64,000 nucleotides of DNA, from the IMG/VR virus record IMGVR_UViG_3300036884_000495, positions 32,001 through 96,000 of that record, one strand, 5' to 3'. This document shows, one piece after another, positions 1 through 64,000 of the stretch. Origin of the DNA: a virus. The position numbers were made by a program, and so were the translations under genes. The notes under the pieces were generated by a model. The model made no database searches and had not been told where the DNA came from. It saw only the letters and a list, made by a program, of their open reading frames with translations. Position 1 is the stretch's first letter. Every line of letters begins with the position of its first letter.

Positions 1-3000
1 GCAGGCGGCGGCCTAGCCACCACAATCCCCACGAGCCCCGCATGGGACGGCTTCGACTTGTCCGGCGTACGCAGCCCGCAGGATATCGATAACCTGCAGC
101 TGTATGCAGGGGTTGTTTCCTTTGGCGGCGATGGTGCCTTCTTCCTCTCCTCTTTCAACATCGCCTCGGGCGGCCCGTATCCGGTAGCAACTGCCGCCTT
201 GTACATCAGCACGGCAGTCGGCGCCTCCTTCACCGTGCAGTACGACGCGGTCTTCCCAGACCTTCCCGTGGACTTCACGGGGATTGCAGAAGGCGTAGCC
301 GCCGGTAACTGCCTGTACATGGGCGTGTGGAGCTCACAAGACTACGCGGCGGGCTTCTTTATCTCGCAAGAGGGGTGGGCATACACCGGCGAGGTTACGC
401 TAGATGGCTCCGGGAACGTGGTACCCGCACAGGCCGTAAACCTGATTCCAGGCAGCGACGGGTGGACGCAGGCAAGTAAGGAGTACAACATCCGCATCAT
501 CGTCGATGCGACCTCTGACCTTGTCTACGTGTACATCGAGGATGTGGCCGCCAATACAGGGCTGCAGCTCAAGGCGCTTCTAGTCGCTATTCATACGGTG
601 TCGCCGACCGTGTCCGACGCCGCCGTGTTGGCGGTAAGGGGCGACAGCACACACATCTCTTGGATCGAGCTATTCAACTATCAGCTCTCTTCCAAGGTCC
701 TTCTACCCAGCCCCCCACCCGTTGCGCACGCAGGGTCCGACCAGGCGATGCTCCGTTGCGCGATTGTGCGCTTAGATGGCGGCAGCAGCATAGACCCTGC
801 TGGGTACCCGCTCGCATACGAATGGCGGCTGGTAGACGCGCCGGCCACGAGTATCTTCTGCGTCTCAGGCGGCGATGGGCAGACGCTGACAGAGACGGTG
901 CCAACAGGCTTCACCTTTTCGTTCTACAGCCAAGACCTGGCGGATGCCGATGTCGCCGAGCCCCTGCAGGTAAACGACGTGCTGACGTACTCCGCGGGGT
1001 CGTTCACCATCAAGAGCATCGTGCGTACACCGACCTTCCGCGTGGTCGTAGAGTACGAGCAACTACCCGAAAGCAAGGGCAGTATACCTTTCAAGGTACT
1101 ACGGCAGTCAGGTATCAACGGGCCGCACACCACCGCCCCAACGTTCTACCCAGACGCCCTCGGCTTCTACTCTTTCGACCTACGCGTAAGCGACGGCTTG
1201 GCGAGCTCCAGCCCCTTGGGTACGGATCGCAGCCGCACGCTGATCAACGTCATCGAGAGCCCCCTGCCGCGCGGGTGCTCGGTAGATACCTCGTTCCTAT
1301 TCAACTACCTGCTGTCCTTTTGGAAACAGGTCGAGGACAGCGACCGCATAGCTACCTTCTGGGAGGCCCTCGCGCGCGTGGCGTCCACGGAGCTGTACTC
1401 GCTCTGGCAGATTGAGTACTCGAAGTCCTTGCGGGACATCCAGCGTACGTTCGTGCGCCGATGGCTGCACTACGACATTCTGCTTCCAGAGCCCTCTCCC
1501 GAGCTTACTACGCTGCGCTACCTGTGGGGCGGCGTCACCTCGAACGCTATTACCGGTACCGTAGCGAGCGTGGGCGGGACGACCTTTACTATCAGCTCCC
1601 CCTTCCTTTCGAATACCGTCACGATTCCTTTACTATCCACGAGCGCCACGACGACCCCAGAAGCGTACGCACAGCAGCTACAGGCCCGCCTACGGGAGGT
1701 ACTCGGTCCAAGTGTCGTGAGCAGCGTTTGCTGGACACGTGCAGGAGCCGTTACGGGCGACCTTAGGGGCCTGCGATACCCTGCAGATGTCACGGGGCGC
1801 ACCCTCGTTGTCACCGCAGACGCGGGTGTCGCGCACACTGCGACGATCGGTATGCCCGCTACTTTTGCGGCGTTCGTGCAGGAGCTTGTTGACCAGCTCG
1901 CTGGCGTAGCTGTCTTTGCGAACCCAGACGGCACTGTGCGCATCGGGTCGCCAACGGTAGGCGGTGCTTCGGGAGTTGTTATCGACGCCGCGAGCACGCT
2001 GCTTACAGCGCACGGGGGGCCTGTATCTTTCGATACGCTAACAGCCACCGCTGTCGCCTACGTGCACATCGCCGCGAACATCCCGTTCACGCTGATGTCG
2101 TCATCCTCGGCACCGGCGTTCTCGTATCCGCAGATCAACAGCCTCATAGGCGCATCTAGCGGTGGTGATGTTGTAGGCCCGCGCGCTTTTCGCGTGTCGT
2201 ATTCCTTGGCGAGCACACCACTCAACGAGGATGATCTGCTTGTTGTGGGGCGGGATGCCTACCGCATTGTGCGCATCGTAGACGACGTACGCGACCCCTT
2301 CCCGTATCAGCGCATCGTGGTCAAAGACGACTTGCCCGCGGTCTCCAACTCGGACTGGGTCATACCTGGCTGGGTGGAGTCGAAGTTCCTCAACTTCTAC
2401 GCCGGTTTGGTGGACCGCGGGGACTATGTCGACTTCGAGGTGACTACGCCTGGGGGTGGGCTTACCCTTGTAACTACGACAGTCCTCGGAGCCAACGCCA
2501 CGTTGATAGGGCGTCTCGCAGTCAATACCGCAGTACTTGCAGCACAACTATCCCTAGTCCCAGGGCTGACAGTCTTCCTGGCGCGCGTTCTGCGCCGACG
2601 ATACATCCCAATCGATCCGCTCATTGTGGACATCCCTATCCTCACCGACGTCATCGAGGTGGTGGACACAGACGCCGTTCTACGCAGGAACGCGGACTAC
2701 TTCATTGAGACCTTCCGCGGGCACCAGGCTGTGCGGTTCTGTGTAAACGTCGGCGCCGACCTCGGAGATGTTTGGGAGGGCGACCGCCCACCCGCGCGCC
2801 TGTGGGCGGAGTACACGTACGTAGACAACGCGCCCCTCATACAGGCGAACTTCGGGGCAGCCATCGGGGTGACCCAAGATATGGTGCCCGACACAGTGGA
2901 CTATCTCAGCGCCGTACGCGGGCTTTGGTACGCCATGTACAACGGCCCCACGATGGCGGACCTGCGTATTGCTTTGCAGGTGTTCTTGGGGCTGCCATTT

Positions 3001-4218
3001 GCAGAAGCAGCGGGCACCATCCTAGAAGTCAACACCAACTTCCTCACGCAGCAAAGCCGGCTCTTGATCCAAGATGCTGCGAACAAAGAGCTGGTGCGCT
3101 CGTATGTGTACCCGCGCATACTGAGCGTGGAGACCAACCCAGGCACGGGGGTGGCTTACGTCGTGGGAGACGTCGTCGCGCAGTTCGCCCCGCTGGTCAC
3201 AGGAGCCTCTGTTACGGATTGGGTGAAGGACCCCAAGTGGTTCCAGGGGATAGTCAACCAGGGCGCCTTCTACGAAGTTCAGAAGTACCACACGTTCTTG
3301 GTGCGCGTAGATAGCCAGGCGTTCAACCTAGCCTCTTTGATGTTCGCACAGAAGTTCCTAGCGAAGATCAAACCAATCTATACCGACCCTCTGTACGTTG
3401 TGGCGCTGCCTGCGGGTCCAGATGAAATAGATGTTGTGGACTCCACTTCCTTTGCGCTGACGATGCGGTTGTATGACACCCCTTGTGACCGCATGGGCGC
3501 GAGCTACTACTTTGACGAACCATGGGCGGCGGGTGCAGAGGCGCTCACGATGCCTGGGGGCGCCGAGCGCTCGTATCGGAACAACTTCGACAGAGGCGAC
3601 GACCCTACGGCTCCTGTGCCCGACTACCCAGGCCCTTCGGATCTTGTAACGTGGGGGTTCGATAAGGAGTGGCTTTGTCCTGCAGACCGCCTTGAACTAA
3701 GCCGCAGTGAGGTGTACGCGCCCTCCGCGCTCCCGCGCTACGACAGCGTGTTCGCATTCGATATGCAGGTCACGCAGCAGGTGTTTACGACACTTTCTCC
3801 GCCCTCGTCTTATGGGGCGTTTCTCACCCTCTTCACAGCAGACCGCGCAGCCACTATCACGCGCTTCCAACTGCAACTGAACGGGCCCACACTGGGGGCG
3901 CTGGGAGCGCACTGGGGGGCAGACCTGCTTGTCAACGGCACTGTGCGGCAGACGCACGCCTTTGACGTCGGGTATGTACACCCAGTACTGGGGCTAGTAA
4001 TCACCATGCCCCAAAACATCGAACTGATTGTACCGGCGCTCTCCATAGCGATCTCCATCGGAGACGTTGTGAGCCTACACATCTACCCCACGTCCCTCGT
4101 CACACAGACGCCGGGGTGGACACAGATACTTGCCGCCACCTCTCTTGGCGAGGGGCCGTGGGGGTGGGATGCGCCGTTAGCCGGCGGCACGTACTACAAC
4201 GTCGGAGAGCTGGAATGA
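1..4218 (+). CDS. Large virion structural protein (baseplate/tail-associated) with PKD/REJ-like Ig domain; 5'-truncated by the window edge
   Basis: The frame is open from base 1 (the ORF track starts at TTG 58). It has a PKD/K319L-like signature (PVAHAGSDQ..VRLDGGSSIDPAG.PLAYEW..; FYPDALGFYSFDLRVSDG), is beta-rich, and is translationally coupled (ATGA) to downstream tail genes. Confidence 0.7.
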   Translation, partial: AGGGLATTIPTSPAWDGFDLSGVRSPQDIDNLQLYAGVVSFGGDGAFFLSSFNIASGGPYPVATAALYISTAVGASFTVQYDAVFPDLPVDFTGIAEGVAAGNCLYMGVWSSQDYAAGFFISQEGWAYTGEVTLDGSGNVVPAQAVNLIPGSDGWTQASKEYNIRIIVDATSDLVYVYIEDVAANTGLQLKALLVAIHTVSPTVSDAAVLAVRGDSTHISWIELFNYQLSSKVLLPSPPPVAHAGSDQAMLRCAIVRLDGGSSIDPAGYPLAYEWRLVDAPATSIFCVSGGDGQTLTETVPTGFTFSFYSQDLADADVAEPLQVNDVLTYSAGSFTIKSIVRTPTFRVVVEYEQLPESKGSIPFKVLRQSGINGPHTTAPTFYPDALGFYSFDLRVSDGLASSSPLGTDRSRTLINVIESPLPRGCSVDTSFLFNYLLSFWKQVEDSDRIATFWEALARVASTELYSLWQIEYSKSLRDIQRTFVRRWLHYDILLPEPSPELTTLRYLWGGVTSNAITGTVASVGGTTFTISSPFLSNTVTIPLLSTSATTTPEAYAQQLQARLREVLGPSVVSSVCWTRAGAVTGDLRGLRYPADVTGRTLVVTADAGVAHTATIGMPATFAAFVQELVDQLAGVAVFANPDGTVRIGSPTVGGASGVVIDAASTLLTAHGGPVSFDTLTATAVAYVHIAANIPFTLMSSSSAPAFSYPQINSLIGASSGGDVVGPRAFRVSYSLASTPLNEDDLLVVGRDAYRIVRIVDDVRDPFPYQRIVVKDDLPAVSNSDWVIPGWVESKFLNFYAGLVDRGDYVDFEVTTPGGGLTLVTTTVLGANATLIGRLAVNTAVLAAQLSLVPGLTVFLARVLRRRYIPIDPLIVDIPILTDVIEVVDTDAVLRRNADYFIETFRGHQAVRFCVNVGADLGDVWEGDRPPARLWAEYTYVDNAPLIQANFGAAIGVTQDMVPDTVDYLSAVRGLWYAMYNGPTMADLRIALQVFLGLPFAEAAGTILEVNTNFLTQQSRLLIQDAANKELVRSYVYPRILSVETNPGTGVAYVVGDVVAQFAPLVTGASVTDWVKDPKWFQGIVNQGAFYEVQKYHTFLVRVDSQAFNLASLMFAQKFLAKIKPIYTDPLYVVALPAGPDEIDVVDSTSFALTMRLYDTPCDRMGASYYFDEPWAAGAEALTMPGGAERSYRNNFDRGDDPTAPVPDYPGPSDLVTWGFDKEWLCPADRLELSRSEVYAPSALPRYDSVFAFDMQVTQQVFTTLSPPSSYGAFLTLFTADRAATITRFQLQLNGPTLGALGAHWGADLLVNGTVRQTHAFDVGYVHPVLGLVITMPQNIELIVPALSIAISIGDVVSLHIYPTSLVTQTPGWTQILAATSLGEGPWGWDAPLAGGTYYNVGELE

Positions 4219-4853
4219 ACAACGTCTTCATCGAACACCGACGCGGCGGCACCCTTGTGGAAACAAGAGAGCTGCACAACGTGTGGACCTACTTCGGCAA
4301 ACTGTACTTGTCGCAGTTGGTCTCCAACGTGATCATCGATGACGTTGGTGGCGATGTGCCTGAATCCATCTTCCGTGTGCGCTCCCTGTGTCTTGGCATG
4401 GGTGGCGTAGAAGCTGCGGGCGCCGCGTACGGTGCGGCCTTCCTTACCGCGTACCCTCCGGGGCACGATCCACATGCTACTGCGGGGAACAAGTACGACA
4501 AGAACAACCCCACAGGGCCCGTGATTTCCACGCTAGAACGGCCTGTGCGCAGGTCGGGCGGCTTGACTCCGTATCCAGGCGGCTCCGGCGACGTCTGGCT
4601 GTTCGAACCGCCCAGCGTGCACTACCGGGATATCAACTCCGTGACATTCGAGACCGTCGTAGACTGCACCGCCGGGGACCTCGTGTACAGCACGCTCCCC
4701 TACATGCCTATTTCGGAGGCGGGCCTTTGTCACTCAGGCGCAAACGCAGCCACCGCGTACAATAACGTTGTAGCTTACGTCAACTTTGCTACCATCGTCC
4801 TTCAGAGCGACAGCATCGTGACCTTATCTTGGACCGTGAGGTTGGCATCGTGA
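4215..4853 (+). CDS. Baseplate/tail-fibre attachment protein, paralog 1
   Basis: ATG 4215 overlaps the previous stop (ATGA). Motifs HNVWTYFGKLYLSQL, LERPVR, SVTF and ISEAGL resemble tail-collar/fibre proximal domains. Confidence 0.6.
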   Translation: MNNVFIEHRRGGTLVETRELHNVWTYFGKLYLSQLVSNVIIDDVGGDVPESIFRVRSLCLGMGGVEAAGAAYGAAFLTAYPPGHDPHATAGNKYDKNNPTGPVISTLERPVRRSGGLTPYPGGSGDVWLFEPPSVHYRDINSVTFETVVDCTAGDLVYSTLPYMPISEAGLCHSGANAATAYNNVVAYVNFATIVLQSDSIVTLSWTVRLAS

Positions 4854-5500
4854 GATTCAACGAAGACATTCAGGTAAAGCAAAACCTCCACCTCGTTGCA
4901 CGTGAGCGCGGAAAGATTGTCGCCCGCCGCGATGGACACAACATCTTCGTGGACTTGGGCCGCGAGTGGCTCTCGCGCCTGATCGCCTACCAAAGCTATA
5001 GTCCTGACGTCTATCAACGCGACGACCGCGTTCGCTATATGGGGTTTGGTATCGGCGGCAACAGGCAGCTGGCGCTGTCTACTGCGAACGCCTTCCCAAT
5101 CGGCGGAGCCGGGAACCCCTACGCGGCGAGCAGCCACACAGGCGTCGGCGCCAACCAGCAGACAGACTTGGACCGCACAGTGACGACGCTGGAACGCCCT
5201 GTGCGCGTGAGCGGTGGGTCTACAGGCTATCCTGGCGTCAGCGGGGACAAGTGGCTCGGGCTGTTACAGGCACCCGCGCAGCACGCGAGTGGCACGAGCG
5301 TGACCTTCGTGCGCATGTTCTTGCCCGCAGATGTGAGCTACTTGCCGTTCGCCTCTGTGCCCCTCAGCGAAGTCGGGTTGTTCACGGCGGCCGCCGACCC
5401 AGGCTTCTACCTAAACACGCTGATCGCCTACGATACCTTTGATACTTTGAGCAAGACTTCGGCCATCTCACTCGAGGTCGATTGGACGTTCAACTTCTAG
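4850..5500 (+). CDS. Baseplate/tail-fibre attachment protein, paralog 2
   Basis: GTG 4850 overlaps the previous stop (GTGA). Motifs HNIFVDLGREWLSRL, LERPVR, SVTF and LSEVGLF are colinear with the upstream gene. Confidence 0.6.
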   Translation: MRFNEDIQVKQNLHLVARERGKIVARRDGHNIFVDLGREWLSRLIAYQSYSPDVYQRDDRVRYMGFGIGGNRQLALSTANAFPIGGAGNPYAASSHTGVGANQQTDLDRTVTTLERPVRVSGGSTGYPGVSGDKWLGLLQAPAQHASGTSVTFVRMFLPADVSYLPFASVPLSEVGLFTAAADPGFYLNTLIAYDTFDTLSKTSAISLEVDWTFNF

Positions 5501-5509
5501 GAGTCCGAG

Positions 5510-7540
5510 ATGCCATTTCATCGCTTTCAAGATCCGACATACAACAGACTCGGTGGCGCCTTTCCCGGCACCATCGGAACACAGACATACAGCCGCATCA
5601 ATGTCACCAATGGCGGTATCGGTGGCGGGGACGGCAGCGCAAATGCAGATGGCGCCAAAGGAAGCGGCCCGAATGCAGGCACGTACTTGGTGGCCTTCGG
5701 CGAGGATGCTACCAGTTCCGCGGCCAATCGCGGTTTGCGTGCGATGGCGCAGAACACGGACGCTATCGATAACGTCATCCGAGGAAGCATCCCGTACGTC
5801 AAGCGCGTGACCGTCACGACCGTTTCGAGCAGCATCGATGTAGCGCTCGGCACTGAGATGTTTGTGGGCGAGCAAGGACTAGGCGCGTCTGCGCCGGTCT
5901 TGGCAGGTCTTGTACATATCGAGAATACGGACGGCACTCCCGTAGCAGGCACAACCCAGCCCACAATCATCTTGATCCATGATGGCACCGGCATCAACGT
6001 GGTGGGCGTGCCGGCGGACGGATTCTACGCAACGCCCACTATTCGCTTCTCAGCGTCTATCCCCGCGGGCACCTACGTGCTCTTCGTCGGTGTGCGTACG
6101 AGCTACGCTGACTTGCTCGAGACCAAGCTCCACTACACGGTCAACGAGCTCCTGGCGAACCGCACGTACAACACGCAGAACTGGTACAGCTTCACGCAGG
6201 GTTTGAACGAGAAGTACCGCCGGTCGACTACCAGGGCTGCGGGGGCGCTTGATACCCCAGGGTCTGGTGCCGTCATCACTCGCGACGGTAAAGCCGTCAC
6301 CGTGGAGATGGTGGAGCACCCATGGGCAACGCCTGTAGCGGGCGCAGACCCGTTCGATGCGGGCATCATCGTGCAGCTTCCGAGCGCGTTCGGCACACCA
6401 GGTACCGCCACTGACTACGATCGAACGCTGCCGGGGAACCTCGGCTACGTGTACGTCACGAATCGCCGCGGGGGCAACAACCCACTTGAGTATACGAAGC
6501 CCTCGCAGCCGTTGGCCGCCTTCGCTATTCTGAATCCCATGGACGTGCACTCCGGCTCGTCGGGTCCGTGGGTTGCGCGCACCTTCATCCCAGAAGGCAT
6601 ATCTGCCACTCTGAACCCAGATGGCGCACACGCCAGCCGTGTGCAGGTATTCACCCCCTACTACTTTCGAGAGTCGTCATATCACACCACCGCAATCCTT
6701 CTCGGCTTCGACGGTTTGCTGATCACGATAGCCGGTGTCACGCAGTGGTACATCATCGATTCCATCGTATCTGACGGGGTCGTTACTGTGGTATTCCCTG
6801 GTGGAACTCCTGCGGGTTTCAGCACGGCGACGTCGGCTACTATTCAGTGGGTGCAGTTTTCTGCCTGCTTTGGTGGCGCAGGGCGCGGCAGCAGCGTCGA
6901 CTCCAAACAGCATTGGGCGGGCTTCGTGTGGACCGATCCCATGCGTCTTATGGCTCCTAGCGGATCGTGGCCGGACGTCGCCGATGGCTATCAAGAAGAC
7001 GCACCTATTCACATCACAAAGACCTCCGGGGATATTGCTTTCCGCGCTGGCGTGTTCAATCCGACGACAGGCAGCTACGATATCGGTTGGTTTCTAACGG
7101 CGGGAGGCGTGCTGTACCCAGGCCCCTCCAACACGCAGTCATCAACGAGCAGCACCGGCGGCTTGCTACTCAAGGCAAACCAGGGGTCGATAACAGATAC
7201 GCACGCGCTGATCACGGGTGGATCGAATAGTGTGCTGATTGACGTGTGGGCCGCATCGTGCGTATTCCTAACGCACGGCACGCTGACTGGGGATGTCTAC
7301 GTTTCCATAGGGCTGACTCACGGCCCAAATTGGTCGGGGACGTCCGGCGACCACATTGAGGTTTTCCTCTACAAGACCACAACGGCACACGCCATCGACC
7401 TAGGGTGGGATCTAGGCCAATTCGCATTCAGCGGTAATGACGGTGTTGTCCCCGCCGGAATCGCCGCAACATACAAGTGGACGGGTACTAGGTCCTTCAA
7501 CGGCAAGTTCTACATGACTCGAACGGATTACCCACTCTAG
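5510..7540 (+). CDS. Putative tail fibre / virion structural protein
   Basis: 676 aa, Gly/Thr/Ser-rich beta-type composition, AGGAG RBS upstream, located in the tail cluster. Confidence 0.6.
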   Translation: MPFHRFQDPTYNRLGGAFPGTIGTQTYSRINVTNGGIGGGDGSANADGAKGSGPNAGTYLVAFGEDATSSAANRGLRAMAQNTDAIDNVIRGSIPYVKRVTVTTVSSSIDVALGTEMFVGEQGLGASAPVLAGLVHIENTDGTPVAGTTQPTIILIHDGTGINVVGVPADGFYATPTIRFSASIPAGTYVLFVGVRTSYADLLETKLHYTVNELLANRTYNTQNWYSFTQGLNEKYRRSTTRAAGALDTPGSGAVITRDGKAVTVEMVEHPWATPVAGADPFDAGIIVQLPSAFGTPGTATDYDRTLPGNLGYVYVTNRRGGNNPLEYTKPSQPLAAFAILNPMDVHSGSSGPWVARTFIPEGISATLNPDGAHASRVQVFTPYYFRESSYHTTAILLGFDGLLITIAGVTQWYIIDSIVSDGVVTVVFPGGTPAGFSTATSATIQWVQFSACFGGAGRGSSVDSKQHWAGFVWTDPMRLMAPSGSWPDVADGYQEDAPIHITKTSGDIAFRAGVFNPTTGSYDIGWFLTAGGVLYPGPSNTQSSTSSTGGLLLKANQGSITDTHALITGGSNSVLIDVWAASCVFLTHGTLTGDVYVSIGLTHGPNWSGTSGDHIEVFLYKTTTAHAIDLGWDLGQFAFSGNDGVVPAGIAATYKWTGTRSFNGKFYMTRTDYPL

Positions 7541-7549
7541 GAGCTTCAC

Positions 7550-8440
7550 ATGCCCGTATTTCTATCGCCAGTTACGATTCCTTACCCCGATACTAGCGGC
7601 AATATTAGCCTAACAACGGCGGGATCCGCGCATATTGGCGGCGGACTGCAGGTTGACGGCGACGCGATCCTTAGTGGCCACGTGCGCGTTGACGGCGGTT
7701 TTAGTACACCACATATAGCCTTGGGCGCACTTGGCTCATATACGGGTACGGACCGCGAATTGCTTACGTGCACGACGGCAAACGGCCAGCAGGTGTTCCA
7801 GTATGATGCCGGGGATACGATCACACCCACAGCACTTCCGTGGGCACAGCGAGGTCCAGGTGGCGTCGGTTGCTGGAAGGTTGTGAATTACGGGCAGGTG
7901 TGTAAGACTGTGCACGACGCCCAGTATGATACTGATGGTGGGACTGTCGCATACCCCAGCGGCGGTGTACACACGTATCACATATCAGACCTTTCTGTCA
8001 TGAACGGAAACTACGCCATGGGTAGCGGAGCACGCCCAAAGGCAGTTAACGGCTATGAAGTAGATGCACAGCTAACGTGGGCGCTGTTTACCCCGTGGCC
8101 CGAGTCATCCACTATACCCGAGGGTAACAACATCGCAGGCAGCATAGTTGCGCACATCGACAATAATGGGAGCGGCGGGCCAGGTACCTACTACGATCCG
8201 GGCGGAGTAGCCGCGGCTACCTTTGTTACGTCCCGTGGCAGTCTGCTGTACAAGCAAGTTGGTGCTACAAAGTTCACTACAATAGTGAAGCTGCATAGTA
8301 TGCTGTACCTGCCTGCAGGCCCGCTAGCTGTAGATAACATTGAACTGATGGTGCTTATCCGCACGGATCCTGTCGAATTCGCTACGTATGCATTTGGCGG
8401 GTCTGCTATAAGCCTGTGTGTAACCATCAGGGCTTTCTAG
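7550..8440 (+). CDS. Putative tail fibre / receptor-binding protein
   Basis: 296 aa with AGGAG RBS. N-terminal beta-helix-like repeats (GSAHIGGGLQVDGDAILSGHVRVDG). Codon usage is visibly more A/T-rich than its neighbours. Confidence 0.55.
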   Translation: MPVFLSPVTIPYPDTSGNISLTTAGSAHIGGGLQVDGDAILSGHVRVDGGFSTPHIALGALGSYTGTDRELLTCTTANGQQVFQYDAGDTITPTALPWAQRGPGGVGCWKVVNYGQVCKTVHDAQYDTDGGTVAYPSGGVHTYHISDLSVMNGNYAMGSGARPKAVNGYEVDAQLTWALFTPWPESSTIPEGNNIAGSIVAHIDNNGSGGPGTYYDPGGVAAATFVTSRGSLLYKQVGATKFTTIVKLHSMLYLPAGPLAVDNIELMVLIRTDPVEFATYAFGGSAISLCVTIRAF

Positions 8441-8445
8441 CAACT

Positions 8446-9306
8446 ATGGCCGAGACCTCCGAATACCACCCGTTTGCGCGGTCCTCGGAGGACGAAACCG
8501 GGGACACCCAGATCTGTGTCTTCACGAAGGGCGGCAAAGAAGTAGCGTCCGCGCTTCTTCGTGAATCCTTGGGCGAGAACGACGGGAACCGTCTGGAGAA
8601 GCTGCAGGTCGACTCTGCGCACCGGGGGCGGGGTCTTGCGCGCCTGCTGTTGCAAGAGGCGAAGAAGCGCGCGACAAAGGATCTGTACATCAAGCCGAGA
8701 CCTTTCGGCGACATGCCCGCCAGCATCGAGGCGCTCAAGAAGCTCTATCGCAGTGAGGGCTTCAAGGAAGCCGACGACAAGGACAACATGGTCTACAAGA
8801 AAGCAGCAAGCGAGCCCACAGGCAGCTACCAGGGTAAGCCTGCGAACCCCAACACGGTGAAGTTCGAGAAGGACTTTCAGGGGCTGAAGATCAAGGTTGA
8901 CCGCCCCAAGGGCTTCACCATGTCTGGCAAAGACCCCGAGGGGAAAGCTTGGGCGCGCACATACCAGTACGACTACGGCTACATACCGCAGACGCTTGGC
9001 GGGGACAACGACGGCCTTGACGTCTACCTGGGTCCGAACAAGACGGCGAAGGATTCCTACTGGGTGGTGCAGACCAAACCCAATGGCAAGTTCGACGAGT
9101 ACAAGGTGTTCCTCGGATTCAACAGCGAGAAGGATGCCGTCGCCGCGTACAAGGCGCACACGCCTGCGAAGCTTCTTCACAGCGTATCGGCGATGTCCAT
9201 CGAGATGATGAAGGCGATGCTGGGAGACAAGAACCCACGAGAAGACCTTGAGAAGAAGGCGATGTGGGGCGGCTTCCTCGACGAGCTCACGCGAATCGGG
9301 GGCTAA
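8446..9306 (+). CDS. GNAT acetyltransferase fused to inorganic pyrophosphatase-like (polyvalent-protein InPase) domain
   Basis: GNAT motif A LQVDSAHRGRGLARLLL and LYRSEGF. PPase motifs DYGYIPQTLGGDNDGLDVYLG and DEYKVFLGF. Likely start ATG 8446. Confidence 0.8.
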   Translation: MAETSEYHPFARSSEDETGDTQICVFTKGGKEVASALLRESLGENDGNRLEKLQVDSAHRGRGLARLLLQEAKKRATKDLYIKPRPFGDMPASIEALKKLYRSEGFKEADDKDNMVYKKAASEPTGSYQGKPANPNTVKFEKDFQGLKIKVDRPKGFTMSGKDPEGKAWARTYQYDYGYIPQTLGGDNDGLDVYLGPNKTAKDSYWVVQTKPNGKFDEYKVFLGFNSEKDAVAAYKAHTPAKLLHSVSAMSIEMMKAMLGDKNPREDLEKKAMWGGFLDELTRIGG

Positions 9307-9337
9307 AAGAAAACGGGGAGGTAGCGGCCTCCCCGTT
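9305..9337 (-). terminator. Rho-independent terminator ending the minus-strand replication operon
   Basis: Perfect 10-bp stem AACGGGGAGG/CCTCCCCGTT (9312-9337) followed on the minus strand by TTCTTTT. It lies at a convergent gene junction. Confidence 0.85.
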
Positions 9338-9522
9338 CACTCACGCCAATTCAGCGCCTTGCAGCTGCCTTAGTGGCGAGTCTTTCGTGCCGAACACGAC
9401 GATTCCGGCGTCTACTACGATGTTGCGTAGAAGGCCCTCTGGTAAGGATTCGTCCACCATGAGGACGTCTTCCGGCCGGGGAAGAACACACCCCGGCCAG
9501 AGACCCGCCGCATCGGCGTCGA

Positions 9523-10866
9523 CTATTTTCCCGCAGACTCCGCAGGGAACGCCTGGAGAAGTTCGTTTGCGACCTGCACGTGCGCATTCGCCTTGATCTG
9601 TTGCTTGTACCAGTTGAGGGCCGTGGGCAAGTCGCAGCCGTTCTGCTGTTGCACGAAGAGCACGATCGCCATGAGCGAGAGGTTGTCAATGCGTGCATTG
9701 CCGATCACACGCGCGTGGATGTCCTTCACGTATTCGTCGACGCCCTCTTGCGCCTTGCGCATGGCATCCATCGCCGTTGCGAGCGTCTTCACTTGCGCCA
9801 TCAAGGTCGCAATGTCTGCGCCGCCCGTGGGCGCCGTTGGTTGCGGCTGCGGCATCTGTTGGATGCCTGGCTGCCACTGGGTGGGTACCAGTGGCGCGCC
9901 CTGCATTCCCATGGATGGCGCACCTTGCATCGGCGGTGGTGAGCCCATCGGCGCACCCTGCATTCCCGGAAAGCCGCCACCCATCGGCGGTCCCATTTGA
10001 GGGCTAGAAGTTCCCATACCAGGGATGCCGCCCGTCGGTTGCATCATGGGCATCGTCGGCATCTGTTGGCTGACCATGTGCTGTCCCGTCTGCGCCATTT
10101 GGGGCTGCTGTTGTCCCATCATCATGGGCTGCCCCATGGGAGCGGGCGCTTGTTGTAGGCCGGGGATTTGCTGTTGATTCTGTGCTTGCGGGTGACTGGG
10201 TGCCATGGGTTCTGCTTCCTTCTTCTTCTGATCGTATTCGATGAGTGCTTCGTGTACTGCGGCCGCGCGTTGCTCTTTAGGCATCGCGTTGAACGCCAGC
10301 TTTTGCTCTTGGGTGTTTACTTTTCCTGTGAGGTACATCAATCGGTACTGGTGGGACAGCGGCAGCGCCATGAGCGCGTGCAGTTCACGGGGTACTTCTT
10401 TTATGTCGACAGTGCCGGCCATCATGCTGTTTTCCTTCGGTGTGATGGCTACGTAGGGCGTAGCCAGTTGCAGTTGTTGTAGACGTTGCCTGTTTTGGGG
10501 TGATAGGTTGGCGACACAAGCCACAACTTGCATGTCCATGCATTTGTAGCAAGGCCTCGCATCCTTCTTAGCGGGGTCTGGGTGCCGCATGTTCTTGGCG
10601 GGGCACTTCAGTTGCGCCTGTAGTTGCTGCCAGTACTCGTCGATGAAGGCTATGAGCCCGTTGCGAATGCCATCGATAATGTGCTCCTCGGCAGCTTCGG
10701 GGAGCATGAAGGTGAGTACGCCTAGGTAGTATTCACGAGGCTGATGCGGTTGTACGCACAAGCCAGCTTTGCGACAGCACTGATACAGTTCTGTGGGGTT
10801 GAGCTGCGCGTACCCCTCATAGAGCGCTTGTACTTCTGGTGGCCACGAATTGGGCGATTGGTCCAT
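9523..10866 (-). CDS. Hypothetical protein with Cys-rich N-terminus, Q/P/M/G low-complexity linker and coiled-coil C-terminus; probable -1 frameshift extension to 9341
   Basis: Long ORF with likely start MDQSP behind GGGAG. It ends in G GGA AAA TAG. Confidence 0.7.
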   Translation of the reverse strand: MDQSPNSWPPEVQALYEGYAQLNPTELYQCCRKAGLCVQPHQPREYYLGVLTFMLPEAAEEHIIDGIRNGLIAFIDEYWQQLQAQLKCPAKNMRHPDPAKKDARPCYKCMDMQVVACVANLSPQNRQRLQQLQLATPYVAITPKENSMMAGTVDIKEVPRELHALMALPLSHQYRLMYLTGKVNTQEQKLAFNAMPKEQRAAAVHEALIEYDQKKKEAEPMAPSHPQAQNQQQIPGLQQAPAPMGQPMMMGQQQPQMAQTGQHMVSQQMPTMPMMQPTGGIPGMGTSSPQMGPPMGGGFPGMQGAPMGSPPPMQGAPSMGMQGAPLVPTQWQPGIQQMPQPQPTAPTGGADIATLMAQVKTLATAMDAMRKAQEGVDEYVKDIHARVIGNARIDNLSLMAIVLFVQQQNGCDLPTALNWYKQQIKANAHVQVANELLQAFPAESAGK

Positions 10867-11290
10867 TCTCAAACTCCCCCCACGCCCATACTTCAACGTA
10901 CGGGTCTTGGCCAGGCATTACTTCTCCTTTGGTGACACTGATTGATATGTGCTGGGCGTCGTCGTAGCCAGCGGCCTCCACGATCGTATCCTCCAATAAC
11001 TTGACTCGGTTACTGGCGTCTGTTTTCTTATGCCGCCGAACCTTGGGGTCTTTCCCCCAGGTTTTGCAGTACACGTCGCCGATGGCGAAGAGCGCGATGA
11101 TAACCACCTCGAACTCCTCGTCCTTCCGTGAGAAGAAGGAGAGGAACTCGGGGTGGTTTCGTCCAAGGAAGTTCTGGACCTCACGCTTGTATGCTTTGCC
11201 TTCCTTCTTTAGAACGCGCATGTTCCTGCCCACGGTGGCATACGCATTGTTAGCGGATGGTGGGAAGAAAGGGACAGTGATGTGGATCAT
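10817..11290 (-). CDS. rusA: RusA-family Holliday junction resolvase
   Basis: PPSANN N-terminal motif and D-x-x-N-x-x-K-x-x-x-D...DD catalytic pattern (DASNRVKLLEDTI..GYDDAQ). Confidence 0.8.
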   Translation of the reverse strand: MIHITVPFFPPSANNAYATVGRNMRVLKKEGKAYKREVQNFLGRNHPEFLSFFSRKDEEFEVVIIALFAIGDVYCKTWGKDPKVRRHKKTDASNRVKLLEDTIVEAAGYDDAQHISISVTKGEVMPGQDPYVEVWAWGEFENGPIAQFVATRSTSAL

Positions 11291-11865
11291 TCAGTGAGCC
11301 TACGCTGCCCCCTGCGTCCGCCCGCAGCGCCTCCGAGTTCGATGCTCTGTCCGCGTAGGGTGACCTGGCGGCTAAGGCCCCGTGCATGACGCTCGAGGCC
11401 CTCTAGCTGAGCGTCTAGGTGTCGTTGCATGATGTAGTAGTCCTGCTCAAGGCGCAGTAGTTCGCGGTAATGAGGGAGCTCCTGTAGGAGGTCCTTCATC
11501 TCGGCTTCCGAGGGCTTCTTTCGTGTCTTCGCTTCCACCTCGAGGCGGACTTGCTTACGAAGGTCTACGCCCATCATCGCCATCTCGTTGCGGATGGTGT
11601 CGAGGCGCCCCTTCACCATGGCGAGCGTGGCCCCGGTGTACGCAAACCAGGCGTCTACTTTCCCCATGAGGATGGAGTACGCATCGCCTTCCAGTTGCGT
11701 GTACGTCTCGGGGTTGATCTGTGGGCAGGGGAACGGGGGCTGCCCAGGAGGGTCGAAGCCGTCTACGGACAGCTTCATGAAGATCTCGTCGTAGCTATCC
11801 CAGGCCGCATGTTCGGCCTGCTGCTGCGACTGGCCAATGCCAATATTCGAAGGTGCTTGTAACAT
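11287..11865 (-). CDS. Coiled-coil protein, possibly UvsY-like recombination mediator
   Basis: All-helical 192 aa (KKPSEAEMKD...LERHARGLSRQVTLR) inside the recombination cluster near RecA. Confidence 0.45.
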   Translation of the reverse strand: MLQAPSNIGIGQSQQQAEHAAWDSYDEIFMKLSVDGFDPPGQPPFPCPQINPETYTQLEGDAYSILMGKVDAWFAYTGATLAMVKGRLDTIRNEMAMMGVDLRKQVRLEVEAKTRKKPSEAEMKDLLQELPHYRELLRLEQDYYIMQRHLDAQLEGLERHARGLSRQVTLRGQSIELGGAAGGRRGQRRLTE

Positions 11866-12728
11866 TACGTGAGCTTCCTTGCCTTTCTGGTGGGTGCGGG
11901 GGCCTGCCTCGCGGCAGCCATTCGGTTGTAGGAGGGCTCACAGGTCTTGGCGTAAGAACACCAGGAGCACGGCATGCCCTCCTCTCTATCCGGCAGGGTG
12001 CCCTGCCGGGCGAAGTCGTGTGCTTGAACCATCCGACTCTCTAGGCGGTTCCAGGTGCCCCTGTCGAATGGAACGATCCAAGGGGTGAGTGGTGGCGTGT
12101 TGTTCGAGTTGCTCTTGTTGTAGTAGAGGAACCAGATCAGGGGCACATCAAAGCACTTCTGGTAGAGCGTGCCTTGCATAACGTGCGGTTCCTTTGGCTT
12201 GTTCGCCTTCTCGAATTCGGGCCCGCTCATGGACTTGATCTCAAGTGCCACCCGTAGGTACGGGTTGTCATGCTCGTCGTAGAAGACGAAGATGCCGTCG
12301 GTGCTGGAGGATACCTGGAACTTCGCGGCGACGTCGCTGGTCTTAGATGTGATGCGCGCTTCGTCCGTGAAGACGATGCGTCCATCTGTCAGCATGCACA
12401 TGCGCTGGAAGTCGTCTTGGATGAGGGCGTGCACCATATGCCCTATGTCGAAGCGCTTCTGCATGTTGATGTTGGCGTTGTCCGTATCTGCGTTGTTCTC
12501 GGTGCCTATCAGCGAGTAGGTAGCCTGGCGAAGGCACCCGCAGATCTCTGAGGCGTGGATACCGGGCGCCCTGTGCCCATCGCCGCCAATGTGGATAGGG
12601 AAGTGGCGGTCACCGTGGTACGTCGCCTTGTACTTATCCCAGATCGCCTGGAGTGCAGCCACGTGATCCAGAAGCGGCTTCCAGTCGTTGTCAGGGGCGG
12701 TCAGATCATCAATCGTCAGAAGTCTCAC
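11865..12728 (-). CDS. Cas4-like PD-(D/E)XK exonuclease with Fe-S cysteines
   Basis: ASEICGCLRQ, GHMVH, DGI..LEIKS, Q..LY and a C-terminal CSWCSYAKTC. Confidence 0.8.
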   Translation of the reverse strand: MRLLTIDDLTAPDNDWKPLLDHVAALQAIWDKYKATYHGDRHFPIHIGGDGHRAPGIHASEICGCLRQATYSLIGTENNADTDNANINMQKRFDIGHMVHALIQDDFQRMCMLTDGRIVFTDEARITSKTSDVAAKFQVSSSTDGIFVFYDEHDNPYLRVALEIKSMSGPEFEKANKPKEPHVMQGTLYQKCFDVPLIWFLYYNKSNSNNTPPLTPWIVPFDRGTWNRLESRMVQAHDFARQGTLPDREEGMPCSWCSYAKTCEPSYNRMAAARQAPAPTRKARKLT

Positions 12729-13227
12729 TCAGTACCTTCTTCCAGTGTTCGTAGGGGACGAGAATCCATTGGTCCTCCACCATACAGGTGCCTTGGTTGG
12801 TGAAGTTGACTTGGAAGAGAGGCACCTCTCCGTAGCCGCACTCGCCGCGGATCTTGGAGAGCTCCTCCCGCGTAATGGTGATGCCCTTTGTGAACCGCGT
12901 TTTGTTCTCTATGCGGTACTTGCCCTTCACTACGCCGTCACCCTTACGCCAAGGGACAGCGCCGGAGCCTCGCTGCCGCTGTCCACCCATGTCTTCTGCG
13001 ACACGGGTTTCTTGCTTCATCGATGCCTTCTTCATCTGCTTGGCAGAAGGCATGGGCGGTGCGGGTTCCTTGAGGATGATGGTGATGGGGCGCTGCTTTT
13101 CGAGGGCGTCGAGCAGTGTGTTGTGGGTGCACTGCCAGAAGCCAGTCGCCTGCCCCACGGCGCATGCAACCGTGTACGTACCCGTAGGGTCGACCCCCAC
13201 GGGCAATAGCTTCAGCGATACAAGCAC
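12709..13227 (-). CDS. PD-(D/E)XK endonuclease (Holliday-junction-resolvase-like); start uncertain
   Basis: KQETRVAEDMGG...GSGA..KGDG...IENK pattern. The ORF-track extension to 13449 overlaps recA and is unlikely. Confidence 0.65.
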   Translation of the reverse strand: MLVSLKLLPVGVDPTGTYTVACAVGQATGFWQCTHNTLLDALEKQRPITIILKEPAPPMPSAKQMKKASMKQETRVAEDMGGQRQRGSGAVPWRKGDGVVKGKYRIENKTRFTKGITITREELSKIRGECGYGEVPLFQVNFTNQGTCMVEDQWILVPYEHWKKVLSETSDD

Positions 13228-14501
13228 TGAACGCCCGCTGCTTTGAGGATCTCTTGGCGCAGGAAGAACTCGAAGGTGAGGTCTGTCCAAATGCGCTCTC
13301 GAATCTCGCGGTCGGTCTTGTAGCAAGTAGGTTCGATGGGCTGGCGCGTAGCGGGGTCCGTCACGCGCAAACCATCCCCGAAGTGCATGATGACGCTGTA
13401 GTGGTAGGCGGCCTGTAGCAACTCGCCCGCTTCGTCGGTGCCGAACCACTTCCAGTAGTAGTTGTACGTGCCGGCGACGTTGTCGTGCGTGCCCGCCTTG
13501 CCTTTGGCGGTCTTCCAGTGAATGGCTTTGCCCACGACTTCATCGCCCACTTTTTGCTGGGCGCCGCTGTACACGGTAAGGTCTATGAGCTTGTAGTGCT
13601 TGGTGGCTTCGCTGCCTTTGGCTTCCCACTCAGGCAGGTACTTGGCGGCGTATCCAGCGTTCGCTTTATCACGCTGAACAACCTGTTGAACGAGCATCGT
13701 GGTTGTCACGTTTGTGCCGGCGCGCATCATCGGGTTGAAGCGAAGCCAGAACTCCTTCATCATGCCCGCGGAACCCGCGCGCTTGCTGTCTTCGTCCATC
13801 GTCTTGTCGGCGTCGAAGCGCGATTGGAGACCAGAGATACTGTCCACAGCGACGATGTTGAACACGTTCTCCTTGTTGGCGTTTAGGACACCTTGGAGAA
13901 CGTCGTCACCTGTATCGCCTTTGATGACTTCGACGATACCCACTTGGCGCTTGTAGCTGTCTACCTGCTCGTTTGTGAGCTCGGGTCGTCGCTCATTTCG
14001 CAGCACCTTATTGAGGTCGTCGATCACACCATCAGGGACTGAGATCTTGAACCCAGAGTTGTGCATGTACAGGTAGTCGATTGCGCCCTCTACGTGGGCG
14101 ATGGCGCACGCAAAGGCATTGCCATAAAGTCGCTGTTGTAGCCCGCACATACGCCAAAGTAGATTGCTCTTTGTGGATCCAAAGGGGCCGCTTAGGCAGG
14201 AGGCGCCACCCGCCGGGAAGCCGCCGGCGAGCGCGATATCCAGAGAGATGATGCCCGTAGGGCGACGAAGAATGTACGGGGACGACATGGCATCGATGTC
14301 GACAAACGTCTCCGGGTTCTTCTGGCGAAGAGCGCTGATCTTGCGCATCTTCTCTTCGTACGTGAGGTCCGTGACCCGCTTGTCGACTTCGGGCTCAAGT
14401 CCTTGTAGTTCGTACGCCGGTGCCGCGGGGGCATCCGGCATATGAATCTTCGCGGCTTTGCCTTCTACCTTGACGGGTGCGCTTTGCTTCTTTGCGGCCA
14501 T
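13212..14501 (-). CDS. recA: RecA/UvsX-like recombinase
   Basis: TGIISLDIALAGGFPAG, Walker A variant GPFGSTKS, Walker B IVAVDSI, and an AAGGAG RBS. Confidence 0.85.
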   Translation of the reverse strand: MAAKKQSAPVKVEGKAAKIHMPDAPAAPAYELQGLEPEVDKRVTDLTYEEKMRKISALRQKNPETFVDIDAMSSPYILRRPTGIISLDIALAGGFPAGGASCLSGPFGSTKSNLLWRMCGLQQRLYGNAFACAIAHVEGAIDYLYMHNSGFKISVPDGVIDDLNKVLRNERRPELTNEQVDSYKRQVGIVEVIKGDTGDDVLQGVLNANKENVFNIVAVDSISGLQSRFDADKTMDEDSKRAGSAGMMKEFWLRFNPMMRAGTNVTTTMLVQQVVQRDKANAGYAAKYLPEWEAKGSEATKHYKLIDLTVYSGAQQKVGDEVVGKAIHWKTAKGKAGTHDNVAGTYNYYWKWFGTDEAGELLQAAYHYSVIMHFGDGLRVTDPATRQPIEPTCYKTDREIRERIWTDLTFEFFLRQEILKAAGVQCLYR

Positions 14502-14653
14502 GTCTCTCCTTCAAACGGCTCGGTGCCGTGTTTAGGGCACGAAAGTACGTGCCCTAGTTTTTCAAGTTGACTGCCGCATACGGGGCATCCGTGTGCAGCG
14601 CGCTTCTCGAGTTCTTCTTGGTCAACGGTCTCTACTACGCCGAGCTTTTCCAT
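14465..14653 (-). CDS. Small zinc-ribbon protein
   Basis: 62 aa with CPVC...CPKH and a strong AAGGAG RBS. Confidence 0.6.
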   Translation of the reverse strand: MEKLGVVETVDQEELEKRAAHGCPVCGSQLEKLGHVLSCPKHGTEPFEGETWPQRSKAHPSR

Positions 14654-14969
14654 GTTCGTTCTCCTTCAGTGCGACCCGTAATTGAGGCGCTTTTGAAAAG
14701 TATATGCGTACCTGGGTCTGGACGTGGAAGCTAGCTGTTGTGCGCTTTCCTGCGAAGTGACCTTGTACGAGGGCCACTTCGTGGTTGAAGCGCGAGACAC
14801 AGCGCCGGAGAGTTCCGACGCCTGGGATGGTGACTACACCGGCCTCCACGAGTTCTTCACGAAGTAGCTCGTAGAAGGCGTTGAGTGCTGTAGCGACCTT
14901 GCGCGGATGAACGCCCGAACGCCGGGCGACTTCACTATGTAGGGCGGCTCTGTTGTTAGTTCTTGGCAT
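14622..14969 (-). CDS. HU/IHF-like histone-like DNA-binding protein
   Basis: Two helices then GVVTIPGVGTL...VRIYFSKAPQLR, matching the HU fold pattern. Confidence 0.75.
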   Translation of the reverse strand: MPRTNNRAALHSEVARRSGVHPRKVATALNAFYELLREELVEAGVVTIPGVGTLRRCVSRFNHEVALVQGHFAGKRTTASFHVQTQVRIYFSKAPQLRVALKENEHGKARRSRDR

Positions 14970-14975
14970 GTTGTT

Positions 14976-16985
14976 TTACTTCGCTTCGGCCCAGCTCTTA
15001 CCGCGCCCGCCATCGGCAGGAAGCGGGCAAAGCAGGTCGATACTGAATGGGTGCGCCATCGCGTCTTCAATCTCCCGCAGGCATTCGTCCGCGTGTTCAT
15101 CCGGCACCTCGTACACCAATTCGTCGTGGACTTGGAGCACGCAGTGACAGTCGAAGAAACGATCTAGGCCGATGCAGTCGATGTTGGTCTGCGCTGCGCG
15201 CGTGACGTCTGCCGCACTTCCTTGGATCTGTGTATTTACCGCGAGACGTTCTCCGAGAGCTTGTTCCGCCTTACTCGATGAACCGATCATCGGGATGTTG
15301 CGGCGACGGCCCATCACGGTGAACGCGAACCCGTACTTCTTGCCCTCCTCGATAGCTTCTTTCATGAAGTGCTCGACGGCTGGATATGTGCCCTTGTACT
15401 GTGCGATCTTGTCCTTGGCTTCGCTGACGGTGCAGCCGATGTCCCCCGCGAGCTTGTTTGGACCCATTCCGTAATTTAAGCCGAAGCCGACCGCCTTCGC
15501 GGCAGTTCGCCAGAAGGCGCACTGACGAAGGTAGCCATCGAGGGTCATCTGCCTGTCGGAGGCGCGGGCAAGAACACCAGGGAGTTTGGACTCCGCAGCG
15601 TCGATGGTCTCCCCCGGCGTGCTGCACTTCTTCAACTTCTTGAGGAGATCTTTCGCCTCGTTGATGTCCTCGTAGTCCTTGCTGTTATTGAACATCAGAG
15701 CGGCGTTGCCCGCGTGGATGTCCCACCCCCGCAAGAAGACATCGACCATCGACTGCTCTTGTGCGGCACATGCTAGAAGACGCATTTCCAGCTGTTGATA
15801 ATCGGCGCAAAGTAGGGACCAACCGGGCTCCGTGATGAAGGCGCCGCGAAGGTTCCACTCGTCGTTCTCCGCACGAGGTAAATTTTGCAAGTTCGGATCA
15901 CTGCAGCTAAGACGACCAGTCCTGGCTCCCGCCTGGTTATAGTTCGCGTGGATACGGTCGTTCGGGTCCACAATCTCATTGAGGCCGATGATGTACGTAC
16001 CCAGCAACTTCGAGTACTCGCGTTCTTCGAGCATTAGTTTGAAGAGCGGCACTTCGTGCTCGTAGTGCTCTAGGACCGTGGAGTCCCATGAGGGTTTTCG
16101 CTCGCCTGTCTTGCCGCCTTTGGTCCACTTGATGGGCGGTATCTTTTGCTTCTCGGCGTAGGCAGCGAGTTGCTTCGTAGAGTTCGGGTTGATTGGCTCC
16201 CCTGCGAGGTGCACAATCTCTCGACGTATCTCTTTGATCTTCTCTTCCGCCTCGGGGCGCGCGGCGAGAAAGCGTTGCCGGTCGATCTTCACACCCCGGC
16301 GCTCCATCTTCCACAGCGCCTTCGTGTAGGGGCTCTCTATCTTGGAGAAGAAGTCCCAGAGCGCCTCGATGTACGGGGGATGACGTTGGAAGAGGGAATA
16401 GGTCTTCTCTCGCTCCAACATCTCTTTGAGGGCGAAGTAGCTGCGTAGCGTGCCCCACGCATCATTCGCGGCATACTCAATGAGCAACGCCATGTTCTCG
16501 CGTTCTGCCTTCTCAATGAGTTGCTTGGGGGATTGTGCGGCGCAGATCTTTCCAAACTGGTCCTGGAAGTCGGCCCACGTCCACCCGAGAATGTGCTGCG
16601 CGATGTACTTTAGCTTGTGCGGTTTGTCGTCGAACATGAGGGCGTGCATGACCTGCACGTCGTGCCACTTGCCGAGAATCGAGTAGCCGTAGTTCGCGAG
16701 GATGTGCATGTCATACTTCGCGTTGGCGAGCGGCCACGTGATGTCCGGGTTACCGAAGCACGGTATGAAGTGTGGCAGCATGTCTGCGTGTAGCGTGGCG
16801 CGCTGATTACCCCAGGCCAGAGAGAAGTAGAGGGGGACATCCCGCCACTTCACAAGCCCGGTGGTCTCAGTATCGATAGCGACGACAGGCGAGTGGTACA
16901 CCTCGGTGACAATGCGTTGTATTTCATGTGCGGGCGTTTGGTGTCCGACGTATTGGGCGGTTGGTGCGTCTATATTCCAGGCCAT
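14976..16985 (-). CDS. polA: Family A DNA polymerase (3'-5' exonuclease plus polymerase)
   Basis: ExoI IDTETTG, ExoII NAKYD, ExoIII YAAND, TGRLSCSDPNLQN, motif A DYQQLEMR, motif B R..AKAVGFGLNYG, motif C QVHDEL. Start MAWNID behind GGAG. Confidence 0.95.
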   Translation of the reverse strand: MAWNIDAPTAQYVGHQTPAHEIQRIVTEVYHSPVVAIDTETTGLVKWRDVPLYFSLAWGNQRATLHADMLPHFIPCFGNPDITWPLANAKYDMHILANYGYSILGKWHDVQVMHALMFDDKPHKLKYIAQHILGWTWADFQDQFGKICAAQSPKQLIEKAERENMALLIEYAANDAWGTLRSYFALKEMLEREKTYSLFQRHPPYIEALWDFFSKIESPYTKALWKMERRGVKIDRQRFLAARPEAEEKIKEIRREIVHLAGEPINPNSTKQLAAYAEKQKIPPIKWTKGGKTGERKPSWDSTVLEHYEHEVPLFKLMLEEREYSKLLGTYIIGLNEIVDPNDRIHANYNQAGARTGRLSCSDPNLQNLPRAENDEWNLRGAFITEPGWSLLCADYQQLEMRLLACAAQEQSMVDVFLRGWDIHAGNAALMFNNSKDYEDINEAKDLLKKLKKCSTPGETIDAAESKLPGVLARASDRQMTLDGYLRQCAFWRTAAKAVGFGLNYGMGPNKLAGDIGCTVSEAKDKIAQYKGTYPAVEHFMKEAIEEGKKYGFAFTVMGRRRNIPMIGSSSKAEQALGERLAVNTQIQGSAADVTRAAQTNIDCIGLDRFFDCHCVLQVHDELVYEVPDEHADECLREIEDAMAHPFSIDLLCPLPADGGRGKSWAEAK

Positions 16986-16998
16986 AAAACTCCATAGG

Positions 16999-17037
16999 CA
17001 AAGAAAACCCCCGCACCGGAAAACCGGCACGGGGGTT
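16999..17037 (-). terminator. Intrinsic terminator/attenuator between the SSB-like gene and the DNA polymerase
   Basis: Minus-strand stem AACCCCCGTGCCGG-TTTT-CCGGTGCGGGGGTT followed by TTCTTT. Confidence 0.75.
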
Positions 17038-17051
17038 GTTTCAGGTTTCTA

Positions 17052-18500
17052 TCAGCGCTGTCCTGGATACGGCATGCCCGGCGCCGGATACCCCTGTGGC
17101 GGGTAGTAGGGTGCGGGTTGCTGCGCCGGGGGCTGCTGCACCTGTGAGTAGCCGGGGGGCTGCATGTATGCCGGCGGGGGCATGTAGCCGTTCGGAACCA
17201 TCTGTGTCTGGGGCGCTTGCATGTAGCCGCCCGCGGGTTGCTGCACCTGGGGTGCGTAAGCCTGCGGATGGTTCTGTTGCTGCCAGTGCGGCGCCGGAGC
17301 TTGTTGCACGGGGGCAGCAAGAGGAGGTATCGCCGACTGGTCCCCTGTAATCAGCGGGATCCCCCACAATTCCGCCTGCTTCTCGAGCGACGTAGGTGTG
17401 TACTTTGCGAGCAGATCCAAGGGCGCGGGCATCGGTCCCGGGCCTTGGAAGGGGCACGGATTGGAGCGATCGAGGATCTGCAGATTGGTCTGTTGCCCGT
17501 CGCCGCTCTTCACAGCCCACAGCTGGAAGTAGACGTCGAACAGAGTCGCGCGCCGTGGTTGCAAGACCTTGTCCGGGGTGCTGTATTGCGCGCACACCGG
17601 GCAAGCCACGAGCTCTTGAATGAGACCCTTGTGTGCACAGACAGGGCACGTGTACGGCTTCGATTCCAGCTCCTCACGCTGTTGCGGGGTGAGCGTGGAG
17701 TTCTGTGGGTCGTACACTTGGTGCTGGCACTGCGGGTTGCTACACACCTTGCTCACGCAACGGATGGACCCTTTCGTTCCACACGTTGCACAGTCGTGCA
17801 TGATGGTCTGGTCCATGTACTGGACCAGGGTGTCCTTGTGAGTGACGCTCATCGGCCACGCAACGAGACGACCCACACTGCTTTCGTACTGGTTGCGACG
17901 TGGGTCGTTGGCCGCGTCGAAGCTCTGTACGGGCTCCCAATCCAAGAATGGATCCTGCGTACCCTGCTTTAGCACTGGAGCGCCGTTGGCCCCGATGCGC
18001 GGAAGTTTGAGCCACAGTCCCGTGTCGTACCAGTTGAATGCGTACATGGGTCTGCTGGACATGCGATTCGGCCCGCGGCTTTGGTCGCCCCGGTTCTTTT
18101 TCTCACGACGTGCGCGCACGTCTTCCCAGAACACCTGGCATCCGATACAGGGTTCTGCTTTGTTCTTTGCGTCGTAGTACGGGCCCGCGCTGCAGATGGC
18201 GCCGCGCTTGTTAGCGGCGTAGTAGTGCTCGCGGAACATGACGTACTCGAGGGTGACCATCTGCACGCTGTCATCGTCACAGATGTCAGGCTGCGTGTAC
18301 TCGCCGGGGATGAAGCGCCCTGTGCGGTGATGGTCCGTGGGTACCTTGAATTGATCTTGCCAGTAGGCGCTGTTCCCTGTGGAACGGCTTGCGCGGTTTT
18401 GCGCCACTTGATTCTTGCGCACCTTGTCTCGTTGAGACATCGTGCCGGATCCGAATGGGGCGATGCCCGCTGCGTCTCGTGGGTCTTTTCCAAAGCTCAT
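17052..18500 (-). CDS. Putative single-stranded DNA-binding protein with zinc fingers and Q/P/Y-rich tail
   Basis: Located between primase and polymerase. EHY..ICS..CIGC motif as in gp32-like SSBs, several CxxC pairs, and an AGGAGG RBS. Confidence 0.5.
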   Translation of the reverse strand: MSFGKDPRDAAGIAPFGSGTMSQRDKVRKNQVAQNRASRSTGNSAYWQDQFKVPTDHHRTGRFIPGEYTQPDICDDDSVQMVTLEYVMFREHYYAANKRGAICSAGPYYDAKNKAEPCIGCQVFWEDVRARREKKNRGDQSRGPNRMSSRPMYAFNWYDTGLWLKLPRIGANGAPVLKQGTQDPFLDWEPVQSFDAANDPRRNQYESSVGRLVAWPMSVTHKDTLVQYMDQTIMHDCATCGTKGSIRCVSKVCSNPQCQHQVYDPQNSTLTPQQREELESKPYTCPVCAHKGLIQELVACPVCAQYSTPDKVLQPRRATLFDVYFQLWAVKSGDGQQTNLQILDRSNPCPFQGPGPMPAPLDLLAKYTPTSLEKQAELWGIPLITGDQSAIPPLAAPVQQAPAPHWQQQNHPQAYAPQVQQPAGGYMQAPQTQMVPNGYMPPPAYMQPPGYSQVQQPPAQQPAPYYPPQGYPAPGMPYPGQR

Positions 18501-18545
18501 TGTGAGCCTCCTGTAATTGACATTGTGTCGTCCATTTATATGCCG

Positions 18546-19577
18546 TTACGGCGTTGTGATCGGGGCGGTGCCCGTACGTTTCATAAGCCAAGCTTCTGCA
18601 TCGACTGCATCGAAGAACTGTTCCCAGATCTCCTCCGCAGTTAAGTTGTCTGGCTGCGCGTGATCGTCATCCGCGAGCCTGTAAGGATATTCGATGACAT
18701 GCGCATCGATAGTAGAACCGTGGTCACGCATGGTCTTGCAAGCGTCGTAAGTGCCTGTGATGCCGGCATCATTGTTGTCCAAGAAGAAGTACACCCGGCC
18801 GTCGAACTTCTCAATAAGCCAGCGTTGTTCCCACGAAAGATAAGAGCCCATAAGGGCGACCACGTTGCGTATTCCCGCTTGCCACACCCACATGCACGCC
18901 TTGTAGCCTTCTACAACTACTAGGTGCTTCTGTGACGGCGTGTTGTGCGCCTGCTGCGCGGAGTAGATCGTGTGCAGGTTGTACAAGACCTTTCGCTTAT
19001 CCCAAGAGATGCGTGCAGGCAAGCCCCACTTCGTGTACTCGCGATCGTAGATCTTGTAGCGAGGGCGTGTGCCCTCGTAGATTGTGCGCCCGTTGATGGC
19101 TACAAGGCGCCCTTCAACATCGTATATGGGGTAGGTAATGCGCCCATGCCACCTGTCGTAGCCCACATCAAAGTGCCGGATGGTTTGCTCTTCAAAACCG
19201 TTGGCTAACAATGACGTGAGCGTGTACCCGTCGAAGTGCCCAAGTACGCTCTCGTCTAACGGAGAGAGGGAGAAGACTCCAGGGTCCGACGTACTGGGCG
19301 CCGCGGGTGCTGCCCTTCTCGCCTCCGTAAGGAGCTCCTTGTACTGGAGGTCCATCATGGCGCGAGATACGCCCACACCCCGAAGGAATGTGTACAGGTT
19401 TCCCTTCGCGTGGCAGGAGTGACAGAAGTACACCCCGTTCAAGACGTTCATCGCGAACGATGGCGTGTTGTCCTCATGAAAAGGACACAACGACATGATG
19501 TTCTCAGCACCCGAGGGCCGCACATTCTGCAGGTACTTCTGCGCGATGTCTAGGATCTCGGTGCGCGTATCAAGCAT
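18546..19577 (-). CDS. dnaG: DNA primase (CHC2 zinc finger plus TOPRIM)
   Basis: CPFHEDNTPSF...YFCHSC, VVVEGY, and FLDNNDAG. Confidence 0.92.
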   Translation of the reverse strand: MLDTRTEILDIAQKYLQNVRPSGAENIMSLCPFHEDNTPSFAMNVLNGVYFCHSCHAKGNLYTFLRGVGVSRAMMDLQYKELLTEARRAAPAAPSTSDPGVFSLSPLDESVLGHFDGYTLTSLLANGFEEQTIRHFDVGYDRWHGRITYPIYDVEGRLVAINGRTIYEGTRPRYKIYDREYTKWGLPARISWDKRKVLYNLHTIYSAQQAHNTPSQKHLVVVEGYKACMWVWQAGIRNVVALMGSYLSWEQRWLIEKFDGRVYFFLDNNDAGITGTYDACKTMRDHGSTIDAHVIEYPYRLADDDHAQPDNLTAEEIWEQFFDAVDAEAWLMKRTGTAPITTP

Positions 19578-20973
19578 GGGAGATGAGCCCGGCGACGTCT
19601 GCCGCCGCCTTATTCACTTCCGCAGCATCCTTCTTCTTGGTAAGCGCTCGCGCAGGTTTGGCGCCTTTCGCTTCCGAGCTCGCTGCATCTACTTTCAGCG
19701 CGGCCTCCGCTTCCTTCTCGGAGAGCTCGCCGTAGTAGCCAAAGTTGACTGCAGGCATCCCATAGATGCGCAGCCCTCGCAGCTTGTATCGGCGGCTGGC
19801 GCCACCCATAACAAGTGCGAGCGTATTCGCGCCCTTTTTCCACTCGTTGACGATACGAATCAACATCGTGGCGTCTTGGGCAAGAGAGTCAGAGAACGCC
19901 ACTTCCTCGGTGTTCGCCTCCTCGTTCTTTGCGGCTTCACGGTTCGCTTGTACGGTGGCGATGACGGGGATCTTCTTGCGCAGAACCAGTTGGCGCATGG
20001 CGCGACTGACACTGGCGACGCGCTCGTTGTTCTTCTTGGAGCCACTCGCGTCGCTCATAAGGTACATGCCATCCACGAAGATGGCGTGCGGTTGGTACTT
20101 CTCGACTTTCGATTCGAGCCAGGCGACCGTGTCCTGCCCTTGCTTGACGTCCTGCGCGGACAGGCACACGACTACCTGCTGCAGTCGCATGCAGTCCAAG
20201 AAAGACAGCACGATAGCGAAGTTGGCGCGCTCTTCGGGGGTCAGGCGGGCGCCTACGAAGTTCTCGTAGGACACCCCCGCAAGTAAGCAACCAATGCGTT
20301 CGAAGATCTCGTCGGCATCCATCTCCTTGGAGTAGATCAACAGACGGTAATCGGCGCTGGCGTTGATGATCGTGGCCGCCACATAGCAAAGTATCCACGA
20401 CTTCATACTTTTCGGCCTTCCATAAAATATGATATAGTCTGTACTCCGTACGCCGAGCGTGGCCTCTTGTAGGGGCGGCCATGGCCATGGGAAGACGGAG
20501 ACGCGCTCCCCCTTCTCTGCACCGCAGTAGTCGCCCCATACGCGCTCCATCGCGTCGGCGATATGCACGTCCACCTTCTTTGGTGTGCACTCGTTGCGAA
20601 GTCGTGCGGCAGTCTCCTGCAGCATGCTCACAGCATCTACGGGCGCGGAATCTATCAGCTCGTTTGCAGCAACTATGAGGCGCTTGCTCTCGACTCTGAT
20701 CCTATCTAGGCGCACCTCGTGGCATAGGGCCTCGGTGGTCATCGTAGGGTCGTCGCAGAGATGAAAGTGGGGGAATATCTGCTGTAGCGCGTTTGGTCCC
20801 CACACGCTGCCGGCAGTCTCTGGCGCCGAGTGGTACGCGATGATTTGTGTGTAGTAGCCCTTTGGCTCCCCCATCGTGAAGTCATCGGGCGTGATGCCCC
20901 ACTGGATGACGCGGTTTAGGTCACCGCTACGAACGATCCGCGCGACCAGCTGATGCTGAAATGAGTAGGACAT
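19570..20973 (-). CDS. dnaB: DnaB-like replicative helicase
   Basis: Walker A variant YGRPKSMKS, SKEM, IFVDGMYLM, VQANR and SDSLAQDA. Coupled to the primase gene. Confidence 0.88.
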   Translation of the reverse strand: MSYSFQHQLVARIVRSGDLNRVIQWGITPDDFTMGEPKGYYTQIIAYHSAPETAGSVWGPNALQQIFPHFHLCDDPTMTTEALCHEVRLDRIRVESKRLIVAANELIDSAPVDAVSMLQETAARLRNECTPKKVDVHIADAMERVWGDYCGAEKGERVSVFPWPWPPLQEATLGVRSTDYIIFYGRPKSMKSWILCYVAATIINASADYRLLIYSKEMDADEIFERIGCLLAGVSYENFVGARLTPEERANFAIVLSFLDCMRLQQVVVCLSAQDVKQGQDTVAWLESKVEKYQPHAIFVDGMYLMSDASGSKKNNERVASVSRAMRQLVLRKKIPVIATVQANREAAKNEEANTEEVAFSDSLAQDATMLIRIVNEWKKGANTLALVMGGASRRYKLRGLRIYGMPAVNFGYYGELSEKEAEAALKVDAASSEAKGAKPARALTKKKDAAEVNKAAADVAGLISHA

Positions 20974-21086
20974 CGTCAATCACTCTTTCACTAGTAGGCA
21001 CTTCCAGCGCCTGCCGTGTTTTATGTTGTTGATCACGGCGCAAGTTGTAAGGAATATGACATCTACTAACTTCTCCAAGATGGTTA

Positions 21087-21133
21087 TGCCCCACTCACCC
21101 CGGACCTTTTTGCGATCCGAGGTGAGTGGGGCA
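21087..21133. repeat. Long inverted repeat / hairpin in the intergenic region upstream of helicase-primase
   Basis: TGCCCCACTCACC (21087-21099) pairs perfectly with GGTGAGTGGGGCA (21121-21133), with an inner CGGA/TCCG stem. Confidence 0.85.
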
Positions 21134-21144
21134 ACGTCGTGTTG

Positions 21145-21483
21145 CTAGAAGCTGGCGACGCCGTCGTCGGAGAGGAACTCCCCTAGACCTGCGGGTGCCT
21201 CTCTTCTCTTTGCCGTCGGTTTGCCAGGGGCGTCAGGGACGTCAGTACCGCCCTCGAATACAACCCGCGCGACATCCTGCTCGAGGCTTTGAATCACCTG
21301 ACGTATGAGCGCCGTGGTTTCCTCGCTCCAGACGTTGCCCCCGAAGGTCAGGCGGGACTTCGTACCCAGTACGGGGTCTGTGAGCGCGATTACAACGTGC
21401 GTCTCCGTCGGGTCCTTTATGAAGTCGAGTTCCAGCTTCACAAGGGATAGGCGCGTGAGCTTGCTGATTCCGTCGATGGACAT
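21145..21483 (-). CDS. Hypothetical protein
   Basis: 112 aa, in operon, with phage-typical codon usage. Confidence 0.65.
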   Translation of the reverse strand: MSIDGISKLTRLSLVKLELDFIKDPTETHVVIALTDPVLGTKSRLTFGGNVWSEETTALIRQVIQSLEQDVARVVFEGGTDVPDAPGKPTAKRREAPAGLGEFLSDDGVASF

Positions 21484-21487
21484 TCGC

Positions 21488-21808
21488 CTATCCTACCGGT
21501 GGGAGTTCGAGGGCGTCCGCGGCTTGGTTCACCAGGCGCTTTGCGATGATGAAGGCGGCCTCGGAAGTGAACGAGATACAGGCCTCCGTGCTCGGACAGG
21601 GGCACGTAATTGTAACGGTTACGCGTGCCCGTGAATAGTCCGCAGAAGCAGTAGAGAGTGAGAACGACACGGAGGCCGGGGCGGCCTCCTGTTGTATGTG
21701 CGCAAGTTTCGCCATCTGCGCGAAGGGGTCGAAAGCTAACGGCCCGCCCTGTACTTCAGGAGCCATGCCGTATCTCTCGAACATGGCACGCCAGGTAGGC
21801 TCCGTCAT
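21488..21808 (-). CDS. Hypothetical protein
   Basis: 106 aa, ATGA-coupled to the upstream gene. Confidence 0.6.
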   Translation of the reverse strand: MTEPTWRAMFERYGMAPEVQGGPLAFDPFAQMAKLAHIQQEAAPASVSFSLSTASADYSRARVTVTITCPCPSTEACISFTSEAAFIIAKRLVNQAADALELPPVG

Positions 21809-22233
21809 GGCAGGCCCACCGACTTCGGCGTGTGGTACATCTGCGTTTCTGAGACGGTCTCGTCCATAATGTTCTGGGGTACGAGACCTTGCGCGGCCGC
21901 GAGTTGCAGCTTCTTCGCGTCGACTTTGTACGCCACTGCGAAGGCAACGGAGCCGCCTACGGTGATGTACAGGGGGCGCCCCAGCGCATCGTGTAGTGCC
22001 TTGCCATCTACGGCAGGTCTCTTCGAATAAAGATCAAAGTCGCCGCAGGAGACCTGCTGCGCGCGTACTACCTTGTCCGCGGCTTCGAGCTTCTGGTTGT
22101 AGTCCTCAACGAGCTGCATGAGCATGTCGTAGTAGGCGCTGTTGGCTGCTTTGAACTGCATCAGGCGCTGCTTTGCCTGATCAAAGGCAACTACTTCTGG
22201 GATGGCGGATGTGGGAACAACGTTGTGGCTCAT
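21805..22233 (-). CDS. Hypothetical protein
   Basis: 142 aa, abuts the UDG stop, GGAG RBS. Confidence 0.7.
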   Translation of the reverse strand: MSHNVVPTSAIPEVVAFDQAKQRLMQFKAANSAYYDMLMQLVEDYNQKLEAADKVVRAQQVSCGDFDLYSKRPAVDGKALHDALGRPLYITVGGSVAFAVAYKVDAKKLQLAAAQGLVPQNIMDETVSETQMYHTPKSVGLP

Positions 22234-23103
22234 TCAATACTCCTCGTCGCTGGAGGCAGCGGCGTCGATTTGTTCCATGCTTACGGCTTCACCGGGTAGC
22301 GTCTCGCCGAAGACGACGCGTACATATTCGTTGTAGACCTTGCGTACGTTAGTCATCCCCCTCGCGAATCGATCCTTGGGGCTACCGAGTGCGTTGTCTG
22401 CGGCGCTGCGCAGAACGAAGGAGGGGTGAAGTAACGGGATGACTGGGTACTCCACGACGTCTTGTTCGGTGTTCGCGACCCACTCTTTGCGCACCCGGTG
22501 GTGCCAAACACCTTTCGGAGTAAGAACGGCTTTGAATCCCGCGCCGGGTAAGCGCAGGACAGTACCGGGTTCTCCAGAGGCGTCTGCGCGTAGGTCCCCA
22601 GATTCCATGAGGATCTTCACAGGCCGGCCCAGGATTGTCTCCGCGGCGGCGCCCCCAAGGGTCACGATGAGGATTGGGTCGACTGTGTAGATCTCTTGAT
22701 GTAGTCGGTCGAAGCAGGCCGCCCGCTGCTTGGGGGTGGGTGCTTCGTCTTGATCTACGGGCGTTGACTTGCCGTTGCGCGTGCTAAAGCGCTGATGGCC
22801 CTCGTTATCGTATTGGTAGGCGAAGCTACGGCAGCTCACGGTATTCGTGATGTAAAAGTGGTGCAGTTCGATCTGCTTGAGGATGGTGCGTAGAAACACC
22901 CCACTCTTTCCAACAAAGGGGCGCCCCTCGGCGTCCTCTTCGCGGCCAGGGCCTTCGCCAATAAACATAACCCCACCGGGGGTGCCCTCGCCAAAGACGA
23001 AGGCGCCGCCAGTTGATTGTCGTACTTCACCGAGATTGCAGGCAGTGCATGCCTCCCACTCCTGGCGAAGTACAGTCAGATTCTTTCGTGCATCAGGTAA
23101 CAA
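22234..23103 (-). CDS. Family 4 uracil-DNA glycosylase
   Basis: CTACNL, VFGEG, FIGEGPGREEDAEGRPFVGKSG, YITNTV.C, LGG.A and HPS. Likely TTG start 23103 behind AAGGAGG. Confidence 0.9.
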   Translation of the reverse strand: MLPDARKNLTVLRQEWEACTACNLGEVRQSTGGAFVFGEGTPGGVMFIGEGPGREEDAEGRPFVGKSGVFLRTILKQIELHHFYITNTVSCRSFAYQYDNEGHQRFSTRNGKSTPVDQDEAPTPKQRAACFDRLHQEIYTVDPILIVTLGGAAAETILGRPVKILMESGDLRADASGEPGTVLRLPGAGFKAVLTPKGVWHHRVRKEWVANTEQDVVEYPVIPLLHPSFVLRSAADNALGSPKDRFARGMTNVRKVYNEYVRVVFGETLPGEAVSMEQIDAAASSDEEY

Positions 23104-23548
23104 GTTTCGGTCCTCCTTGCGGGATCGTTTGTGCCACCTGGATGCCTGCCTTTTTCGCACGCGCATGCAGCATGGCCGCGAGGACGCGATCGTATAGCTC
23201 CTTGTAGCGCGCGCCCTTGTCTTCCATGTCCGCGAACAGCCGCAAGTTCGCAATCTGGTACACGTTGATGTCGACCGTGCTGTCTTCCTGGTCTACGGGC
23301 GTGCACGTGGCTTGGTAGCCTTCCTGCAGTCCGGGGCCTTGGGGTGTCATCGCGGGGATAAGGACTGCGTTGCAGTGCAGTTCGATGGCGTCGTACACGA
23401 CGCACGGAACAACGTCGCGTGTGAGCGCGATGCCATCCTCTTCGTAGATCCGCATGGGAGCAATACGACCGACAAGGCGGCGAGTGCCGCTGTCGACTAT
23501 TGCCCAAACAAGTTTGTCGTCGCCTGCATTTTGTTCTTTGATCGCCAT
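23093..23548 (-). CDS. Hypothetical protein
   Basis: 151 aa in operon. Confidence 0.65.
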   Translation of the reverse strand: MAIKEQNAGDDKLVWAIVDSGTRRLVGRIAPMRIYEEDGIALTRDVVPCVVYDAIELHCNAVLIPAMTPQGPGLQEGYQATCTPVDQEDSTVDINVYQIANLRLFADMEDKGARYKELYDRVLAAMLHARAKKAGIQVAQTIPQGGPKLVT

Positions 23549-25266
23549 GTGTCGGGAAACCCTATGAGGACTGGTTCATACGGTCCGCCCGCCTCAGTAG
23601 GCCAGGACCGCAAGTGGTTTATCAGTTTACGGGCCATGCCAATGACAGGGCCGATGTTGTCTACGACAGCTAGAAGAACAGGTTGCTTCTTCCCAGGAAC
23701 GGGCCGTGTGGGCCGCCCTATGAGCTGCTGTAGTGCATTCGAATCAGAGAACAGCGACGACAGGATGACCGTGTCGAGGCGTGGGTTGTTCATACCCTCC
23801 TTGCCGTACTTCATGATGGAGAAGATGATGTCGCGTTCTTTTATGAACTTCTGGCGCGTGGCCGGCGGCACCGACTCTGTAAGCATGCCCACGTGCTTTA
23901 CTTCTTTCGTGAGCTGTTGGATGTACTGGCGCTGTCGCTTGGCAAGTTCGTTGTCAAGCTTTACGGCAACTTCGTGTTGCTTTAGCGACTGCAGGCATAG
24001 GTTCAAGGAAGCCTGTAGGGTGGCCGTGTCCGGCCCGCCTGCCGCCTTGGTGATCTGCGCATTGAGTGCCGCTATCTTTCGCTCAAGCTTCTCGCGGTCT
24101 CTCTTTTGCAGCAAGATTGGATTGAGCTGCTCTCCGATATCGGCGAGCGTGGGGAGGGGGATGTCTGTGTACAGCGGGTGTCCCGGGCGTTCCCAACAAG
24201 TAGCTAAGTTGACGATTTCTGCGACGCTGTTTCCAAGTAGCATCACCGTACGCCCGACGGCATGCGCCTCGTGTACAAGACGTAGCATTTGGTTCATCCG
24301 CTCTGGCCACTGCCCGTTGTAGGACGTGAGCTTCGAGAGGTGTACTTCTTGGTTGATGTCCATGACCTTGCCAGCCACCAGCGGGTCACGGAGATTGAGT
24401 TCGAGACCCGTCCACACGAAGCCGAAGGACGGCTGCATCAAGGGAGCCAAGTCTTTGATCAAGACAGGGCCTATGTGGCCTTCGGATAGAACATGCAGAC
24501 CGTCAGAGCGCTCTGGAGTTGCTGTCAACCCGTAGCGCGCTCCGTAGAACATGTCCGCGGTTTTGGAGAACATAGGCGCCGGACAGTGGTGCGCCTCCTC
24601 CCAGAAGATCTGCCCGAACCAACGGCGCGCTTCTTCTGGGATGGTGTCCGCCCAGTTGGCGATGGAGTGGTATGTGGCGAGTACGAGCCCCTTCTGCCAC
24701 TCCTTCTTTCCCTGGCCGAAGATGCCCACACCACCAGGCACGTCGAGGAGGGCCTCTACTTCGCCCATCCACTGGTGCAGAAGGTTGGTGTTGTCGATGA
24801 TGACGAGCGCGGGGACGCGCCCTTGTGCGATCTTCTCAAGGGCGATGACGGTCTTACCTCGTCCACAGGCGAGCTGTACAATACCACCGGGTGCACCGAG
24901 CATGGCATCTAGACTGCGCTGTTGGAGCGTCTCCCCCGTGGGCATCAGCACCTTCTTTCCGTCCACTAGCTGCAGTCGGTGATCGAGTTTGATTCGACTT
25001 TTGAAGTCGATGGTTTGGTGCGTGCGCGGGCGGCAATCGATCACGCGGCATGGAAGGCGCGTGGGGTCCCAGTGGTTCCGAGGAAGAAGCAGATGGTGCT
25101 GCGATTCTTTCCATAGGTAAAGAAGCCGCGTATGGCCTTCACCATACGCGGACGCGATCTCGTACGTGAGCGCGCTCTTTACGCTGTTTTGATCGACGTA
25201 CTTCTTGGGCACCCATAAGAACCTATCCAGATAGGCGCATTCTGGGTCCCTTCTTACAATGTACAT
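23497..25266 (-). CDS. Superfamily 2 (DExH, UvsW/XPB-like) helicase
   Basis: LACGRGKT, EEAHH, GLTATPERSDG, KEGMN.PRLD and QLIGR, with a helical insertion between the RecA domains. Confidence 0.88.
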   Translation of the reverse strand: MYIVRRDPECAYLDRFLWVPKKYVDQNSVKSALTYEIASAYGEGHTRLLYLWKESQHHLLLPRNHWDPTRLPCRVIDCRPRTHQTIDFKSRIKLDHRLQLVDGKKVLMPTGETLQQRSLDAMLGAPGGIVQLACGRGKTVIALEKIAQGRVPALVIIDNTNLLHQWMGEVEALLDVPGGVGIFGQGKKEWQKGLVLATYHSIANWADTIPEEARRWFGQIFWEEAHHCPAPMFSKTADMFYGARYGLTATPERSDGLHVLSEGHIGPVLIKDLAPLMQPSFGFVWTGLELNLRDPLVAGKVMDINQEVHLSKLTSYNGQWPERMNQMLRLVHEAHAVGRTVMLLGNSVAEIVNLATCWERPGHPLYTDIPLPTLADIGEQLNPILLQKRDREKLERKIAALNAQITKAAGGPDTATLQASLNLCLQSLKQHEVAVKLDNELAKRQRQYIQQLTKEVKHVGMLTESVPPATRQKFIKERDIIFSIMKYGKEGMNNPRLDTVILSSLFSDSNALQQLIGRPTRPVPGKKQPVLLAVVDNIGPVIGMARKLINHLRSWPTEAGGPYEPVLIGFPDTWRSKNKMQATTNLFGQ

Positions 25267-25279
25267 GGTTCTTCCGAAC

Positions 25280-26041
25280 CTAGCCGCCCCACGGAAAATG
25301 GTCCATCATGTTCGCCGCGGTCCAGAGCATCCCCTTCAAACCTGCACGCATCATGCTGTTGCACACCATGGGCAGTAGCTTGCCGTTGTAGGGTTCTGGC
25401 ACCGTGAGATACGCGGGGACTTGTGCGCCCATTTGCACGTGGTTCTGTGGAACAAACGCCGGCATGTGTGCCTGCGCGGGGTCCACCATGTACGTGGGCA
25501 TTTGCTGTTGCGGATACATCGCCTGTGGCTGCTGCGGGTAGGTCGCCTGCGGTACACGCGGTGGTTGCAGCACAGGCTGCGGTTGTTGTACTTGCTGCTG
25601 CGTTATCGGCTGTTGTACTTGCTGCCGGGCGGCGAGTTGTTGTTGCAGGTCCGCTTGTGTGAACGACCTTTGGGGTTGCTGCAGTGGCACCATTGTGGGC
25701 TGCGCGTACTGTGTGGGCATCGGCCGCATTGGTGCAGACGGTAGCGGGGCGCGCGGCAGCTCCCCTATGATTGGCGGAAATCCCACTGTCCTTGTCTGGT
25801 TCAATTGTGTCTCCTGACATGCCCTGTAGTGAGAGCACTGATTTCGTATTGAGCTATTCCCTGTCCAGAATGTTGGGTCTTCCCCTCCTTTGCATTTCAC
25901 GTTTGTGTCGCTGTGTAGCTGTCCGAAGCAGACAGGCCCCGTCCACCCACAGTAATTGCAACGGCTCTCCTCCGAGCCGTCGCTCTTGGCTGTGATGTAA
26001 ACAGTGCTGCATCTGCAGCTCGGACACAGTTTGGTTTCCAT
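25280..26041 (-). CDS. Zinc-finger protein with Q/P-rich low-complexity region
   Basis: CPSC..CNYC..C..C..C..C N-terminus and an AAGGAG RBS. First gene of the minus-strand operon. Confidence 0.7.
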   Translation of the reverse strand: METKLCPSCRCSTVYITAKSDGSEESRCNYCGWTGPVCFGQLHSDTNVKCKGGEDPTFWTGNSSIRNQCSHYRACQETQLNQTRTVGFPPIIGELPRAPLPSAPMRPMPTQYAQPTMVPLQQPQRSFTQADLQQQLAARQQVQQPITQQQVQQPQPVLQPPRVPQATYPQQPQAMYPQQQMPTYMVDPAQAHMPAFVPQNHVQMGAQVPAYLTVPEPYNGKLLPMVCNSMMRAGLKGMLWTAANMMDHFPWGG

Positions 26042-26080
26042 GTGTCTCCTTGGGGCTAGGTGTGCTTGCCTCCATTTCTC

Positions 26081-26087
26081 TTATGCC
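26081..26087 (-). promoter_or_regulatory. GGCATAA motif, candidate phage-specific promoter
   Basis: The same 7-mer on the same strand also occurs in intergenic DNA at 21084-21090 and 41794-41800, each followed by N6-TG. Confidence 0.55.
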
Positions 26088-26120
26088 CGACGCTTCGCTA
26101 CTCTTTCTACTGCGTGATTG

Positions 26121-26129
26121 TGCTACTTT
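26121..26129 (+). promoter_or_regulatory. Extended -10-like element (TG-C-TACTTT) upstream of the head/portal operon
   Basis: Lies 12 nt before ATG 26142 in the divergent intergenic region. Confidence 0.4.
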
Positions 26130-26141
26130 GAGGCGAGGCCT

Positions 26142-27743
26142 ATGGAAAAGATCAGCGGTTTAGTCCTGGATGTATTCGACGACCCCAGTGGTCACGTGCT
26201 CAAAAGTCTCTACCCGAAGGCGTCGGATCTCCCGGAGAACGTGAAGACGGCATCGGTCGTTTCGCGGGATCAGCTTGATCAGCTCCCTGACGACGTCTTC
26301 GCCCTTGTTTTGCACCAGGGTGATACGACCCTGAGAAAGTATGCCTGTCTTGACAGCGGGCACACGCTGCTGAACATCGGCTACTTCATAATGAATCACG
26401 AGAAGCTGCCTTTGGAGGCAATCAAGACAGCGGCCTCGAATCTTGTTACGGCCTGTCATTGGTACGACATCGAGCCACCAGAGGAGCTGAAGAAGCTCAG
26501 TACAGGGAACATCGATGTCATCGGCCGCCAACGCATCTGGAAGGATACGGACGGCACGACCTACGGCCATGACAACGCCGGCTGGGATCTACACAAGACC
26601 GCTGATGTTGTGGGCACTGCGGATATGCCGAACGCCTTCGGCTTGGACGATCTAAAGAGCCGCCTGAAGACGCCTCTATCCTCGCCCAAGACCGCCGCTG
26701 ACGGCATGACGAACTTGGTGGATACGGACGCCGCCACGAGGGGCGACGAGGATACCATCCTCGAACAAGCGTTCGCCATCCCCGGTATGAATCCTGCGGC
26801 GTTTCCGCAGGTGAAGACTACGCTTAGCCCGCATGTGGACGTGACAAACAAGGAGCCGCCGACGCTCATCGAAGAAAAGAAGGCGAGCTACTACGCGCTT
26901 CCCTACGAACGCCGCTACCCGCTCGATAGCTACGCGCAGGTGAAGGCCGCAAGCGCGTACTTCGACGAATACCAGTGCATGCTGGCCCCCGACGATCGGC
27001 ACACGTTCGCCGTCAACCTTCTTCGTCGCGCGGAGCCTCTGGAGATCTCGGTGAGCGATGCGGTACAGAACTACGGGCAAACGAAGTACGCGTCGGCGGA
27101 GCACCTAGAGGTGTGTGTCGGCCAGCGCATTCAGCTTCTTGTACCTCTTGCTGACGGCTTCAATGTGCTGTCGAAGATCGCTGAGATTGTGCCTACGCAC
27201 GCGCACTTCAAGTCCATGGGCTTGAACGACGCCGATTCCGCGGACATGGCAACCAATTGGCACAAGCTGAAAGCGCATTTGACAGACGCCGATCACCAGA
27301 GCTATCAAGATGCTTTCAAAAAGCACGATGCCTCAAAGACCGCCAGCGTACATGCACTCGGTTTGTACCGTGACTTACTCGTGCAGCGCCCCCTGCTGGA
27401 CCCGGAAGTCTTCGCGCGCACCCTCGGCGAAGTCGATAAGGTAGCCGGCCTCGACGAGTTCTGGGACCACGATGTCATTGACCCCTTTGCATCGACGTTT
27501 CACAAGGCGGCGGAAGAGGACGGCACGAAAGACGCACTCGTCGTGGGTAACGAGTACATGAGCCTCAAGGCGCTCAAGTACTTCGTCATGCAGAAGCCTG
27601 ACGTCCTTCGCCGCAAGTTCAGCGAGGAGTTCGTCAAAGAGTTCCAGGCGGACCCACAGGGCATCTTCGAGTCATTGCCCATCGACCAGAAGATGGTCAT
27701 CATGCGCATTGTGAATACAGCCAATGAAACAACTGCTACATAG
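26142..27743 (+). CDS. Putative head-associated protein rich in K-x-A motifs
   Basis: Upstream of the portal. Contains VKTAS, IKTAA, HKTAD, PKTAA, EKKAS, SKIAE, SKTAS, DKVAG and HKAAE. Confidence 0.65.
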   Translation: MEKISGLVLDVFDDPSGHVLKSLYPKASDLPENVKTASVVSRDQLDQLPDDVFALVLHQGDTTLRKYACLDSGHTLLNIGYFIMNHEKLPLEAIKTAASNLVTACHWYDIEPPEELKKLSTGNIDVIGRQRIWKDTDGTTYGHDNAGWDLHKTADVVGTADMPNAFGLDDLKSRLKTPLSSPKTAADGMTNLVDTDAATRGDEDTILEQAFAIPGMNPAAFPQVKTTLSPHVDVTNKEPPTLIEEKKASYYALPYERRYPLDSYAQVKAASAYFDEYQCMLAPDDRHTFAVNLLRRAEPLEISVSDAVQNYGQTKYASAEHLEVCVGQRIQLLVPLADGFNVLSKIAEIVPTHAHFKSMGLNDADSADMATNWHKLKAHLTDADHQSYQDAFKKHDASKTASVHALGLYRDLLVQRPLLDPEVFARTLGEVDKVAGLDEFWDHDVIDPFASTFHKAAEEDGTKDALVVGNEYMSLKALKYFVMQKPDVLRRKFSEEFVKEFQADPQGIFESLPIDQKMVIMRIVNTANETTAT

Positions 27744-27751
27744 GCGGCCCA

Positions 27752-28585
27752 ATGCCTACCAATTTCTTCCCGGAGCCCGGCGGCCCTGAAACGAAAGCCG
27801 TCGAACAAGTAGCTGCGCGCGGTACAAGCGAGGAAACGCCGAAGACCATCGCACGTCTTGTGAACGCACCCTTGGACGGGGAGACGACGCGCGTAAAGGA
27901 AACCCTAGAACCGCGCACGCATCTGGATGTCAAGCCGGCCCCGCGCATCCCCGCGGGCATGAACCTATTCCAGCACCCGGACGCCCACCCATTCGCCTTG
28001 GATGTCGCGCTGATGAAGGAGTACGGGCCAGAGTGGCTGGAGTGGGAGATGCCCTTGCTCGCCGCGAAGGTCCGCATGGACTTCAAAACACAGAGCATCA
28101 GCACCCTGAACATCGACAAGATCCAAGCGGTGAAGACGCTGCATCTCGTGGACACCTTTTGGTCGGAGTGGCTTGTGTTCAATCCGTGCACGCAGGCGCT
28201 GTCTGGTATGCATGCGGAGTTTCGCGTGCTGAGCGCGCCCACGGTGCCCCAGGCGATGATTGCGGTGGACATCGCGGCGAAGTTGCGAAGTGACCTGCCC
28301 TACAGCCTTGAAGTCAAAGGGTTCTTGTCGGCGGTTCACATTCACGATGGCATGCTTGTACCCATCGATCCGCTCGCCGATTTCGTGGAGGTGGACGCTT
28401 CCCGCTATGATGTGGATGTCGCCCGCGTACGGAAGCTTTGGGAAGGCGTGCGCGCCGCGAACAAGGCGCCCAGTGGGATGACGCCAGAGAACGTACAGCT
28501 ACAACGAATGCTCGAGGCGCATAACATCCTCGAGGATAGCCGGCGGCAGCTCCGCGATCAGCTGCCACTCTTGTACCATGATTGA
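27752..28585 (+). CDS. Hypothetical (virion-operon) protein
   Basis: 277 aa, between the K-x-A protein and the portal. Confidence 0.7.
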   Translation: MPTNFFPEPGGPETKAVEQVAARGTSEETPKTIARLVNAPLDGETTRVKETLEPRTHLDVKPAPRIPAGMNLFQHPDAHPFALDVALMKEYGPEWLEWEMPLLAAKVRMDFKTQSISTLNIDKIQAVKTLHLVDTFWSEWLVFNPCTQALSGMHAEFRVLSAPTVPQAMIAVDIAAKLRSDLPYSLEVKGFLSAVHIHDGMLVPIDPLADFVEVDASRYDVDVARVRKLWEGVRAANKAPSGMTPENVQLQRMLEAHNILEDSRRQLRDQLPLLYHD

Positions 28586-29753
28586 CCCATTCCTCCTCGA
28601 GTACATGCGTCGTGAGATGTGCAAGGAAGCAATTCCGTTCGCCGTCCCCCCTTCCTTGCGGTCGGCGGCTCAAAACGCCGGCCGATACCTTGCCCCCGCA
28701 GCCCAGAGCGCCGGCAAGTACCTTACGCAATCCGCAGGGAACATCGGCGCGGGTATGGGCGTGGGCGCAGTTGCTGGCGGCCTTGCCGGTGGTATCCACG
28801 GGGCAGTCAAAGGCTATCGAGGCAACCCAGAGGAAGAAGGTAGCGGTGGCGTTATCGGCGCCCTTGGCGGTGGTCTGTCTGGTCTGGGTCGCGGCACCCT
28901 GGCGGGAACAGCCATCGGAGGTGCGGCGGGCTTGGCATCCGGCGGCCGCGGGTCGCAACAGGTGCAGCAGCTTACGAGAGGCGCGTACAACCCCCTTGGC
29001 ATCGCCGCGCGCATGGGACAGCGCCAACTGCACTCCGTGACCGGGCTCGTTCCAGGAGGGGCGCAGCGGGGCTCTCAGGAGTACATCAAGGCGCTCACGC
29101 AGATCAATGCGGGCGGGCTTCAAACAAAAGCGCAGGCGCTTGCCACAGCCTCGAATCCGCAGCGGTCCTTTGTGGGTAAGCTTCTTGGGCGTGCGGCGCC
29201 TGTTGCAGACCCCGCGCACGTCATGCAGGCACACCAAGCATACGATGCCGCTGTACAGGCCGCGCACGCAGGGCAGACAAGCGTCGTGGGCCTGGGACAC
29301 AATCTCGCGGAGAAGGGCCTACGGCGTGGCGGCGCTGACATTCTGCACGCGGCTGGTAGCAACCTAAAGCAGCAGGGTGTCGTCGGCGGGGGCCTTATGC
29401 TCGCGGGCGCCGCCGCTCCTATAGCAATGGCGGCAGCCTCTCAAGATGACCCGAACAACCCCACGAAGGGGAGGAACGTAGGGCAGGCAGCAGGCCAAGG
29501 AATCGCGGGTGCGCTCACGCCCATGATCGGTTCTACGGGCGCACAGCTTATAGGGCGTGGCGGTAGTGCAGTAGGCGGTACAATCGGGTCGGGCATCGAC
29601 AAAATAGTAGGTGCAGTTCGCCGCCCTTCTGGTAGTGGTTTTGGTGCAGGTTCAACCACTCCGGGCGCGCAACCCGACTTGGCCTCGCCGCCCGTACAGC
29701 GTGAGTACACCAACGCCGCTCTCGGCAAACCACCTGAAGGTCTCCAGCTATGA
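28578..29753 (+). CDS. Gly/Ala-rich glycine-zipper protein, candidate internal head/ejection protein
   Basis: Multiple GxxxG hydrophobic stretches and an N-terminal FLLEYMRREMCKEA. ATGA-coupled to the portal. Confidence 0.6.
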   Translation: MIDPFLLEYMRREMCKEAIPFAVPPSLRSAAQNAGRYLAPAAQSAGKYLTQSAGNIGAGMGVGAVAGGLAGGIHGAVKGYRGNPEEEGSGGVIGALGGGLSGLGRGTLAGTAIGGAAGLASGGRGSQQVQQLTRGAYNPLGIAARMGQRQLHSVTGLVPGGAQRGSQEYIKALTQINAGGLQTKAQALATASNPQRSFVGKLLGRAAPVADPAHVMQAHQAYDAAVQAAHAGQTSVVGLGHNLAEKGLRRGGADILHAAGSNLKQQGVVGGGLMLAGAAAPIAMAAASQDDPNNPTKGRNVGQAAGQGIAGALTPMIGSTGAQLIGRGGSAVGGTIGSGIDKIVGAVRRPSGSGFGAGSTTPGAQPDLASPPVQREYTNAALGKPPEGLQL

Positions 29754-32700
29754 GTTTTTCCTTTGGCAACTTCTCCCTAGGGTCTGCATCGGGCGCAGGG
29801 CGATTAGCCGGCGGAATGACCCGCGGACGCATGCAGGGTGGCAACACTCAAGGGGTCAACTACCCCTCGCCGTTCTTCGATGTAGCGCACACGTATCTGC
29901 CGACAACCGTCAAGCAGATGTTCAAGTTCTGTCGCTACTACTTCATGACGAACCCGTTGATCAACGCGATCGTCTGCAAGCTCTCAGAGTACCCAGTCAC
30001 GGACATCGTGATCGACCACGAAGACCCCGAGGTTGTTCGCCGGTGGACGGAGTACTTCAACGAAACCATTCGCTTTCGGTCCTTTCAGATTGAGTGCGGG
30101 CTGGACTACCACGCGTACGGAACAAGTGCGGTGAGTCTGAGCTTCCCCTTTCAGAAGTACCTCACATGCACCGCGTGTGGCTTCAGCGAACAAGCGCGCA
30201 AGATTCGTGAAAACTGGATATATTCTAGCCACGAATTTCGTCTGACCTGCCCCAAGTGCGGACAGACGGGCGCGGCCACTCCGAAGGACTGGTACTACCG
30301 CGATGCCAGCGCCATCAAACCCGTACGTTGGAACGCGGAGGATATCGAAGTTAGCTACAACGACATCACGGGTGACTGCACGTACTTCTACACGATGCCG
30401 GCCCCCGTCCGTGCAGACGTCACGCTTGGGAAGAAGGACATCGTAGAAACGATGCCCCAGATCTTCTTGCAGGCCATGCGCCAGGAGAAGGGCGTTGTCT
30501 TCAGCAAGGCGAACCTGTTCACGATGAAGCGCCCTGGACTTGCCACGCAAGACCGCGGGTGGGGCACACCACTGATTCTGCCAGTGCTGAAGGACACCTT
30601 CTATCTGCAGATCATGAAGAAGGCCCAAGAATGCGTGGCGCCAGGGACTTTGCTGGAAACGCCAGCAGGCTTGCAGCCCGCCGGTTCTTTGGGCGTGGGG
30701 GATATTGTCCGTAGCCACACGGGCGCTTGGCGCCATATCACACAGAAGAAGCTGCGACCTATGCTGGCCGAGAACGGGGATTATGCAGTCAAGTTTTCCA
30801 TCAGCGGGTTGCGGCAGCTGCCAAGTACGGTCTCAAATACGCACCCGATATACGTACTGCGCAGGAACCAAAAGAATCGCCGTATAGATACGAAGGAGCA
30901 CCGGCGCTCAAGCTATATGCTGCGAAATCCCAGCCTGTACGACCTGCATTTTGTGGACGCCGGAGAGATAGAAGTAGGGCAATATGTCGGGTACCCGATC
31001 GCGCGCAGCAAGGATTGTACGGAAGTAGATCTGGCTTCGTACGCGGGCGACTTCGCGGTTACGGAGAAGTACGTATACAGCGGTGTTAGTCTGGCTACTG
31101 CTACGGCTTTCGAAAGCCTAGAGGCAGGGGAGCGCGTACTTCACAACAATGCAGGGCGTGTAGCAAAGAGGGCTATTGCGGCGGTAGATGCCCCAAAGCG
31201 CGCAGAGCGGTGGCTGGAGTTGGATGAAGACCTGGCATACATCGCGGGCTGGTACGTGGGTGATGGGAGCATCGGTGCGCGCCGCGTGGACTTCTCTATG
31301 GGCCCTGATGACAACGGCGTCGAACTAGAGCAAGCGATTGATCGCGTGTTTGGTTGTGTGTGCACGCATACTCCGTCTGAAACTTCTCGCGGATGGAACT
31401 TGTGCGCATCCGAAACAATCTTTTCCCAGTTCTTTTCCAACTGGATTCCTGGGGGTTCGCATGAGAAGCGAATACCGAGAGAGGTACTAGAGGCACCGAA
31501 TGCCATCGTCCTTGCTTTTTTCCGTGGGTACCTAGAAGCAGACGGGTGGACGCGCGGTGATGGCAGCCGAATAGCTGCATGCCTTTGTAATGGCGGCCTC
31601 GCATATCAGCTGTGGCAGCTGTCGCTTAGTTTGCGCTGCATAGCCACCGTTTCGGAACGAGAGAGTACGGAGACAACCATCACGAACCGCAAAGGGAAGA
31701 AGATGGTGTTAAGTGCCGGGCGTCCCGTGTTCCAATTCGCGGTGAATACAGCGTCTGCCCGGCGCTTGTGCGGCCTAATGGAGGGGCGTGACGTTGACTC
31801 CATTGAAACAGGCAAGAGTGGCTTCTTTCTGGGGGACTACTTTCTAGGGAGAATCAATAGCGTTGAGTGCGTCCCCTGCTCTGAGGTCATTAGCTTCGAG
31901 GTGGAGGAGGAGCACACATTCTGTCTACCTGGCATGGCCACACACAACAGCATTTTACTCGAGCACATAGTCCCCCTGCGTATCTTGTTCCCACAAGCCG
32001 GGTCGGGGACCACAGACCCATTTACAACGATCAACCTCTTGGACTGGCGTGATCAGGTGGCGATGGAGATCGCACGCTGGCGCATGGATTGCGTCACACC
32101 GGATTCCTTGGTGGAGAGCGCGAAGGGTATCGTGCGTGCTGACGACGTGTGCGTAGGGGATCAACTACGCAACCATCTTGGGCAGCTATCCACTGTTGAA
32201 AAGGTTTGGCGGCGCCCTCTTCGTGAGGGTGAGCGTGCATACCAAGTCGTTGTTCGGGGATTGTACGGAGCTGTTTCTACGGTGTCTGAGGGCCACCCGT
32301 TTATGGCGCGGCGAAAGTACAACAACGGCAATGGCCATAAGCTAGGCGATACCACGGAGTTTATTCGCGCAAAGAACCTGCGCGTGGGCGACTACGTTGG
32401 GTATCCGATTCCGGAGTTCCCGGATCACGATAAGACGCACTTGGATCTGGCAGGGTTTGTGACGAACGCAGCGACCGAGAAGTGGGTTTACTACGACCAC
32501 CAGGAGACTGCCGTTCCAGATGCCTTTGAGTACTTAGAGAACTGCGGCTCTCCAGAGAAGAGGCAACCTCTATTGGAGGAAAAGGGTTGGTCTATCAATC
32601 AGTACAAAACCGCGCAGATGGCTATTCGAGGCGGGCGTACGCCTAGCCGCATCCCGCGCCACGTGCCCTTCGACGAGGAGTTGTGCTGGGTGCTCGGTCT

Positions 32701-35700
32701 GTACCTGGCCGAGGGCAACACAACGCCGAAGCAGGTATTGTTCGCGTTGCACGCGAAGGAGACTGCGTATATCGACCGTTTGAATGTCTTCTTCAAGAAG
32801 AACTTTGATGCCACAGGCTTTACAGCCGAAAAGAGTGCAGAGGGAATACAGCACGTGTACTCCAGCACGCTGGCCGCGCAGTTCTTTCATGCGCTATGTG
32901 CTGGTGTATCTACCACGAAGAGGGTTCATAACCTTTTGAAGTATGCGGGCGAAGACCGCGTAAGGGCGCTGCTTCGTGGGTACTTCGATGGGGATGGCTG
33001 TTACCACGAGAAGGGCGACACCATACATAGGGATGTAACTACAGCAAGTAGGCAACTAGCCGCCGATGTACGCGAGTTGCTCTTAGCGTACGGCATGATC
33101 TCCTCGCTAACGTACATAGCGCCAGCCTCCTACAATATTTGCGGTAGGCTAGGAATGGCACACGGCGCCTACAAGATACAGCTAGGCAGTGATGCTGCTC
33201 ACCACTTTGACGCGTGGTTAGCGCATACAGGTCTCCCCAGCACAGCGCGCTGCACTCTTGGCGTGTTTGCGGACCGATGCTTCTGGCACCGCATAGACGA
33301 GATCCGTGAGGTAGAAGCAGCCGAAGTGATTGGCTTCCAAATGGATCATGCCGCCGTTGTACGTCTGGATGATGATACCGAGGCACACGGTACCTTCTGC
33401 TTGTGGGGTAGCGCGTCCTGTAACACAAACTATATTCCGATTCTACCCCTACCCATTGGCAACCAAACCATTGGAGGCGATGGCAAGGCGCTTCTGATGT
33501 CCCAAGAGATGCAGATGCAGGGAGAACAGATCATCATGGGCATGGGGGTTCCGAGGGAATTTTTGCAGGGAGGGATGTGTCTCACAACGGATTCGCTCCT
33601 GTGTACCAGCAGTGGGCTTCTTCGCCTGGACGAGCTCGTTGGTGACATTCGCAAAGGGCAGGTAACCGCAGTACAGACGCATGCTGGCGTACATACCGCG
33701 AGTCAGGGGCACGACGTCGGCAAGAAGAAGGTTTGGCGTGTGACTACGCGAAGTGGCTTAGAGCTCACAGGGGCGGGCACGCATCCGTTGTATGTGCTCA
33801 ATGCCGATGTATCTGCCGACTTCACGCAAATCGAGCAGATAAGCGCGGGTGCACATGTTGGTGTAAAAGTAGGGGCAGAGTTGTGGCCGACAGAAGCCCC
33901 GCAACTTCAAGTCTCCCCTGAACGGATCGGGGGGCGATACGCCAACGTAACGCTGGATACTGTTACGGTTCCCAGTGTATTGACGGCGGAATTGGCCAGA
34001 CTGCTTGGGTACCTTGTTGCAGAAGGATCTTGCGTAGAAGATCACCGTATCTCCTTCTCCATCACGGACAAAGATACGGCGGAAGACTTTGCACACTGCC
34101 TGTTCTCCGTCTTCGGTATCCGTCCCGCGGTTGCTGCGGTTTCCTATGCACGCCCCGCCGACGGGAAGCAGATGGTCAAGTACGCCACAGAGGTCGGACG
34201 GCAAACCGTGGTGGAGTTGCTGCAGAAACTAGGTCTAAAGCATTACTCGCAGGATAAGGTAGTACCTACCGTGGTTCGGCACGCGCCGCGCGCGCTTGTT
34301 ATCGAGTTCTTGCGCGCATACTTTGATGGTGATGGCGGAGGGGGCACATACGACGGCAGGTCTGTCGTAACAGCTACTTCCACGTCTTGGCGCTTGCTGC
34401 AGGAAGTGCAACTTCTGCTACTGAATTTAGGTATCGTATCCACTAGATACCCCGCCTATGCGGGGAAGTCCGCGGCTACTCTGCACGTGCGCGCGGAGTT
34501 TGCACAAAGGTTTGCCACTGTTGTTGGTTTCGTTTCCGCACGAAAGCAGGCGCTTACGCTTGACTACAACGAAAGTGCGGTGGTATCCCCGGACAAATTG
34601 CCGGGGTTGCGAGAAGCGCTACTTCGTGCGCGAGAACGACACGTACACGGCTTTGGCAGTTGGAAGTTTGAACCCGTCGATTTGGTACTAGACAAGCACG
34701 AGTATACAACCGAAGAAATAGCTGCCCTTGTGGGCAGAGACTCTTCGACGGTCCGCATCTACATACGCACCGGCAAGATAGCCGCGGAATTGCGTACGGG
34801 CGCCTCCGGGCGCTTCTCCTATCACGTGGTTTCGCGGGCCGAGCTTCAGCGCTTCTTAGCAGAACATGGCTTAGGGAAGCGAAGATCATTTCGTGTGCAC
34901 CAATATGCGTACACATACGATCGCGTACAGAAGATGGACTTGGCAGCGGTACAGCAACTAGAGCCGGCACTACACCAGAACCTGCTAGACAGGGTACAGG
35001 AGCACTTCTTCTGGGATGAGGTAGTTACGGTAGAAGAGCTGGAGCTAGAAGAGTGTATGCAAGATATTGGTGTCGAGGACGTGCACTCGTACCAAGCTGG
35101 CGGCATCCTTTGTCACAATTCCTATGCGGGAACAAATGTCTCTATGCGTATGCTGGAGAACCAGTTCCTGTCATTCATCGGACGCCAGAAGCAGATGGCG
35201 AACTGGGTCATGAACATGGTGGCGCAGTTCATGGGGTGGCCGAAGGTGAACGTGCGCTTCAAGCCGTTCAAGATGGCCGACGATATGCAGCGCAAGTCGT
35301 ACTTGTTCCAGCTGAATCAAGGCAACAAGATCTCCGATACGACGCTCCTTGCCGATGCCGACTTGGACATCGAGGAGGAGAACGACATCATGTTGCAGGA
35401 GGCGTCTCGTCGCCTGGCGGCTGTCAAGAAACAGCAGCTCGCGATGGCGGAAATCCAAGGCGAGAGCCAAGTCATCATGATGAAGATGCAGGCGCAGGCG
35501 CAACAAGCAATGCAGGCCGCGCAGACGCAGCCTTCTGCGCCTGGCGAGCCGGGTGTGCCGCAGAACGGCCCCATGAGCCCTGATCAGGTGGGGCAACTCG
35601 CGCAGCAGTCCAGACAGGCGCAGGAGACACCGATGCCTATGCCCCCGGTGCTACCCACGCCGCCCACAGATACCGAGGGTGCCGGTTCCTCTGTGCCCGC

Positions 35701-36034
35701 GCAGGCGCAAAGCCCGTTGAACAGGGGTCAGGACCTTGGTACCGCCCCCGGTGGCGAGCAGATGCCCGTAGACATCATCCAGCTCGCAGACGCGTACGCC
35801 AAACAGATCGCACAACTCGACCCCGACATGCAGGAGTCTGCGCTCAATGCGCTCGCAGCACAGAGCCAAGACCTGGCAGACCTTGTCCAGGAGTTCATGG
35901 CCAAACAGCAAGGGCAGGCTGAAGTAGCCGCCCCCATGTTCGGAGGCGCCACTGGCGGGCCGGCAACGGGCGGTATTGACCAGCGCCCACTACCAGAGAA
36001 GCTACCCCCAAGAAGGGCACAGGCACTTGTATGA
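29750..36034 (+). CDS. Portal protein precursor with three inteins (about 696 aa after splicing)
   Basis: Exteins join to ...RYYFMTNPLINAIV..RGWGTPLILPVLK..KKAQE|SILLEHIVP..RMD|TNYIP..GVPREFLQGGM|SYAGTNVSMRMLENQF..VNVRFKPFKMADD..KISDTTLL, a portal-like architecture with a Q/P-rich tail. Confidence 0.75.
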   Translation: MSFSFGNFSLGSASGAGRLAGGMTRGRMQGGNTQGVNYPSPFFDVAHTYLPTTVKQMFKFCRYYFMTNPLINAIVCKLSEYPVTDIVIDHEDPEVVRRWTEYFNETIRFRSFQIECGLDYHAYGTSAVSLSFPFQKYLTCTACGFSEQARKIRENWIYSSHEFRLTCPKCGQTGAATPKDWYYRDASAIKPVRWNAEDIEVSYNDITGDCTYFYTMPAPVRADVTLGKKDIVETMPQIFLQAMRQEKGVVFSKANLFTMKRPGLATQDRGWGTPLILPVLKDTFYLQIMKKAQECVAPGTLLETPAGLQPAGSLGVGDIVRSHTGAWRHITQKKLRPMLAENGDYAVKFSISGLRQLPSTVSNTHPIYVLRRNQKNRRIDTKEHRRSSYMLRNPSLYDLHFVDAGEIEVGQYVGYPIARSKDCTEVDLASYAGDFAVTEKYVYSGVSLATATAFESLEAGERVLHNNAGRVAKRAIAAVDAPKRAERWLELDEDLAYIAGWYVGDGSIGARRVDFSMGPDDNGVELEQAIDRVFGCVCTHTPSETSRGWNLCASETIFSQFFSNWIPGGSHEKRIPREVLEAPNAIVLAFFRGYLEADGWTRGDGSRIAACLCNGGLAYQLWQLSLSLRCIATVSERESTETTITNRKGKKMVLSAGRPVFQFAVNTASARRLCGLMEGRDVDSIETGKSGFFLGDYFLGRINSVECVPCSEVISFEVEEEHTFCLPGMATHNSILLEHIVPLRILFPQAGSGTTDPFTTINLLDWRDQVAMEIARWRMDCVTPDSLVESAKGIVRADDVCVGDQLRNHLGQLSTVEKVWRRPLREGERAYQVVVRGLYGAVSTVSEGHPFMARRKYNNGNGHKLGDTTEFIRAKNLRVGDYVGYPIPEFPDHDKTHLDLAGFVTNAATEKWVYYDHQETAVPDAFEYLENCGSPEKRQPLLEEKGWSINQYKTAQMAIRGGRTPSRIPRHVPFDEELCWVLGLYLAEGNTTPKQVLFALHAKETAYIDRLNVFFKKNFDATGFTAEKSAEGIQHVYSSTLAAQFFHALCAGVSTTKRVHNLLKYAGEDRVRALLRGYFDGDGCYHEKGDTIHRDVTTASRQLAADVRELLLAYGMISSLTYIAPASYNICGRLGMAHGAYKIQLGSDAAHHFDAWLAHTGLPSTARCTLGVFADRCFWHRIDEIREVEAAEVIGFQMDHAAVVRLDDDTEAHGTFCLWGSASCNTNYIPILPLPIGNQTIGGDGKALLMSQEMQMQGEQIIMGMGVPREFLQGGMCLTTDSLLCTSSGLLRLDELVGDIRKGQVTAVQTHAGVHTASQGHDVGKKKVWRVTTRSGLELTGAGTHPLYVLNADVSADFTQIEQISAGAHVGVKVGAELWPTEAPQLQVSPERIGGRYANVTLDTVTVPSVLTAELARLLGYLVAEGSCVEDHRISFSITDKDTAEDFAHCLFSVFGIRPAVAAVSYARPADGKQMVKYATEVGRQTVVELLQKLGLKHYSQDKVVPTVVRHAPRALVIEFLRAYFDGDGGGGTYDGRSVVTATSTSWRLLQEVQLLLLNLGIVSTRYPAYAGKSAATLHVRAEFAQRFATVVGFVSARKQALTLDYNESAVVSPDKLPGLREALLRARERHVHGFGSWKFEPVDLVLDKHEYTTEEIAALVGRDSSTVRIYIRTGKIAAELRTGASGRFSYHVVSRAELQRFLAEHGLGKRRSFRVHQYAYTYDRVQKMDLAAVQQLEPALHQNLLDRVQEHFFWDEVVTVEELELEECMQDIGVEDVHSYQAGGILCHNSYAGTNVSMRMLENQFLSFIGRQKQMANWVMNMVAQFMGWPKVNVRFKPFKMADDMQRKSYLFQLNQGNKISDTTLLADADLDIEEENDIMLQEASRRLAAVKKQQLAMAEIQGESQVIMMKMQAQAQQAMQAAQTQPSAPGEPGVPQNGPMSPDQVGQLAQQSRQAQETPMPMPPVLPTPPTDTEGAGSSVPAQAQSPLNRGQDLGTAPGGEQMPVDIIQLADAYAKQIAQLDPDMQESALNALAAQSQDLADLVQEFMAKQQGQAEVAAPMFGGATGGPATGGIDQRPLPEKLPPRRAQALV
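30632..31948 (+). mobile_element. Intein 1 in portal (439 aa, LAGLIDADG homing endonuclease)
   Basis: Starts CVAPGTLL, ends MATHN followed by Ser. LAYIAGWYVGDG and FFRGYLEADG motifs. Confidence 0.93.
32090..33424 (+). mobile_element. Intein 2 in portal (445 aa, LAGLIDADG)
   Basis: Starts CVTPDSLV, block B SEGHPF, VLGLYLAEG and LLRGYFDGDG, ends SASCN followed by Thr. Confidence 0.9.
33578..35119 (+). mobile_element. Intein 3 in portal (514 aa, LAGLIDADG plus extra HTH)
   Basis: Starts CLTTDSLL, LLGYLVAEG and FLRAYFDGDG, ends GILCHN followed by Ser. Confidence 0.93.
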
Positions 36035-36074
36035 ACTCGCTCAAGAAGGGCACAGGCACTTGTATGAACTCGCT
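36009..36074 (+). repeat. Perfect 33-bp tandem duplication across the portal stop / helicase start
   Basis: CAAGAAGGGCACAGGCACTTGTATGAACTCGCT occurs at 36009-36041 and 36042-36074. Confidence 0.95.
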
Positions 36075-37548
36075 GATGTCGGCCGCCTTTGTAGATGAAT
36101 TGGTGAAGATCAGCGGCGTCACAACAGAGTTGCAGCCGCATCAGCAACGCGTGGTTGACCGAATACTTCGCCCGGACCAACCTGGCCTGTTAGTGGCGCA
36201 CGGTCTTGGCTCAGGTAAGACCCTCACATCGATAGCGGCCCAGGACGCGTTGGGAATGGGCGCGAACGTAGTTCTTCCGGCAGCCCTCCAAGCGAACTAC
36301 GAGAAGGAGCGCACGAAGCATCTGGCGTCAGGAACTGCGCAGCCTATCGACATCTCCTCGTTGCAAGCGCTTGCGCGGAAGGGAGGACTTCCCACCGACC
36401 ATCCGATGACTATTGTAGACGAAGCGCACAGGGCGCGCGAGGTTGGGAGCAGCACGTTCCAGAACCTACGCGACTCTCTATCGGATACGCAAAAGCGGAT
36501 GCTCCTAACGGCGAGTCCCTTCTATAACCGCCCCAGTGACATCGCGCCCCTCATCAACATGGCCGCAGGGGAGAACGTTCTTCCCAACGATCCTAGCGAG
36601 TTCAAGCGCCGGTACATCGCCGAGAAGGCAGTGCAGCCAACTATGTGGGGCTCGCTGGTTCACGGCGCGAAGCCGGGCGTCGAAGAGATCGTGAACCCGA
36701 AGCGGGAAGGGGAGCTGCGAAGCACTTTCGGCAAGTGGGTGGATTACCACCCGGGCAGCACGCAAGGGTTTCCGACGGTGGAGCGCTCGGATGTCAACGT
36801 CCCCATGACCCCCGAGCAGTTGACGGTATACGACGCGATGATGGGAAAGGCGCCGGCGTGGGCCCAGTACAAGGTGAAGCAAGGCCTACCCCCAAGTAAG
36901 CAGGAGTCAAAGGATCTCAATGCGTTTATCAATGCGGTTCGGCAGGTCTCGAATACTACGCGCGGTTTTGCACCGGATCAGGCGCCACAGGAACCAAAGA
37001 TTGAGAAAGCATTCCAGAACCTTCAGAGCACGCTGAAGGACAACCCAGAAGCCCGCGCGGTGGTGTACTCGAACTACCTAGAGGGCGGCCTAGACCCGTA
37101 CAAGGAGCGCTTGCAAGCCGCGGGCGTCCCCTACGGCATGTTCACAGGGTCGCAGCCCAAAGCCGAACGAGACGCGATGGTGAACGACTACAACGCGGGT
37201 AAGCTGCGTGCGCTCCTCCTTTCCTCGGCAGGTGGCGAGGGATTAGACCTGAAGGGAACGCGCCTAATCCAGGTACTCGACCCGCACTGGAACAACGAGA
37301 AGCTGCGCCAGGTAGAGGGGCGCGGAATTCGCTACGGCAGCCACGCGGACCTCCCCGAGGACCAACGCAACGTACGCGTAGAGAACTACTTGGCGACGCG
37401 CCCAGAGCGCACTGGGCTGAGTAGGATGCTTCTAGGCAAGGACACCGGTGGCAGCGCCGACCAGTACCTACGTACGATGAGCGGAAAGAAGGACGCCTTG
37501 ATTGACAAGATGAAGGCGCTTCTTCCAAATCAGCCTCCGGCAAAGTGA
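36031..37548 (+). CDS. SNF2-family helicase/ATPase in the virion operon
   Basis: LQPHQ, HGLGSGKT, IVDEAH, LLTASP, SSAGGEGLDL, DPHWN and QVEGRGIR. Alternative start at 36064. Confidence 0.9.
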   Translation: MNSLKKGTGTCMNSLMSAAFVDELVKISGVTTELQPHQQRVVDRILRPDQPGLLVAHGLGSGKTLTSIAAQDALGMGANVVLPAALQANYEKERTKHLASGTAQPIDISSLQALARKGGLPTDHPMTIVDEAHRAREVGSSTFQNLRDSLSDTQKRMLLTASPFYNRPSDIAPLINMAAGENVLPNDPSEFKRRYIAEKAVQPTMWGSLVHGAKPGVEEIVNPKREGELRSTFGKWVDYHPGSTQGFPTVERSDVNVPMTPEQLTVYDAMMGKAPAWAQYKVKQGLPPSKQESKDLNAFINAVRQVSNTTRGFAPDQAPQEPKIEKAFQNLQSTLKDNPEARAVVYSNYLEGGLDPYKERLQAAGVPYGMFTGSQPKAERDAMVNDYNAGKLRALLLSSAGGEGLDLKGTRLIQVLDPHWNNEKLRQVEGRGIRYGSHADLPEDQRNVRVENYLATRPERTGLSRMLLGKDTGGSADQYLRTMSGKKDALIDKMKALLPNQPPAK

Positions 37549-37553
37549 TGGCT

Positions 37554-37580
37554 AAAAAAGAAGGGGGCAGCCCCTTCTTT
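37554..37580. terminator. Intrinsic terminator at a convergent junction (probably bidirectional)
   Basis: AAAGAAGGGG-GCAG-CCCCTTCTTT, with a longer U-tract on the minus strand. Confidence 0.85.
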
Positions 37581-37582
37581 CG

Positions 37583-38923
37583 CTACAACGGCGGTAGTAG
37601 CGCCTGGTTTTGATCGCACACGACAACCTGCCCCCAGTGTGCTGGTTTGCGCGCATGGGATGTTCGCACGATGCACCAGACTGTTTCGAAGCCCTTGGGG
37701 GCCTTTGCCGGCGCGGGTCCGTCGCCGTCTGTGAAGACGACGACAAGGTTCGTACGTGGCAGCTTCTTCTGCACGTACTCGAAGGCGGGGATGAAGTTGG
37801 TACCACCCCGTCCGCTGTACTCGATGTGTGGCAGGTTCCGAAGGCGTACGCGTTGTACGTGGGCAACCTGTGTATCGCTCTGTATCAGCGTCACTTCGTC
37901 GATGCCAAGCTTCTGCATCAACTGGTAGGTCTCCCCGCGTGCTTGTACGAGCTGCGGCTTGTCCATCGAGGCTGACGTGTCCTCGATGACGACAACCTCG
38001 AGTCGTGTGTCTATCAACCCAGGGCCGATGTAGCCCACAAGTTGCGAGCTGACGCTCGGATTGCGCATGGAGTAGTCGGAAGCTCCGGCTACGATATGCA
38101 TGGAGCGCTGGAAGATGTGTCGCGCGACCTTGCGCCAGTTCACCTCTGGCTTCTTGTACCGGTCTTTGATCATCTCCTTGAAGCGCCCGGGCATGTCGCC
38201 GCGTGACGGTGAGGCGGCAGCCGCCTCAATAGCATCCAGCGTCTGCCTGCGGGCGCTTTCTACTTCTGCCTGAGACTTGCCGTAGGCGGCGTCTAGTTCT
38301 TGTTCGAGGGTCTCGTCGACGGCCGCACCGCCAATAGAGCCGCAGGCACCCGAACCTATTTTGGGTTCCCACTTCCCGCCTTGCGCGGAACCCTTCTTTT
38401 CTTTGTTCGACCCACTCCCGGACTTGCCCGGTTGCTGGGTGTTGTTCATCACATCCTGTAGGGTCTTCTGCTGATCGTTCTGTTGCTGTTGGAGTAGCGC
38501 GTAGTACTGCTCCAGGGTAAGCGCGCCGGGGTGCCCAAGCGCTTCTGGGTAGACCACCCAAGAAGGGAGGAACCACTTCTCATCGCGTAGGTTCCAGTTG
38601 ATCGCCTCGTCGCCAGCAACGTTGGCGCGCTGCTTGTCTGCTAGGACCTCAAGACGGTCTATGCCGCGTAGCGGGTGTTCGCATTCGTGTACGAGGCAGG
38701 AACCGATAGCTTCATCGGTTTGCATCTCGGGGTCGTTGAGCAGCCACTCGCCGTTCACGTACAGGACAAGGCCCCGTGTGACGCCCATCGTGGTCTTTGG
38801 GGCGTCTACGATTTCGACGGTCATCTCCAGCAGGGTGCTGCTGTAGTAATCCGCACGCCATAGGACGTATGCACGCCCCATGGAAAGGCGCGCCAGCGCG
38901 CGCCTGACAATGTCGCGACTCAC
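37583..38923 (-). CDS. Metallopeptidase-like plus vWA domain protein (DUF2201-type)
   Basis: HECEH zincin motif, NVAGDEAIN, a low-complexity linker, MIDAS DTSASM, GRGGT.F and FTDG. Confidence 0.88.
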   Translation of the reverse strand: MSRDIVRRALARLSMGRAYVLWRADYYSSTLLEMTVEIVDAPKTTMGVTRGLVLYVNGEWLLNDPEMQTDEAIGSCLVHECEHPLRGIDRLEVLADKQRANVAGDEAINWNLRDEKWFLPSWVVYPEALGHPGALTLEQYYALLQQQQNDQQKTLQDVMNNTQQPGKSGSGSNKEKKGSAQGGKWEPKIGSGACGSIGGAAVDETLEQELDAAYGKSQAEVESARRQTLDAIEAAAASPSRGDMPGRFKEMIKDRYKKPEVNWRKVARHIFQRSMHIVAGASDYSMRNPSVSSQLVGYIGPGLIDTRLEVVVIEDTSASMDKPQLVQARGETYQLMQKLGIDEVTLIQSDTQVAHVQRVRLRNLPHIEYSGRGGTNFIPAFEYVQKKLPRTNLVVVFTDGDGPAPAKAPKGFETVWCIVRTSHARKPAHWGQVVVCDQNQALLPPL

Positions 38924-40149
38924 GCCACGAACCTTGTCATCTTCATTACGTTTAGCTTGGCGCAGATATCCATGCAGAGTTCTTCTACTCGGCTATCTGG
39001 GTGCTGCAGGTTGAAGCCCGCATACAGGAGCGTCTTCAGCGGTTTCATTGCGATGTCGGCATAGCCGACGTTCACCACGCGCAGGAGCAGTTCATAGCAG
39101 CGGATAGCGAGGTCAAGCCGTTCTTGTTCTGGAGCTTGCGTGGCATAGGTTGCGCACGAGGGTAGAACAACGTGCAAGATATCCAGCTGCTTGGGGATAG
39201 GCCATTCTGTCGCGTGAAGGACGTCGCGAGGATGCGGCAGGTTGAACTTCTTGACGAAGGTTGCCCACTCTGCGGCGATGCCCTTACCTACAAGGCCCGC
39301 CACAACGTCTGTTTGTACGGTTTGATCGAAGCCTAGGCAACGGGCGGTAGTGACGCCGTTGATAGCTTGGTGCCAGGTGCGTGGAGAGGGCCACGCCTTC
39401 GATGCGCGCGGGTCGCCGGATTCCGGCTGATCGAAGAACTTCGAGTGCGTCTGCTCCTTTCCATCCTCGTCTTTTTCGATGATGACCCCACCCGCCGCCT
39501 CGAGGAACATACCCGTCAGCGCTAGTACGGCGCCATAGTGTGCACGCCATTGATCCTTAACGATACTTTCTGCATCGAGTGCGTTTGGCACGCCGGGGTC
39601 ATCGAGATCTGCCATGTACTCCATCCACTGCCGCAACGTGGGCGGCGGGTAGTCGAAGTGGCACACGCGGTTTGCCATGGGCGTCTCGAGGTCGCGACCA
39701 TTGGCGGCAACATCAGCCGGGTTCATTGCGAGGATGATGCGTACGCCAGGAGGAAGAACGTACTCACCGATGGTGCGTTCATTCACGAACGATAATAAAG
39801 CCGCCTGGGTGGCAGGCGACGCAGAAGAGATTTCATCCAAGTAGAGGACAGACTTCTCGGCATCGATGGCGGAGCGTACTTGCTGTAGCGCGCACTCGAG
39901 TGAGAAGCCGTTTGGACCCATCACAGGGAAGCCACCAATATGCTCGGGCGCTTTGGTAGCTACGAAAATAGGGAAGATAGGCAGCCCCATCAGCCTACTT
40001 AGCTGGCGAATACGTGCGCTCTTTGCGATACCAGACCCTCCGATGACATTGAGGTTGATGCCCCAAGGGGTGGGCTGCATAGGGGCGCCAGGGCCATTGC
40101 CCAGAGGCGTGCTCAGACAAACGACGGCTATTGATTCGAAACGATCCAT
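38920..40149 (-). CDS. MoxR-like AAA+ ATPase
   Basis: GGSGIAKS, LYLDEIS, Q-AALL, AMNP, MANRVCH and PSPRTW. Coupled to the vWA gene. Confidence 0.88.
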   Translation of the reverse strand: MDRFESIAVVCLSTPLGNGPGAPMQPTPWGINLNVIGGSGIAKSARIRQLSRLMGLPIFPIFVATKAPEHIGGFPVMGPNGFSLECALQQVRSAIDAEKSVLYLDEISSASPATQAALLSFVNERTIGEYVLPPGVRIILAMNPADVAANGRDLETPMANRVCHFDYPPPTLRQWMEYMADLDDPGVPNALDAESIVKDQWRAHYGAVLALTGMFLEAAGGVIIEKDEDGKEQTHSKFFDQPESGDPRASKAWPSPRTWHQAINGVTTARCLGFDQTVQTDVVAGLVGKGIAAEWATFVKKFNLPHPRDVLHATEWPIPKQLDILHVVLPSCATYATQAPEQERLDLAIRCYELLLRVVNVGYADIAMKPLKTLLYAGFNLQHPDSRVEELCMDICAKLNVMKMTRFVA

Positions 40150-40151
40150 AA

Positions 40152-40472
40152 CTACTTTCCTTCAGCAAAAGCACGGACCTCAGCGCAATGTTCTGCACTG
40201 AGAGCCGTGACAACACGCCCATCTTTTATGAGCAGGTAGCCCTCTTTCCCACCCAGGGAAAAGGGTACGTGTAAGCCGCCGGGTGCGTGCACCGCGGTGT
40301 GCGCCTGTTCAGCGGCTTCGATAGCCATAGCTATTTGTTCGACAAGCGCCCTCTCGCCAAGTGAAGAAGCGCCTGGCCAGCGCTCCTTCACTCGCGAGAG
40401 TGTGTGTGGGGTGACGTAGTGTTTACCCAGACCCATGCCCGTCCTCAAGATGCTGCCAAGTAATCTTCTCAA
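40152..40472 (-). CDS. Hypothetical protein (start may be 40436)
   Basis: Short ORF in operon with the motif VTPHTLSRVKERW. Confidence 0.55.
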   Translation of the reverse strand: MRRLLGSILRTGMGLGKHYVTPHTLSRVKERWPGASSLGERALVEQIAMAIEAAEQAHTAVHAPGGLHVPFSLGGKEGYLLIKDGRVVTALSAEHCAEVRAFAEGK

Positions 40473-40944
40473 TGAGATGGTCTGTGATTACGTGTGTACA
40501 CTCCATGCAGTACATGCCTACAGGCGTGCCACGGATTGGGTCCCACTCTAGGGCCGGAGCACCACTGGGCGCTCTGTCCGAGAGAACAAGTACGCCTTGT
40601 TCGGCGGTGCTGACGCATTCCTCATAGTCAATAGGCGCTCTGCAGACGTCGCAGTACGCGACACACGCGGCCCCGCCTTCTACGAAAGGCACGTCCTTCT
40701 GCTCCCGTGCGTCCCGCAGGTCTCTCTCCGCGTCCTCCCAGCACTGTTCATGGATCCAGTGGGGTGCCCACAAACGCACCCCTTTGCTGGTCAGGATATC
40801 GTTCAGAATGAGCACGCCGTCATACCTTGTGGCTTCCTTTATCTGGTAAATCACAAGAGGCACGTGTCCGCACAAGATCTCCTCACAGCGCACGCACTGG
40901 AGGCTGTTGCCGTAAATAGCCCGAGTAACTAACGCCTCCTGCAC
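40423..40944 (-). CDS. Cys-rich hypothetical protein
   Basis: CVRC, HEQC, CDVC and CMEC. Likely GTG start overlapping the upstream stop. Confidence 0.55.
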   Translation of the reverse strand: MQEALVTRAIYGNSLQCVRCEEILCGHVPLVIYQIKEATRYDGVLILNDILTSKGVRLWAPHWIHEQCWEDAERDLRDAREQKDVPFVEGGAACVAYCDVCRAPIDYEECVSTAEQGVLVLSDRAPSGAPALEWDPIRGTPVGMYCMECTHVITDHLIEKITWQHLEDGHGSG

Positions 40945-41543
40945 TAGTTCGGATAGCCGACTTGTGGTAGTTGTTCCCAATCGATTTGCTCCTTGTGGTA
41001 CTGCGACCACCGTCTGCACATTGTTGTAAAGCGCGAGTCTGGTCCGAGCCGTGTCTCCGGCGCGACGTCCTCCACCATCTTTTCTAGAAGCAGGAAGTCC
41101 CTGCCGTCCGTGTGTACGTAGCGCGGGATATCCAACGGAGGTAACGGGTTGTACCAGTACCACCCGTTGTCCGCCCACCGGTAGGTAAGCTCCCGCAGAT
41201 ACAAGTCGTCTTCCAGGTCTTCCTCATCGACACGTAGTCCTTCCCAGCCAGCGTTGTAATCCCCTATCTCTGGGTAAGATTTCATCGTCGGTTCGTGAAG
41301 CGCGCCAGGCTTCACTTGTCCGCGCAGCAGATCAAAGTCGCGGGTGCTCAGAAAGGTCACGACGCCGCGGTCGTCGAAAGCTCGAAGGCGTATAGACTGT
41401 GTGTCTTTCGTGGGGCACAGTTCGTAGTTCACCTTCCAGATACGGTTCTTCTTTATGGGATCGGGGAACACTTTACCCACGTACCCAGACGCGTAGAGGA
41501 GCATCCGCGTTCCCGGATGCACCTCGAGATTACCGAGTGCCAT
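40944..41543 (-). CDS. Hypothetical protein
   Basis: ORF-track entry 40944..41609, with the start uncertain (MALGNL at 41543). Confidence 0.55.
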   Translation of the reverse strand: MALGNLEVHPGTRMLLYASGYVGKVFPDPIKKNRIWKVNYELCPTKDTQSIRLRAFDDRGVVTFLSTRDFDLLRGQVKPGALHEPTMKSYPEIGDYNAGWEGLRVDEEDLEDDLYLRELTYRWADNGWYWYNPLPPLDIPRYVHTDGRDFLLLEKMVEDVAPETRLGPDSRFTTMCRRWSQYHKEQIDWEQLPQVGYPN

Positions 41544-41636
41544 GGGCGGCCCCCTGTGGTGAAGAGCGTACGTAGTCCATGCACCACCAGGCGATTCCCT
41601 GGAGCACACCGACTACGAGCCCGATTAGGAAGAAGC

Positions 41637-41747
41637 TCACTGCTTCTCGGTCTCCTCGTCCTGCTCTTGCGGCGAAGGCTCGTCCTGTGTGGCATCTGCA
41701 TCGAATGTCATGTACAAGTCTGCTACGGCATCTGCGAACGTGGGCAT
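41637..41747 (-). CDS. 36-aa acidic micro-protein (not in the ORF track)
   Basis: ACAGGAGAACACA-ATG, translating to MPTFADAVADLYMTFDADATQDEPSPQEQDEETEKQ*. First ORF after a GGCATAA motif. Confidence 0.55.
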   Translation of the reverse strand: MPTFADAVADLYMTFDADATQDEPSPQEQDEETEKQ

Positions 41748-41816
41748 TGTGTTCTCCTGTGGAATAGATTGCGTGTGGTGTCCGTCATTATTGTTATGCC
41801 TGCTACGTGGTCTTTC

Positions 41817-41845
41817 TTGTAGATAGAACCCTATCGAGGTACGCT
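41817..41845 (+). promoter_or_regulatory. Sigma70-like promoter for the RNA polymerase gene (probably leaderless mRNA)
   Basis: TTGTAG-17 nt-TACGCT, ending 8 nt before ATG 41854, with no Shine-Dalgarno in between. Confidence 0.5.
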
Positions 41846-41853
41846 ATGCAGAC

Positions 41854-44800
41854 ATGGCCTATCTGGACCCAAAGCAGGCGTTTGCGGATCTGAAGACTAA
41901 CGTTCTTGAGGGGCTCGAGGCACACTTCCCGATTACCGGTACGAAGCAGAGCGTGCACCTCGAGGGGCTTGATGTGCGCGAGAACAAGCACGATGTGGGC
42001 GACCTGCAGGCGCAGCACCAGACGAAACTTGACGGGGGTTCGTGGGGCGCTCCGGTGTACGGCACGCTGGCCCTGAAGAACAACGAGACGGGGGCCGTCA
42101 TAGATCGCAAGACGATCAAGTTGGCTGACCTGCCGCAGATGACGCAACGACACAGCTATATCGTGGACGGGCAGGAGTACCAAGTCGACAGCCAGTGGCG
42201 CCTGAAGCAGGGTGCGTATACCCGCCGGCGAGATAATGGGCAGTTGGAGACGCAGTTCAACACCCTTGGCAAGAAGGGATTCGACATCACGTTCAACCCA
42301 GAGAACAAAGTGTTCTCCATGACCCGGGGGTCTTCTGAGAACATCCCGGTGTACACGCTAATGAAACACCTTGGGGTAGACGACACCTCCTTGGAGAAGT
42401 CCTGGGGCAAGGACATACTCGATGCGAATAAGAGCGCACGCGGCGTGAACACGGCCCTCGATCGCTTCTACAAGGCGGATAAGAAGAGGGCGCCCGCGAC
42501 GCCAGACGAAGCAAAGCAGCACTTCATCGACTCCATGCTGGGGGCAAAGCTGCGCCCGGACTCCACAGAGATCACGCTAGGAAAGCCGTATACGCACGTG
42601 AACGGGGACGTGTTCCATGCCGCTACGACGAAGATGATCGGCGTGCAGCGCGGCGACATCCCAGAGGACCAGCGAGACAGCTTGGTGTTCAAAGACCTGC
42701 GCACGGTGGCTGACATCGCGAAGGATCAACTGACAAACTTCAATACGGTGTCCGCGATGAAGAAGCGCGTAGGGCGCAAGATCAATACGGCGACGAGCGT
42801 CCGCGAAGTCGTGCGCAGTGACATGCTCTCGGCACCTGTTCGGTCCGCCTTCACGGGCAACTCCCTCTCACGCGTCGCAGACCAAGTGAATCCCGTGGAG
42901 ATGATCACCTCCAGCTTCCAGACCACCATCACAGGCCCCGGCGGCATTCAAAGCGACCATCAGATCAGCGAGACGGCAAAGTTGATCTCACCCAGCCACA
43001 TCGGGTTTCTTGACCCTGCCCACACCCCGGAAGGGTGCTTCGATGAGTGTACGGAGGTTTTCACGTCTAGTGGCTGGGTGCCCTGGCCCTCGGTTACGCA
43101 AGCTACGTACTTCGCCTGTCTCGTAGATGATCGCTTGGAATTCCACCTCTCGTCGGAACTACAGGACTACGAATACTCCGGCAGGATGTACGGTTTACGT
43201 AAACCGGGCTTTGAGTACCTTGTGACGCCTAACCATCGTATGCTTTGCAGGCCCTTGGATGACGGCACTGTTTACCGTGTCGTGCGCGCTGACGAGATGC
43301 ATGAAAAACCACGCTTCTTCAAAGCAGGACATGAGCCGTACGTTGGGCAGAATGCTGCGCGCTACGCGCTGCCATACGTGCCCGGTAATAACAGCAGCAA
43401 GAATGTAGCGGACGTCGACTTCGGGGACTGGGCCGAGTTCGTAGGGTGGTTTTTGTCAGAAGGCAGCTGTCGCTACGAGGAGAGCAGCAGTGCGTATATG
43501 ATAAAAGTGTTTCAGAGCGAGATCAACACCGCTTGCTGCCGTCGTATTGAGGCCCTGTTAGACCGCCTAGGCTTTACGTGGTGCCTGTCTGAAAGAGAAC
43601 ACGGACGAAACGTCTACACGGTCGCCACTAAGCAACTCGCATGGTACATGCGGCAGCTGGGTACAGGCCCCTTCGACAAGCATATGCTTCCAGAGATGCA
43701 TGACTGGCCGGTGCACGCGCGCTACCGCTTGATGGAGTCGCTGATGCTCGGCGATGGCCGTCTAAACCACACGCATAAAAAGGCTAAGCAGCAAGGCTAC
43801 GCGTACACCACAACGAGCCCCGCACTCGCCCTAGACGTCGAGCGTGTGATCATATCGTTAGGCTGGGCGGCGCACATTTGTCGCTATGAAGACAAGCGCG
43901 AAGAACGCTACAAGGACGTTTACGAGGTACGGCTTCTTCTACATAAGGAGTCGTCAACAAGAATGAGCTCGAGACGTCGTGGGGAGTGCCCCTATTACAC
44001 GCTCGATTACAGCGGACGGGTGTACTGCGCCACGGTACCTGGGTCGTTTTTGTACGTGCGTAGAAACGGCAAGCACCCCATCTGGCTCGGCAACAGTAAG
44101 ACGGGAGTAACCTCCCATTTACCGCTATTCGTGACTAAAGAGGGGAACAGGCCAATGATTCCTGTCTTCAACCTCAAGACGCAGCAGATGGATCGCATCG
44201 ACCCTGTGACCTTCCACAACTCGAAGGTGGTGATGCCTGACCAGGTAACTTGGGACAAGAACAAGCCTACGGCGGTGGCGAATACGATTACCATCTCAAG
44301 CAAGGGCAATGAGCTGGCCGACGGTACGCTAAAGGGGTCGGACTACGTGATGCGCCACCCCAGTCAGCTATTCAGCCTGACCACAAACCTAATCCCCTTC
44401 TTGAACAACAACTCGGGCAACCGCGTAAGCTACGCAACCCACCACATCGAACAGGCGATCAGCCTTCACGATCGCGATGCGCCGCTTGTGCAGGTGGGCA
44501 CGGGCCGCCAAGACGGCATCAAGACCTTCGAGGATCTTGTGGGCAGGCAGTCTGCGCACACCTCGCCTACCGCCGGCACAGTCACCGCCATCACCGCCAA
44601 CCACATCATGGTGACGGGTAAGGATGGCGAGAAGAAGATAGGCATCTACAACAACTTCCCCCTCAACGACCCGAAGTCGGTGCTTCACAGCACGCCGGTG
44701 GTGAAGGTGGGCGACCAAGTAACCGCAGGGCAGCTCGTCGCCGATAACAACTTCACGCGCAATGGCACTCTCGCTCTAGGGAAAAACTTGCGTGTCGCCT

Positions 44801-47800
44801 TTGTTCCGTTGAAGGGCTACAACTTCGAAGACGGCGTTGTTATCAGCGAGACCGGCGCGCAGAAGATGTCGAGCGAGCATATGCACAAGCCCTCCACTAT
44901 CCTTGGCCCTGGCACCATCACAGGCCTGGATAAGTACAAGGCGCTGCACCCTACCGGCTTCGAGAGGGATCAACTCGCGAAGCTAGGGGACGACGGTATC
45001 GTGCGCATTGGGCAGATCGTACAACCCGGGGATCCGCTCGTTGTGGCGTCGAAGCCGTATGAGTCCAAGGGGTCGATGTCCCTCTCCAGGATCCGCAAGA
45101 GTCTCAGCGCGCAGAACATGGATGCCAGCTTAGCGTGGAAGACCGACCACCCCGGCGAGGTGGTAGGCGTGCATCAGGATGACAAGGGCAACGTCACGGT
45201 CCACGTGAAGACGATTGAACCGATGCAGGTTGGGGACAAGATTGCAGGCAGGTACGGCAACAAAGGTATTATTACTGCCGTGGTACCAGACCATGAGATG
45301 CCGCATACAATCGATGACAAGGGCGTGAAGTCCCCGATTGAAATGGCGCTCAATCCCTGTTACGACGACCAGACAGAATTTCTGACGAAGCGTGGGTGGG
45401 TGCTGGGTAAAGACCTGCAAGACCATGACTTCCTGGGTACTGTGAACCCGCAGACTTTCTGCTTGGAGTACCAGCGCCCCGTAGAAGGCATCTCTAGGCA
45501 GCAGTACAAGGGAAAAATGTACTTCTTGCAGAACAGGGAGCTGGAGCTGTGTGTGACGCCTAACCACAGGAACTTTGTGGCGACACGTTGTACCGACGCT
45601 CTTGGCGTCCTTGACCTCGAGTACCTGCCGGAGGGTTTATTTAGACTAGAAGAAGCCCGTAGTCATTTCGGGAGAGCACGCAGATTCCTAAAGACCGCAC
45701 GTTGGGCGGGTGTGGACCCCGGCGTTATTGTAATTCGCGCTGGCACTCAACGACTCACCGGCCCGAAGCAGAGTAGCCTTACTATTGCATCCGCAGACTT
45801 CGCGGAATTTATGGGTTGGTACATCTCTGAGGGTTATTGCTCATACAACAAAGCTTCAGGGGCATACGGAATCAATATATGTCAGGCACGCGCGGCCAAC
45901 CCTAAGAAGCACGCAAAGATCGAGGGACTGCTTATGCGTCTTGGGCTGGCGTATACGGTCCGCGATACCGAGTTCCAGGTAAGGCACAAGGGGTTGTACG
46001 AATACCTTAGGCCGCTAGGTCTGTGCGCAGATAAGTACATTCCTGAGGATATACAGCAGCTACCCCCTGCGCTTCTGCGCATCTTCTTGGATACGTACCT
46101 AGCTGGCGACGGGAATACTAGGTATGAACCGGCACGTGGGCACTACAACACACGACGGTTCACAACAACGTCGTCTCGTCTTGTAGACGACCTGCAGATT
46201 GTGGCGCTAAAACTGGGCTTAGTAGTAAACAAGCACAAGCCTACAACCAGGAAGAACAAGCCGGGTGCTCCCTGTTTCGATAGTGCAGTAGGTTCTAGGA
46301 ACAAAGCGCCCTGGGCTAATTGGTCGGAGGATACGAAGGAGAACCAAGTAGAGGCGTGGGTCGACTACTCTGGCGTTGTCTACTGCGCGGAGGTTCCAAA
46401 CCACACGCTTGTTACACGTCGTGGGGGCACTGTAGTTGTATCTGGCAACTGTGGGATTCCAGGCCGAATGAATATGGGGCAGGTGCTGGAAACAGCCGCC
46501 GCCAAGATCGCCCATAAGACTGGGCAGACTTACATCGTGAACAACTTCGAGCACGGTGTGGATGCCTTGGACAAGGTCAAGAAAGAACTCAAGGCGCACG
46601 GCCTGTCTGACACCGAGGTATTGCACGATCCCATGAGCGGACAAGAGCTCGGACCCGCACTGGTGGGCATGCAGCACATACTCAAACTGAACTTCCAGAT
46701 CGACAAGAAGGTTTCCACGCGTTCGGGCATGCCACTTGATGGTGCCGAGGCGGAGCACTACGACGCGGATACGCTCATTCCTTCTGGCGGCGGCAAGACC
46801 GGCGGGCAGTCCATGGGTAACCTTGGGATGTATTCGATGCTGGCACATGGGGCGACCGCGAACATCCGCGAGATGCAGACGTGGAAGTCAGAAGGTGCCG
46901 ATCGCAAAGAGCGCTGGGACTCTCCCCACCACGAAATCTGGAACGCGATTCAGAACGGGGACATCCCCCCTCCGCCTAAGAAGACCTTCGCCTTTCAGAA
47001 GTTCGAGGACACGCTACGCGCCGCGGGTATCGACGTGCAGAAGAAGGGGCACCAGATGCTCCTCACGCCTCTTACCAACCAGCAGGTTCTGAAGATGTCC
47101 AAAGGGGAGCTTCCCGAACCCGGGTATGTGACCTTTGCGAAGCCCGATGCCAATGGCGAACCCACTACACGTAAGGGTGGCTTGTTCGACCCTGTCCTCA
47201 CTGGCGGGCACGGCGGAAAGAACTGGACGCACATCGCGCTCCCAGAACCCGTCCCGAACCCCGTGTTCGAGAATGCCATCCAGCGCATCACAGGGCTGAC
47301 GAAGAAAGAGTACACCGACGTCACCACCGGCGAGAAGGCTATCAGCAAGGACACTGGCAAGATCGTTCCCCTTGGCACCAAGAATGCCATCGCAGGCGGT
47401 GCAGGTATCGCGCACATCCTCGGGCAGATGGATGTGAAGGAGGAACTCGCGAAGGCGCAGAAGTCTCTCGATTCGTACAACATCCCTGACAACATCGCCC
47501 ATAGAGAGGGCACGCAGGAGATCGATAAGCGCTCGAAGAAGGTTCGCTACCTGACCGCACTCGACAACGCCGGCATCCATCCGAAGGACGCTTACGTGCT
47601 GACGAACCTGCCGGTCATTCCGCCGTTGATGCGCCCCTCATCATTCCTTCCAAGTGGAGACGTCAATCACGCGGACGTCAACCAACTCTACGCGGCGATC
47701 GGTGACATCTCCGGGGCGATGAAGGACAAGAACTACAAGTTCCTGAGTGACCACGACAAGAAGATAGACCGCGCCAACATGTACGACGGCGTGAAGGCGC

Positions 47801-50487
47801 TCATGGGCGTGGGTGAGAACTGGGGCGACCGCGGGAAGCAACCCAAAGGACTCCTTCTTCAAATCGCGGGGAGTAGCCCGAAGGAGGGCTTCTTCCAAAG
47901 TACGCTGCTCTCACGTCGCCAAGACATGACGATGCGCGGGACGATCACCCCGGAGCCCGGACTCGGTCTCGATAGCGTGGGCCTGCCGGAGAAGAAGGCG
48001 CTCGACTTGTTCCGCCCCTTCGTCGTCAAGAAGCTGATTGATATGGGTGCTGCAAACACGCCACGCGAAGCACACACGCTCTTGGCGGAGCCGGGCAAGA
48101 AAGACCCGATGGTCTACAAGGCCCTCGACCACGTGATGGCGGAGCGGCCTGTGCTCCTCAAGCGCGACCCGTCGCTGCATAAGCATAGCGTCCAAGCGTT
48201 CTGGTCCCAACGTGTAGGTGGAAAGGCGATACAGATACACCCCCTGGTTACAGGTGGGTTCGGGGCGGACTTTGATGGGGACAGTATGGCTGTGTATGTC
48301 CCAATCGGGAAGGAAGCCGTAGAAGAAGCGAAGAAAATGCTGCCCTCGGCGAACATCTATAACGAGGCGAGCGGCAAGGTGATGTACCAACCGACGTTGG
48401 AGTCAAGTCTTGGCCTATTCAAGTTATCGCGCGTCACGGGAGATGGCAAGCAGAAGTTCGACTCGCATGCGGACCTGCTCAAGGCTGCGCAGACGGGCGC
48501 ACTAAAGGTTACTGACAAGGCCGAGGTGAACGGTAAGGCGACAACTGCAGGGCGCATCATGTTGGCCGCTGCGCTGCCTGATGCCTTCCACACGGACATC
48601 ATGCACAACCTCGATATGCGCCTGAATAAGAAGGGCGTCGACAAGCTGTATACGACGGTGGCGAAGGAGCACACGCACGACTTCGCGGATGTCTCCTCGA
48701 GGTTGATGCGCCTGGGATACGACGCCTCCTTCGGCGCCATCAAGATTCAGAACCCCAATACGGCGGGAACCGCGGGCGCTGTGGAGAAGGAAGGCGAGAA
48801 CCCGAAGGGGCACGTACAGTTCCTGGCTATGGGAACGCACTCCCTTAGTTTGGCCGACTTCACTCCAGACAAGGCGACGCGAGACCCTATCGTGGCGGCT
48901 ACGCAGACGCAGGTAAACAGCATCAACGCGCGCAGGGACATCGGAGACAAAGAGAAGGAGCATCACGTGAAGGAGGCGTGGTTCGACGCCACAGAGAAGA
49001 TGGTGAAGGAGCACGATGCCAAGATGGAGAAGCAGCCAAACAACCTGTTCCTCATGCAGCAGGCCGGCGTGAAGCCCTCCCCAGACCAGTACAGGCAGCT
49101 GCGCCTCGCGCCCATGCTGATGGTTGACAGCCTGAACAAAGTCATCGCCAAGCCTGTGACCAAGAGTTACTCCGAGGGCCTCGATGTGGGCTCCTACTGG
49201 TCTCAGATGTCTGGTGCCCGGCGCGGCTCGGTGCTCAAGGTGCAAGAAGTGCAGGAGCCTGGGTACTTCACCAAGCAGCTGATGAACACCACCATGGGCA
49301 TACAAGTCACGACGCCCGACTGCGGGACCTCGCAAGGTTTGCACATACCCGTGCATTCGCAGGACATCTTCGATCGCACGTTGGCGCAGGACCACACGTT
49401 CGGCGGCGTGACCTATGCGAAGGATTCCATCATCACCCCACAGGTGGCATCAGCCATCAAGTCGGCAGACAAGAATGCCACGCTGCTCGTCCGATCCACG
49501 ATGAAGTGTGAGCATGGCAACGGCGTTTGCCAGAAGTGCGCAGGACTTTCCCCCACAGGGCAGCACTACGACATCGGCACGAACGTGGGCGTACTTGCTA
49601 CGCAAGCCCTCGGTGAACGCGCCACGCAACTCACACTCAAAGCCTTTCACTCAGGAGGCCTCGCCACGCGCGGGCCCAGTATGGTCAACAGCTTCCTTCG
49701 CGTGCAGCAGCTGACGTCGCTGCCGAAGGAGATCCCCAACGCCGCACGATTGGCAGAGAGGGACGGCACCATCGAAAAGATCGAGGAAGATCCCACAGGG
49801 CACATCGCATACATTGGGGGCGTCGCACACCATATCCCCAACGACCAATTCGGTAACCCGTTGTTCAAGCCACCACCCGGTGAGACAGAGACAGAGGGCC
49901 CAGGAGGCCTGAAGTGGGGCGGTATCCAGGTGGGCATGAAGGTAAAGGCGGGGCAGTCTTTGACCGATCCCTCGCGTACGGACATCAATCCCCACGACCT
50001 TTATCGCGTGACGGGTAATATGTCAGAAGTGCAGAACCAGATGGTGACCGAACTCCACGACATCTACGGGCGCGAAGGCGTGCGTAGGCAGAACGTAGAG
50101 ACGGCCATGCGTGGGCTGGGAGACCTCACAAGAGTCGTGGATTCTGGCGACCACGAGCACTTGGTCAAAGGACAGTTCACGTCGAGAGCCGCAGTGCAGG
50201 TGGCGAACAAGGAGCTTGTAGCGAATGGGCTACAGCCGGTGCAGCACACGCCTATACTCAAGGGCATCGAAGTGATGCCGCTCGAAATACAAGAAGACTG
50301 GATGGCGAAGTTGAATCACCAGCGTCTACGTACTAGCCTGCAGGAAAGCGCTTCCCTTGGAGCCGCCTCTAACCTCCACGGCACAAACCCAGTAAGCGGC
50401 ATGGCGTACGGCGCTCAATTCGGCATGACCCAAAAAGATAAGTACGTCCACCCAGAGCTCAAAGACGTGCCGAACTACGCCTACTAA
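41854..50487 (+). CDS. rpoBC: Single-chain DNA-directed RNA polymerase, beta-beta' fusion, with two inteins (about 2160 aa mature)
   Basis: Beta motifs: SHIGFLDPAHTPEG, LIPFL, GYNFEDG, GDKIAGRYGNKG, NP|CGIPGRMNMGQ, GGQSMG. Beta' motifs: LPVIPP.MRP, RDPSLH, GADFDGD, GARRG, GYFTKQL, QALGERATQLTLKAFH. Confidence 0.95.
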   Translation: MAYLDPKQAFADLKTNVLEGLEAHFPITGTKQSVHLEGLDVRENKHDVGDLQAQHQTKLDGGSWGAPVYGTLALKNNETGAVIDRKTIKLADLPQMTQRHSYIVDGQEYQVDSQWRLKQGAYTRRRDNGQLETQFNTLGKKGFDITFNPENKVFSMTRGSSENIPVYTLMKHLGVDDTSLEKSWGKDILDANKSARGVNTALDRFYKADKKRAPATPDEAKQHFIDSMLGAKLRPDSTEITLGKPYTHVNGDVFHAATTKMIGVQRGDIPEDQRDSLVFKDLRTVADIAKDQLTNFNTVSAMKKRVGRKINTATSVREVVRSDMLSAPVRSAFTGNSLSRVADQVNPVEMITSSFQTTITGPGGIQSDHQISETAKLISPSHIGFLDPAHTPEGCFDECTEVFTSSGWVPWPSVTQATYFACLVDDRLEFHLSSELQDYEYSGRMYGLRKPGFEYLVTPNHRMLCRPLDDGTVYRVVRADEMHEKPRFFKAGHEPYVGQNAARYALPYVPGNNSSKNVADVDFGDWAEFVGWFLSEGSCRYEESSSAYMIKVFQSEINTACCRRIEALLDRLGFTWCLSEREHGRNVYTVATKQLAWYMRQLGTGPFDKHMLPEMHDWPVHARYRLMESLMLGDGRLNHTHKKAKQQGYAYTTTSPALALDVERVIISLGWAAHICRYEDKREERYKDVYEVRLLLHKESSTRMSSRRRGECPYYTLDYSGRVYCATVPGSFLYVRRNGKHPIWLGNSKTGVTSHLPLFVTKEGNRPMIPVFNLKTQQMDRIDPVTFHNSKVVMPDQVTWDKNKPTAVANTITISSKGNELADGTLKGSDYVMRHPSQLFSLTTNLIPFLNNNSGNRVSYATHHIEQAISLHDRDAPLVQVGTGRQDGIKTFEDLVGRQSAHTSPTAGTVTAITANHIMVTGKDGEKKIGIYNNFPLNDPKSVLHSTPVVKVGDQVTAGQLVADNNFTRNGTLALGKNLRVAFVPLKGYNFEDGVVISETGAQKMSSEHMHKPSTILGPGTITGLDKYKALHPTGFERDQLAKLGDDGIVRIGQIVQPGDPLVVASKPYESKGSMSLSRIRKSLSAQNMDASLAWKTDHPGEVVGVHQDDKGNVTVHVKTIEPMQVGDKIAGRYGNKGIITAVVPDHEMPHTIDDKGVKSPIEMALNPCYDDQTEFLTKRGWVLGKDLQDHDFLGTVNPQTFCLEYQRPVEGISRQQYKGKMYFLQNRELELCVTPNHRNFVATRCTDALGVLDLEYLPEGLFRLEEARSHFGRARRFLKTARWAGVDPGVIVIRAGTQRLTGPKQSSLTIASADFAEFMGWYISEGYCSYNKASGAYGINICQARAANPKKHAKIEGLLMRLGLAYTVRDTEFQVRHKGLYEYLRPLGLCADKYIPEDIQQLPPALLRIFLDTYLAGDGNTRYEPARGHYNTRRFTTTSSRLVDDLQIVALKLGLVVNKHKPTTRKNKPGAPCFDSAVGSRNKAPWANWSEDTKENQVEAWVDYSGVVYCAEVPNHTLVTRRGGTVVVSGNCGIPGRMNMGQVLETAAAKIAHKTGQTYIVNNFEHGVDALDKVKKELKAHGLSDTEVLHDPMSGQELGPALVGMQHILKLNFQIDKKVSTRSGMPLDGAEAEHYDADTLIPSGGGKTGGQSMGNLGMYSMLAHGATANIREMQTWKSEGADRKERWDSPHHEIWNAIQNGDIPPPPKKTFAFQKFEDTLRAAGIDVQKKGHQMLLTPLTNQQVLKMSKGELPEPGYVTFAKPDANGEPTTRKGGLFDPVLTGGHGGKNWTHIALPEPVPNPVFENAIQRITGLTKKEYTDVTTGEKAISKDTGKIVPLGTKNAIAGGAGIAHILGQMDVKEELAKAQKSLDSYNIPDNIAHREGTQEIDKRSKKVRYLTALDNAGIHPKDAYVLTNLPVIPPLMRPSSFLPSGDVNHADVNQLYAAIGDISGAMKDKNYKFLSDHDKKIDRANMYDGVKALMGVGENWGDRGKQPKGLLLQIAGSSPKEGFFQSTLLSRRQDMTMRGTITPEPGLGLDSVGLPEKKALDLFRPFVVKKLIDMGAANTPREAHTLLAEPGKKDPMVYKALDHVMAERPVLLKRDPSLHKHSVQAFWSQRVGGKAIQIHPLVTGGFGADFDGDSMAVYVPIGKEAVEEAKKMLPSANIYNEASGKVMYQPTLESSLGLFKLSRVTGDGKQKFDSHADLLKAAQTGALKVTDKAEVNGKATTAGRIMLAAALPDAFHTDIMHNLDMRLNKKGVDKLYTTVAKEHTHDFADVSSRLMRLGYDASFGAIKIQNPNTAGTAGAVEKEGENPKGHVQFLAMGTHSLSLADFTPDKATRDPIVAATQTQVNSINARRDIGDKEKEHHVKEAWFDATEKMVKEHDAKMEKQPNNLFLMQQAGVKPSPDQYRQLRLAPMLMVDSLNKVIAKPVTKSYSEGLDVGSYWSQMSGARRGSVLKVQEVQEPGYFTKQLMNTTMGIQVTTPDCGTSQGLHIPVHSQDIFDRTLAQDHTFGGVTYAKDSIITPQVASAIKSADKNATLLVRSTMKCEHGNGVCQKCAGLSPTGQHYDIGTNVGVLATQALGERATQLTLKAFHSGGLATRGPSMVNSFLRVQQLTSLPKEIPNAARLAERDGTIEKIEEDPTGHIAYIGGVAHHIPNDQFGNPLFKPPPGETETEGPGGLKWGGIQVGMKVKAGQSLTDPSRTDINPHDLYRVTGNMSEVQNQMVTELHDIYGREGVRRQNVETAMRGLGDLTRVVDSGDHEHLVKGQFTSRAAVQVANKELVANGLQPVQHTPILKGIEVMPLEIQEDWMAKLNHQRLRTSLQESASLGAASNLHGTNPVSGMAYGAQFGMTQKDKYVHPELKDVPNYAY
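43036..44094 (+). mobile_element. Intein A in the RNAP beta part (353 aa, LAGLIDADG)
   Basis: TPEG|CFDECTEV...VTPNHR...GWFLSEG...LMLGDG...IWLGN|S. Confidence 0.92.
45358..46449 (+). mobile_element. Intein B in the RNAP beta part (364 aa, LAGLIDADG)
   Basis: ALNP|CYDDQTEF...VTPNHR...GWYISEG...YLAGDG...VVSGN|C. Confidence 0.92.
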
Positions 50488-51798
50488 ATGTCCAAGAACA
50501 TCACCAGTCCGAAGACCAACACGAAGTCCCCGATGGAGCGCACAAGCATGCGCACCTCGTGGACGCAACCTGCAGGGGGCACCGCCGCCTTCATCCACGA
50601 GGCGCGGGTTGTGGACTACAACTTGGTGACGTGGACGGTGGACGTGCGCACGCAGTACGACCAGAAGTTCTATCCGAACATCCAGGTGGGCGGCCCGTAC
50701 ATGCACCCGAATCGTGGTGAGGGCTTCTATGCGATGCCGGACATCAACGCCAAGTGCCTGGTGTGCATTCCCAGCGACGGTCCGCCGCCATACATCTTCA
50801 CGTTCATCATGCCGATGGAGACGCCAGAGGATCCGGCGGGCAGCACCGCCACTACTGCGGCAGCCACGACGGCCGCACAGAGCGCAACGGCGCAAGCCGG
50901 AGCAAGCCAAGGTGCTGTGTTCTCCGGTGGGCGTACACGGGCAAAGCCTGGTGACATGGTTTGGAAGGGCCGCGATGGCAACTTCGTAGTCCTACACCGA
51001 GGCGGCGTCCTGCAGATTGGATCAACGGAACTCGCACAACGAATCTACATCCCGCTCGGGAACATCATCACGGACATCAGCCAGAACTACGAGCACCATA
51101 ACTCTGGGGGCTCAATCAACTGGGGGCTGTCTTCCAGCTACACGGACGACAACGCAGAAACGTCCTTCCTCCAGACGTTTCGAACGTTTGTGAACAACGA
51201 CATGGCCGACGTGCGCGTAGCCATAGGCTACGTCCACCAACCGGTGCCGGAGCCGCCGGGCGGAGAGGCGGCGAACAATGCGGGCATGAACATCGGTGTG
51301 GATGCAAATGGGGACGGCACCATCGTCGCCGAGTTTGTGATCGCCCCCGGAGGCTTCACAACCGAATCGGGAGCACCCACAGGGGACGCCGCGAAGCTGT
51401 CGGTCATCCGACTGTTCTTCGACTCGAATGGCGGCGCATTCCTGCGCGCACAAGCGAGCCTGAACGTGCGCGTAGGCAAGAAGCTACGTCTCGCTGTGAA
51501 TGACCTCGTGGTCGAAGCAGACAACAACATCCAGATGTCCGCGAAAGGATCTGCGCGCATAGCGGGTGCCGCCGGCGTACAGATCACAGCGGCTTCTGGT
51601 GCCGTTGTACTCAATGGCGGCGGTTCGCCCGTGGCCGTTGTGGGGTCCGCGGTAGATGTACTTATCTCCATGCCGATCCCAATCAGCGTAATGGTGGGCA
51701 CGACGCCGACGACTGGCGTGATCCTTGGCGGCGCGAAGCTGACAGGGTTTGTAGTGAGCGGATCTCCAACAGTGCTCGCACCCGGACCGGGGGGTTGA
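50488..51798 (+). CDS. Baseplate central spike (gpV/gp5-like OB-fold plus beta-helix, PAAR-like C-terminus)
   Basis: ARVVDYN..TVDV..GEGFYAMP.I.AKCLV, then beta-strand repeats, ending PVAVVGS...GFVVSGSPTVLA. Confidence 0.65.
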   Translation: MSKNITSPKTNTKSPMERTSMRTSWTQPAGGTAAFIHEARVVDYNLVTWTVDVRTQYDQKFYPNIQVGGPYMHPNRGEGFYAMPDINAKCLVCIPSDGPPPYIFTFIMPMETPEDPAGSTATTAAATTAAQSATAQAGASQGAVFSGGRTRAKPGDMVWKGRDGNFVVLHRGGVLQIGSTELAQRIYIPLGNIITDISQNYEHHNSGGSINWGLSSSYTDDNAETSFLQTFRTFVNNDMADVRVAIGYVHQPVPEPPGGEAANNAGMNIGVDANGDGTIVAEFVIAPGGFTTESGAPTGDAAKLSVIRLFFDSNGGAFLRAQASLNVRVGKKLRLAVNDLVVEADNNIQMSAKGSARIAGAAGVQITAASGAVVLNGGGSPVAVVGSAVDVLISMPIPISVMVGTTPTTGVILGGAKLTGFVVSGSPTVLAPGPGG

Positions 51799-51799
51799 T

Positions 51800-52432
51800 A
51801 TGGCAGTAGGTACCCCAAAGAGTGGGACGCTCGGTGCGTTCAACGTGGGTTTGGCTACAAGCGTGGCGACACTGGTGCCTCTGGGCGCGCAGGTGGACGC
51901 GCTCATTGCTGCGGGCATCGGACCCTTTCAAGAAGACCTAAGCGCGCGCTTGAATGCTGCCGTAAGTGCGTCGGCGACTCTGAGTGTCGCAGTAGGGAAT
52001 CCGTTTGCAGGCATTCAATCCGTACTGATGTCGCTGTCGGGCATTCAGCAGGCGCTTCAATTGGCGCTCCAGTACCCCACCCCCACGCTGCAGTACAGCG
52101 AGCAACTCAGTACGCTGATGGCGCTGTCTGGAACACTGGCCGCGGAGTTGGGCGCACTTCAGCAGGTGATACAACAGTCCAACCAGATAAAGACGGCGGC
52201 GCTGCGAGGCGCAGCTGACTTATCCGCAGGCGTCAACGCCGGCCCTGCCTTTTTCTTCGACTTCAATGGTTCGCTAGGAGCAGTGGGTGGCGAGCTTGCT
52301 AGCCTCTGTGTCGGCGGGCTTATTGACGGCACCAATACAATAACCCCAACGCAGCAGGTTTACGGGATCGTGCTTCTGAGCTCCGTACCTTCTGTTCAAA
52401 CCGCACTAAGTGCAATAATCAAGGCACCATGA
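51800..52432 (+). CDS. Hypothetical helical virion protein
   Basis: 210 aa, Ala/Leu/Ser-rich, follows the spike gene. Confidence 0.6.
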   Translation: MAVGTPKSGTLGAFNVGLATSVATLVPLGAQVDALIAAGIGPFQEDLSARLNAAVSASATLSVAVGNPFAGIQSVLMSLSGIQQALQLALQYPTPTLQYSEQLSTLMALSGTLAAELGALQQVIQQSNQIKTAALRGAADLSAGVNAGPAFFFDFNGSLGAVGGELASLCVGGLIDGTNTITPTQQVYGIVLLSSVPSVQTALSAIIKAP

Positions 52433-54534
52433 GCAACGCGCAGCACCTGTTCTTCCAGCCTGATACCGCCTTTGTCGAGAAGACCGCGGGCGAGGTTGAC
52501 CTTCCTGACGATCCAAATCAATGGGCGCAGGTGATTCTCCAAGAACTGTACAAGCAGGTGCCGTACATCACGGACTACCAGCCGCACGTGCAGATGGAGC
52601 GCACCGATGCAGAGCGCGGGTACGGACTCGGACACGTGGAGATCCAGAACCAGACGGAGGCTCCACAAGAGACCCCGCAGGATCAACTGGATGCCGCCGG
52701 TGTTCGTACCGTGCGCATTCCCTTCGTTGTACGCGAGAAGAAGTTGTCGCCGTTCGACCTTTTGATCAACGACACAGGCGCTGTGATTCCTCTCACGGAG
52801 AACCGCCTTCGCCAGGCCCTCTTCCGACCGCAGGCCTTCGACGTCACCAGCCGTACGCCCGGCGACCAAAGCATGATCGGTCAGCTCTATCCTCCGTACC
52901 GTCAGAACTACGGATTCGGCGGTGGCGGTATGGCCATGAACGCCGCAGGCGGCATGGGCATCGGCAAAGTCGGGCATGTAACTGCCTTGGAGCAGTTTCT
53001 CACGCCTAAGACTGCGGCAGCCGCGGCTCCCTGCGCATCTGCTGTAAAGAAGCCGGTGGGTGTGGTGAAGCATGGTTCGATCCTCGAAGCCATTCTTCCG
53101 ACGCTCGATGAGAACGACCGCGCGCGGTTGGTGGACGAAGTCACCAAGCAGGCACAAGCCTTGTTCGCGCGATCCTCTATTGGGTCTTCTCGCTTTCAAG
53201 ATGCCGTGTCGTTGGTGCTTGATGGCGAAGAGAGCGTGAAGAGCGCGGCGTGGGAGCAGTGGCTCAAGGCCGACGTCGTCCAAGTGCAGAAGGTGGCTTC
53301 GGGCTACCGTGTGAAGACGGCAAGCCACCGCTATTGGGATCCGCAAGTATCCGTCGTCGATCGCGGGGATGTGGTCCGCGCATATGGGGCGGAAGTTGCC
53401 CTGAACACCGACCTCACGGGCTGCTGCACGGTTGCAAGCGGCCTCACAAAGATGGCTTCAGAAGAAGCTGTCGTGCCTCCGAGCATCGTCAAGGAACCCG
53501 GCGCTTACAAAGTAATGGATTCCAACGGGCAGGAGCATGTGGGCTACGTAGTGCCGACGCTTATCAGCGCAGGTGACTTCGAGTTGCCTATCTCGCTCTT
53601 CACCAATGGGAGCGTAGTCGCCATTCAGAGTGAGATCTACGGGGTGCCCGCGGGCGATATCAGTCTCCCCTTCGGCCCCATCGGGCATAGCGGCGCGTTC
53701 TACACGATGGGTGGTTCGGGTGTGCGCATGCTGTCGCCCGTGGAGCTGCAGGACTCCATCACGCTCGAGGGCCAACCGCGCACGTACAACGGAACGACCT
53801 TCGAGGGGTCACCCATTCAGATCTCCATCCAAGACAACATCACGGACATCACGCCCGTGTCTGAGGGGCGCGTGCTCATTCCCACCTCGTGGAAGTGGCT
53901 GGCGCTCGATGGTGCGCAACACATTACCCTCGTGAATGGGGACGCAGCGACAGCGTTGCATCCAGAGAACAAGCTCGCCAACGTGTCCGTGATCTCCGAC
54001 GGCATGTCCTTCTCTCTGGAAGGCGTTCCGCTGCAGAAGATTGCGAACGACCAAAAGCGCTTCCTCAACTTGGACGACGCCATGTTCCTGCTCGCAGGAC
54101 TCGGCGTGGACCCGCACTACGGCACGCAGAAGCTTGCAGAAGCCATCGCGTACAAGGCGCCTGCGATCATCAAGATTGCACGCGTTGTGGAACGCAAAGA
54201 GGACCTCTTCGAGAAGGCGATGGACAAGGCCGCAGGAGTCATCGCGTCGGTCGCGGGACTACAGCAGCCACTTCTTCTGAAGGAAGCCGCGAGCTTCCCC
54301 GACCCTCAGATGGTGGACACTGTCCTCAGTCTCGGATTCATCAACCCCGAGAACATCATGACGTTCGTCAGCTACCTGCCCGATCTAGAAGACGCGCAGG
54401 AGAAACTCTGCGAACTTCTATTCGGTGTGCGCCTAGGTTTGTCGAACGTTCCCCAGTCCGCAGTAGAACGCGGCGTGCGTTCTATCGAAGAAGTGATTGA
54501 AGGCCTGAAGATTCTCGGCTTCCAAGGTTCTTGA
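52429..54534 (+). CDS. Putative head-associated protein rich in K-x-A motifs
   Basis: 701 aa containing EKTAG, PKTAA, TKQAQ, VKSAA, QKVAS, VKTAS, TKMAS, NKLAN, QKIAN, QKLAE and LKEAA. Confidence 0.65.
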   Translation: MSNAQHLFFQPDTAFVEKTAGEVDLPDDPNQWAQVILQELYKQVPYITDYQPHVQMERTDAERGYGLGHVEIQNQTEAPQETPQDQLDAAGVRTVRIPFVVREKKLSPFDLLINDTGAVIPLTENRLRQALFRPQAFDVTSRTPGDQSMIGQLYPPYRQNYGFGGGGMAMNAAGGMGIGKVGHVTALEQFLTPKTAAAAAPCASAVKKPVGVVKHGSILEAILPTLDENDRARLVDEVTKQAQALFARSSIGSSRFQDAVSLVLDGEESVKSAAWEQWLKADVVQVQKVASGYRVKTASHRYWDPQVSVVDRGDVVRAYGAEVALNTDLTGCCTVASGLTKMASEEAVVPPSIVKEPGAYKVMDSNGQEHVGYVVPTLISAGDFELPISLFTNGSVVAIQSEIYGVPAGDISLPFGPIGHSGAFYTMGGSGVRMLSPVELQDSITLEGQPRTYNGTTFEGSPIQISIQDNITDITPVSEGRVLIPTSWKWLALDGAQHITLVNGDAATALHPENKLANVSVISDGMSFSLEGVPLQKIANDQKRFLNLDDAMFLLAGLGVDPHYGTQKLAEAIAYKAPAIIKIARVVERKEDLFEKAMDKAAGVIASVAGLQQPLLLKEAASFPDPQMVDTVLSLGFINPENIMTFVSYLPDLEDAQEKLCELLFGVRLGLSNVPQSAVERGVRSIEEVIEGLKILGFQGS

Positions 54535-54567
54535 TCCACAGCGACGTGCATGCGATATGCTCCTTGA

Positions 54568-55497
54568 ATGATCTCAAGGAGCCCCGCCGAGTACTACATA
54601 AAGTACATGATGCTTCTTCCGGCTGCCATGGCAGACGCGGACATCGTGCGCAAGTTGCGCGATCAGCAGCTTGACTACCCTGGTGCGCAGTATCTGAAGC
54701 TACTGCGCGCGTCCCTTACGCCCCCGCAGCCTTTCTACCCCACGGTACAAACGCACGCGCCCTCGTATAGGTTCCTGCAGTACCACCGTGTGCACAAGCT
54801 GTTCTTCCCCGATGAACACATGCACAAAGCAGCGTGGTTACTGCAGCATCCGCGAGGGAAAGAAGTCATCGAGTCGCTTCTACTTACGGCGGAAACCCCC
54901 GAGAAGATTGTGCAGCGACTCGCCTACTTGGGATTTCAGACGGTGACGGAGCAAGCGGTCGCGTACTACAAGCACTTCTTCTTGAACCCGGAGCTTGTGA
55001 GTCCTATGGAGATGGCGGCGTTGATCGTCATCCGCGTGGAGGACATACTGCTTGAAGGGGATGACAGGGAGACGCAGATCCGGTACAAGGCAATGAAAAG
55101 CGCCATGTACTCGGACCCCCGTTACCGCGCCGTGACGTCAGTGAATAAAGAGACGGCCGCCATGGGCCTGCAACTACGCCACGGGGTAACTCCAGATCGT
55201 GTGGGGTTCAGTAAGTTGCTGACGTCCATACAGCAGACAGGGGCGACGGCGGTACTCGAGGCTGTCAACCGAAGGGGGCCCAAGGATGCACAAAACGCAC
55301 GGGACTATATGTCTGTAGTAGATATCGCCTCTCGCACATTGAAAGAGATGGGTGACGGGGATGGGAACTTTAGTAAGGCAATCATAGCCCTCGGTACGGA
55401 CAAGCGCGAGGTGCCTGGCGTTCTGCAGATGACAGAGGGTAACTACACAGACGGCGTGAGTACGGGCACAGGAGAGAAAACAAATGCAAGCAAGTGA
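54568..55497 (+). CDS. Hypothetical protein (possible small terminase by position)
   Basis: 309 aa, helical, upstream of terL. TATGCT lies 6 nt before the ATG (leaderless-like). Confidence 0.6.
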   Translation: MISRSPAEYYIKYMMLLPAAMADADIVRKLRDQQLDYPGAQYLKLLRASLTPPQPFYPTVQTHAPSYRFLQYHRVHKLFFPDEHMHKAAWLLQHPRGKEVIESLLLTAETPEKIVQRLAYLGFQTVTEQAVAYYKHFFLNPELVSPMEMAALIVIRVEDILLEGDDRETQIRYKAMKSAMYSDPRYRAVTSVNKETAAMGLQLRHGVTPDRVGFSKLLTSIQQTGATAVLEAVNRRGPKDAQNARDYMSVVDIASRTLKEMGDGDGNFSKAIIALGTDKREVPGVLQMTEGNYTDGVSTGTGEKTNASK

Positions 55498-55969
55498 ACA
55501 GAACATCGGAATCCTCGGCGTCGATGGCAGGGACGACGTACATGAAGCCTTCCAGGGTACGTATGACCCCAACGACCCAAAGCACATGGCGCCCATACCT
55601 TTGGAGTTTGTGCCCACGAAGCTTCGGTACTTCAATGCGGAACACACAGTATCCGGGGGCAACATCGTCATTCACTTCTACGTATCCGATAACGTGCGAA
55701 CGCAGTGGAAGATGGACTACATCGAGCACTGGTGGCTGAACGACTTCGCTACCAATATGAGTACGGTGGCGCAGGAGCACTTCGAGGCCACCGTTCCGCG
55801 CATCTTGGCGAAGTACACCCACGAAGCTGCGAGTTGGTGGTTCAGGGCACAGGGGTATGACTATCTTCTCGATGTAGCCGGCTTTCTTCGCGCTTTCTAT
55901 GAGCGGCTTGACGAAACGATTCACTCTTCGCTTCAGCAAGGAGCCGCTGCTCCAGTGGGTACGGCTTGA
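55484..55969 (+). CDS. Hypothetical protein
   Basis: 161 aa with an AGGAG RBS. Confidence 0.65.
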   Translation: MQASEQNIGILGVDGRDDVHEAFQGTYDPNDPKHMAPIPLEFVPTKLRYFNAEHTVSGGNIVIHFYVSDNVRTQWKMDYIEHWWLNDFATNMSTVAQEHFEATVPRILAKYTHEAASWWFRAQGYDYLLDVAGFLRAFYERLDETIHSSLQQGAAAPVGTA

Positions 55970-56237
55970 GCGAAAACTCCACACTGGCCTTGCCGATCTT
56001 GACGTACTTCGCGAGCCACCCAACGTCCAGGGCGGCCGACCGGATGATGCCTCGAACGGTCTTGTGCATGCTGTGTGGCAAGTCCTTGTGGGCCAGCGTG
56101 GCCCTGTGCTCGCACTTCTCCGCGTCGGCTTTGATCGACCAACCCCCGGGGAAGTGCGGACCGGCACTATTCAACCACACCCACACAGCCATCAGCGCCC
56201 CTTGTGGGTCGTCGGTTTCTTGAGGTTCCATGGGCAT
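55842..56237 (-). CDS. Possible small basic protein on the opposite strand
   Basis: Best-looking ORF filling the 55970-56229 gap, but it overlaps both neighbours. Confidence 0.35.
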   Translation of the reverse strand: MPMEPQETDDPQGALMAVWVWLNSAGPHFPGGWSIKADAEKCEHRATLAHKDLPHSMHKTVRGIIRSAALDVGWLAKYVKIGKASVEFSLKPYPLEQRLLAEAKSESFRQAAHRKREESRLHREDSHTPVP

Positions 56238-58032
56238 CCCTACCTTTTCCTACTTTCGAGACCACGACGTAGCACCGTACGCACCAAGCGACGACCTCGA
56301 TGATACATGGTACGACGAGGAGGTCTGGGCGCCGCCCGGAGGACAGGCAGAAACACCCTTTGCCGAGTCACCACATCGAGAGCTAGACATAGGCGACGTA
56401 CCTATCATCGACCCGTCGCAGTTCACAGAGCGTGCCTTCAGGATGCCACTAGAAGATGGGACAGGCTATGGACCCTTCTCGTTCGAGGGCCGTAACCACC
56501 TTCAGCGCATCTACGATACGCCAGCACGACGCATTTTGCTGTGTTGCGGCAGACAAGTAGAAAAATCGACAATGCTTGGAAATCGCGCAATAGCGTACTG
56601 CGCCCTTGTCACGGCAATGCGCATTCTGTACGTCAGTCCGTCGCAAACGCAGGCGAAGACGTTCAGCAACGACCGTATCAAGGAGCCGATAGAGACAAGC
56701 CCTATCCTGCGCCGGTTCGCCGCGGATATGATCTCGCAGAACCTCCTTGAGAAGCAGTTCGTAAACCGCTCGAAGATCACGCTTCGCTACGCCTTCCTCA
56801 ATGCCGATCGAACTCGAGGAATTCCAGCGCATCAGCTATACATCGACGAGGTACAAGACATCCTTCGTGACAACATCCCTGTCATCGAACAGTGCACCTC
56901 CCACGCCCCTGACAGGTGGAAGGGCTTCGTCTACGCCGGTACCCCGAAGAGCCTAGACAACGTCATAGAGGAGTACCGCGCGAACCAAAGTACGCAGGGG
57001 GAGTGGGTGGTGCCCTGTGGCTGCGGCAACTGGAACATCCTCGGGGAAAAGAACATAGGCAAGAAGGGTCCAATCTGCGCACGCTGCGGTAAAGGTATAG
57101 ACCCACAAGGCCCGCGTTGTGCCTGGGTATGGATGGTCACCCCTGATGCAGAACGCGTACGCGTCCCGTGGGAAAGCTACCGCGTCTCGCAGTTGATGGT
57201 GCCCTGGAAGATCCGCAACTGGAACGAGGTACTTCACGACTACGAGCACTACCCGCGTGCGCAGTTCATGAACGAGTGCTTGGGTATCTCCTACGAAGTA
57301 GGCACACGTCCCATCACCCAGGCGCAGGTTCGAGCACAGTGCATAGAGTATTCGATGTCCGAACTGGATTCGCTGCAGGCGCGGTCCAATGCCGAACCCT
57401 TCTTCGCGGGTATCGACTGGGGTTCCGGCAGCAACAGCTACACGGTGCTCACGCTTGCAACGTACGTGGATAACCGCTTCCGCGTGGTGTACATGCACCG
57501 GTTTGTCGGCGAGGACACAGACCCAGACATACAGATCGCCAAGATCATCGACATCTGTAAGCGCTTCCACGTTGCGCTGATCGGCGCCGACTATGGTTAT
57601 GGCTTCGGCATGAACAGCCGCCTAGTGCGCGAGTTCGGCACCAATAGAGTTCACACCTTCCAGCACATGGCGCGTATCAACAAGCGCGTAGTCTGGGACC
57701 CCAAGATGCTGCGCTGGAAGATTCACCGCACAGAGGTGATGAGCGCCATCTTCGAGGCAATCAAGAAGGGCAAGGCGCAGTTCCCCCGCTGGGAGGAATT
57801 CCAGAAGCCCTTTGCAGAGGACTTCACCAACATCTACAGCGAGTACAACGAGAAGCTTCGTATGATCATGTACGACCACAAGGCGGGGAGTCCCGACGAC
57901 TCCTTCCACTCGTTCATGTTTTGCTGGCTTGCTTCCATGATTATGATACGACGCCCGGACATCATCGCACCCTCTATCGAGATAGATGGCGTGCCCGTTT
58001 CCTCTTATAGTGGAACGACGAACCAAGGGTAG
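56230..58032 (+). CDS. terL: Terminase large subunit
   Basis: Walker A variant GRQVEKST, RTRG, Walker B LYIDEVQD, GTPK, a zinc-ribbon insert, and nuclease GIDWG ... PDDSFH. Confidence 0.9.
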   Translation: MGIPTFSYFRDHDVAPYAPSDDLDDTWYDEEVWAPPGGQAETPFAESPHRELDIGDVPIIDPSQFTERAFRMPLEDGTGYGPFSFEGRNHLQRIYDTPARRILLCCGRQVEKSTMLGNRAIAYCALVTAMRILYVSPSQTQAKTFSNDRIKEPIETSPILRRFAADMISQNLLEKQFVNRSKITLRYAFLNADRTRGIPAHQLYIDEVQDILRDNIPVIEQCTSHAPDRWKGFVYAGTPKSLDNVIEEYRANQSTQGEWVVPCGCGNWNILGEKNIGKKGPICARCGKGIDPQGPRCAWVWMVTPDAERVRVPWESYRVSQLMVPWKIRNWNEVLHDYEHYPRAQFMNECLGISYEVGTRPITQAQVRAQCIEYSMSELDSLQARSNAEPFFAGIDWGSGSNSYTVLTLATYVDNRFRVVYMHRFVGEDTDPDIQIAKIIDICKRFHVALIGADYGYGFGMNSRLVREFGTNRVHTFQHMARINKRVVWDPKMLRWKIHRTEVMSAIFEAIKKGKAQFPRWEEFQKPFAEDFTNIYSEYNEKLRMIMYDHKAGSPDDSFHSFMFCWLASMIMIRRPDIIAPSIEIDGVPVSSYSGTTNQG

Positions 58033-58037
58033 AGCAG

Positions 58038-58739
58038 CTAGCGCACATGACTATTGATCTTTCGAATGACATCGGTCGCCGCCTCCGGGATAACCCGCTG
58101 CGCGTACTCTTCGCCGCGGCTCTGCGTGATGTAGAAGAATGCGGTCTGGCGCAAGGCACGCCGCGCAGCTGCCAACTCCACGTAGGCGTCTTTGATGTCC
58201 TGATCGTGGAGGCGGAGTCCGCAGTTCTTGTACATCTCTTCCGCGAGGGTCAGGAAGGGAGCCCATGGCTCGGGGTTATCGGTGTAGAGTTCCACCAGAT
58301 GGAGCGTCTCTTCCTGCACGCCGAAAAAGAGGGCGCACCAATCGAGAACAGCGAGAACTTCGGTGGGTGGTTTCTTCGCCGCGTAGCAGGCGCGTTCAAC
58401 CAACGCTACGATTTCCGCTTCGTCGTTGCTGATGACGGGGGGCCGCAGAAGCAACACCCGCTCCAGGCGATCAAGACGGCGCTCAAGGCCTGCGCGGATG
58501 TATCGTTCGGCGAGCAGCGCCCTGTGCAACTGAGGAACCGTGACCGGCTCTTCGCGTGACTTCGCGAATGCGTGGACTTCGGCGGCGTATAGCCTCGAGT
58601 GAAAACCACGGTCAGCAACACGGCATAGTGTCCCAGCGCGCATCCATTGCTGTATGCGACGGCAGGTAGTCCCTAGAATCTTAGCGGCTTCTGCTACTGT
58701 GATGAGCGCACCGTTCGTTCCTATGTTTTCTGCGGGCAT
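58038..58739 (-). CDS. Helix-turn-helix (excisionase/MerR-like) DNA-binding protein
   Basis: LITVAEAAKILGTTCRRIQQWMRAGTL followed by a coiled coil. Likely start ATG 58739. Confidence 0.75.
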   Translation of the reverse strand: MPAENIGTNGALITVAEAAKILGTTCRRIQQWMRAGTLCRVADRGFHSRLYAAEVHAFAKSREEPVTVPQLHRALLAERYIRAGLERRLDRLERVLLLRPPVISNDEAEIVALVERACYAAKKPPTEVLAVLDWCALFFGVQEETLHLVELYTDNPEPWAPFLTLAEEMYKNCGLRLHDQDIKDAYVELAAARRALRQTAFFYITQSRGEEYAQRVIPEAATDVIRKINSHVR

Positions 58740-58760
58740 GATATTCCTATTGTATAAGCC

Positions 58761-59732
58761 ATGAGCGAGTACGACCTCCCAGCACAAACGTTTTTACAGC
58801 AGTCATCCGCTCGCGCCGTCAGCGGCGAGGAGCTTGAAACGTTCGGTAAACACGCTGCCGACTTGTACGGAGCGGGCACTAGCCCCACGCTCAATGAGGC
58901 GGTTGTAGAAACCATCAAGAGCGCAGGCCTCGCGCCCGAACAAGTTCGTCGCGTTGTGGAGTTTGCTAACACCCACGCGTTCATAACAGAGTTCAAGAAG
59001 GAGGGCACGGCGAACAAGTACGTTGTGTTCGACGGCGGCCCTGCAGAAGTCAACTCCGTCCTCCAAGACCTCAATGACGGCGGTGGCGGAACGGTCTTCG
59101 ACCGCGGCACGCTGGACTACTCCCATACACCGAAGGTGAAGACGGCCTCTGTAGGGGGCATGAACAAGACAGCCTCTGCGCATAACGCGGCGGACGATGT
59201 GCTCGCACAAGCCTTCGCAGTCGACCAGCAGGCTTCGCCCCTCCCCTTCGCCAACCCGCTCGGCGACGTGCAGGACATGCGCGACAAGCTTGCAGGCGTG
59301 CGCGATGCGCTGACCTCTGAGATCGGTGCGCTCGAAGTGGACTTGCTCTCCGTGTCCGAGGACATGTACCAGCAGGTGAAGCAGGCTGCTCTTGGGGGTA
59401 CGTCTCTCGGGTCCATCCTGCAGGCGTGGCACCAAGCAATGGAGCCCGCTCCCGAGTTGGTGAAAGCTGCCTTCGCTTTTCTTAGCCCTCGATTGCAGCA
59501 CGATGTCTTCCACTCTTGGGATGCGCTCGGCGCTTCTATCGAGAAGACAGCCGGCGTGAACTTGATGGTCAACGATAAGCACCCACTCATCGTCTCCTTT
59601 GACGTGTACAGCGACATGGTGACGAAGCTCGCACACTTGCGTGCCTCGCAACAGGAAGCGCTGGAAGGAATCGAGCAACTCCTTACCTTCGAACGCGACG
59701 TTCAGAAGCATTACGGCGAGGCAGTCCGATGA
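58761..59732 (+). CDS. Putative prohead core/scaffold-type protein rich in K-x-A motifs
   Basis: 323 aa, coiled coil, containing IKSAG, VKTAS, NKTAS, DKLAG, VKQAA, EKTAG and TKLAH. Upstream of the protease. Confidence 0.65.
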   Translation: MSEYDLPAQTFLQQSSARAVSGEELETFGKHAADLYGAGTSPTLNEAVVETIKSAGLAPEQVRRVVEFANTHAFITEFKKEGTANKYVVFDGGPAEVNSVLQDLNDGGGGTVFDRGTLDYSHTPKVKTASVGGMNKTASAHNAADDVLAQAFAVDQQASPLPFANPLGDVQDMRDKLAGVRDALTSEIGALEVDLLSVSEDMYQQVKQAALGGTSLGSILQAWHQAMEPAPELVKAAFAFLSPRLQHDVFHSWDALGASIEKTAGVNLMVNDKHPLIVSFDVYSDMVTKLAHLRASQQEALEGIEQLLTFERDVQKHYGEAVR

Positions 59733-60271
59733 ATCCAATCGATGCGTACTTGATGACGAAGCAGGCAGACGAGGGTGGTTGGAAAGCCGGCCTTCGCAAT
59801 GCTGCCCTCACTACCGGCGCAGGCCTGGCTCTTATCGGAGCCCCCGTGGCGGCGCACGCAATCTACAACGCCGCTGCCAAGTCCTCGCGCTTCAACAACA
59901 TGATGGCGCAGAACGAGGACCTGCAGGCCTTGCATGACCAGGACCCGAAGAAGTTCCAGTCGATGTACACCTCCCTGCACAACGTGGCCCCCGACTATGC
60001 GGCCGACCCGTACATCGCTGGCGCGCACATGCGCAAGATGGTGGCCTCGCCCAATACTGCGGGCTTGATGCTTGCAGAGGCGCGCGCTGGTGCCATGAAG
60101 CAGCCAGAACAAAACGCCCTTGTGAAGGCAATGCAAGGCATGGCGCCTGGTGTGGCAAAGGGCTTTGTGGACACAGCGATGCACACGCCCGACCCGCCCG
60201 ACCCGCAGGCAGCGGCGGAAGACAAGTTGCGGGGACTTAAACCGCAATACGACATTAATAAGTACCAATGA
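59729..60271 (+). CDS. Small Ala-rich head-operon protein
   Basis: ATGA-coupled on both sides. MTKQA is followed by a hydrophobic Gly/Ala helix. Confidence 0.65.
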   Translation: MNPIDAYLMTKQADEGGWKAGLRNAALTTGAGLALIGAPVAAHAIYNAAAKSSRFNNMMAQNEDLQALHDQDPKKFQSMYTSLHNVAPDYAADPYIAGAHMRKMVASPNTAGLMLAEARAGAMKQPEQNALVKAMQGMAPGVAKGFVDTAMHTPDPPDPQAAAEDKLRGLKPQYDINKYQ

Positions 60272-63078
60272 TCAAGGTCAGTACCTTCCTTCGACAGAAT
60301 GAGCTTGGGTATACGGCGATACCGCTCTTCGGGTCGAGGGCTTCCGACCGCGAGTTCGAGAAGACAGCGGGCGCACTCCAGCAGCCAGTAGCCACGTACA
60401 TTGCGAACCTGCGGCCTAAGCAAGGCGCGCAGTACGTACTCGTGAATGCACTCGGAGCCAGCGAGTACTTCGGCTCGAACATAAATGGAGATGCATTTCC
60501 CGAGGCGGGTTTGATCCACAAGCCGCCGGGATGGACTGACAACCCTGTTGTAGATCGCGCCCTCGCAGCAGACTGGGCATACGGCTTTCCCTCGTTCTAC
60601 AACGCACACCCATTTGCCCATCACCGCAACAAGGATGCAAGCAGGGCGTACGGGGAGGTAGAACTCGCGCTCTGGAACGACCCTATGAAACGGGTCGAGC
60701 TTGTTGTGCGCGTGGACTACGACAAGTGCCTGCAGTACGGCGGCACTCCTGTCTGGGACAAGCTACAGGCTGGCCAGTTTGCCGACGTCAGCATGGGCTG
60801 TTTGCCTGCCGGTTCCTTGGTCACAAGAGCAGACGGCACTCAATGCTCTATAGAAGACATACAACAGGGTGAGCACGTACTTACACACCTAGGGCGAAGT
60901 CAGCGTGTTGTGGATACCATGAAGTACCACCATGCCGGGAGCATCTTTCGTGTAAAGGCATACGGCTTTCGTCGGGAGCTAGTACTGACTGGGAATCACC
61001 CCCTGTGGTTGGTTAGTGGCGATCAACTGGCGTGCACGCCGGTGTCTACTTCTTCGCGCCCGTGGCGTACAAAGAAGCGCGCACCTAAGCAGCGCCACTG
61101 CACACCATTCGTAAAAGAGAATAGTAGTGGGTGTAGTAAATGCAGTACCGTGCCCGACTACACTTTCGCCTGGCGTCGGACAGATGAAGCCTGCGTAGGG
61201 GACTACTTAGCTTTTCCGGTACCTGCCGGACAGGACGACACGTTACAGTCGGTAGATCTTGCGCGCTTCTTGGGTTACTACTTGGCAGAAGGCAGCGTCG
61301 GTAACTACAATGCCCGCCCGTTAGAGCAGATTAACTTCTCACTGAACTTCAACGAGAAAGAGATAGCTGACGACATAGAGGCTATGGCGCGTCGGCTTGG
61401 GAGCACCGTGTGCTGGCACTCTGTACGACCAGAAGCGGGGTCTCGTACAGTTAGTGTGGTCTCGAAGAAGCTCGCAACAATGTGCCTGCAGTGGTGCGGT
61501 GCGGGCGCCGTAACAAAGCAGCTGTCGAGAGAAGTACTATTTGCGCCCACCAGTACGCTGCTACCGCTTCTAGGCGCCTACCTAAACGGGGATGGCGGAA
61601 CGTACGAAGGCTCCGCGTACTTCTCCACGTCATCCGAGCAGTTATCCAATCAGCTGTTTATTGCGCTTGCTCGGTGCGGCATCATTGCCTCCGTAAATAA
61701 AATAGATCACCACCCTTCTGAGAAGTCCCTCGTCCGCCACGATACTGTCGAATACCAAGTGTGGGTAGGTACGGACTTTTCGTGGATGCTGGGTCCGCAC
61801 ACGCTGAAGCCGGTTAGGCGCTCCTTGAAGCACCGAGGACAGCGCTTCTTCTACGTGAAAGATGGCGTGACGTATCTCATGTCCCCCATCATGGAGATCA
61901 GCGAAGACGCCTACTGTGCCGACGTGTTCAACTTCTCTGTAGAAGAAGAAGAGAGCTACGTAGCGGAGGGCCTGGCCGTACACAACTCAAAGGTCCCGTT
62001 CGATACCTCGTCCATCACACTGGATTGGGACGCGTACAACAAGGCGAAGGCCACCTACGATCCCAAGAGACACAAGAGTCCCGGTCAGGCCATCCTCGAA
62101 GTGCACAAGAAGACACCCATCAAGGGGGTCTCCATTACTCGGGATGACTACGACGAGTACTGCCTGAAGTACATGAACCGCATCTTGCCCGACGGGCGCA
62201 AGGTGTTCGTGTACAACGACTACCCGCGCTTCTTCGACATCTCCTTTGTGTTCATTGGGGCCGACCGTACCGCGAAGGTGATGGTCTACATCGCACGGAG
62301 CGGCTCTATTGAAAGCGAGCCTAGTACAAAGGTAGCTGCGGCCCTCGGGTACACCGAGGACGTGTTCGAGAAAGCCGCCAGCGTAAAGGACGCCAAGGAC
62401 AAGAGTGCGGAGATGGACAAGGAAGTCCTCCCCGTACCAGAAGCTGCCAAGGCAATCCCGCTGATGACGAAGAACGAACAAGACCTGCCGAGGGACATGC
62501 TCAATGCGCTGTCAGCGGTGCCGCTTGCCAATGCGCTCAGTACTGTGAGTGGCCTGGGCATGGTTCTACGCCCACGCGAGTTCCAGCGAATCATCCTTGT
62601 GCAATCCGGTAACGCGCCCATGGCGGACGCCCTAGAGAACAAAGGCGTCACGTTTCCGCAAGTGGGTGAGTCTGCACCATGCCCAATGTCGCCTGACTCC
62701 TTCATGCCAGCACTCGCGCGTTTGCTCATGCCGATGTTCGAACAACGAACAGCACTCGCACCCGCAGTAGAACGACGAGTGACCGTCATCTGCGCCAGTC
62801 CAGAAGAAGATGTGAAGCCCCCTTCTTCCCATAGCTCGGACCTACTCCGTAAGATCGGTGCAGCTTACAACGGGTACAGGGACAAGGTCTTGGACATCGC
62901 ACCACACTGCCAGAACCTACTTCAGAAGACAGCAACCGCACGAGACTATGATCTGGTGAAGGTTGCTGCCGCTGATCCCAGCGACACGTTCACACCCCTC
63001 TCGTACTGTTACCTGCGCGACGCCTTCAAGAACGAGATCGTTTGCGAAGATATCGGGCAGGGTGCTACAACTAACTGA
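60268..63078 (+). CDS. Prohead (maturation) protease precursor with intein (about 540 aa mature)
   Basis: NINGDAFP, FAHHRN, YGEV, DVSMG|S and FFDISFV..GAD.TA match the HK97/S78-like protease pattern, with a K-x-A-rich C-terminal part. Confidence 0.8.
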   Translation: MIKVSTFLRQNELGYTAIPLFGSRASDREFEKTAGALQQPVATYIANLRPKQGAQYVLVNALGASEYFGSNINGDAFPEAGLIHKPPGWTDNPVVDRALAADWAYGFPSFYNAHPFAHHRNKDASRAYGEVELALWNDPMKRVELVVRVDYDKCLQYGGTPVWDKLQAGQFADVSMGCLPAGSLVTRADGTQCSIEDIQQGEHVLTHLGRSQRVVDTMKYHHAGSIFRVKAYGFRRELVLTGNHPLWLVSGDQLACTPVSTSSRPWRTKKRAPKQRHCTPFVKENSSGCSKCSTVPDYTFAWRRTDEACVGDYLAFPVPAGQDDTLQSVDLARFLGYYLAEGSVGNYNARPLEQINFSLNFNEKEIADDIEAMARRLGSTVCWHSVRPEAGSRTVSVVSKKLATMCLQWCGAGAVTKQLSREVLFAPTSTLLPLLGAYLNGDGGTYEGSAYFSTSSEQLSNQLFIALARCGIIASVNKIDHHPSEKSLVRHDTVEYQVWVGTDFSWMLGPHTLKPVRRSLKHRGQRFFYVKDGVTYLMSPIMEISEDAYCADVFNFSVEEEESYVAEGLAVHNSKVPFDTSSITLDWDAYNKAKATYDPKRHKSPGQAILEVHKKTPIKGVSITRDDYDEYCLKYMNRILPDGRKVFVYNDYPRFFDISFVFIGADRTAKVMVYIARSGSIESEPSTKVAAALGYTEDVFEKAASVKDAKDKSAEMDKEVLPVPEAAKAIPLMTKNEQDLPRDMLNALSAVPLANALSTVSGLGMVLRPREFQRIILVQSGNAPMADALENKGVTFPQVGESAPCPMSPDSFMPALARLLMPMFEQRTALAPAVERRVTVICASPEEDVKPPSSHSSDLLRKIGAAYNGYRDKVLDIAPHCQNLLQKTATARDYDLVKVAAADPSDTFTPLSYCYLRDAFKNEIVCEDIGQGATTN
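60799..61986 (+). mobile_element. Intein in prohead protease (396 aa, LAGLIDADG)
   Basis: VSMG|CLPAGSLV...TGNHP...FLGYYLAEG...LGAYLNGDG...LAVHN|S. Confidence 0.93.
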
Positions 63079-63160
63079 TCGGCACACGCCAGCGTGGAGA
63101 AGGGTGCTCCCCTTCAAGGAACACGTACTCTGACCCTCGACTCACATGGAGACCAATACA

Positions 63161-63937
63161 ATGTCAGGAATGAATCCCACGCTCGCAGCGATGTACAACA
63201 CGCACAACTACGGCAGCGCTGTTCACCAGGAACAAGTGAAGATCGCGCACCTCGAACTCTTTGCGAAGTCGGCCGCTGCGCTGAACATCGACCTGGGCTC
63301 GCTCGACCAAGCAAGCCGCGAAGCTCTCTATGGGGAGTTCCGCAACAAGCTTGCGGAAGAGGGCGGCGAGCCCCCGGAAGCTCTCGAAGCCGAGGGTGAG
63401 GAAGAAGAAGCCGCGGGCGAGGCGGAGAAGGAAGAAGGCGAAGAGAAGGTCGAGAAGGCTGAGGAAGAAGAGAAGAAAGAAGCTCAAGCCCAATTCGCCG
63501 CCATGAAAGACTGGCAGTCGAAGGTCGCCGAAGCTGACTTCCTCGGACGCCAAATGGCCCACGCCTTCACCGACGAGCGCAACAAGATTGCGGCGGCCAC
63601 CAAGGTGGGCGGCAGGACCAAGCGCGCCTCTGAAGAAGAGATCAAGAAGGACGAGGAAGAGATCAAGAAGGACGAGGAAGAGATCAAGAAGGACGAGGAG
63701 AAGAAAGAGGCTGCGGCCTTCGACCTCCAAGCCGCTCGTCTCGCCGTCAAGACCGCGAGCGCCGGTGGCTGGAACGAGCAGCAAGCTGCTCAACGCCTCG
63801 AGGCTCTCTTCACGCTCGGACTCTTGCCCGCAATGTCCAAGACGGCGTCAGCCACGACGTACCCGCAAGCCTTGAACATCCGCGCACTCGAACTGCTCGA
63901 AGCCGCCTCGTATCCCATCGACTGGTCGAAGGTCTGA
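63161..63937 (+). CDS. Acidic scaffold-like head protein
   Basis: GGAG RBS favours ATG 63161. E/K-rich tracts, many K-x-A motifs and AHAFTDERNKIAA. Follows the protease. Confidence 0.7.
   Translation: MSGMNPTLAAMYNTHNYGSAVHQEQVKIAHLELFAKSAAALNIDLGSLDQASREALYGEFRNKLAEEGGEPPEALEAEGEEEEAAGEAEKEEGEEKVEKAEEEEKKEAQAQFAAMKDWQSKVAEADFLGRQMAHAFTDERNKIAAATKVGGRTKRASEEEIKKDEEEIKKDEEEIKKDEEKKEAAAFDLQAARLAVKTASAGGWNEQQAAQRLEALFTLGLLPAMSKTASATTYPQALNIRALELLEAASYPIDWSKV
63635..63697 (+). repeat. Three perfect 21-bp tandem repeats (EEIKKDE)
   Basis: GAAGAGATCAAGAAGGACGAG x3. Confidence 0.95.
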
Positions 63938-63944
63938 GGACAAC

Positions 63945-64000
63945 ATGGCACAGGGATTTCGTAAGCGCGCAGATGCTATCGGCTCTGGAACACCAGACGC
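63945..64000 (+). CDS. Start of the next head-operon gene (truncated)
   Basis: GAGGACAAC-ATG, translating to MAQGFRKRADAIGSGTPD and open to the window end. Confidence 0.5.
   Translation, partial: MAQGFRKRADAIGSGTPD

Follow-up and report, generated by a model that had tools for sequence, protein, structure and literature searches.

A fused beta-beta' RNA polymerase gene with two predicted inteins in an uncultured peat phage

The nearest cultured kin of the phage RNA polymerase (RNAP) described here are found in Salmonella phage Arash and Vibrio phage D69. In Arash, which encodes Gp206 and Gp216 and the sigma factor Gp10, and in the Vibrio phages D69, D181 and D148, the N-terminal half of beta' follows beta in one chain, joined to it as directly as in our family. 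The Arash-type enzymes have likewise lost the beta' zinc ribbon and kept the second Zn site, their gene is also located near the portal and an SNF2 helicase gene, and Pfam searches of these phages found a gp10-type sigma and no alpha or omega. They are 25-32% identical to the RNAP studied (Arash about 30%). The Arash-type beta' chain ends near E. coli residue 568 and is continued by a second gene, with 2-9 genes between the two, whereas the chain is continuous in our family. The catalytic loop is AADYDGD instead of GADFDGD, no inteins are present at the sites described below, and the spike-like gene downstream of the family's RNAP is unmatched there at E 1e-5. In the available part of the Arash paper, Gp206 is named 'subunit beta' and the word 'fused' has 0 occurrences (PMC10585845).

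Two-barrel RNAPs without alpha and omega are also known from phages of the phiKZ/AR9 type, where one set is packaged (PMC7824862, PMC9209446). These enzymes are assembled from the products of four or five genes, have diverged much further and occur as two paralogous sets with no canonical sigma (PMC7824862). Our family has a single chain in a single set and is clearly matched by Pfam, and its members other than the RNAP studied include some with a sigma-70-family partner. Both barrels are also found in one phage polypeptide in crAss-like phages, YonO and P23-45, some of them virion-borne (PMC10770324, PMC7481178). Those proteins are too divergent for the COG0085/COG0086 models (PMC7481178), whereas the RNAP studied aligns with bacterial beta'. 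The mReC enzymes likewise come from uncultured tailed phages (IMG/VR, metagenomes), and their beta and beta' can be aligned with the cellular ones and form a separate clade; the capsids detected with them are all Gp23 (PF07068), the Pfam-typed terminases are PF03237, and in its available text the paper mentions fusion for crAssphage only (PMC7481178). PF07068 was found in 0 of 14 records of our family, in contrast to both control phages, Carin-5 and RHph_TM30, which encode beta and beta' separately, and the terminase of the record studied matched only PF05876 (GpA_ATPase) at E<=0.001. Judged by these capsid and terminase assignments, the family does not fit the gp23-capsid mReC lineage, and some overlap with the 97 contigs listed for mReC is possible.

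In the fused rpoBC of Helicobacter and Wolbachia, beta and beta' are also joined end to end in one frame; the Helicobacter protein belongs to a separate clade. In the cellular fused enzymes the zinc ribbon is retained, and their function involves alpha and omega. A literature search outside subscription journals and supplements returned no description of a bacterial-type phage RNAP fused in this manner, and the phage family is large and apparently undescribed.

The gene was analysed in a window of 64,000 nt (positions 32,001-96,000 of IMG/VR record IMGVR_UViG_3300036884_000495), to which all coordinates refer. The whole record, G000, has 117,624 bases and is a 63%-complete fragment of an uncultured peat phage. 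The RNAP gene sits between the portal and terminase genes and adjoins a spike-like gene, which agrees, like the assignment of the contig to a virus in IMG/VR, with the first-pass annotation of a phage enzyme. The features of the locus are collected in Table 1.

Table 1. Features of the RNAP locus, in positions of the 64,000-nt window
Feature	Position	Strand	Remarks
Fused beta-beta' RNA polymerase precursor, whole gene	41854..50487	+	2877 aa, open frame; TAA stop 50485-50487
Extein 1, beta N-terminal part	41854..43035	+	aa 1-394, ends HTPEG; NCBIfam rpoB matches; boundary from intein-free relatives
Predicted intein 1	43036..44094	+	353 aa (aa 395-747); starts with Cys, ends GN, +1 Ser; LAGLIDADG endonuclease domain
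Extein 2, beta middle: flap and first half of Rpb2_6	44095..45357	+	aa 748-1168; Pfam, NCBIfam
Predicted intein 2	45358..46449	+	364 aa (aa 1169-1532); starts with Cys, ends GN, +1 Cys; LAGLIDADG endonuclease domain
Extein 3, beta C-terminus (~200 aa) and whole beta' (~1145 aa)	46450..50484	+	aa 1533-2877; PDB beta' chains, NCBIfam
Rifampicin-pocket cluster I equivalent	42865..42933	+	E. coli Q513, H526, R529, S531 are R, S, Q, T; alignment only
Stretch aligned to beta flap-tip helix	45076..45120	+	alignment only; sigma region 4 docking site in bacteria
Beta/beta' junction ...AAGIDV-QKKGHQM-LLTPLT...	47002..47085	+	linker-free; alignment; modelled as two beta strands
Lost beta' zinc ribbon site GGLFDPVLTGGHGGKNWTHIALPEP	47176..47250	+	zero Cys; alignment
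Beta' clamp helices, predicted docking site of sigma region 2	47635..47802	+	alignment; complex model of a relative
KRDPSLH	48160..48180	+	equivalent of beta' Arg425 kept; alignment
Catalytic loop GADFDGD	48262..48282	+	three Asp kept, Asn458 replaced by Gly; alignment
Second Zn site DCG...KCEHGNGVCQKC	49318..49539	+	four Cys aligned to beta' C814, C888, C895, C898
Downstream gene, probably tail central spike (gp5/gpV/VgrG-like)	50488..51798	+	436 aa; abuts RNAP stop

The open frame carries the Pfam domains Rpb2_3 (above cut-off) and Rpb2_6 in two stretches (E 1.1e-44), followed by Rpb1_1, Rpb1_2 (E 3e-22) and Rpb1_5 (E 1.2e-14), in addition to LAGLIDADG_3. Rpb1_1 stayed under its Pfam cut-off (21.1 vs 39.7 bits). 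This order confirms the earlier reading of one ORF with beta motifs before beta' motifs, and the motifs quoted at the time were all found in their places. PDB beta' chains matched extein 3 (best 8dy7_D, E 2.5e-90), and bacterial beta' was aligned over about 980 residues. By model score the core is of the bacterial type, with 435.6 bits for rpoC vs 87.2 for archaeal A'. The scores lie far below the NCBIfam equivalog cut-offs, with 435.6 vs 963.5 bits for rpoC (TIGR02386) and 48.5-165 bits per extein vs 801 for rpoB (TIGR02013).

For the alignment, Salmonella beta and beta' were taken from a bacterial contig within the phage collection, and E. coli numbering of the rifampicin-pocket sites in beta is the Salmonella row minus 38. 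The beta C-terminus meets beta' directly, from residues ~14-17 onward, with no linker between them, as had been read from the motifs near 47040 (FEDTLRAAGIDV at 47002-47037, LLTPLTNQQ at 47059-47085 and GGLFDPVLTGGHGG at 47176-47217). The structure model of the junction region matched bacterial beta' chains (E 1.6e-14) and placed strands at extein-3 residues 194-199 and 202-207, with a pLDDT of 76-79 for residues 181-210 (means of 10-residue blocks). The junction contains no stop and no frameshift. Contigs of two further assembly runs, X2 (43823-48022, 0 differing letters) and X3 (46161-48723, 1 differing letter), cross it without indels, and since these contigs are independent an assembly artefact is ruled out. 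The RNA-library run X20 contained six short contigs matching the RNAP gene; they are uninformative on transcription because DNA may be present in RNA libraries, and stretches left uncovered in the runs X4 and X20 carry no meaning.

The beta part is interrupted by two insertions, both very probably real inteins by their sequence features and predicted to be self-splicing. In relatives that lack them (Arash, D69 and 9 of the 9 family members aligned) the chain runs on uninterrupted at precisely aa 394/748 and aa 1168/1533, and the first site is empty in Salmonella as well. The insertion points follow TPEG and LNP, respectively, which are conserved host sites, and at the second one the intein-free relatives have S or A at +1. 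LAGLIDADG_3 was matched with 26.5 bits in intein 1 and 34.3 bits in intein 2 (Pfam cut-off 22.5), while Pfam Hint and Intein_splicing gave no match in either at E<=1. Intein ends are usually HN; here the penultimate residue is Gly, not His, in both. Removal of the inteins would leave 2877-353-364 = 2160 aa, so that the mature length of about 2160 aa given in the first-pass annotation is borne out by the exact empty sites of the relatives. The inteins occupy the most conserved beta motifs. The portal gene in the same window carries three further insertions.

In comparison with Salmonella/E. coli about 590 aa are missing, mostly from beta 215-296, 317-355 and 947-1049 and from beta' 945-1092, which we take to be enterobacterial lineage-specific inserts; the remaining residues are those of the zinc ribbon and of some shorter gaps. 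The enzyme had been called minimised. This is correct for its length, but most of the difference lies in presumed lineage-specific inserts of the enterobacterial reference. The loss of the zinc ribbon and the retention of the second Zn site were both confirmed. The four-Cys ribbon (beta' ~64-99) is exchanged for LTGGHGGKNW, aa 1729-1900 contain 0 Cys, and the region is Cys-free in 106 of 109 relatives that carry the flanking motif. The second site consists of DCGTSQG at 49318-49338 and KCEHGNGVCQKC at 49504-49539. We take the four beta positions of cluster I in Table 1 to be rifampicin-pocket positions.

The catalytic loop GADFDGD, which had been pointed out as a departure from NADFDGD, is present, but in the sequences compared it is a trait of a subclade only: it occurs in 17 of 121 close relatives, and 96 have NADFDGD. 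Asn458 has been termed universally conserved, and the E. coli N458S enzyme loses sugar selectivity only 4-fold or less (PMC7862312). The main sugar-selectivity residue is beta' Arg425 (PMC7862312), the equivalent of which is kept.

At least 162 representative clusters (50% identity) span the junction at E<=1e-30, as a lower bound for the family; with the cut-off relaxed to E<=1e-10 the number of clusters is 864. In almost every one of the 150 representatives listed, a single stretch of match covers the junction. Relatives of the RNAP are encoded in 47 IMG/VR loci, and the open frames measured 2144-3259 aa in 11 of the 11 IMG/VR relatives searched. The protein P0002 is 75% identical to the RNAP over 2154 aligned positions. 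Related records rated complete have 177-196 kb and direct terminal repeats.

In a beta' tree the bacteria (16 rows from 6 phyla, including the fused Helicobacter rpoBC) were split from the family with an SH-aLRT of 99. The family (15 rows) formed one clade with a support of 100 and a stem of 1.21 changes per column, and the Arash pair joined it with a support of 87, at a place where two long branches meet. Among these rows the RNAP is not nested in a bacterial rpoBC clade. The tree was made with a quick method from rows that included no archaea or eukaryotes and no Firmicutes, Cyanobacteria or Thermus, and because of the missing archaeal outgroup, the sparse phyla and the long branches we limit the claim, which in the first-pass annotation was one of deep branching, to a position outside six sampled phyla. 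In the 141-aa catalytic core the best bacterial matches were all 44-50% identical, across phyla.

The first-pass annotation had recognised no alpha, omega or sigma gene in the window and had suggested a non-sigma specificity factor. Pfam models of sigma (PF04542, PF04545, PF04539), alpha (PF01000, PF01193) and omega (PF01192) had no match in the whole 117,624-base record either, which extends the first statement, but the suggestion of a non-sigma factor is not supported. A sigma region-3 match was present in 11 of 14 records, in 9 of them above the cut-off, and a region-2 match in 8 of 13; in G008, which is 99% complete, neither Pfam region was matched. The relatives contain a conserved sigma-70-family protein of ~230-270 aa, a homologue of Arash gp10, with blocks like regions 2, 3 and 4 in the alignment. 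With the family HMM it was found in the closest large relative, G002 (E 2.1e-38). This genome is collinear with G000, shifted by ~30 kb, and carries its sigma gene ~23 kb ahead of the position that corresponds to the start of G000. The lack of a sigma gene in G000 is probably due to the fragmentary state of the record, as the place of the G002 gene is outside the stretch covered. In G000 itself the family HMM had its best match (E 0.15) on the RNAP, and a candidate at positions 22478-22684 of the whole record, hit weakly by tblastn with the sigmas of two relatives (E 0.023 and 3.8), was rejected; it has no sigma features and is part of a 222-aa frame that directly precedes a structural gene of 1370 aa.

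The binding of sigma was modelled with the beta'-sigma pair of G002. The complex scored 0.71 and the best of 3 controls 0.34; among solved complexes 58 of 80 attain the mark applied, as do 2 of 110 mismatched pairs, counts that are rough here due to the custom alignments. The runs shared at least 81% of the contacts with a partner pLDDT of at least 74, and the modelled interface brings the clamp helices (residues 395-446 of the relative) to sigma residues 43-47 and 70-86. The model supports sigma binding, as a prediction for a textbook pair whose pass may reflect memory and which cannot separate the phage core from the host core as sigma's partner. The case for sigma use comes from the relatives because the sigma gene is absent from G000, and we consider it likely that the RNAP is sigma-dependent.

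Taking these results together, we favour the reading that the gene encodes the functional RNAP core of an uncultured peat phage of ~185 kb, a spliced single chain that has its own sigma and is carried in the virion, and give it a rough probability of 0.7. One precursor chain would be made, from whose beta part the two LAGLIDADG inteins splice out. The product would be a 2160-aa single-chain bacterial-type beta-beta' enzyme lacking the beta' zinc ribbon and independent of alpha and omega. Promoter specificity would come from a phage-encoded sigma-70-family protein of the Arash gp10 type, docked on the beta' clamp helices and encoded, for the G000 phage, in the part of the genome absent from the record. 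The enzyme would be produced along with the virion proteins and would probably be particle-borne, so that phage genes could be transcribed from the start of infection.

The strongest alternative, though we think it less probable by a clear distance, is a non-virion enzyme: the host polymerase would read the early genes and the phage RNAP would take over the middle and late ones, like the nvRNAPs of the phiKZ type. It is favoured by the finding of one beta' locus per record in 14 of 14 records, since phages of the phiKZ type require a separate set for each of these roles (PMC7824862). Several relatives also hold extra sigma-like genes that could be used by either polymerase. The location of the gene argues for the virion. 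It lies within a block of particle genes, and its order with the portal, the spike-like gene and the terminase is fixed in most of 49 related loci. In purified Arash virions Gp206 was the most detected protein, with 3516 spectra and ahead of the major capsid protein, and Gp216, the sigma Gp10 and the helicase Gp217 were likewise detected; the Arash authors allow that the enzymes may be merely abundant contaminants carried over in the virion preparation (PMC10585845). Promoters of the sigma-70 consensus were not enriched around the RNAP gene (2 vs 7.4 +/- 2.5 in shuffles). A search for a phage promoter motif in 28 gaps of at least 50 bases (4412 bases, crude gene call) found no 9- or 10-mer common to at least four gaps and only unconvincing 7- and 8-mers. 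On balance, packaging of the RNAP in the virion has about an even chance.

The ATG of the downstream gene follows the RNAP stop codon directly, and a homologue is found in this place in 43 of 49 related loci. The Atlas leads are Phage_base_V and Gp5_OB. Spikes were the best fold matches and were weak (E 1.1e-3, TM 0.12-0.30, with a model pLDDT of 65.7), so the tail spike identity of the product is a lead from modelling. We had considered this gene as a stand-in for alpha or sigma and rejected it, as both the Atlas and the fold leads favour a tail spike. The upstream ORF at 41295-41822 (175 aa) was considered as an accessory subunit; it has no PHROG or Pfam match and a homologue in 0 of 49 loci, and is probably not a conserved gene.

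Fusing beta to beta' artificially in E. coli does not prevent their assembly with alpha. A hybrid enzyme, in which the phage chain sits on the host alpha dimer and omega and uses a host or a phage sigma, would not be self-sufficient; we regard it as unlikely. The bacterial-type score of the core is in line with such a hybrid, as is the lack of a phage alpha. Alpha and omega were not found above the Pfam cut-offs in the record and 13 related ones (PF01000 in 0 of 13, PF01193 in 0 of 14 and PF01192 in 0 of 14), in agreement with the earlier statement, whereas all three families were found in 14 of 14 control genomes; a divergent or non-homologous platform protein, or the use of host alpha, would escape such a search by Pfam models. 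Against a host platform, and judged by alignment as regards the alpha contact surfaces, the chain is only 27-29% identical to Salmonella beta and beta' and lacks the C-terminal tail of beta' (1390-1407) and beta 1126-1141 and 1160-1195. The RNAP of phage AR9 is active without alpha and omega, which shows that both are dispensable in a phage enzyme (PMC9209446). That our RNAP works without them is somewhat more probable than the opposite.

It is very improbable that the gene is a decaying, inactive relic, as its two insertions and its catalytic-loop Gly might suggest. The replaced Asn458 and the penultimate His missing in both inteins would fit a relic, but the 2877 codons are free of stops, the identity to P0002 is high, the catalytic and second Zn residues are all kept, the loop is shared with the other members of its subclade and the gene is the sole RNAP locus in the record. 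Genes that look intact often carry insertions, since 63 of the 150 representatives listed exceed 2300 aa. We infer with high confidence that the RNAP core is active. That the phage acquired rpoBC from a host recently, or that the contig is bacterial and was wrongly classed as viral, is hardly credible: fused rpoBC is known from Helicobacter (NF007172; a 2908-aa frame in Helicobacter rodentium) and Wolbachia (NF011417), but these models score only 331 vs a cut-off of 5372 and 256 vs 4632, the family is a clade of its own apart from all 16 bacterial rows, its catalytic core is about equally distant from its best bacterial matches whatever the phylum, and phage genes are the neighbours in a lineage of large genomes with terminal repeats.

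The assembly of cellular-type RNAPs is believed to depend on omega and an alpha-like platform. A natural single-chain beta-beta' with only a small sigma would, if true, be the simplest holoenzyme of the cellular type, a compact subject for structural work and possibly an orthogonal transcription tool. More tentatively, and with some doubt, the chain and its sigma may form a self-sufficient machine without alpha, omega and zinc ribbon that is loaded into the capsid and injected, so that the host polymerase is never needed; if true, this would be a bacterial-type counterpart of the N4 virion polymerase. Natural experiments on elements so far studied by mutagenesis only are provided by the loss of the zinc ribbon and, in some members of the family, by the replacement of Asn458.

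The window covers bases 32001-96000 of an IMG/VR virus record of 117,624 bases with a completeness rating of 63%. When the RNAP ORF was searched with Pfam, the domains appeared in the order Rpb2_3, Rpb2_6 (two stretches), LAGLIDADG and then Rpb1_1, Rpb1_2 and Rpb1_5, which bears out the claim of the first-pass annotation that beta and beta' follow each other in a single frame. Each of the RNAP motifs quoted there was found at its coordinates. Alignment with the two Salmonella subunits shows beta ending in ...AAGIDV and passing without a linker into beta' at residue ~14-17, in agreement with the direct junction described. A stop or frameshift at this place was also checked for: in the metagenome runs X2 and X3, contigs of this DNA that cross intein 2, the junction or both show neither indels nor joints. 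For the first 578 residues of extein 3 (residues 1533-2877 of the precursor), an AlphaFold model placed two beta strands at the beta/beta' junction. Its 10-residue blocks over residues 181-210 average a pLDDT of 76-79, most blocks over 211-470 are higher, and the model matched bacterial beta' chains with an E value of 1.6e-14. Taken together, the observation of a single-polypeptide beta-beta' RNAP was confirmed and its interpretation was partly supported.

Features of the RNAP region in window coordinates
Feature	Position	Strand	Remark
Portal ORF	29750-36034	+	first in gene order; 2094 aa
Portal pieces matching the Arash portal	~29864-30640, 31949-32038, 33422-33598, 35120-35464	+	from the alignment
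SNF2 helicase	36031-37548	+	37.7% identical to Arash Gp217
HNH-endonuclease-family gene (phrog_1314) and ATPase (phrog_1297)	37583-40149	-	between helicase and RNAP
RNAP ORF	41854-50487	+	2877 open codons
Intein 1 (likely)	43036-44094	+	aa 395-747; insertion after HTPEG, absent from relatives
Intein 2 (likely)	45358-46449	+	aa 1169-1532; insertion after MALNP, absent from relatives
Spike-like gene	50488-51798	+	436 aa; starts directly after the last base of the RNAP stop codon
Terminase	56230-58032		after the spike-like gene and three unknown genes
LAGLIDADG_3 ORF	60268-63078	+	936 aa; match at aa 329-398

Both insertion sites in the RNAP are uninterrupted in 9 intein-free family members (~2127-2206 aa), in the nearest cultured kin, the Salmonella phage Arash and the Vibrio phage D69, and in Salmonella beta. 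A tblastx comparison with G002, the closest large relative, gave an identical boundary for the first intein. Each insertion begins with Cys, ends with Asn and is followed by Ser or Cys, and LAGLIDADG_3 scored above the Pfam cut-off in both. Since Pfam detected no Hint domain in either of them and the penultimate residue of both is Gly and not His, splicing of the two inteins is graded only as likely from these sequence features. At 2160 aa, the predicted spliced product is as long as intein-free relatives usually are (mostly 2117-2214 aa), and the mature length of about 2160 aa proposed earlier was thus reproduced.

Insertions were also seen in the portal ORF. Its alignment to the Arash portal (579 aa) falls into four pieces, which implies three insertions of ~1.3-1.5 kb. 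Pfam found LAGLIDADG_3 in two stretches of this ORF, together with weak matches to Intein_splicing and Hint_2, and the G002 portal is without at least the last of the three insertions. With the two of the RNAP, the likely inteins number five, in two genes. The ORF at the end of the table has a homologue in only 1 of the 49 related loci; it could be a further gene with an intein, or else a free-standing endonuclease fusion.

The enzyme had been called minimised. Loss of the zinc ribbon was observed again: beta' ~64-99 is replaced by a short loop without Cys in the window's RNAP and in every aligned relative, and of 109 close relatives with the flanking motif, 106 likewise have no Cys at the site. 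The second Zn site is kept in the alignment with Salmonella beta', as had been noted. In comparison with Salmonella, the protein also lacks beta 215-296, 317-355 and 947-1049 and beta' 945-1092, all of which we take to be enterobacterial lineage-specific inserts, as well as the beta' C-terminal tail and a few short pieces. Minimised therefore holds for the zinc ribbon, but the other losses are mainly these presumed inserts, and the term comes to mean a near-minimal bacterial core without the zinc ribbon. At the equivalents of E. coli Q513, H526, R529 and S531, presumably the rifampicin-resistance positions, the aligned residues are R, S, Q and T, from which the enzyme is predicted to be insensitive to rifampicin.

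The catalytic loop GADFDGD was present where it had been described, and the DFDGD triad and Arg425 are retained. Among 121 close relatives, GADFDGD is common to 17, NADFDGD occurs in 96 and an S or T variant in 5, with no match in 3; Arash and D69 have AADYDGD. Asn458 has been termed universally conserved, with N458S costing selectivity 4-fold or less and Arg425 being the main determinant (PMC7862312).

The extent of the family was explored with two protein searches. The word-based search, limited to proteins of 1582-5035 aa, scored 8000 candidates, of which 1440 reached E<=1e-10; for the top 120, which lie on contigs as long as 200 kb, identity in the best local alignment was 48-76%. A 231-aa query across the beta/beta' junction, run exhaustively with HMMER, returned 1044 representatives at E<=0.001, of which 864 reached E<=1e-10 and 162 reached E<=1e-30. 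The junction is covered in one stretch by nearly all 150 matches listed, and their lengths are often far beyond 2160 aa (63 above 2300 aa, 46 at 1950-2300 aa, 41 shorter), as in the family proteins P0168 (4739 aa) and P0150 (3719 aa). Insertions, presumably inteins, are rife in the RNAP gene across the family. IMG/VR held 47 related loci; the eleven largest related records are of 167-196 kb, with direct terminal repeats in 6 and a rating of 99-100% complete in 10. Every run with this DNA carries the label of a peat metagenome (20 rows, 16 studies); five, X1-X5, have half or more of the sampled words, and one of these may be the source. We found no paper describing this phage RNAP family.

In the phage collection 193 records matched, most through inteins alone, and none covered 80% of the query. 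The best matches were D69 (71% covered, 30.0% identity) and Arash (72%, 29.7%). Unlike the window's phage, these two have beta and the first half of beta' in one gene (1525 and 1527 aa) and the rest in a second (606 and 609 aa), split near E. coli beta' residue 568. A search of bacteria with the 141-aa catalytic core found rpoC of many phyla: 597 of 600 stretches were confirmed, and the best 80, which were kept, all have 44-50% identity. The NCBIfam scores of the window's RNAP lie far under every equivalog cut-off.

The phylogeny proposed in the first-pass annotation was computed for beta' as a quick IQ-TREE run (LG+C20+F+G4 by PMSF, 35 rows, 1061 columns, no outgroup). The rows were 15 family members, Arash, D69, Carin-5, RHph_TM30, Salmonella and 15 bacteria, chosen at no more than 5 per phylum among loci with full flanks. 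The family formed one clade (support 100) with a stem of 1.21, and the 16 bacterial rows lay beyond a branch with support 99. The family and the Arash pair were joined with support 87, a grouping that carries a long-branch warning. The fused Helicobacter gene grouped with the bacteria, apart from the phage family, showing that the beta-beta' fusions of the two are separate in origin.

Membership in the RNAP-encoding Caudovirales of a 2020 paper (mReC) was also considered. For these, Gp23-type capsid proteins (PF07068) and PF03237 terminases are reported, and the paper mentions fusion for crAssphage only (PMC7481178). PF07068 was found in none of 14 records (the window's record, 11 relatives, Arash and D69) and was present in both control phages with separate beta and beta' genes. 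The terminase of the window's phage belongs to PF05876, whereas that of the mReC is PF03237 (PMC7481178). By these capsid and terminase families, the window's phage does not appear to belong to the mReC.

We then turned to the partners of the core. The absence of alpha and omega was corroborated: PF01000, PF01193 and PF01192 exceeded the cut-off in none of 13-14 records, and all 14 control genomes matched. Each record has one beta' locus. Of 13 related records, 8 matched sigma-70 region 2 (5 over the cut-off), and of 14 records, 11 matched region 3 (9 over the cut-off). The proteins with region 3 are homologous to Arash Gp10 and have blocks that resemble regions 2, 3 and 4. A sigma was not found in the window's record, which is 63% complete. 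In G002, which is collinear and has an RNAP 72% identical, the gp10-type sigma gene lies at 7.1-8.1 kb, outside the stretch covered by the window's record, which starts at about position 31 kb of G002. The non-sigma specificity factor suggested earlier is not supported by the relatives. In addition to the gp10 type, another sigma-like gene was seen in the related records G001, G003 and G009 and in Arash (loci L053, L056, L057 and L058), either ECF-like with 193-194 aa (regions 2 and 4) or with 380-400 aa (regions 2, 3 and 4).

The contact of sigma and core was modelled with G002's own pair, extein-3 residues 1-578 and the 270-aa sigma. The score of the complex, 0.71, was a pass (best of 3 controls, 0.34); 58 of the 80 solved complexes and 2 of the 110 mismatched pairs attain that mark. 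The runs share at least 81% of contacts, the partner pLDDT is at least 74, and the modelled interface brings the beta' clamp helices to sigma residues 43-47 and 70-86. Since sigma and beta' are a textbook pair, the prediction may reproduce holoenzyme structures that were already solved, and the model would be compatible with a sigma serving the phage core or the host core alike.

Most of the 49 related loci share the gene order around the RNAP (portal in 39, spike-like gene in 43, terminase in 36). For the product of the spike-like gene, the leads from Atlas and fold searches are weak and suggest a tail spike of the gp5/gpV/VgrG type. The SNF2 helicase was matched in 3 of the 49 loci, whose flanks may stop short of it. 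The phrog_1314 and phrog_1297 genes are conserved in 39 and 41 of the loci, which makes them fixed members of the block and rules them out as stray homing genes. By a crude gene call, ORFs take up 96% of the record. Sigma-70 consensus promoters were fewer than in shuffles between 37000 and 56900 of the window (2 against 7.4 +/- 2.5), and none was found upstream of the RNAP gene on the same strand.

In mass spectrometry of the Arash virion, Gp206 was the most detected protein (3516 spectra), and Gp216, the sigma Gp10 and the helicase Gp217 were detected too; the authors also weigh carry-over of abundant proteins (PMC10585845). That a phage enzyme can do without alpha and omega has a precedent in the AR9 RNAP (PMC9209446). 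In conclusion, the window's RNAP adds a new member to a large phage family that is kin to known kinds, the phage multisubunit-type RNAPs and the fused rpoBC, and its gene would encode the core of a polymerase that depends on sigma, lacks alpha and is probably virion-borne.
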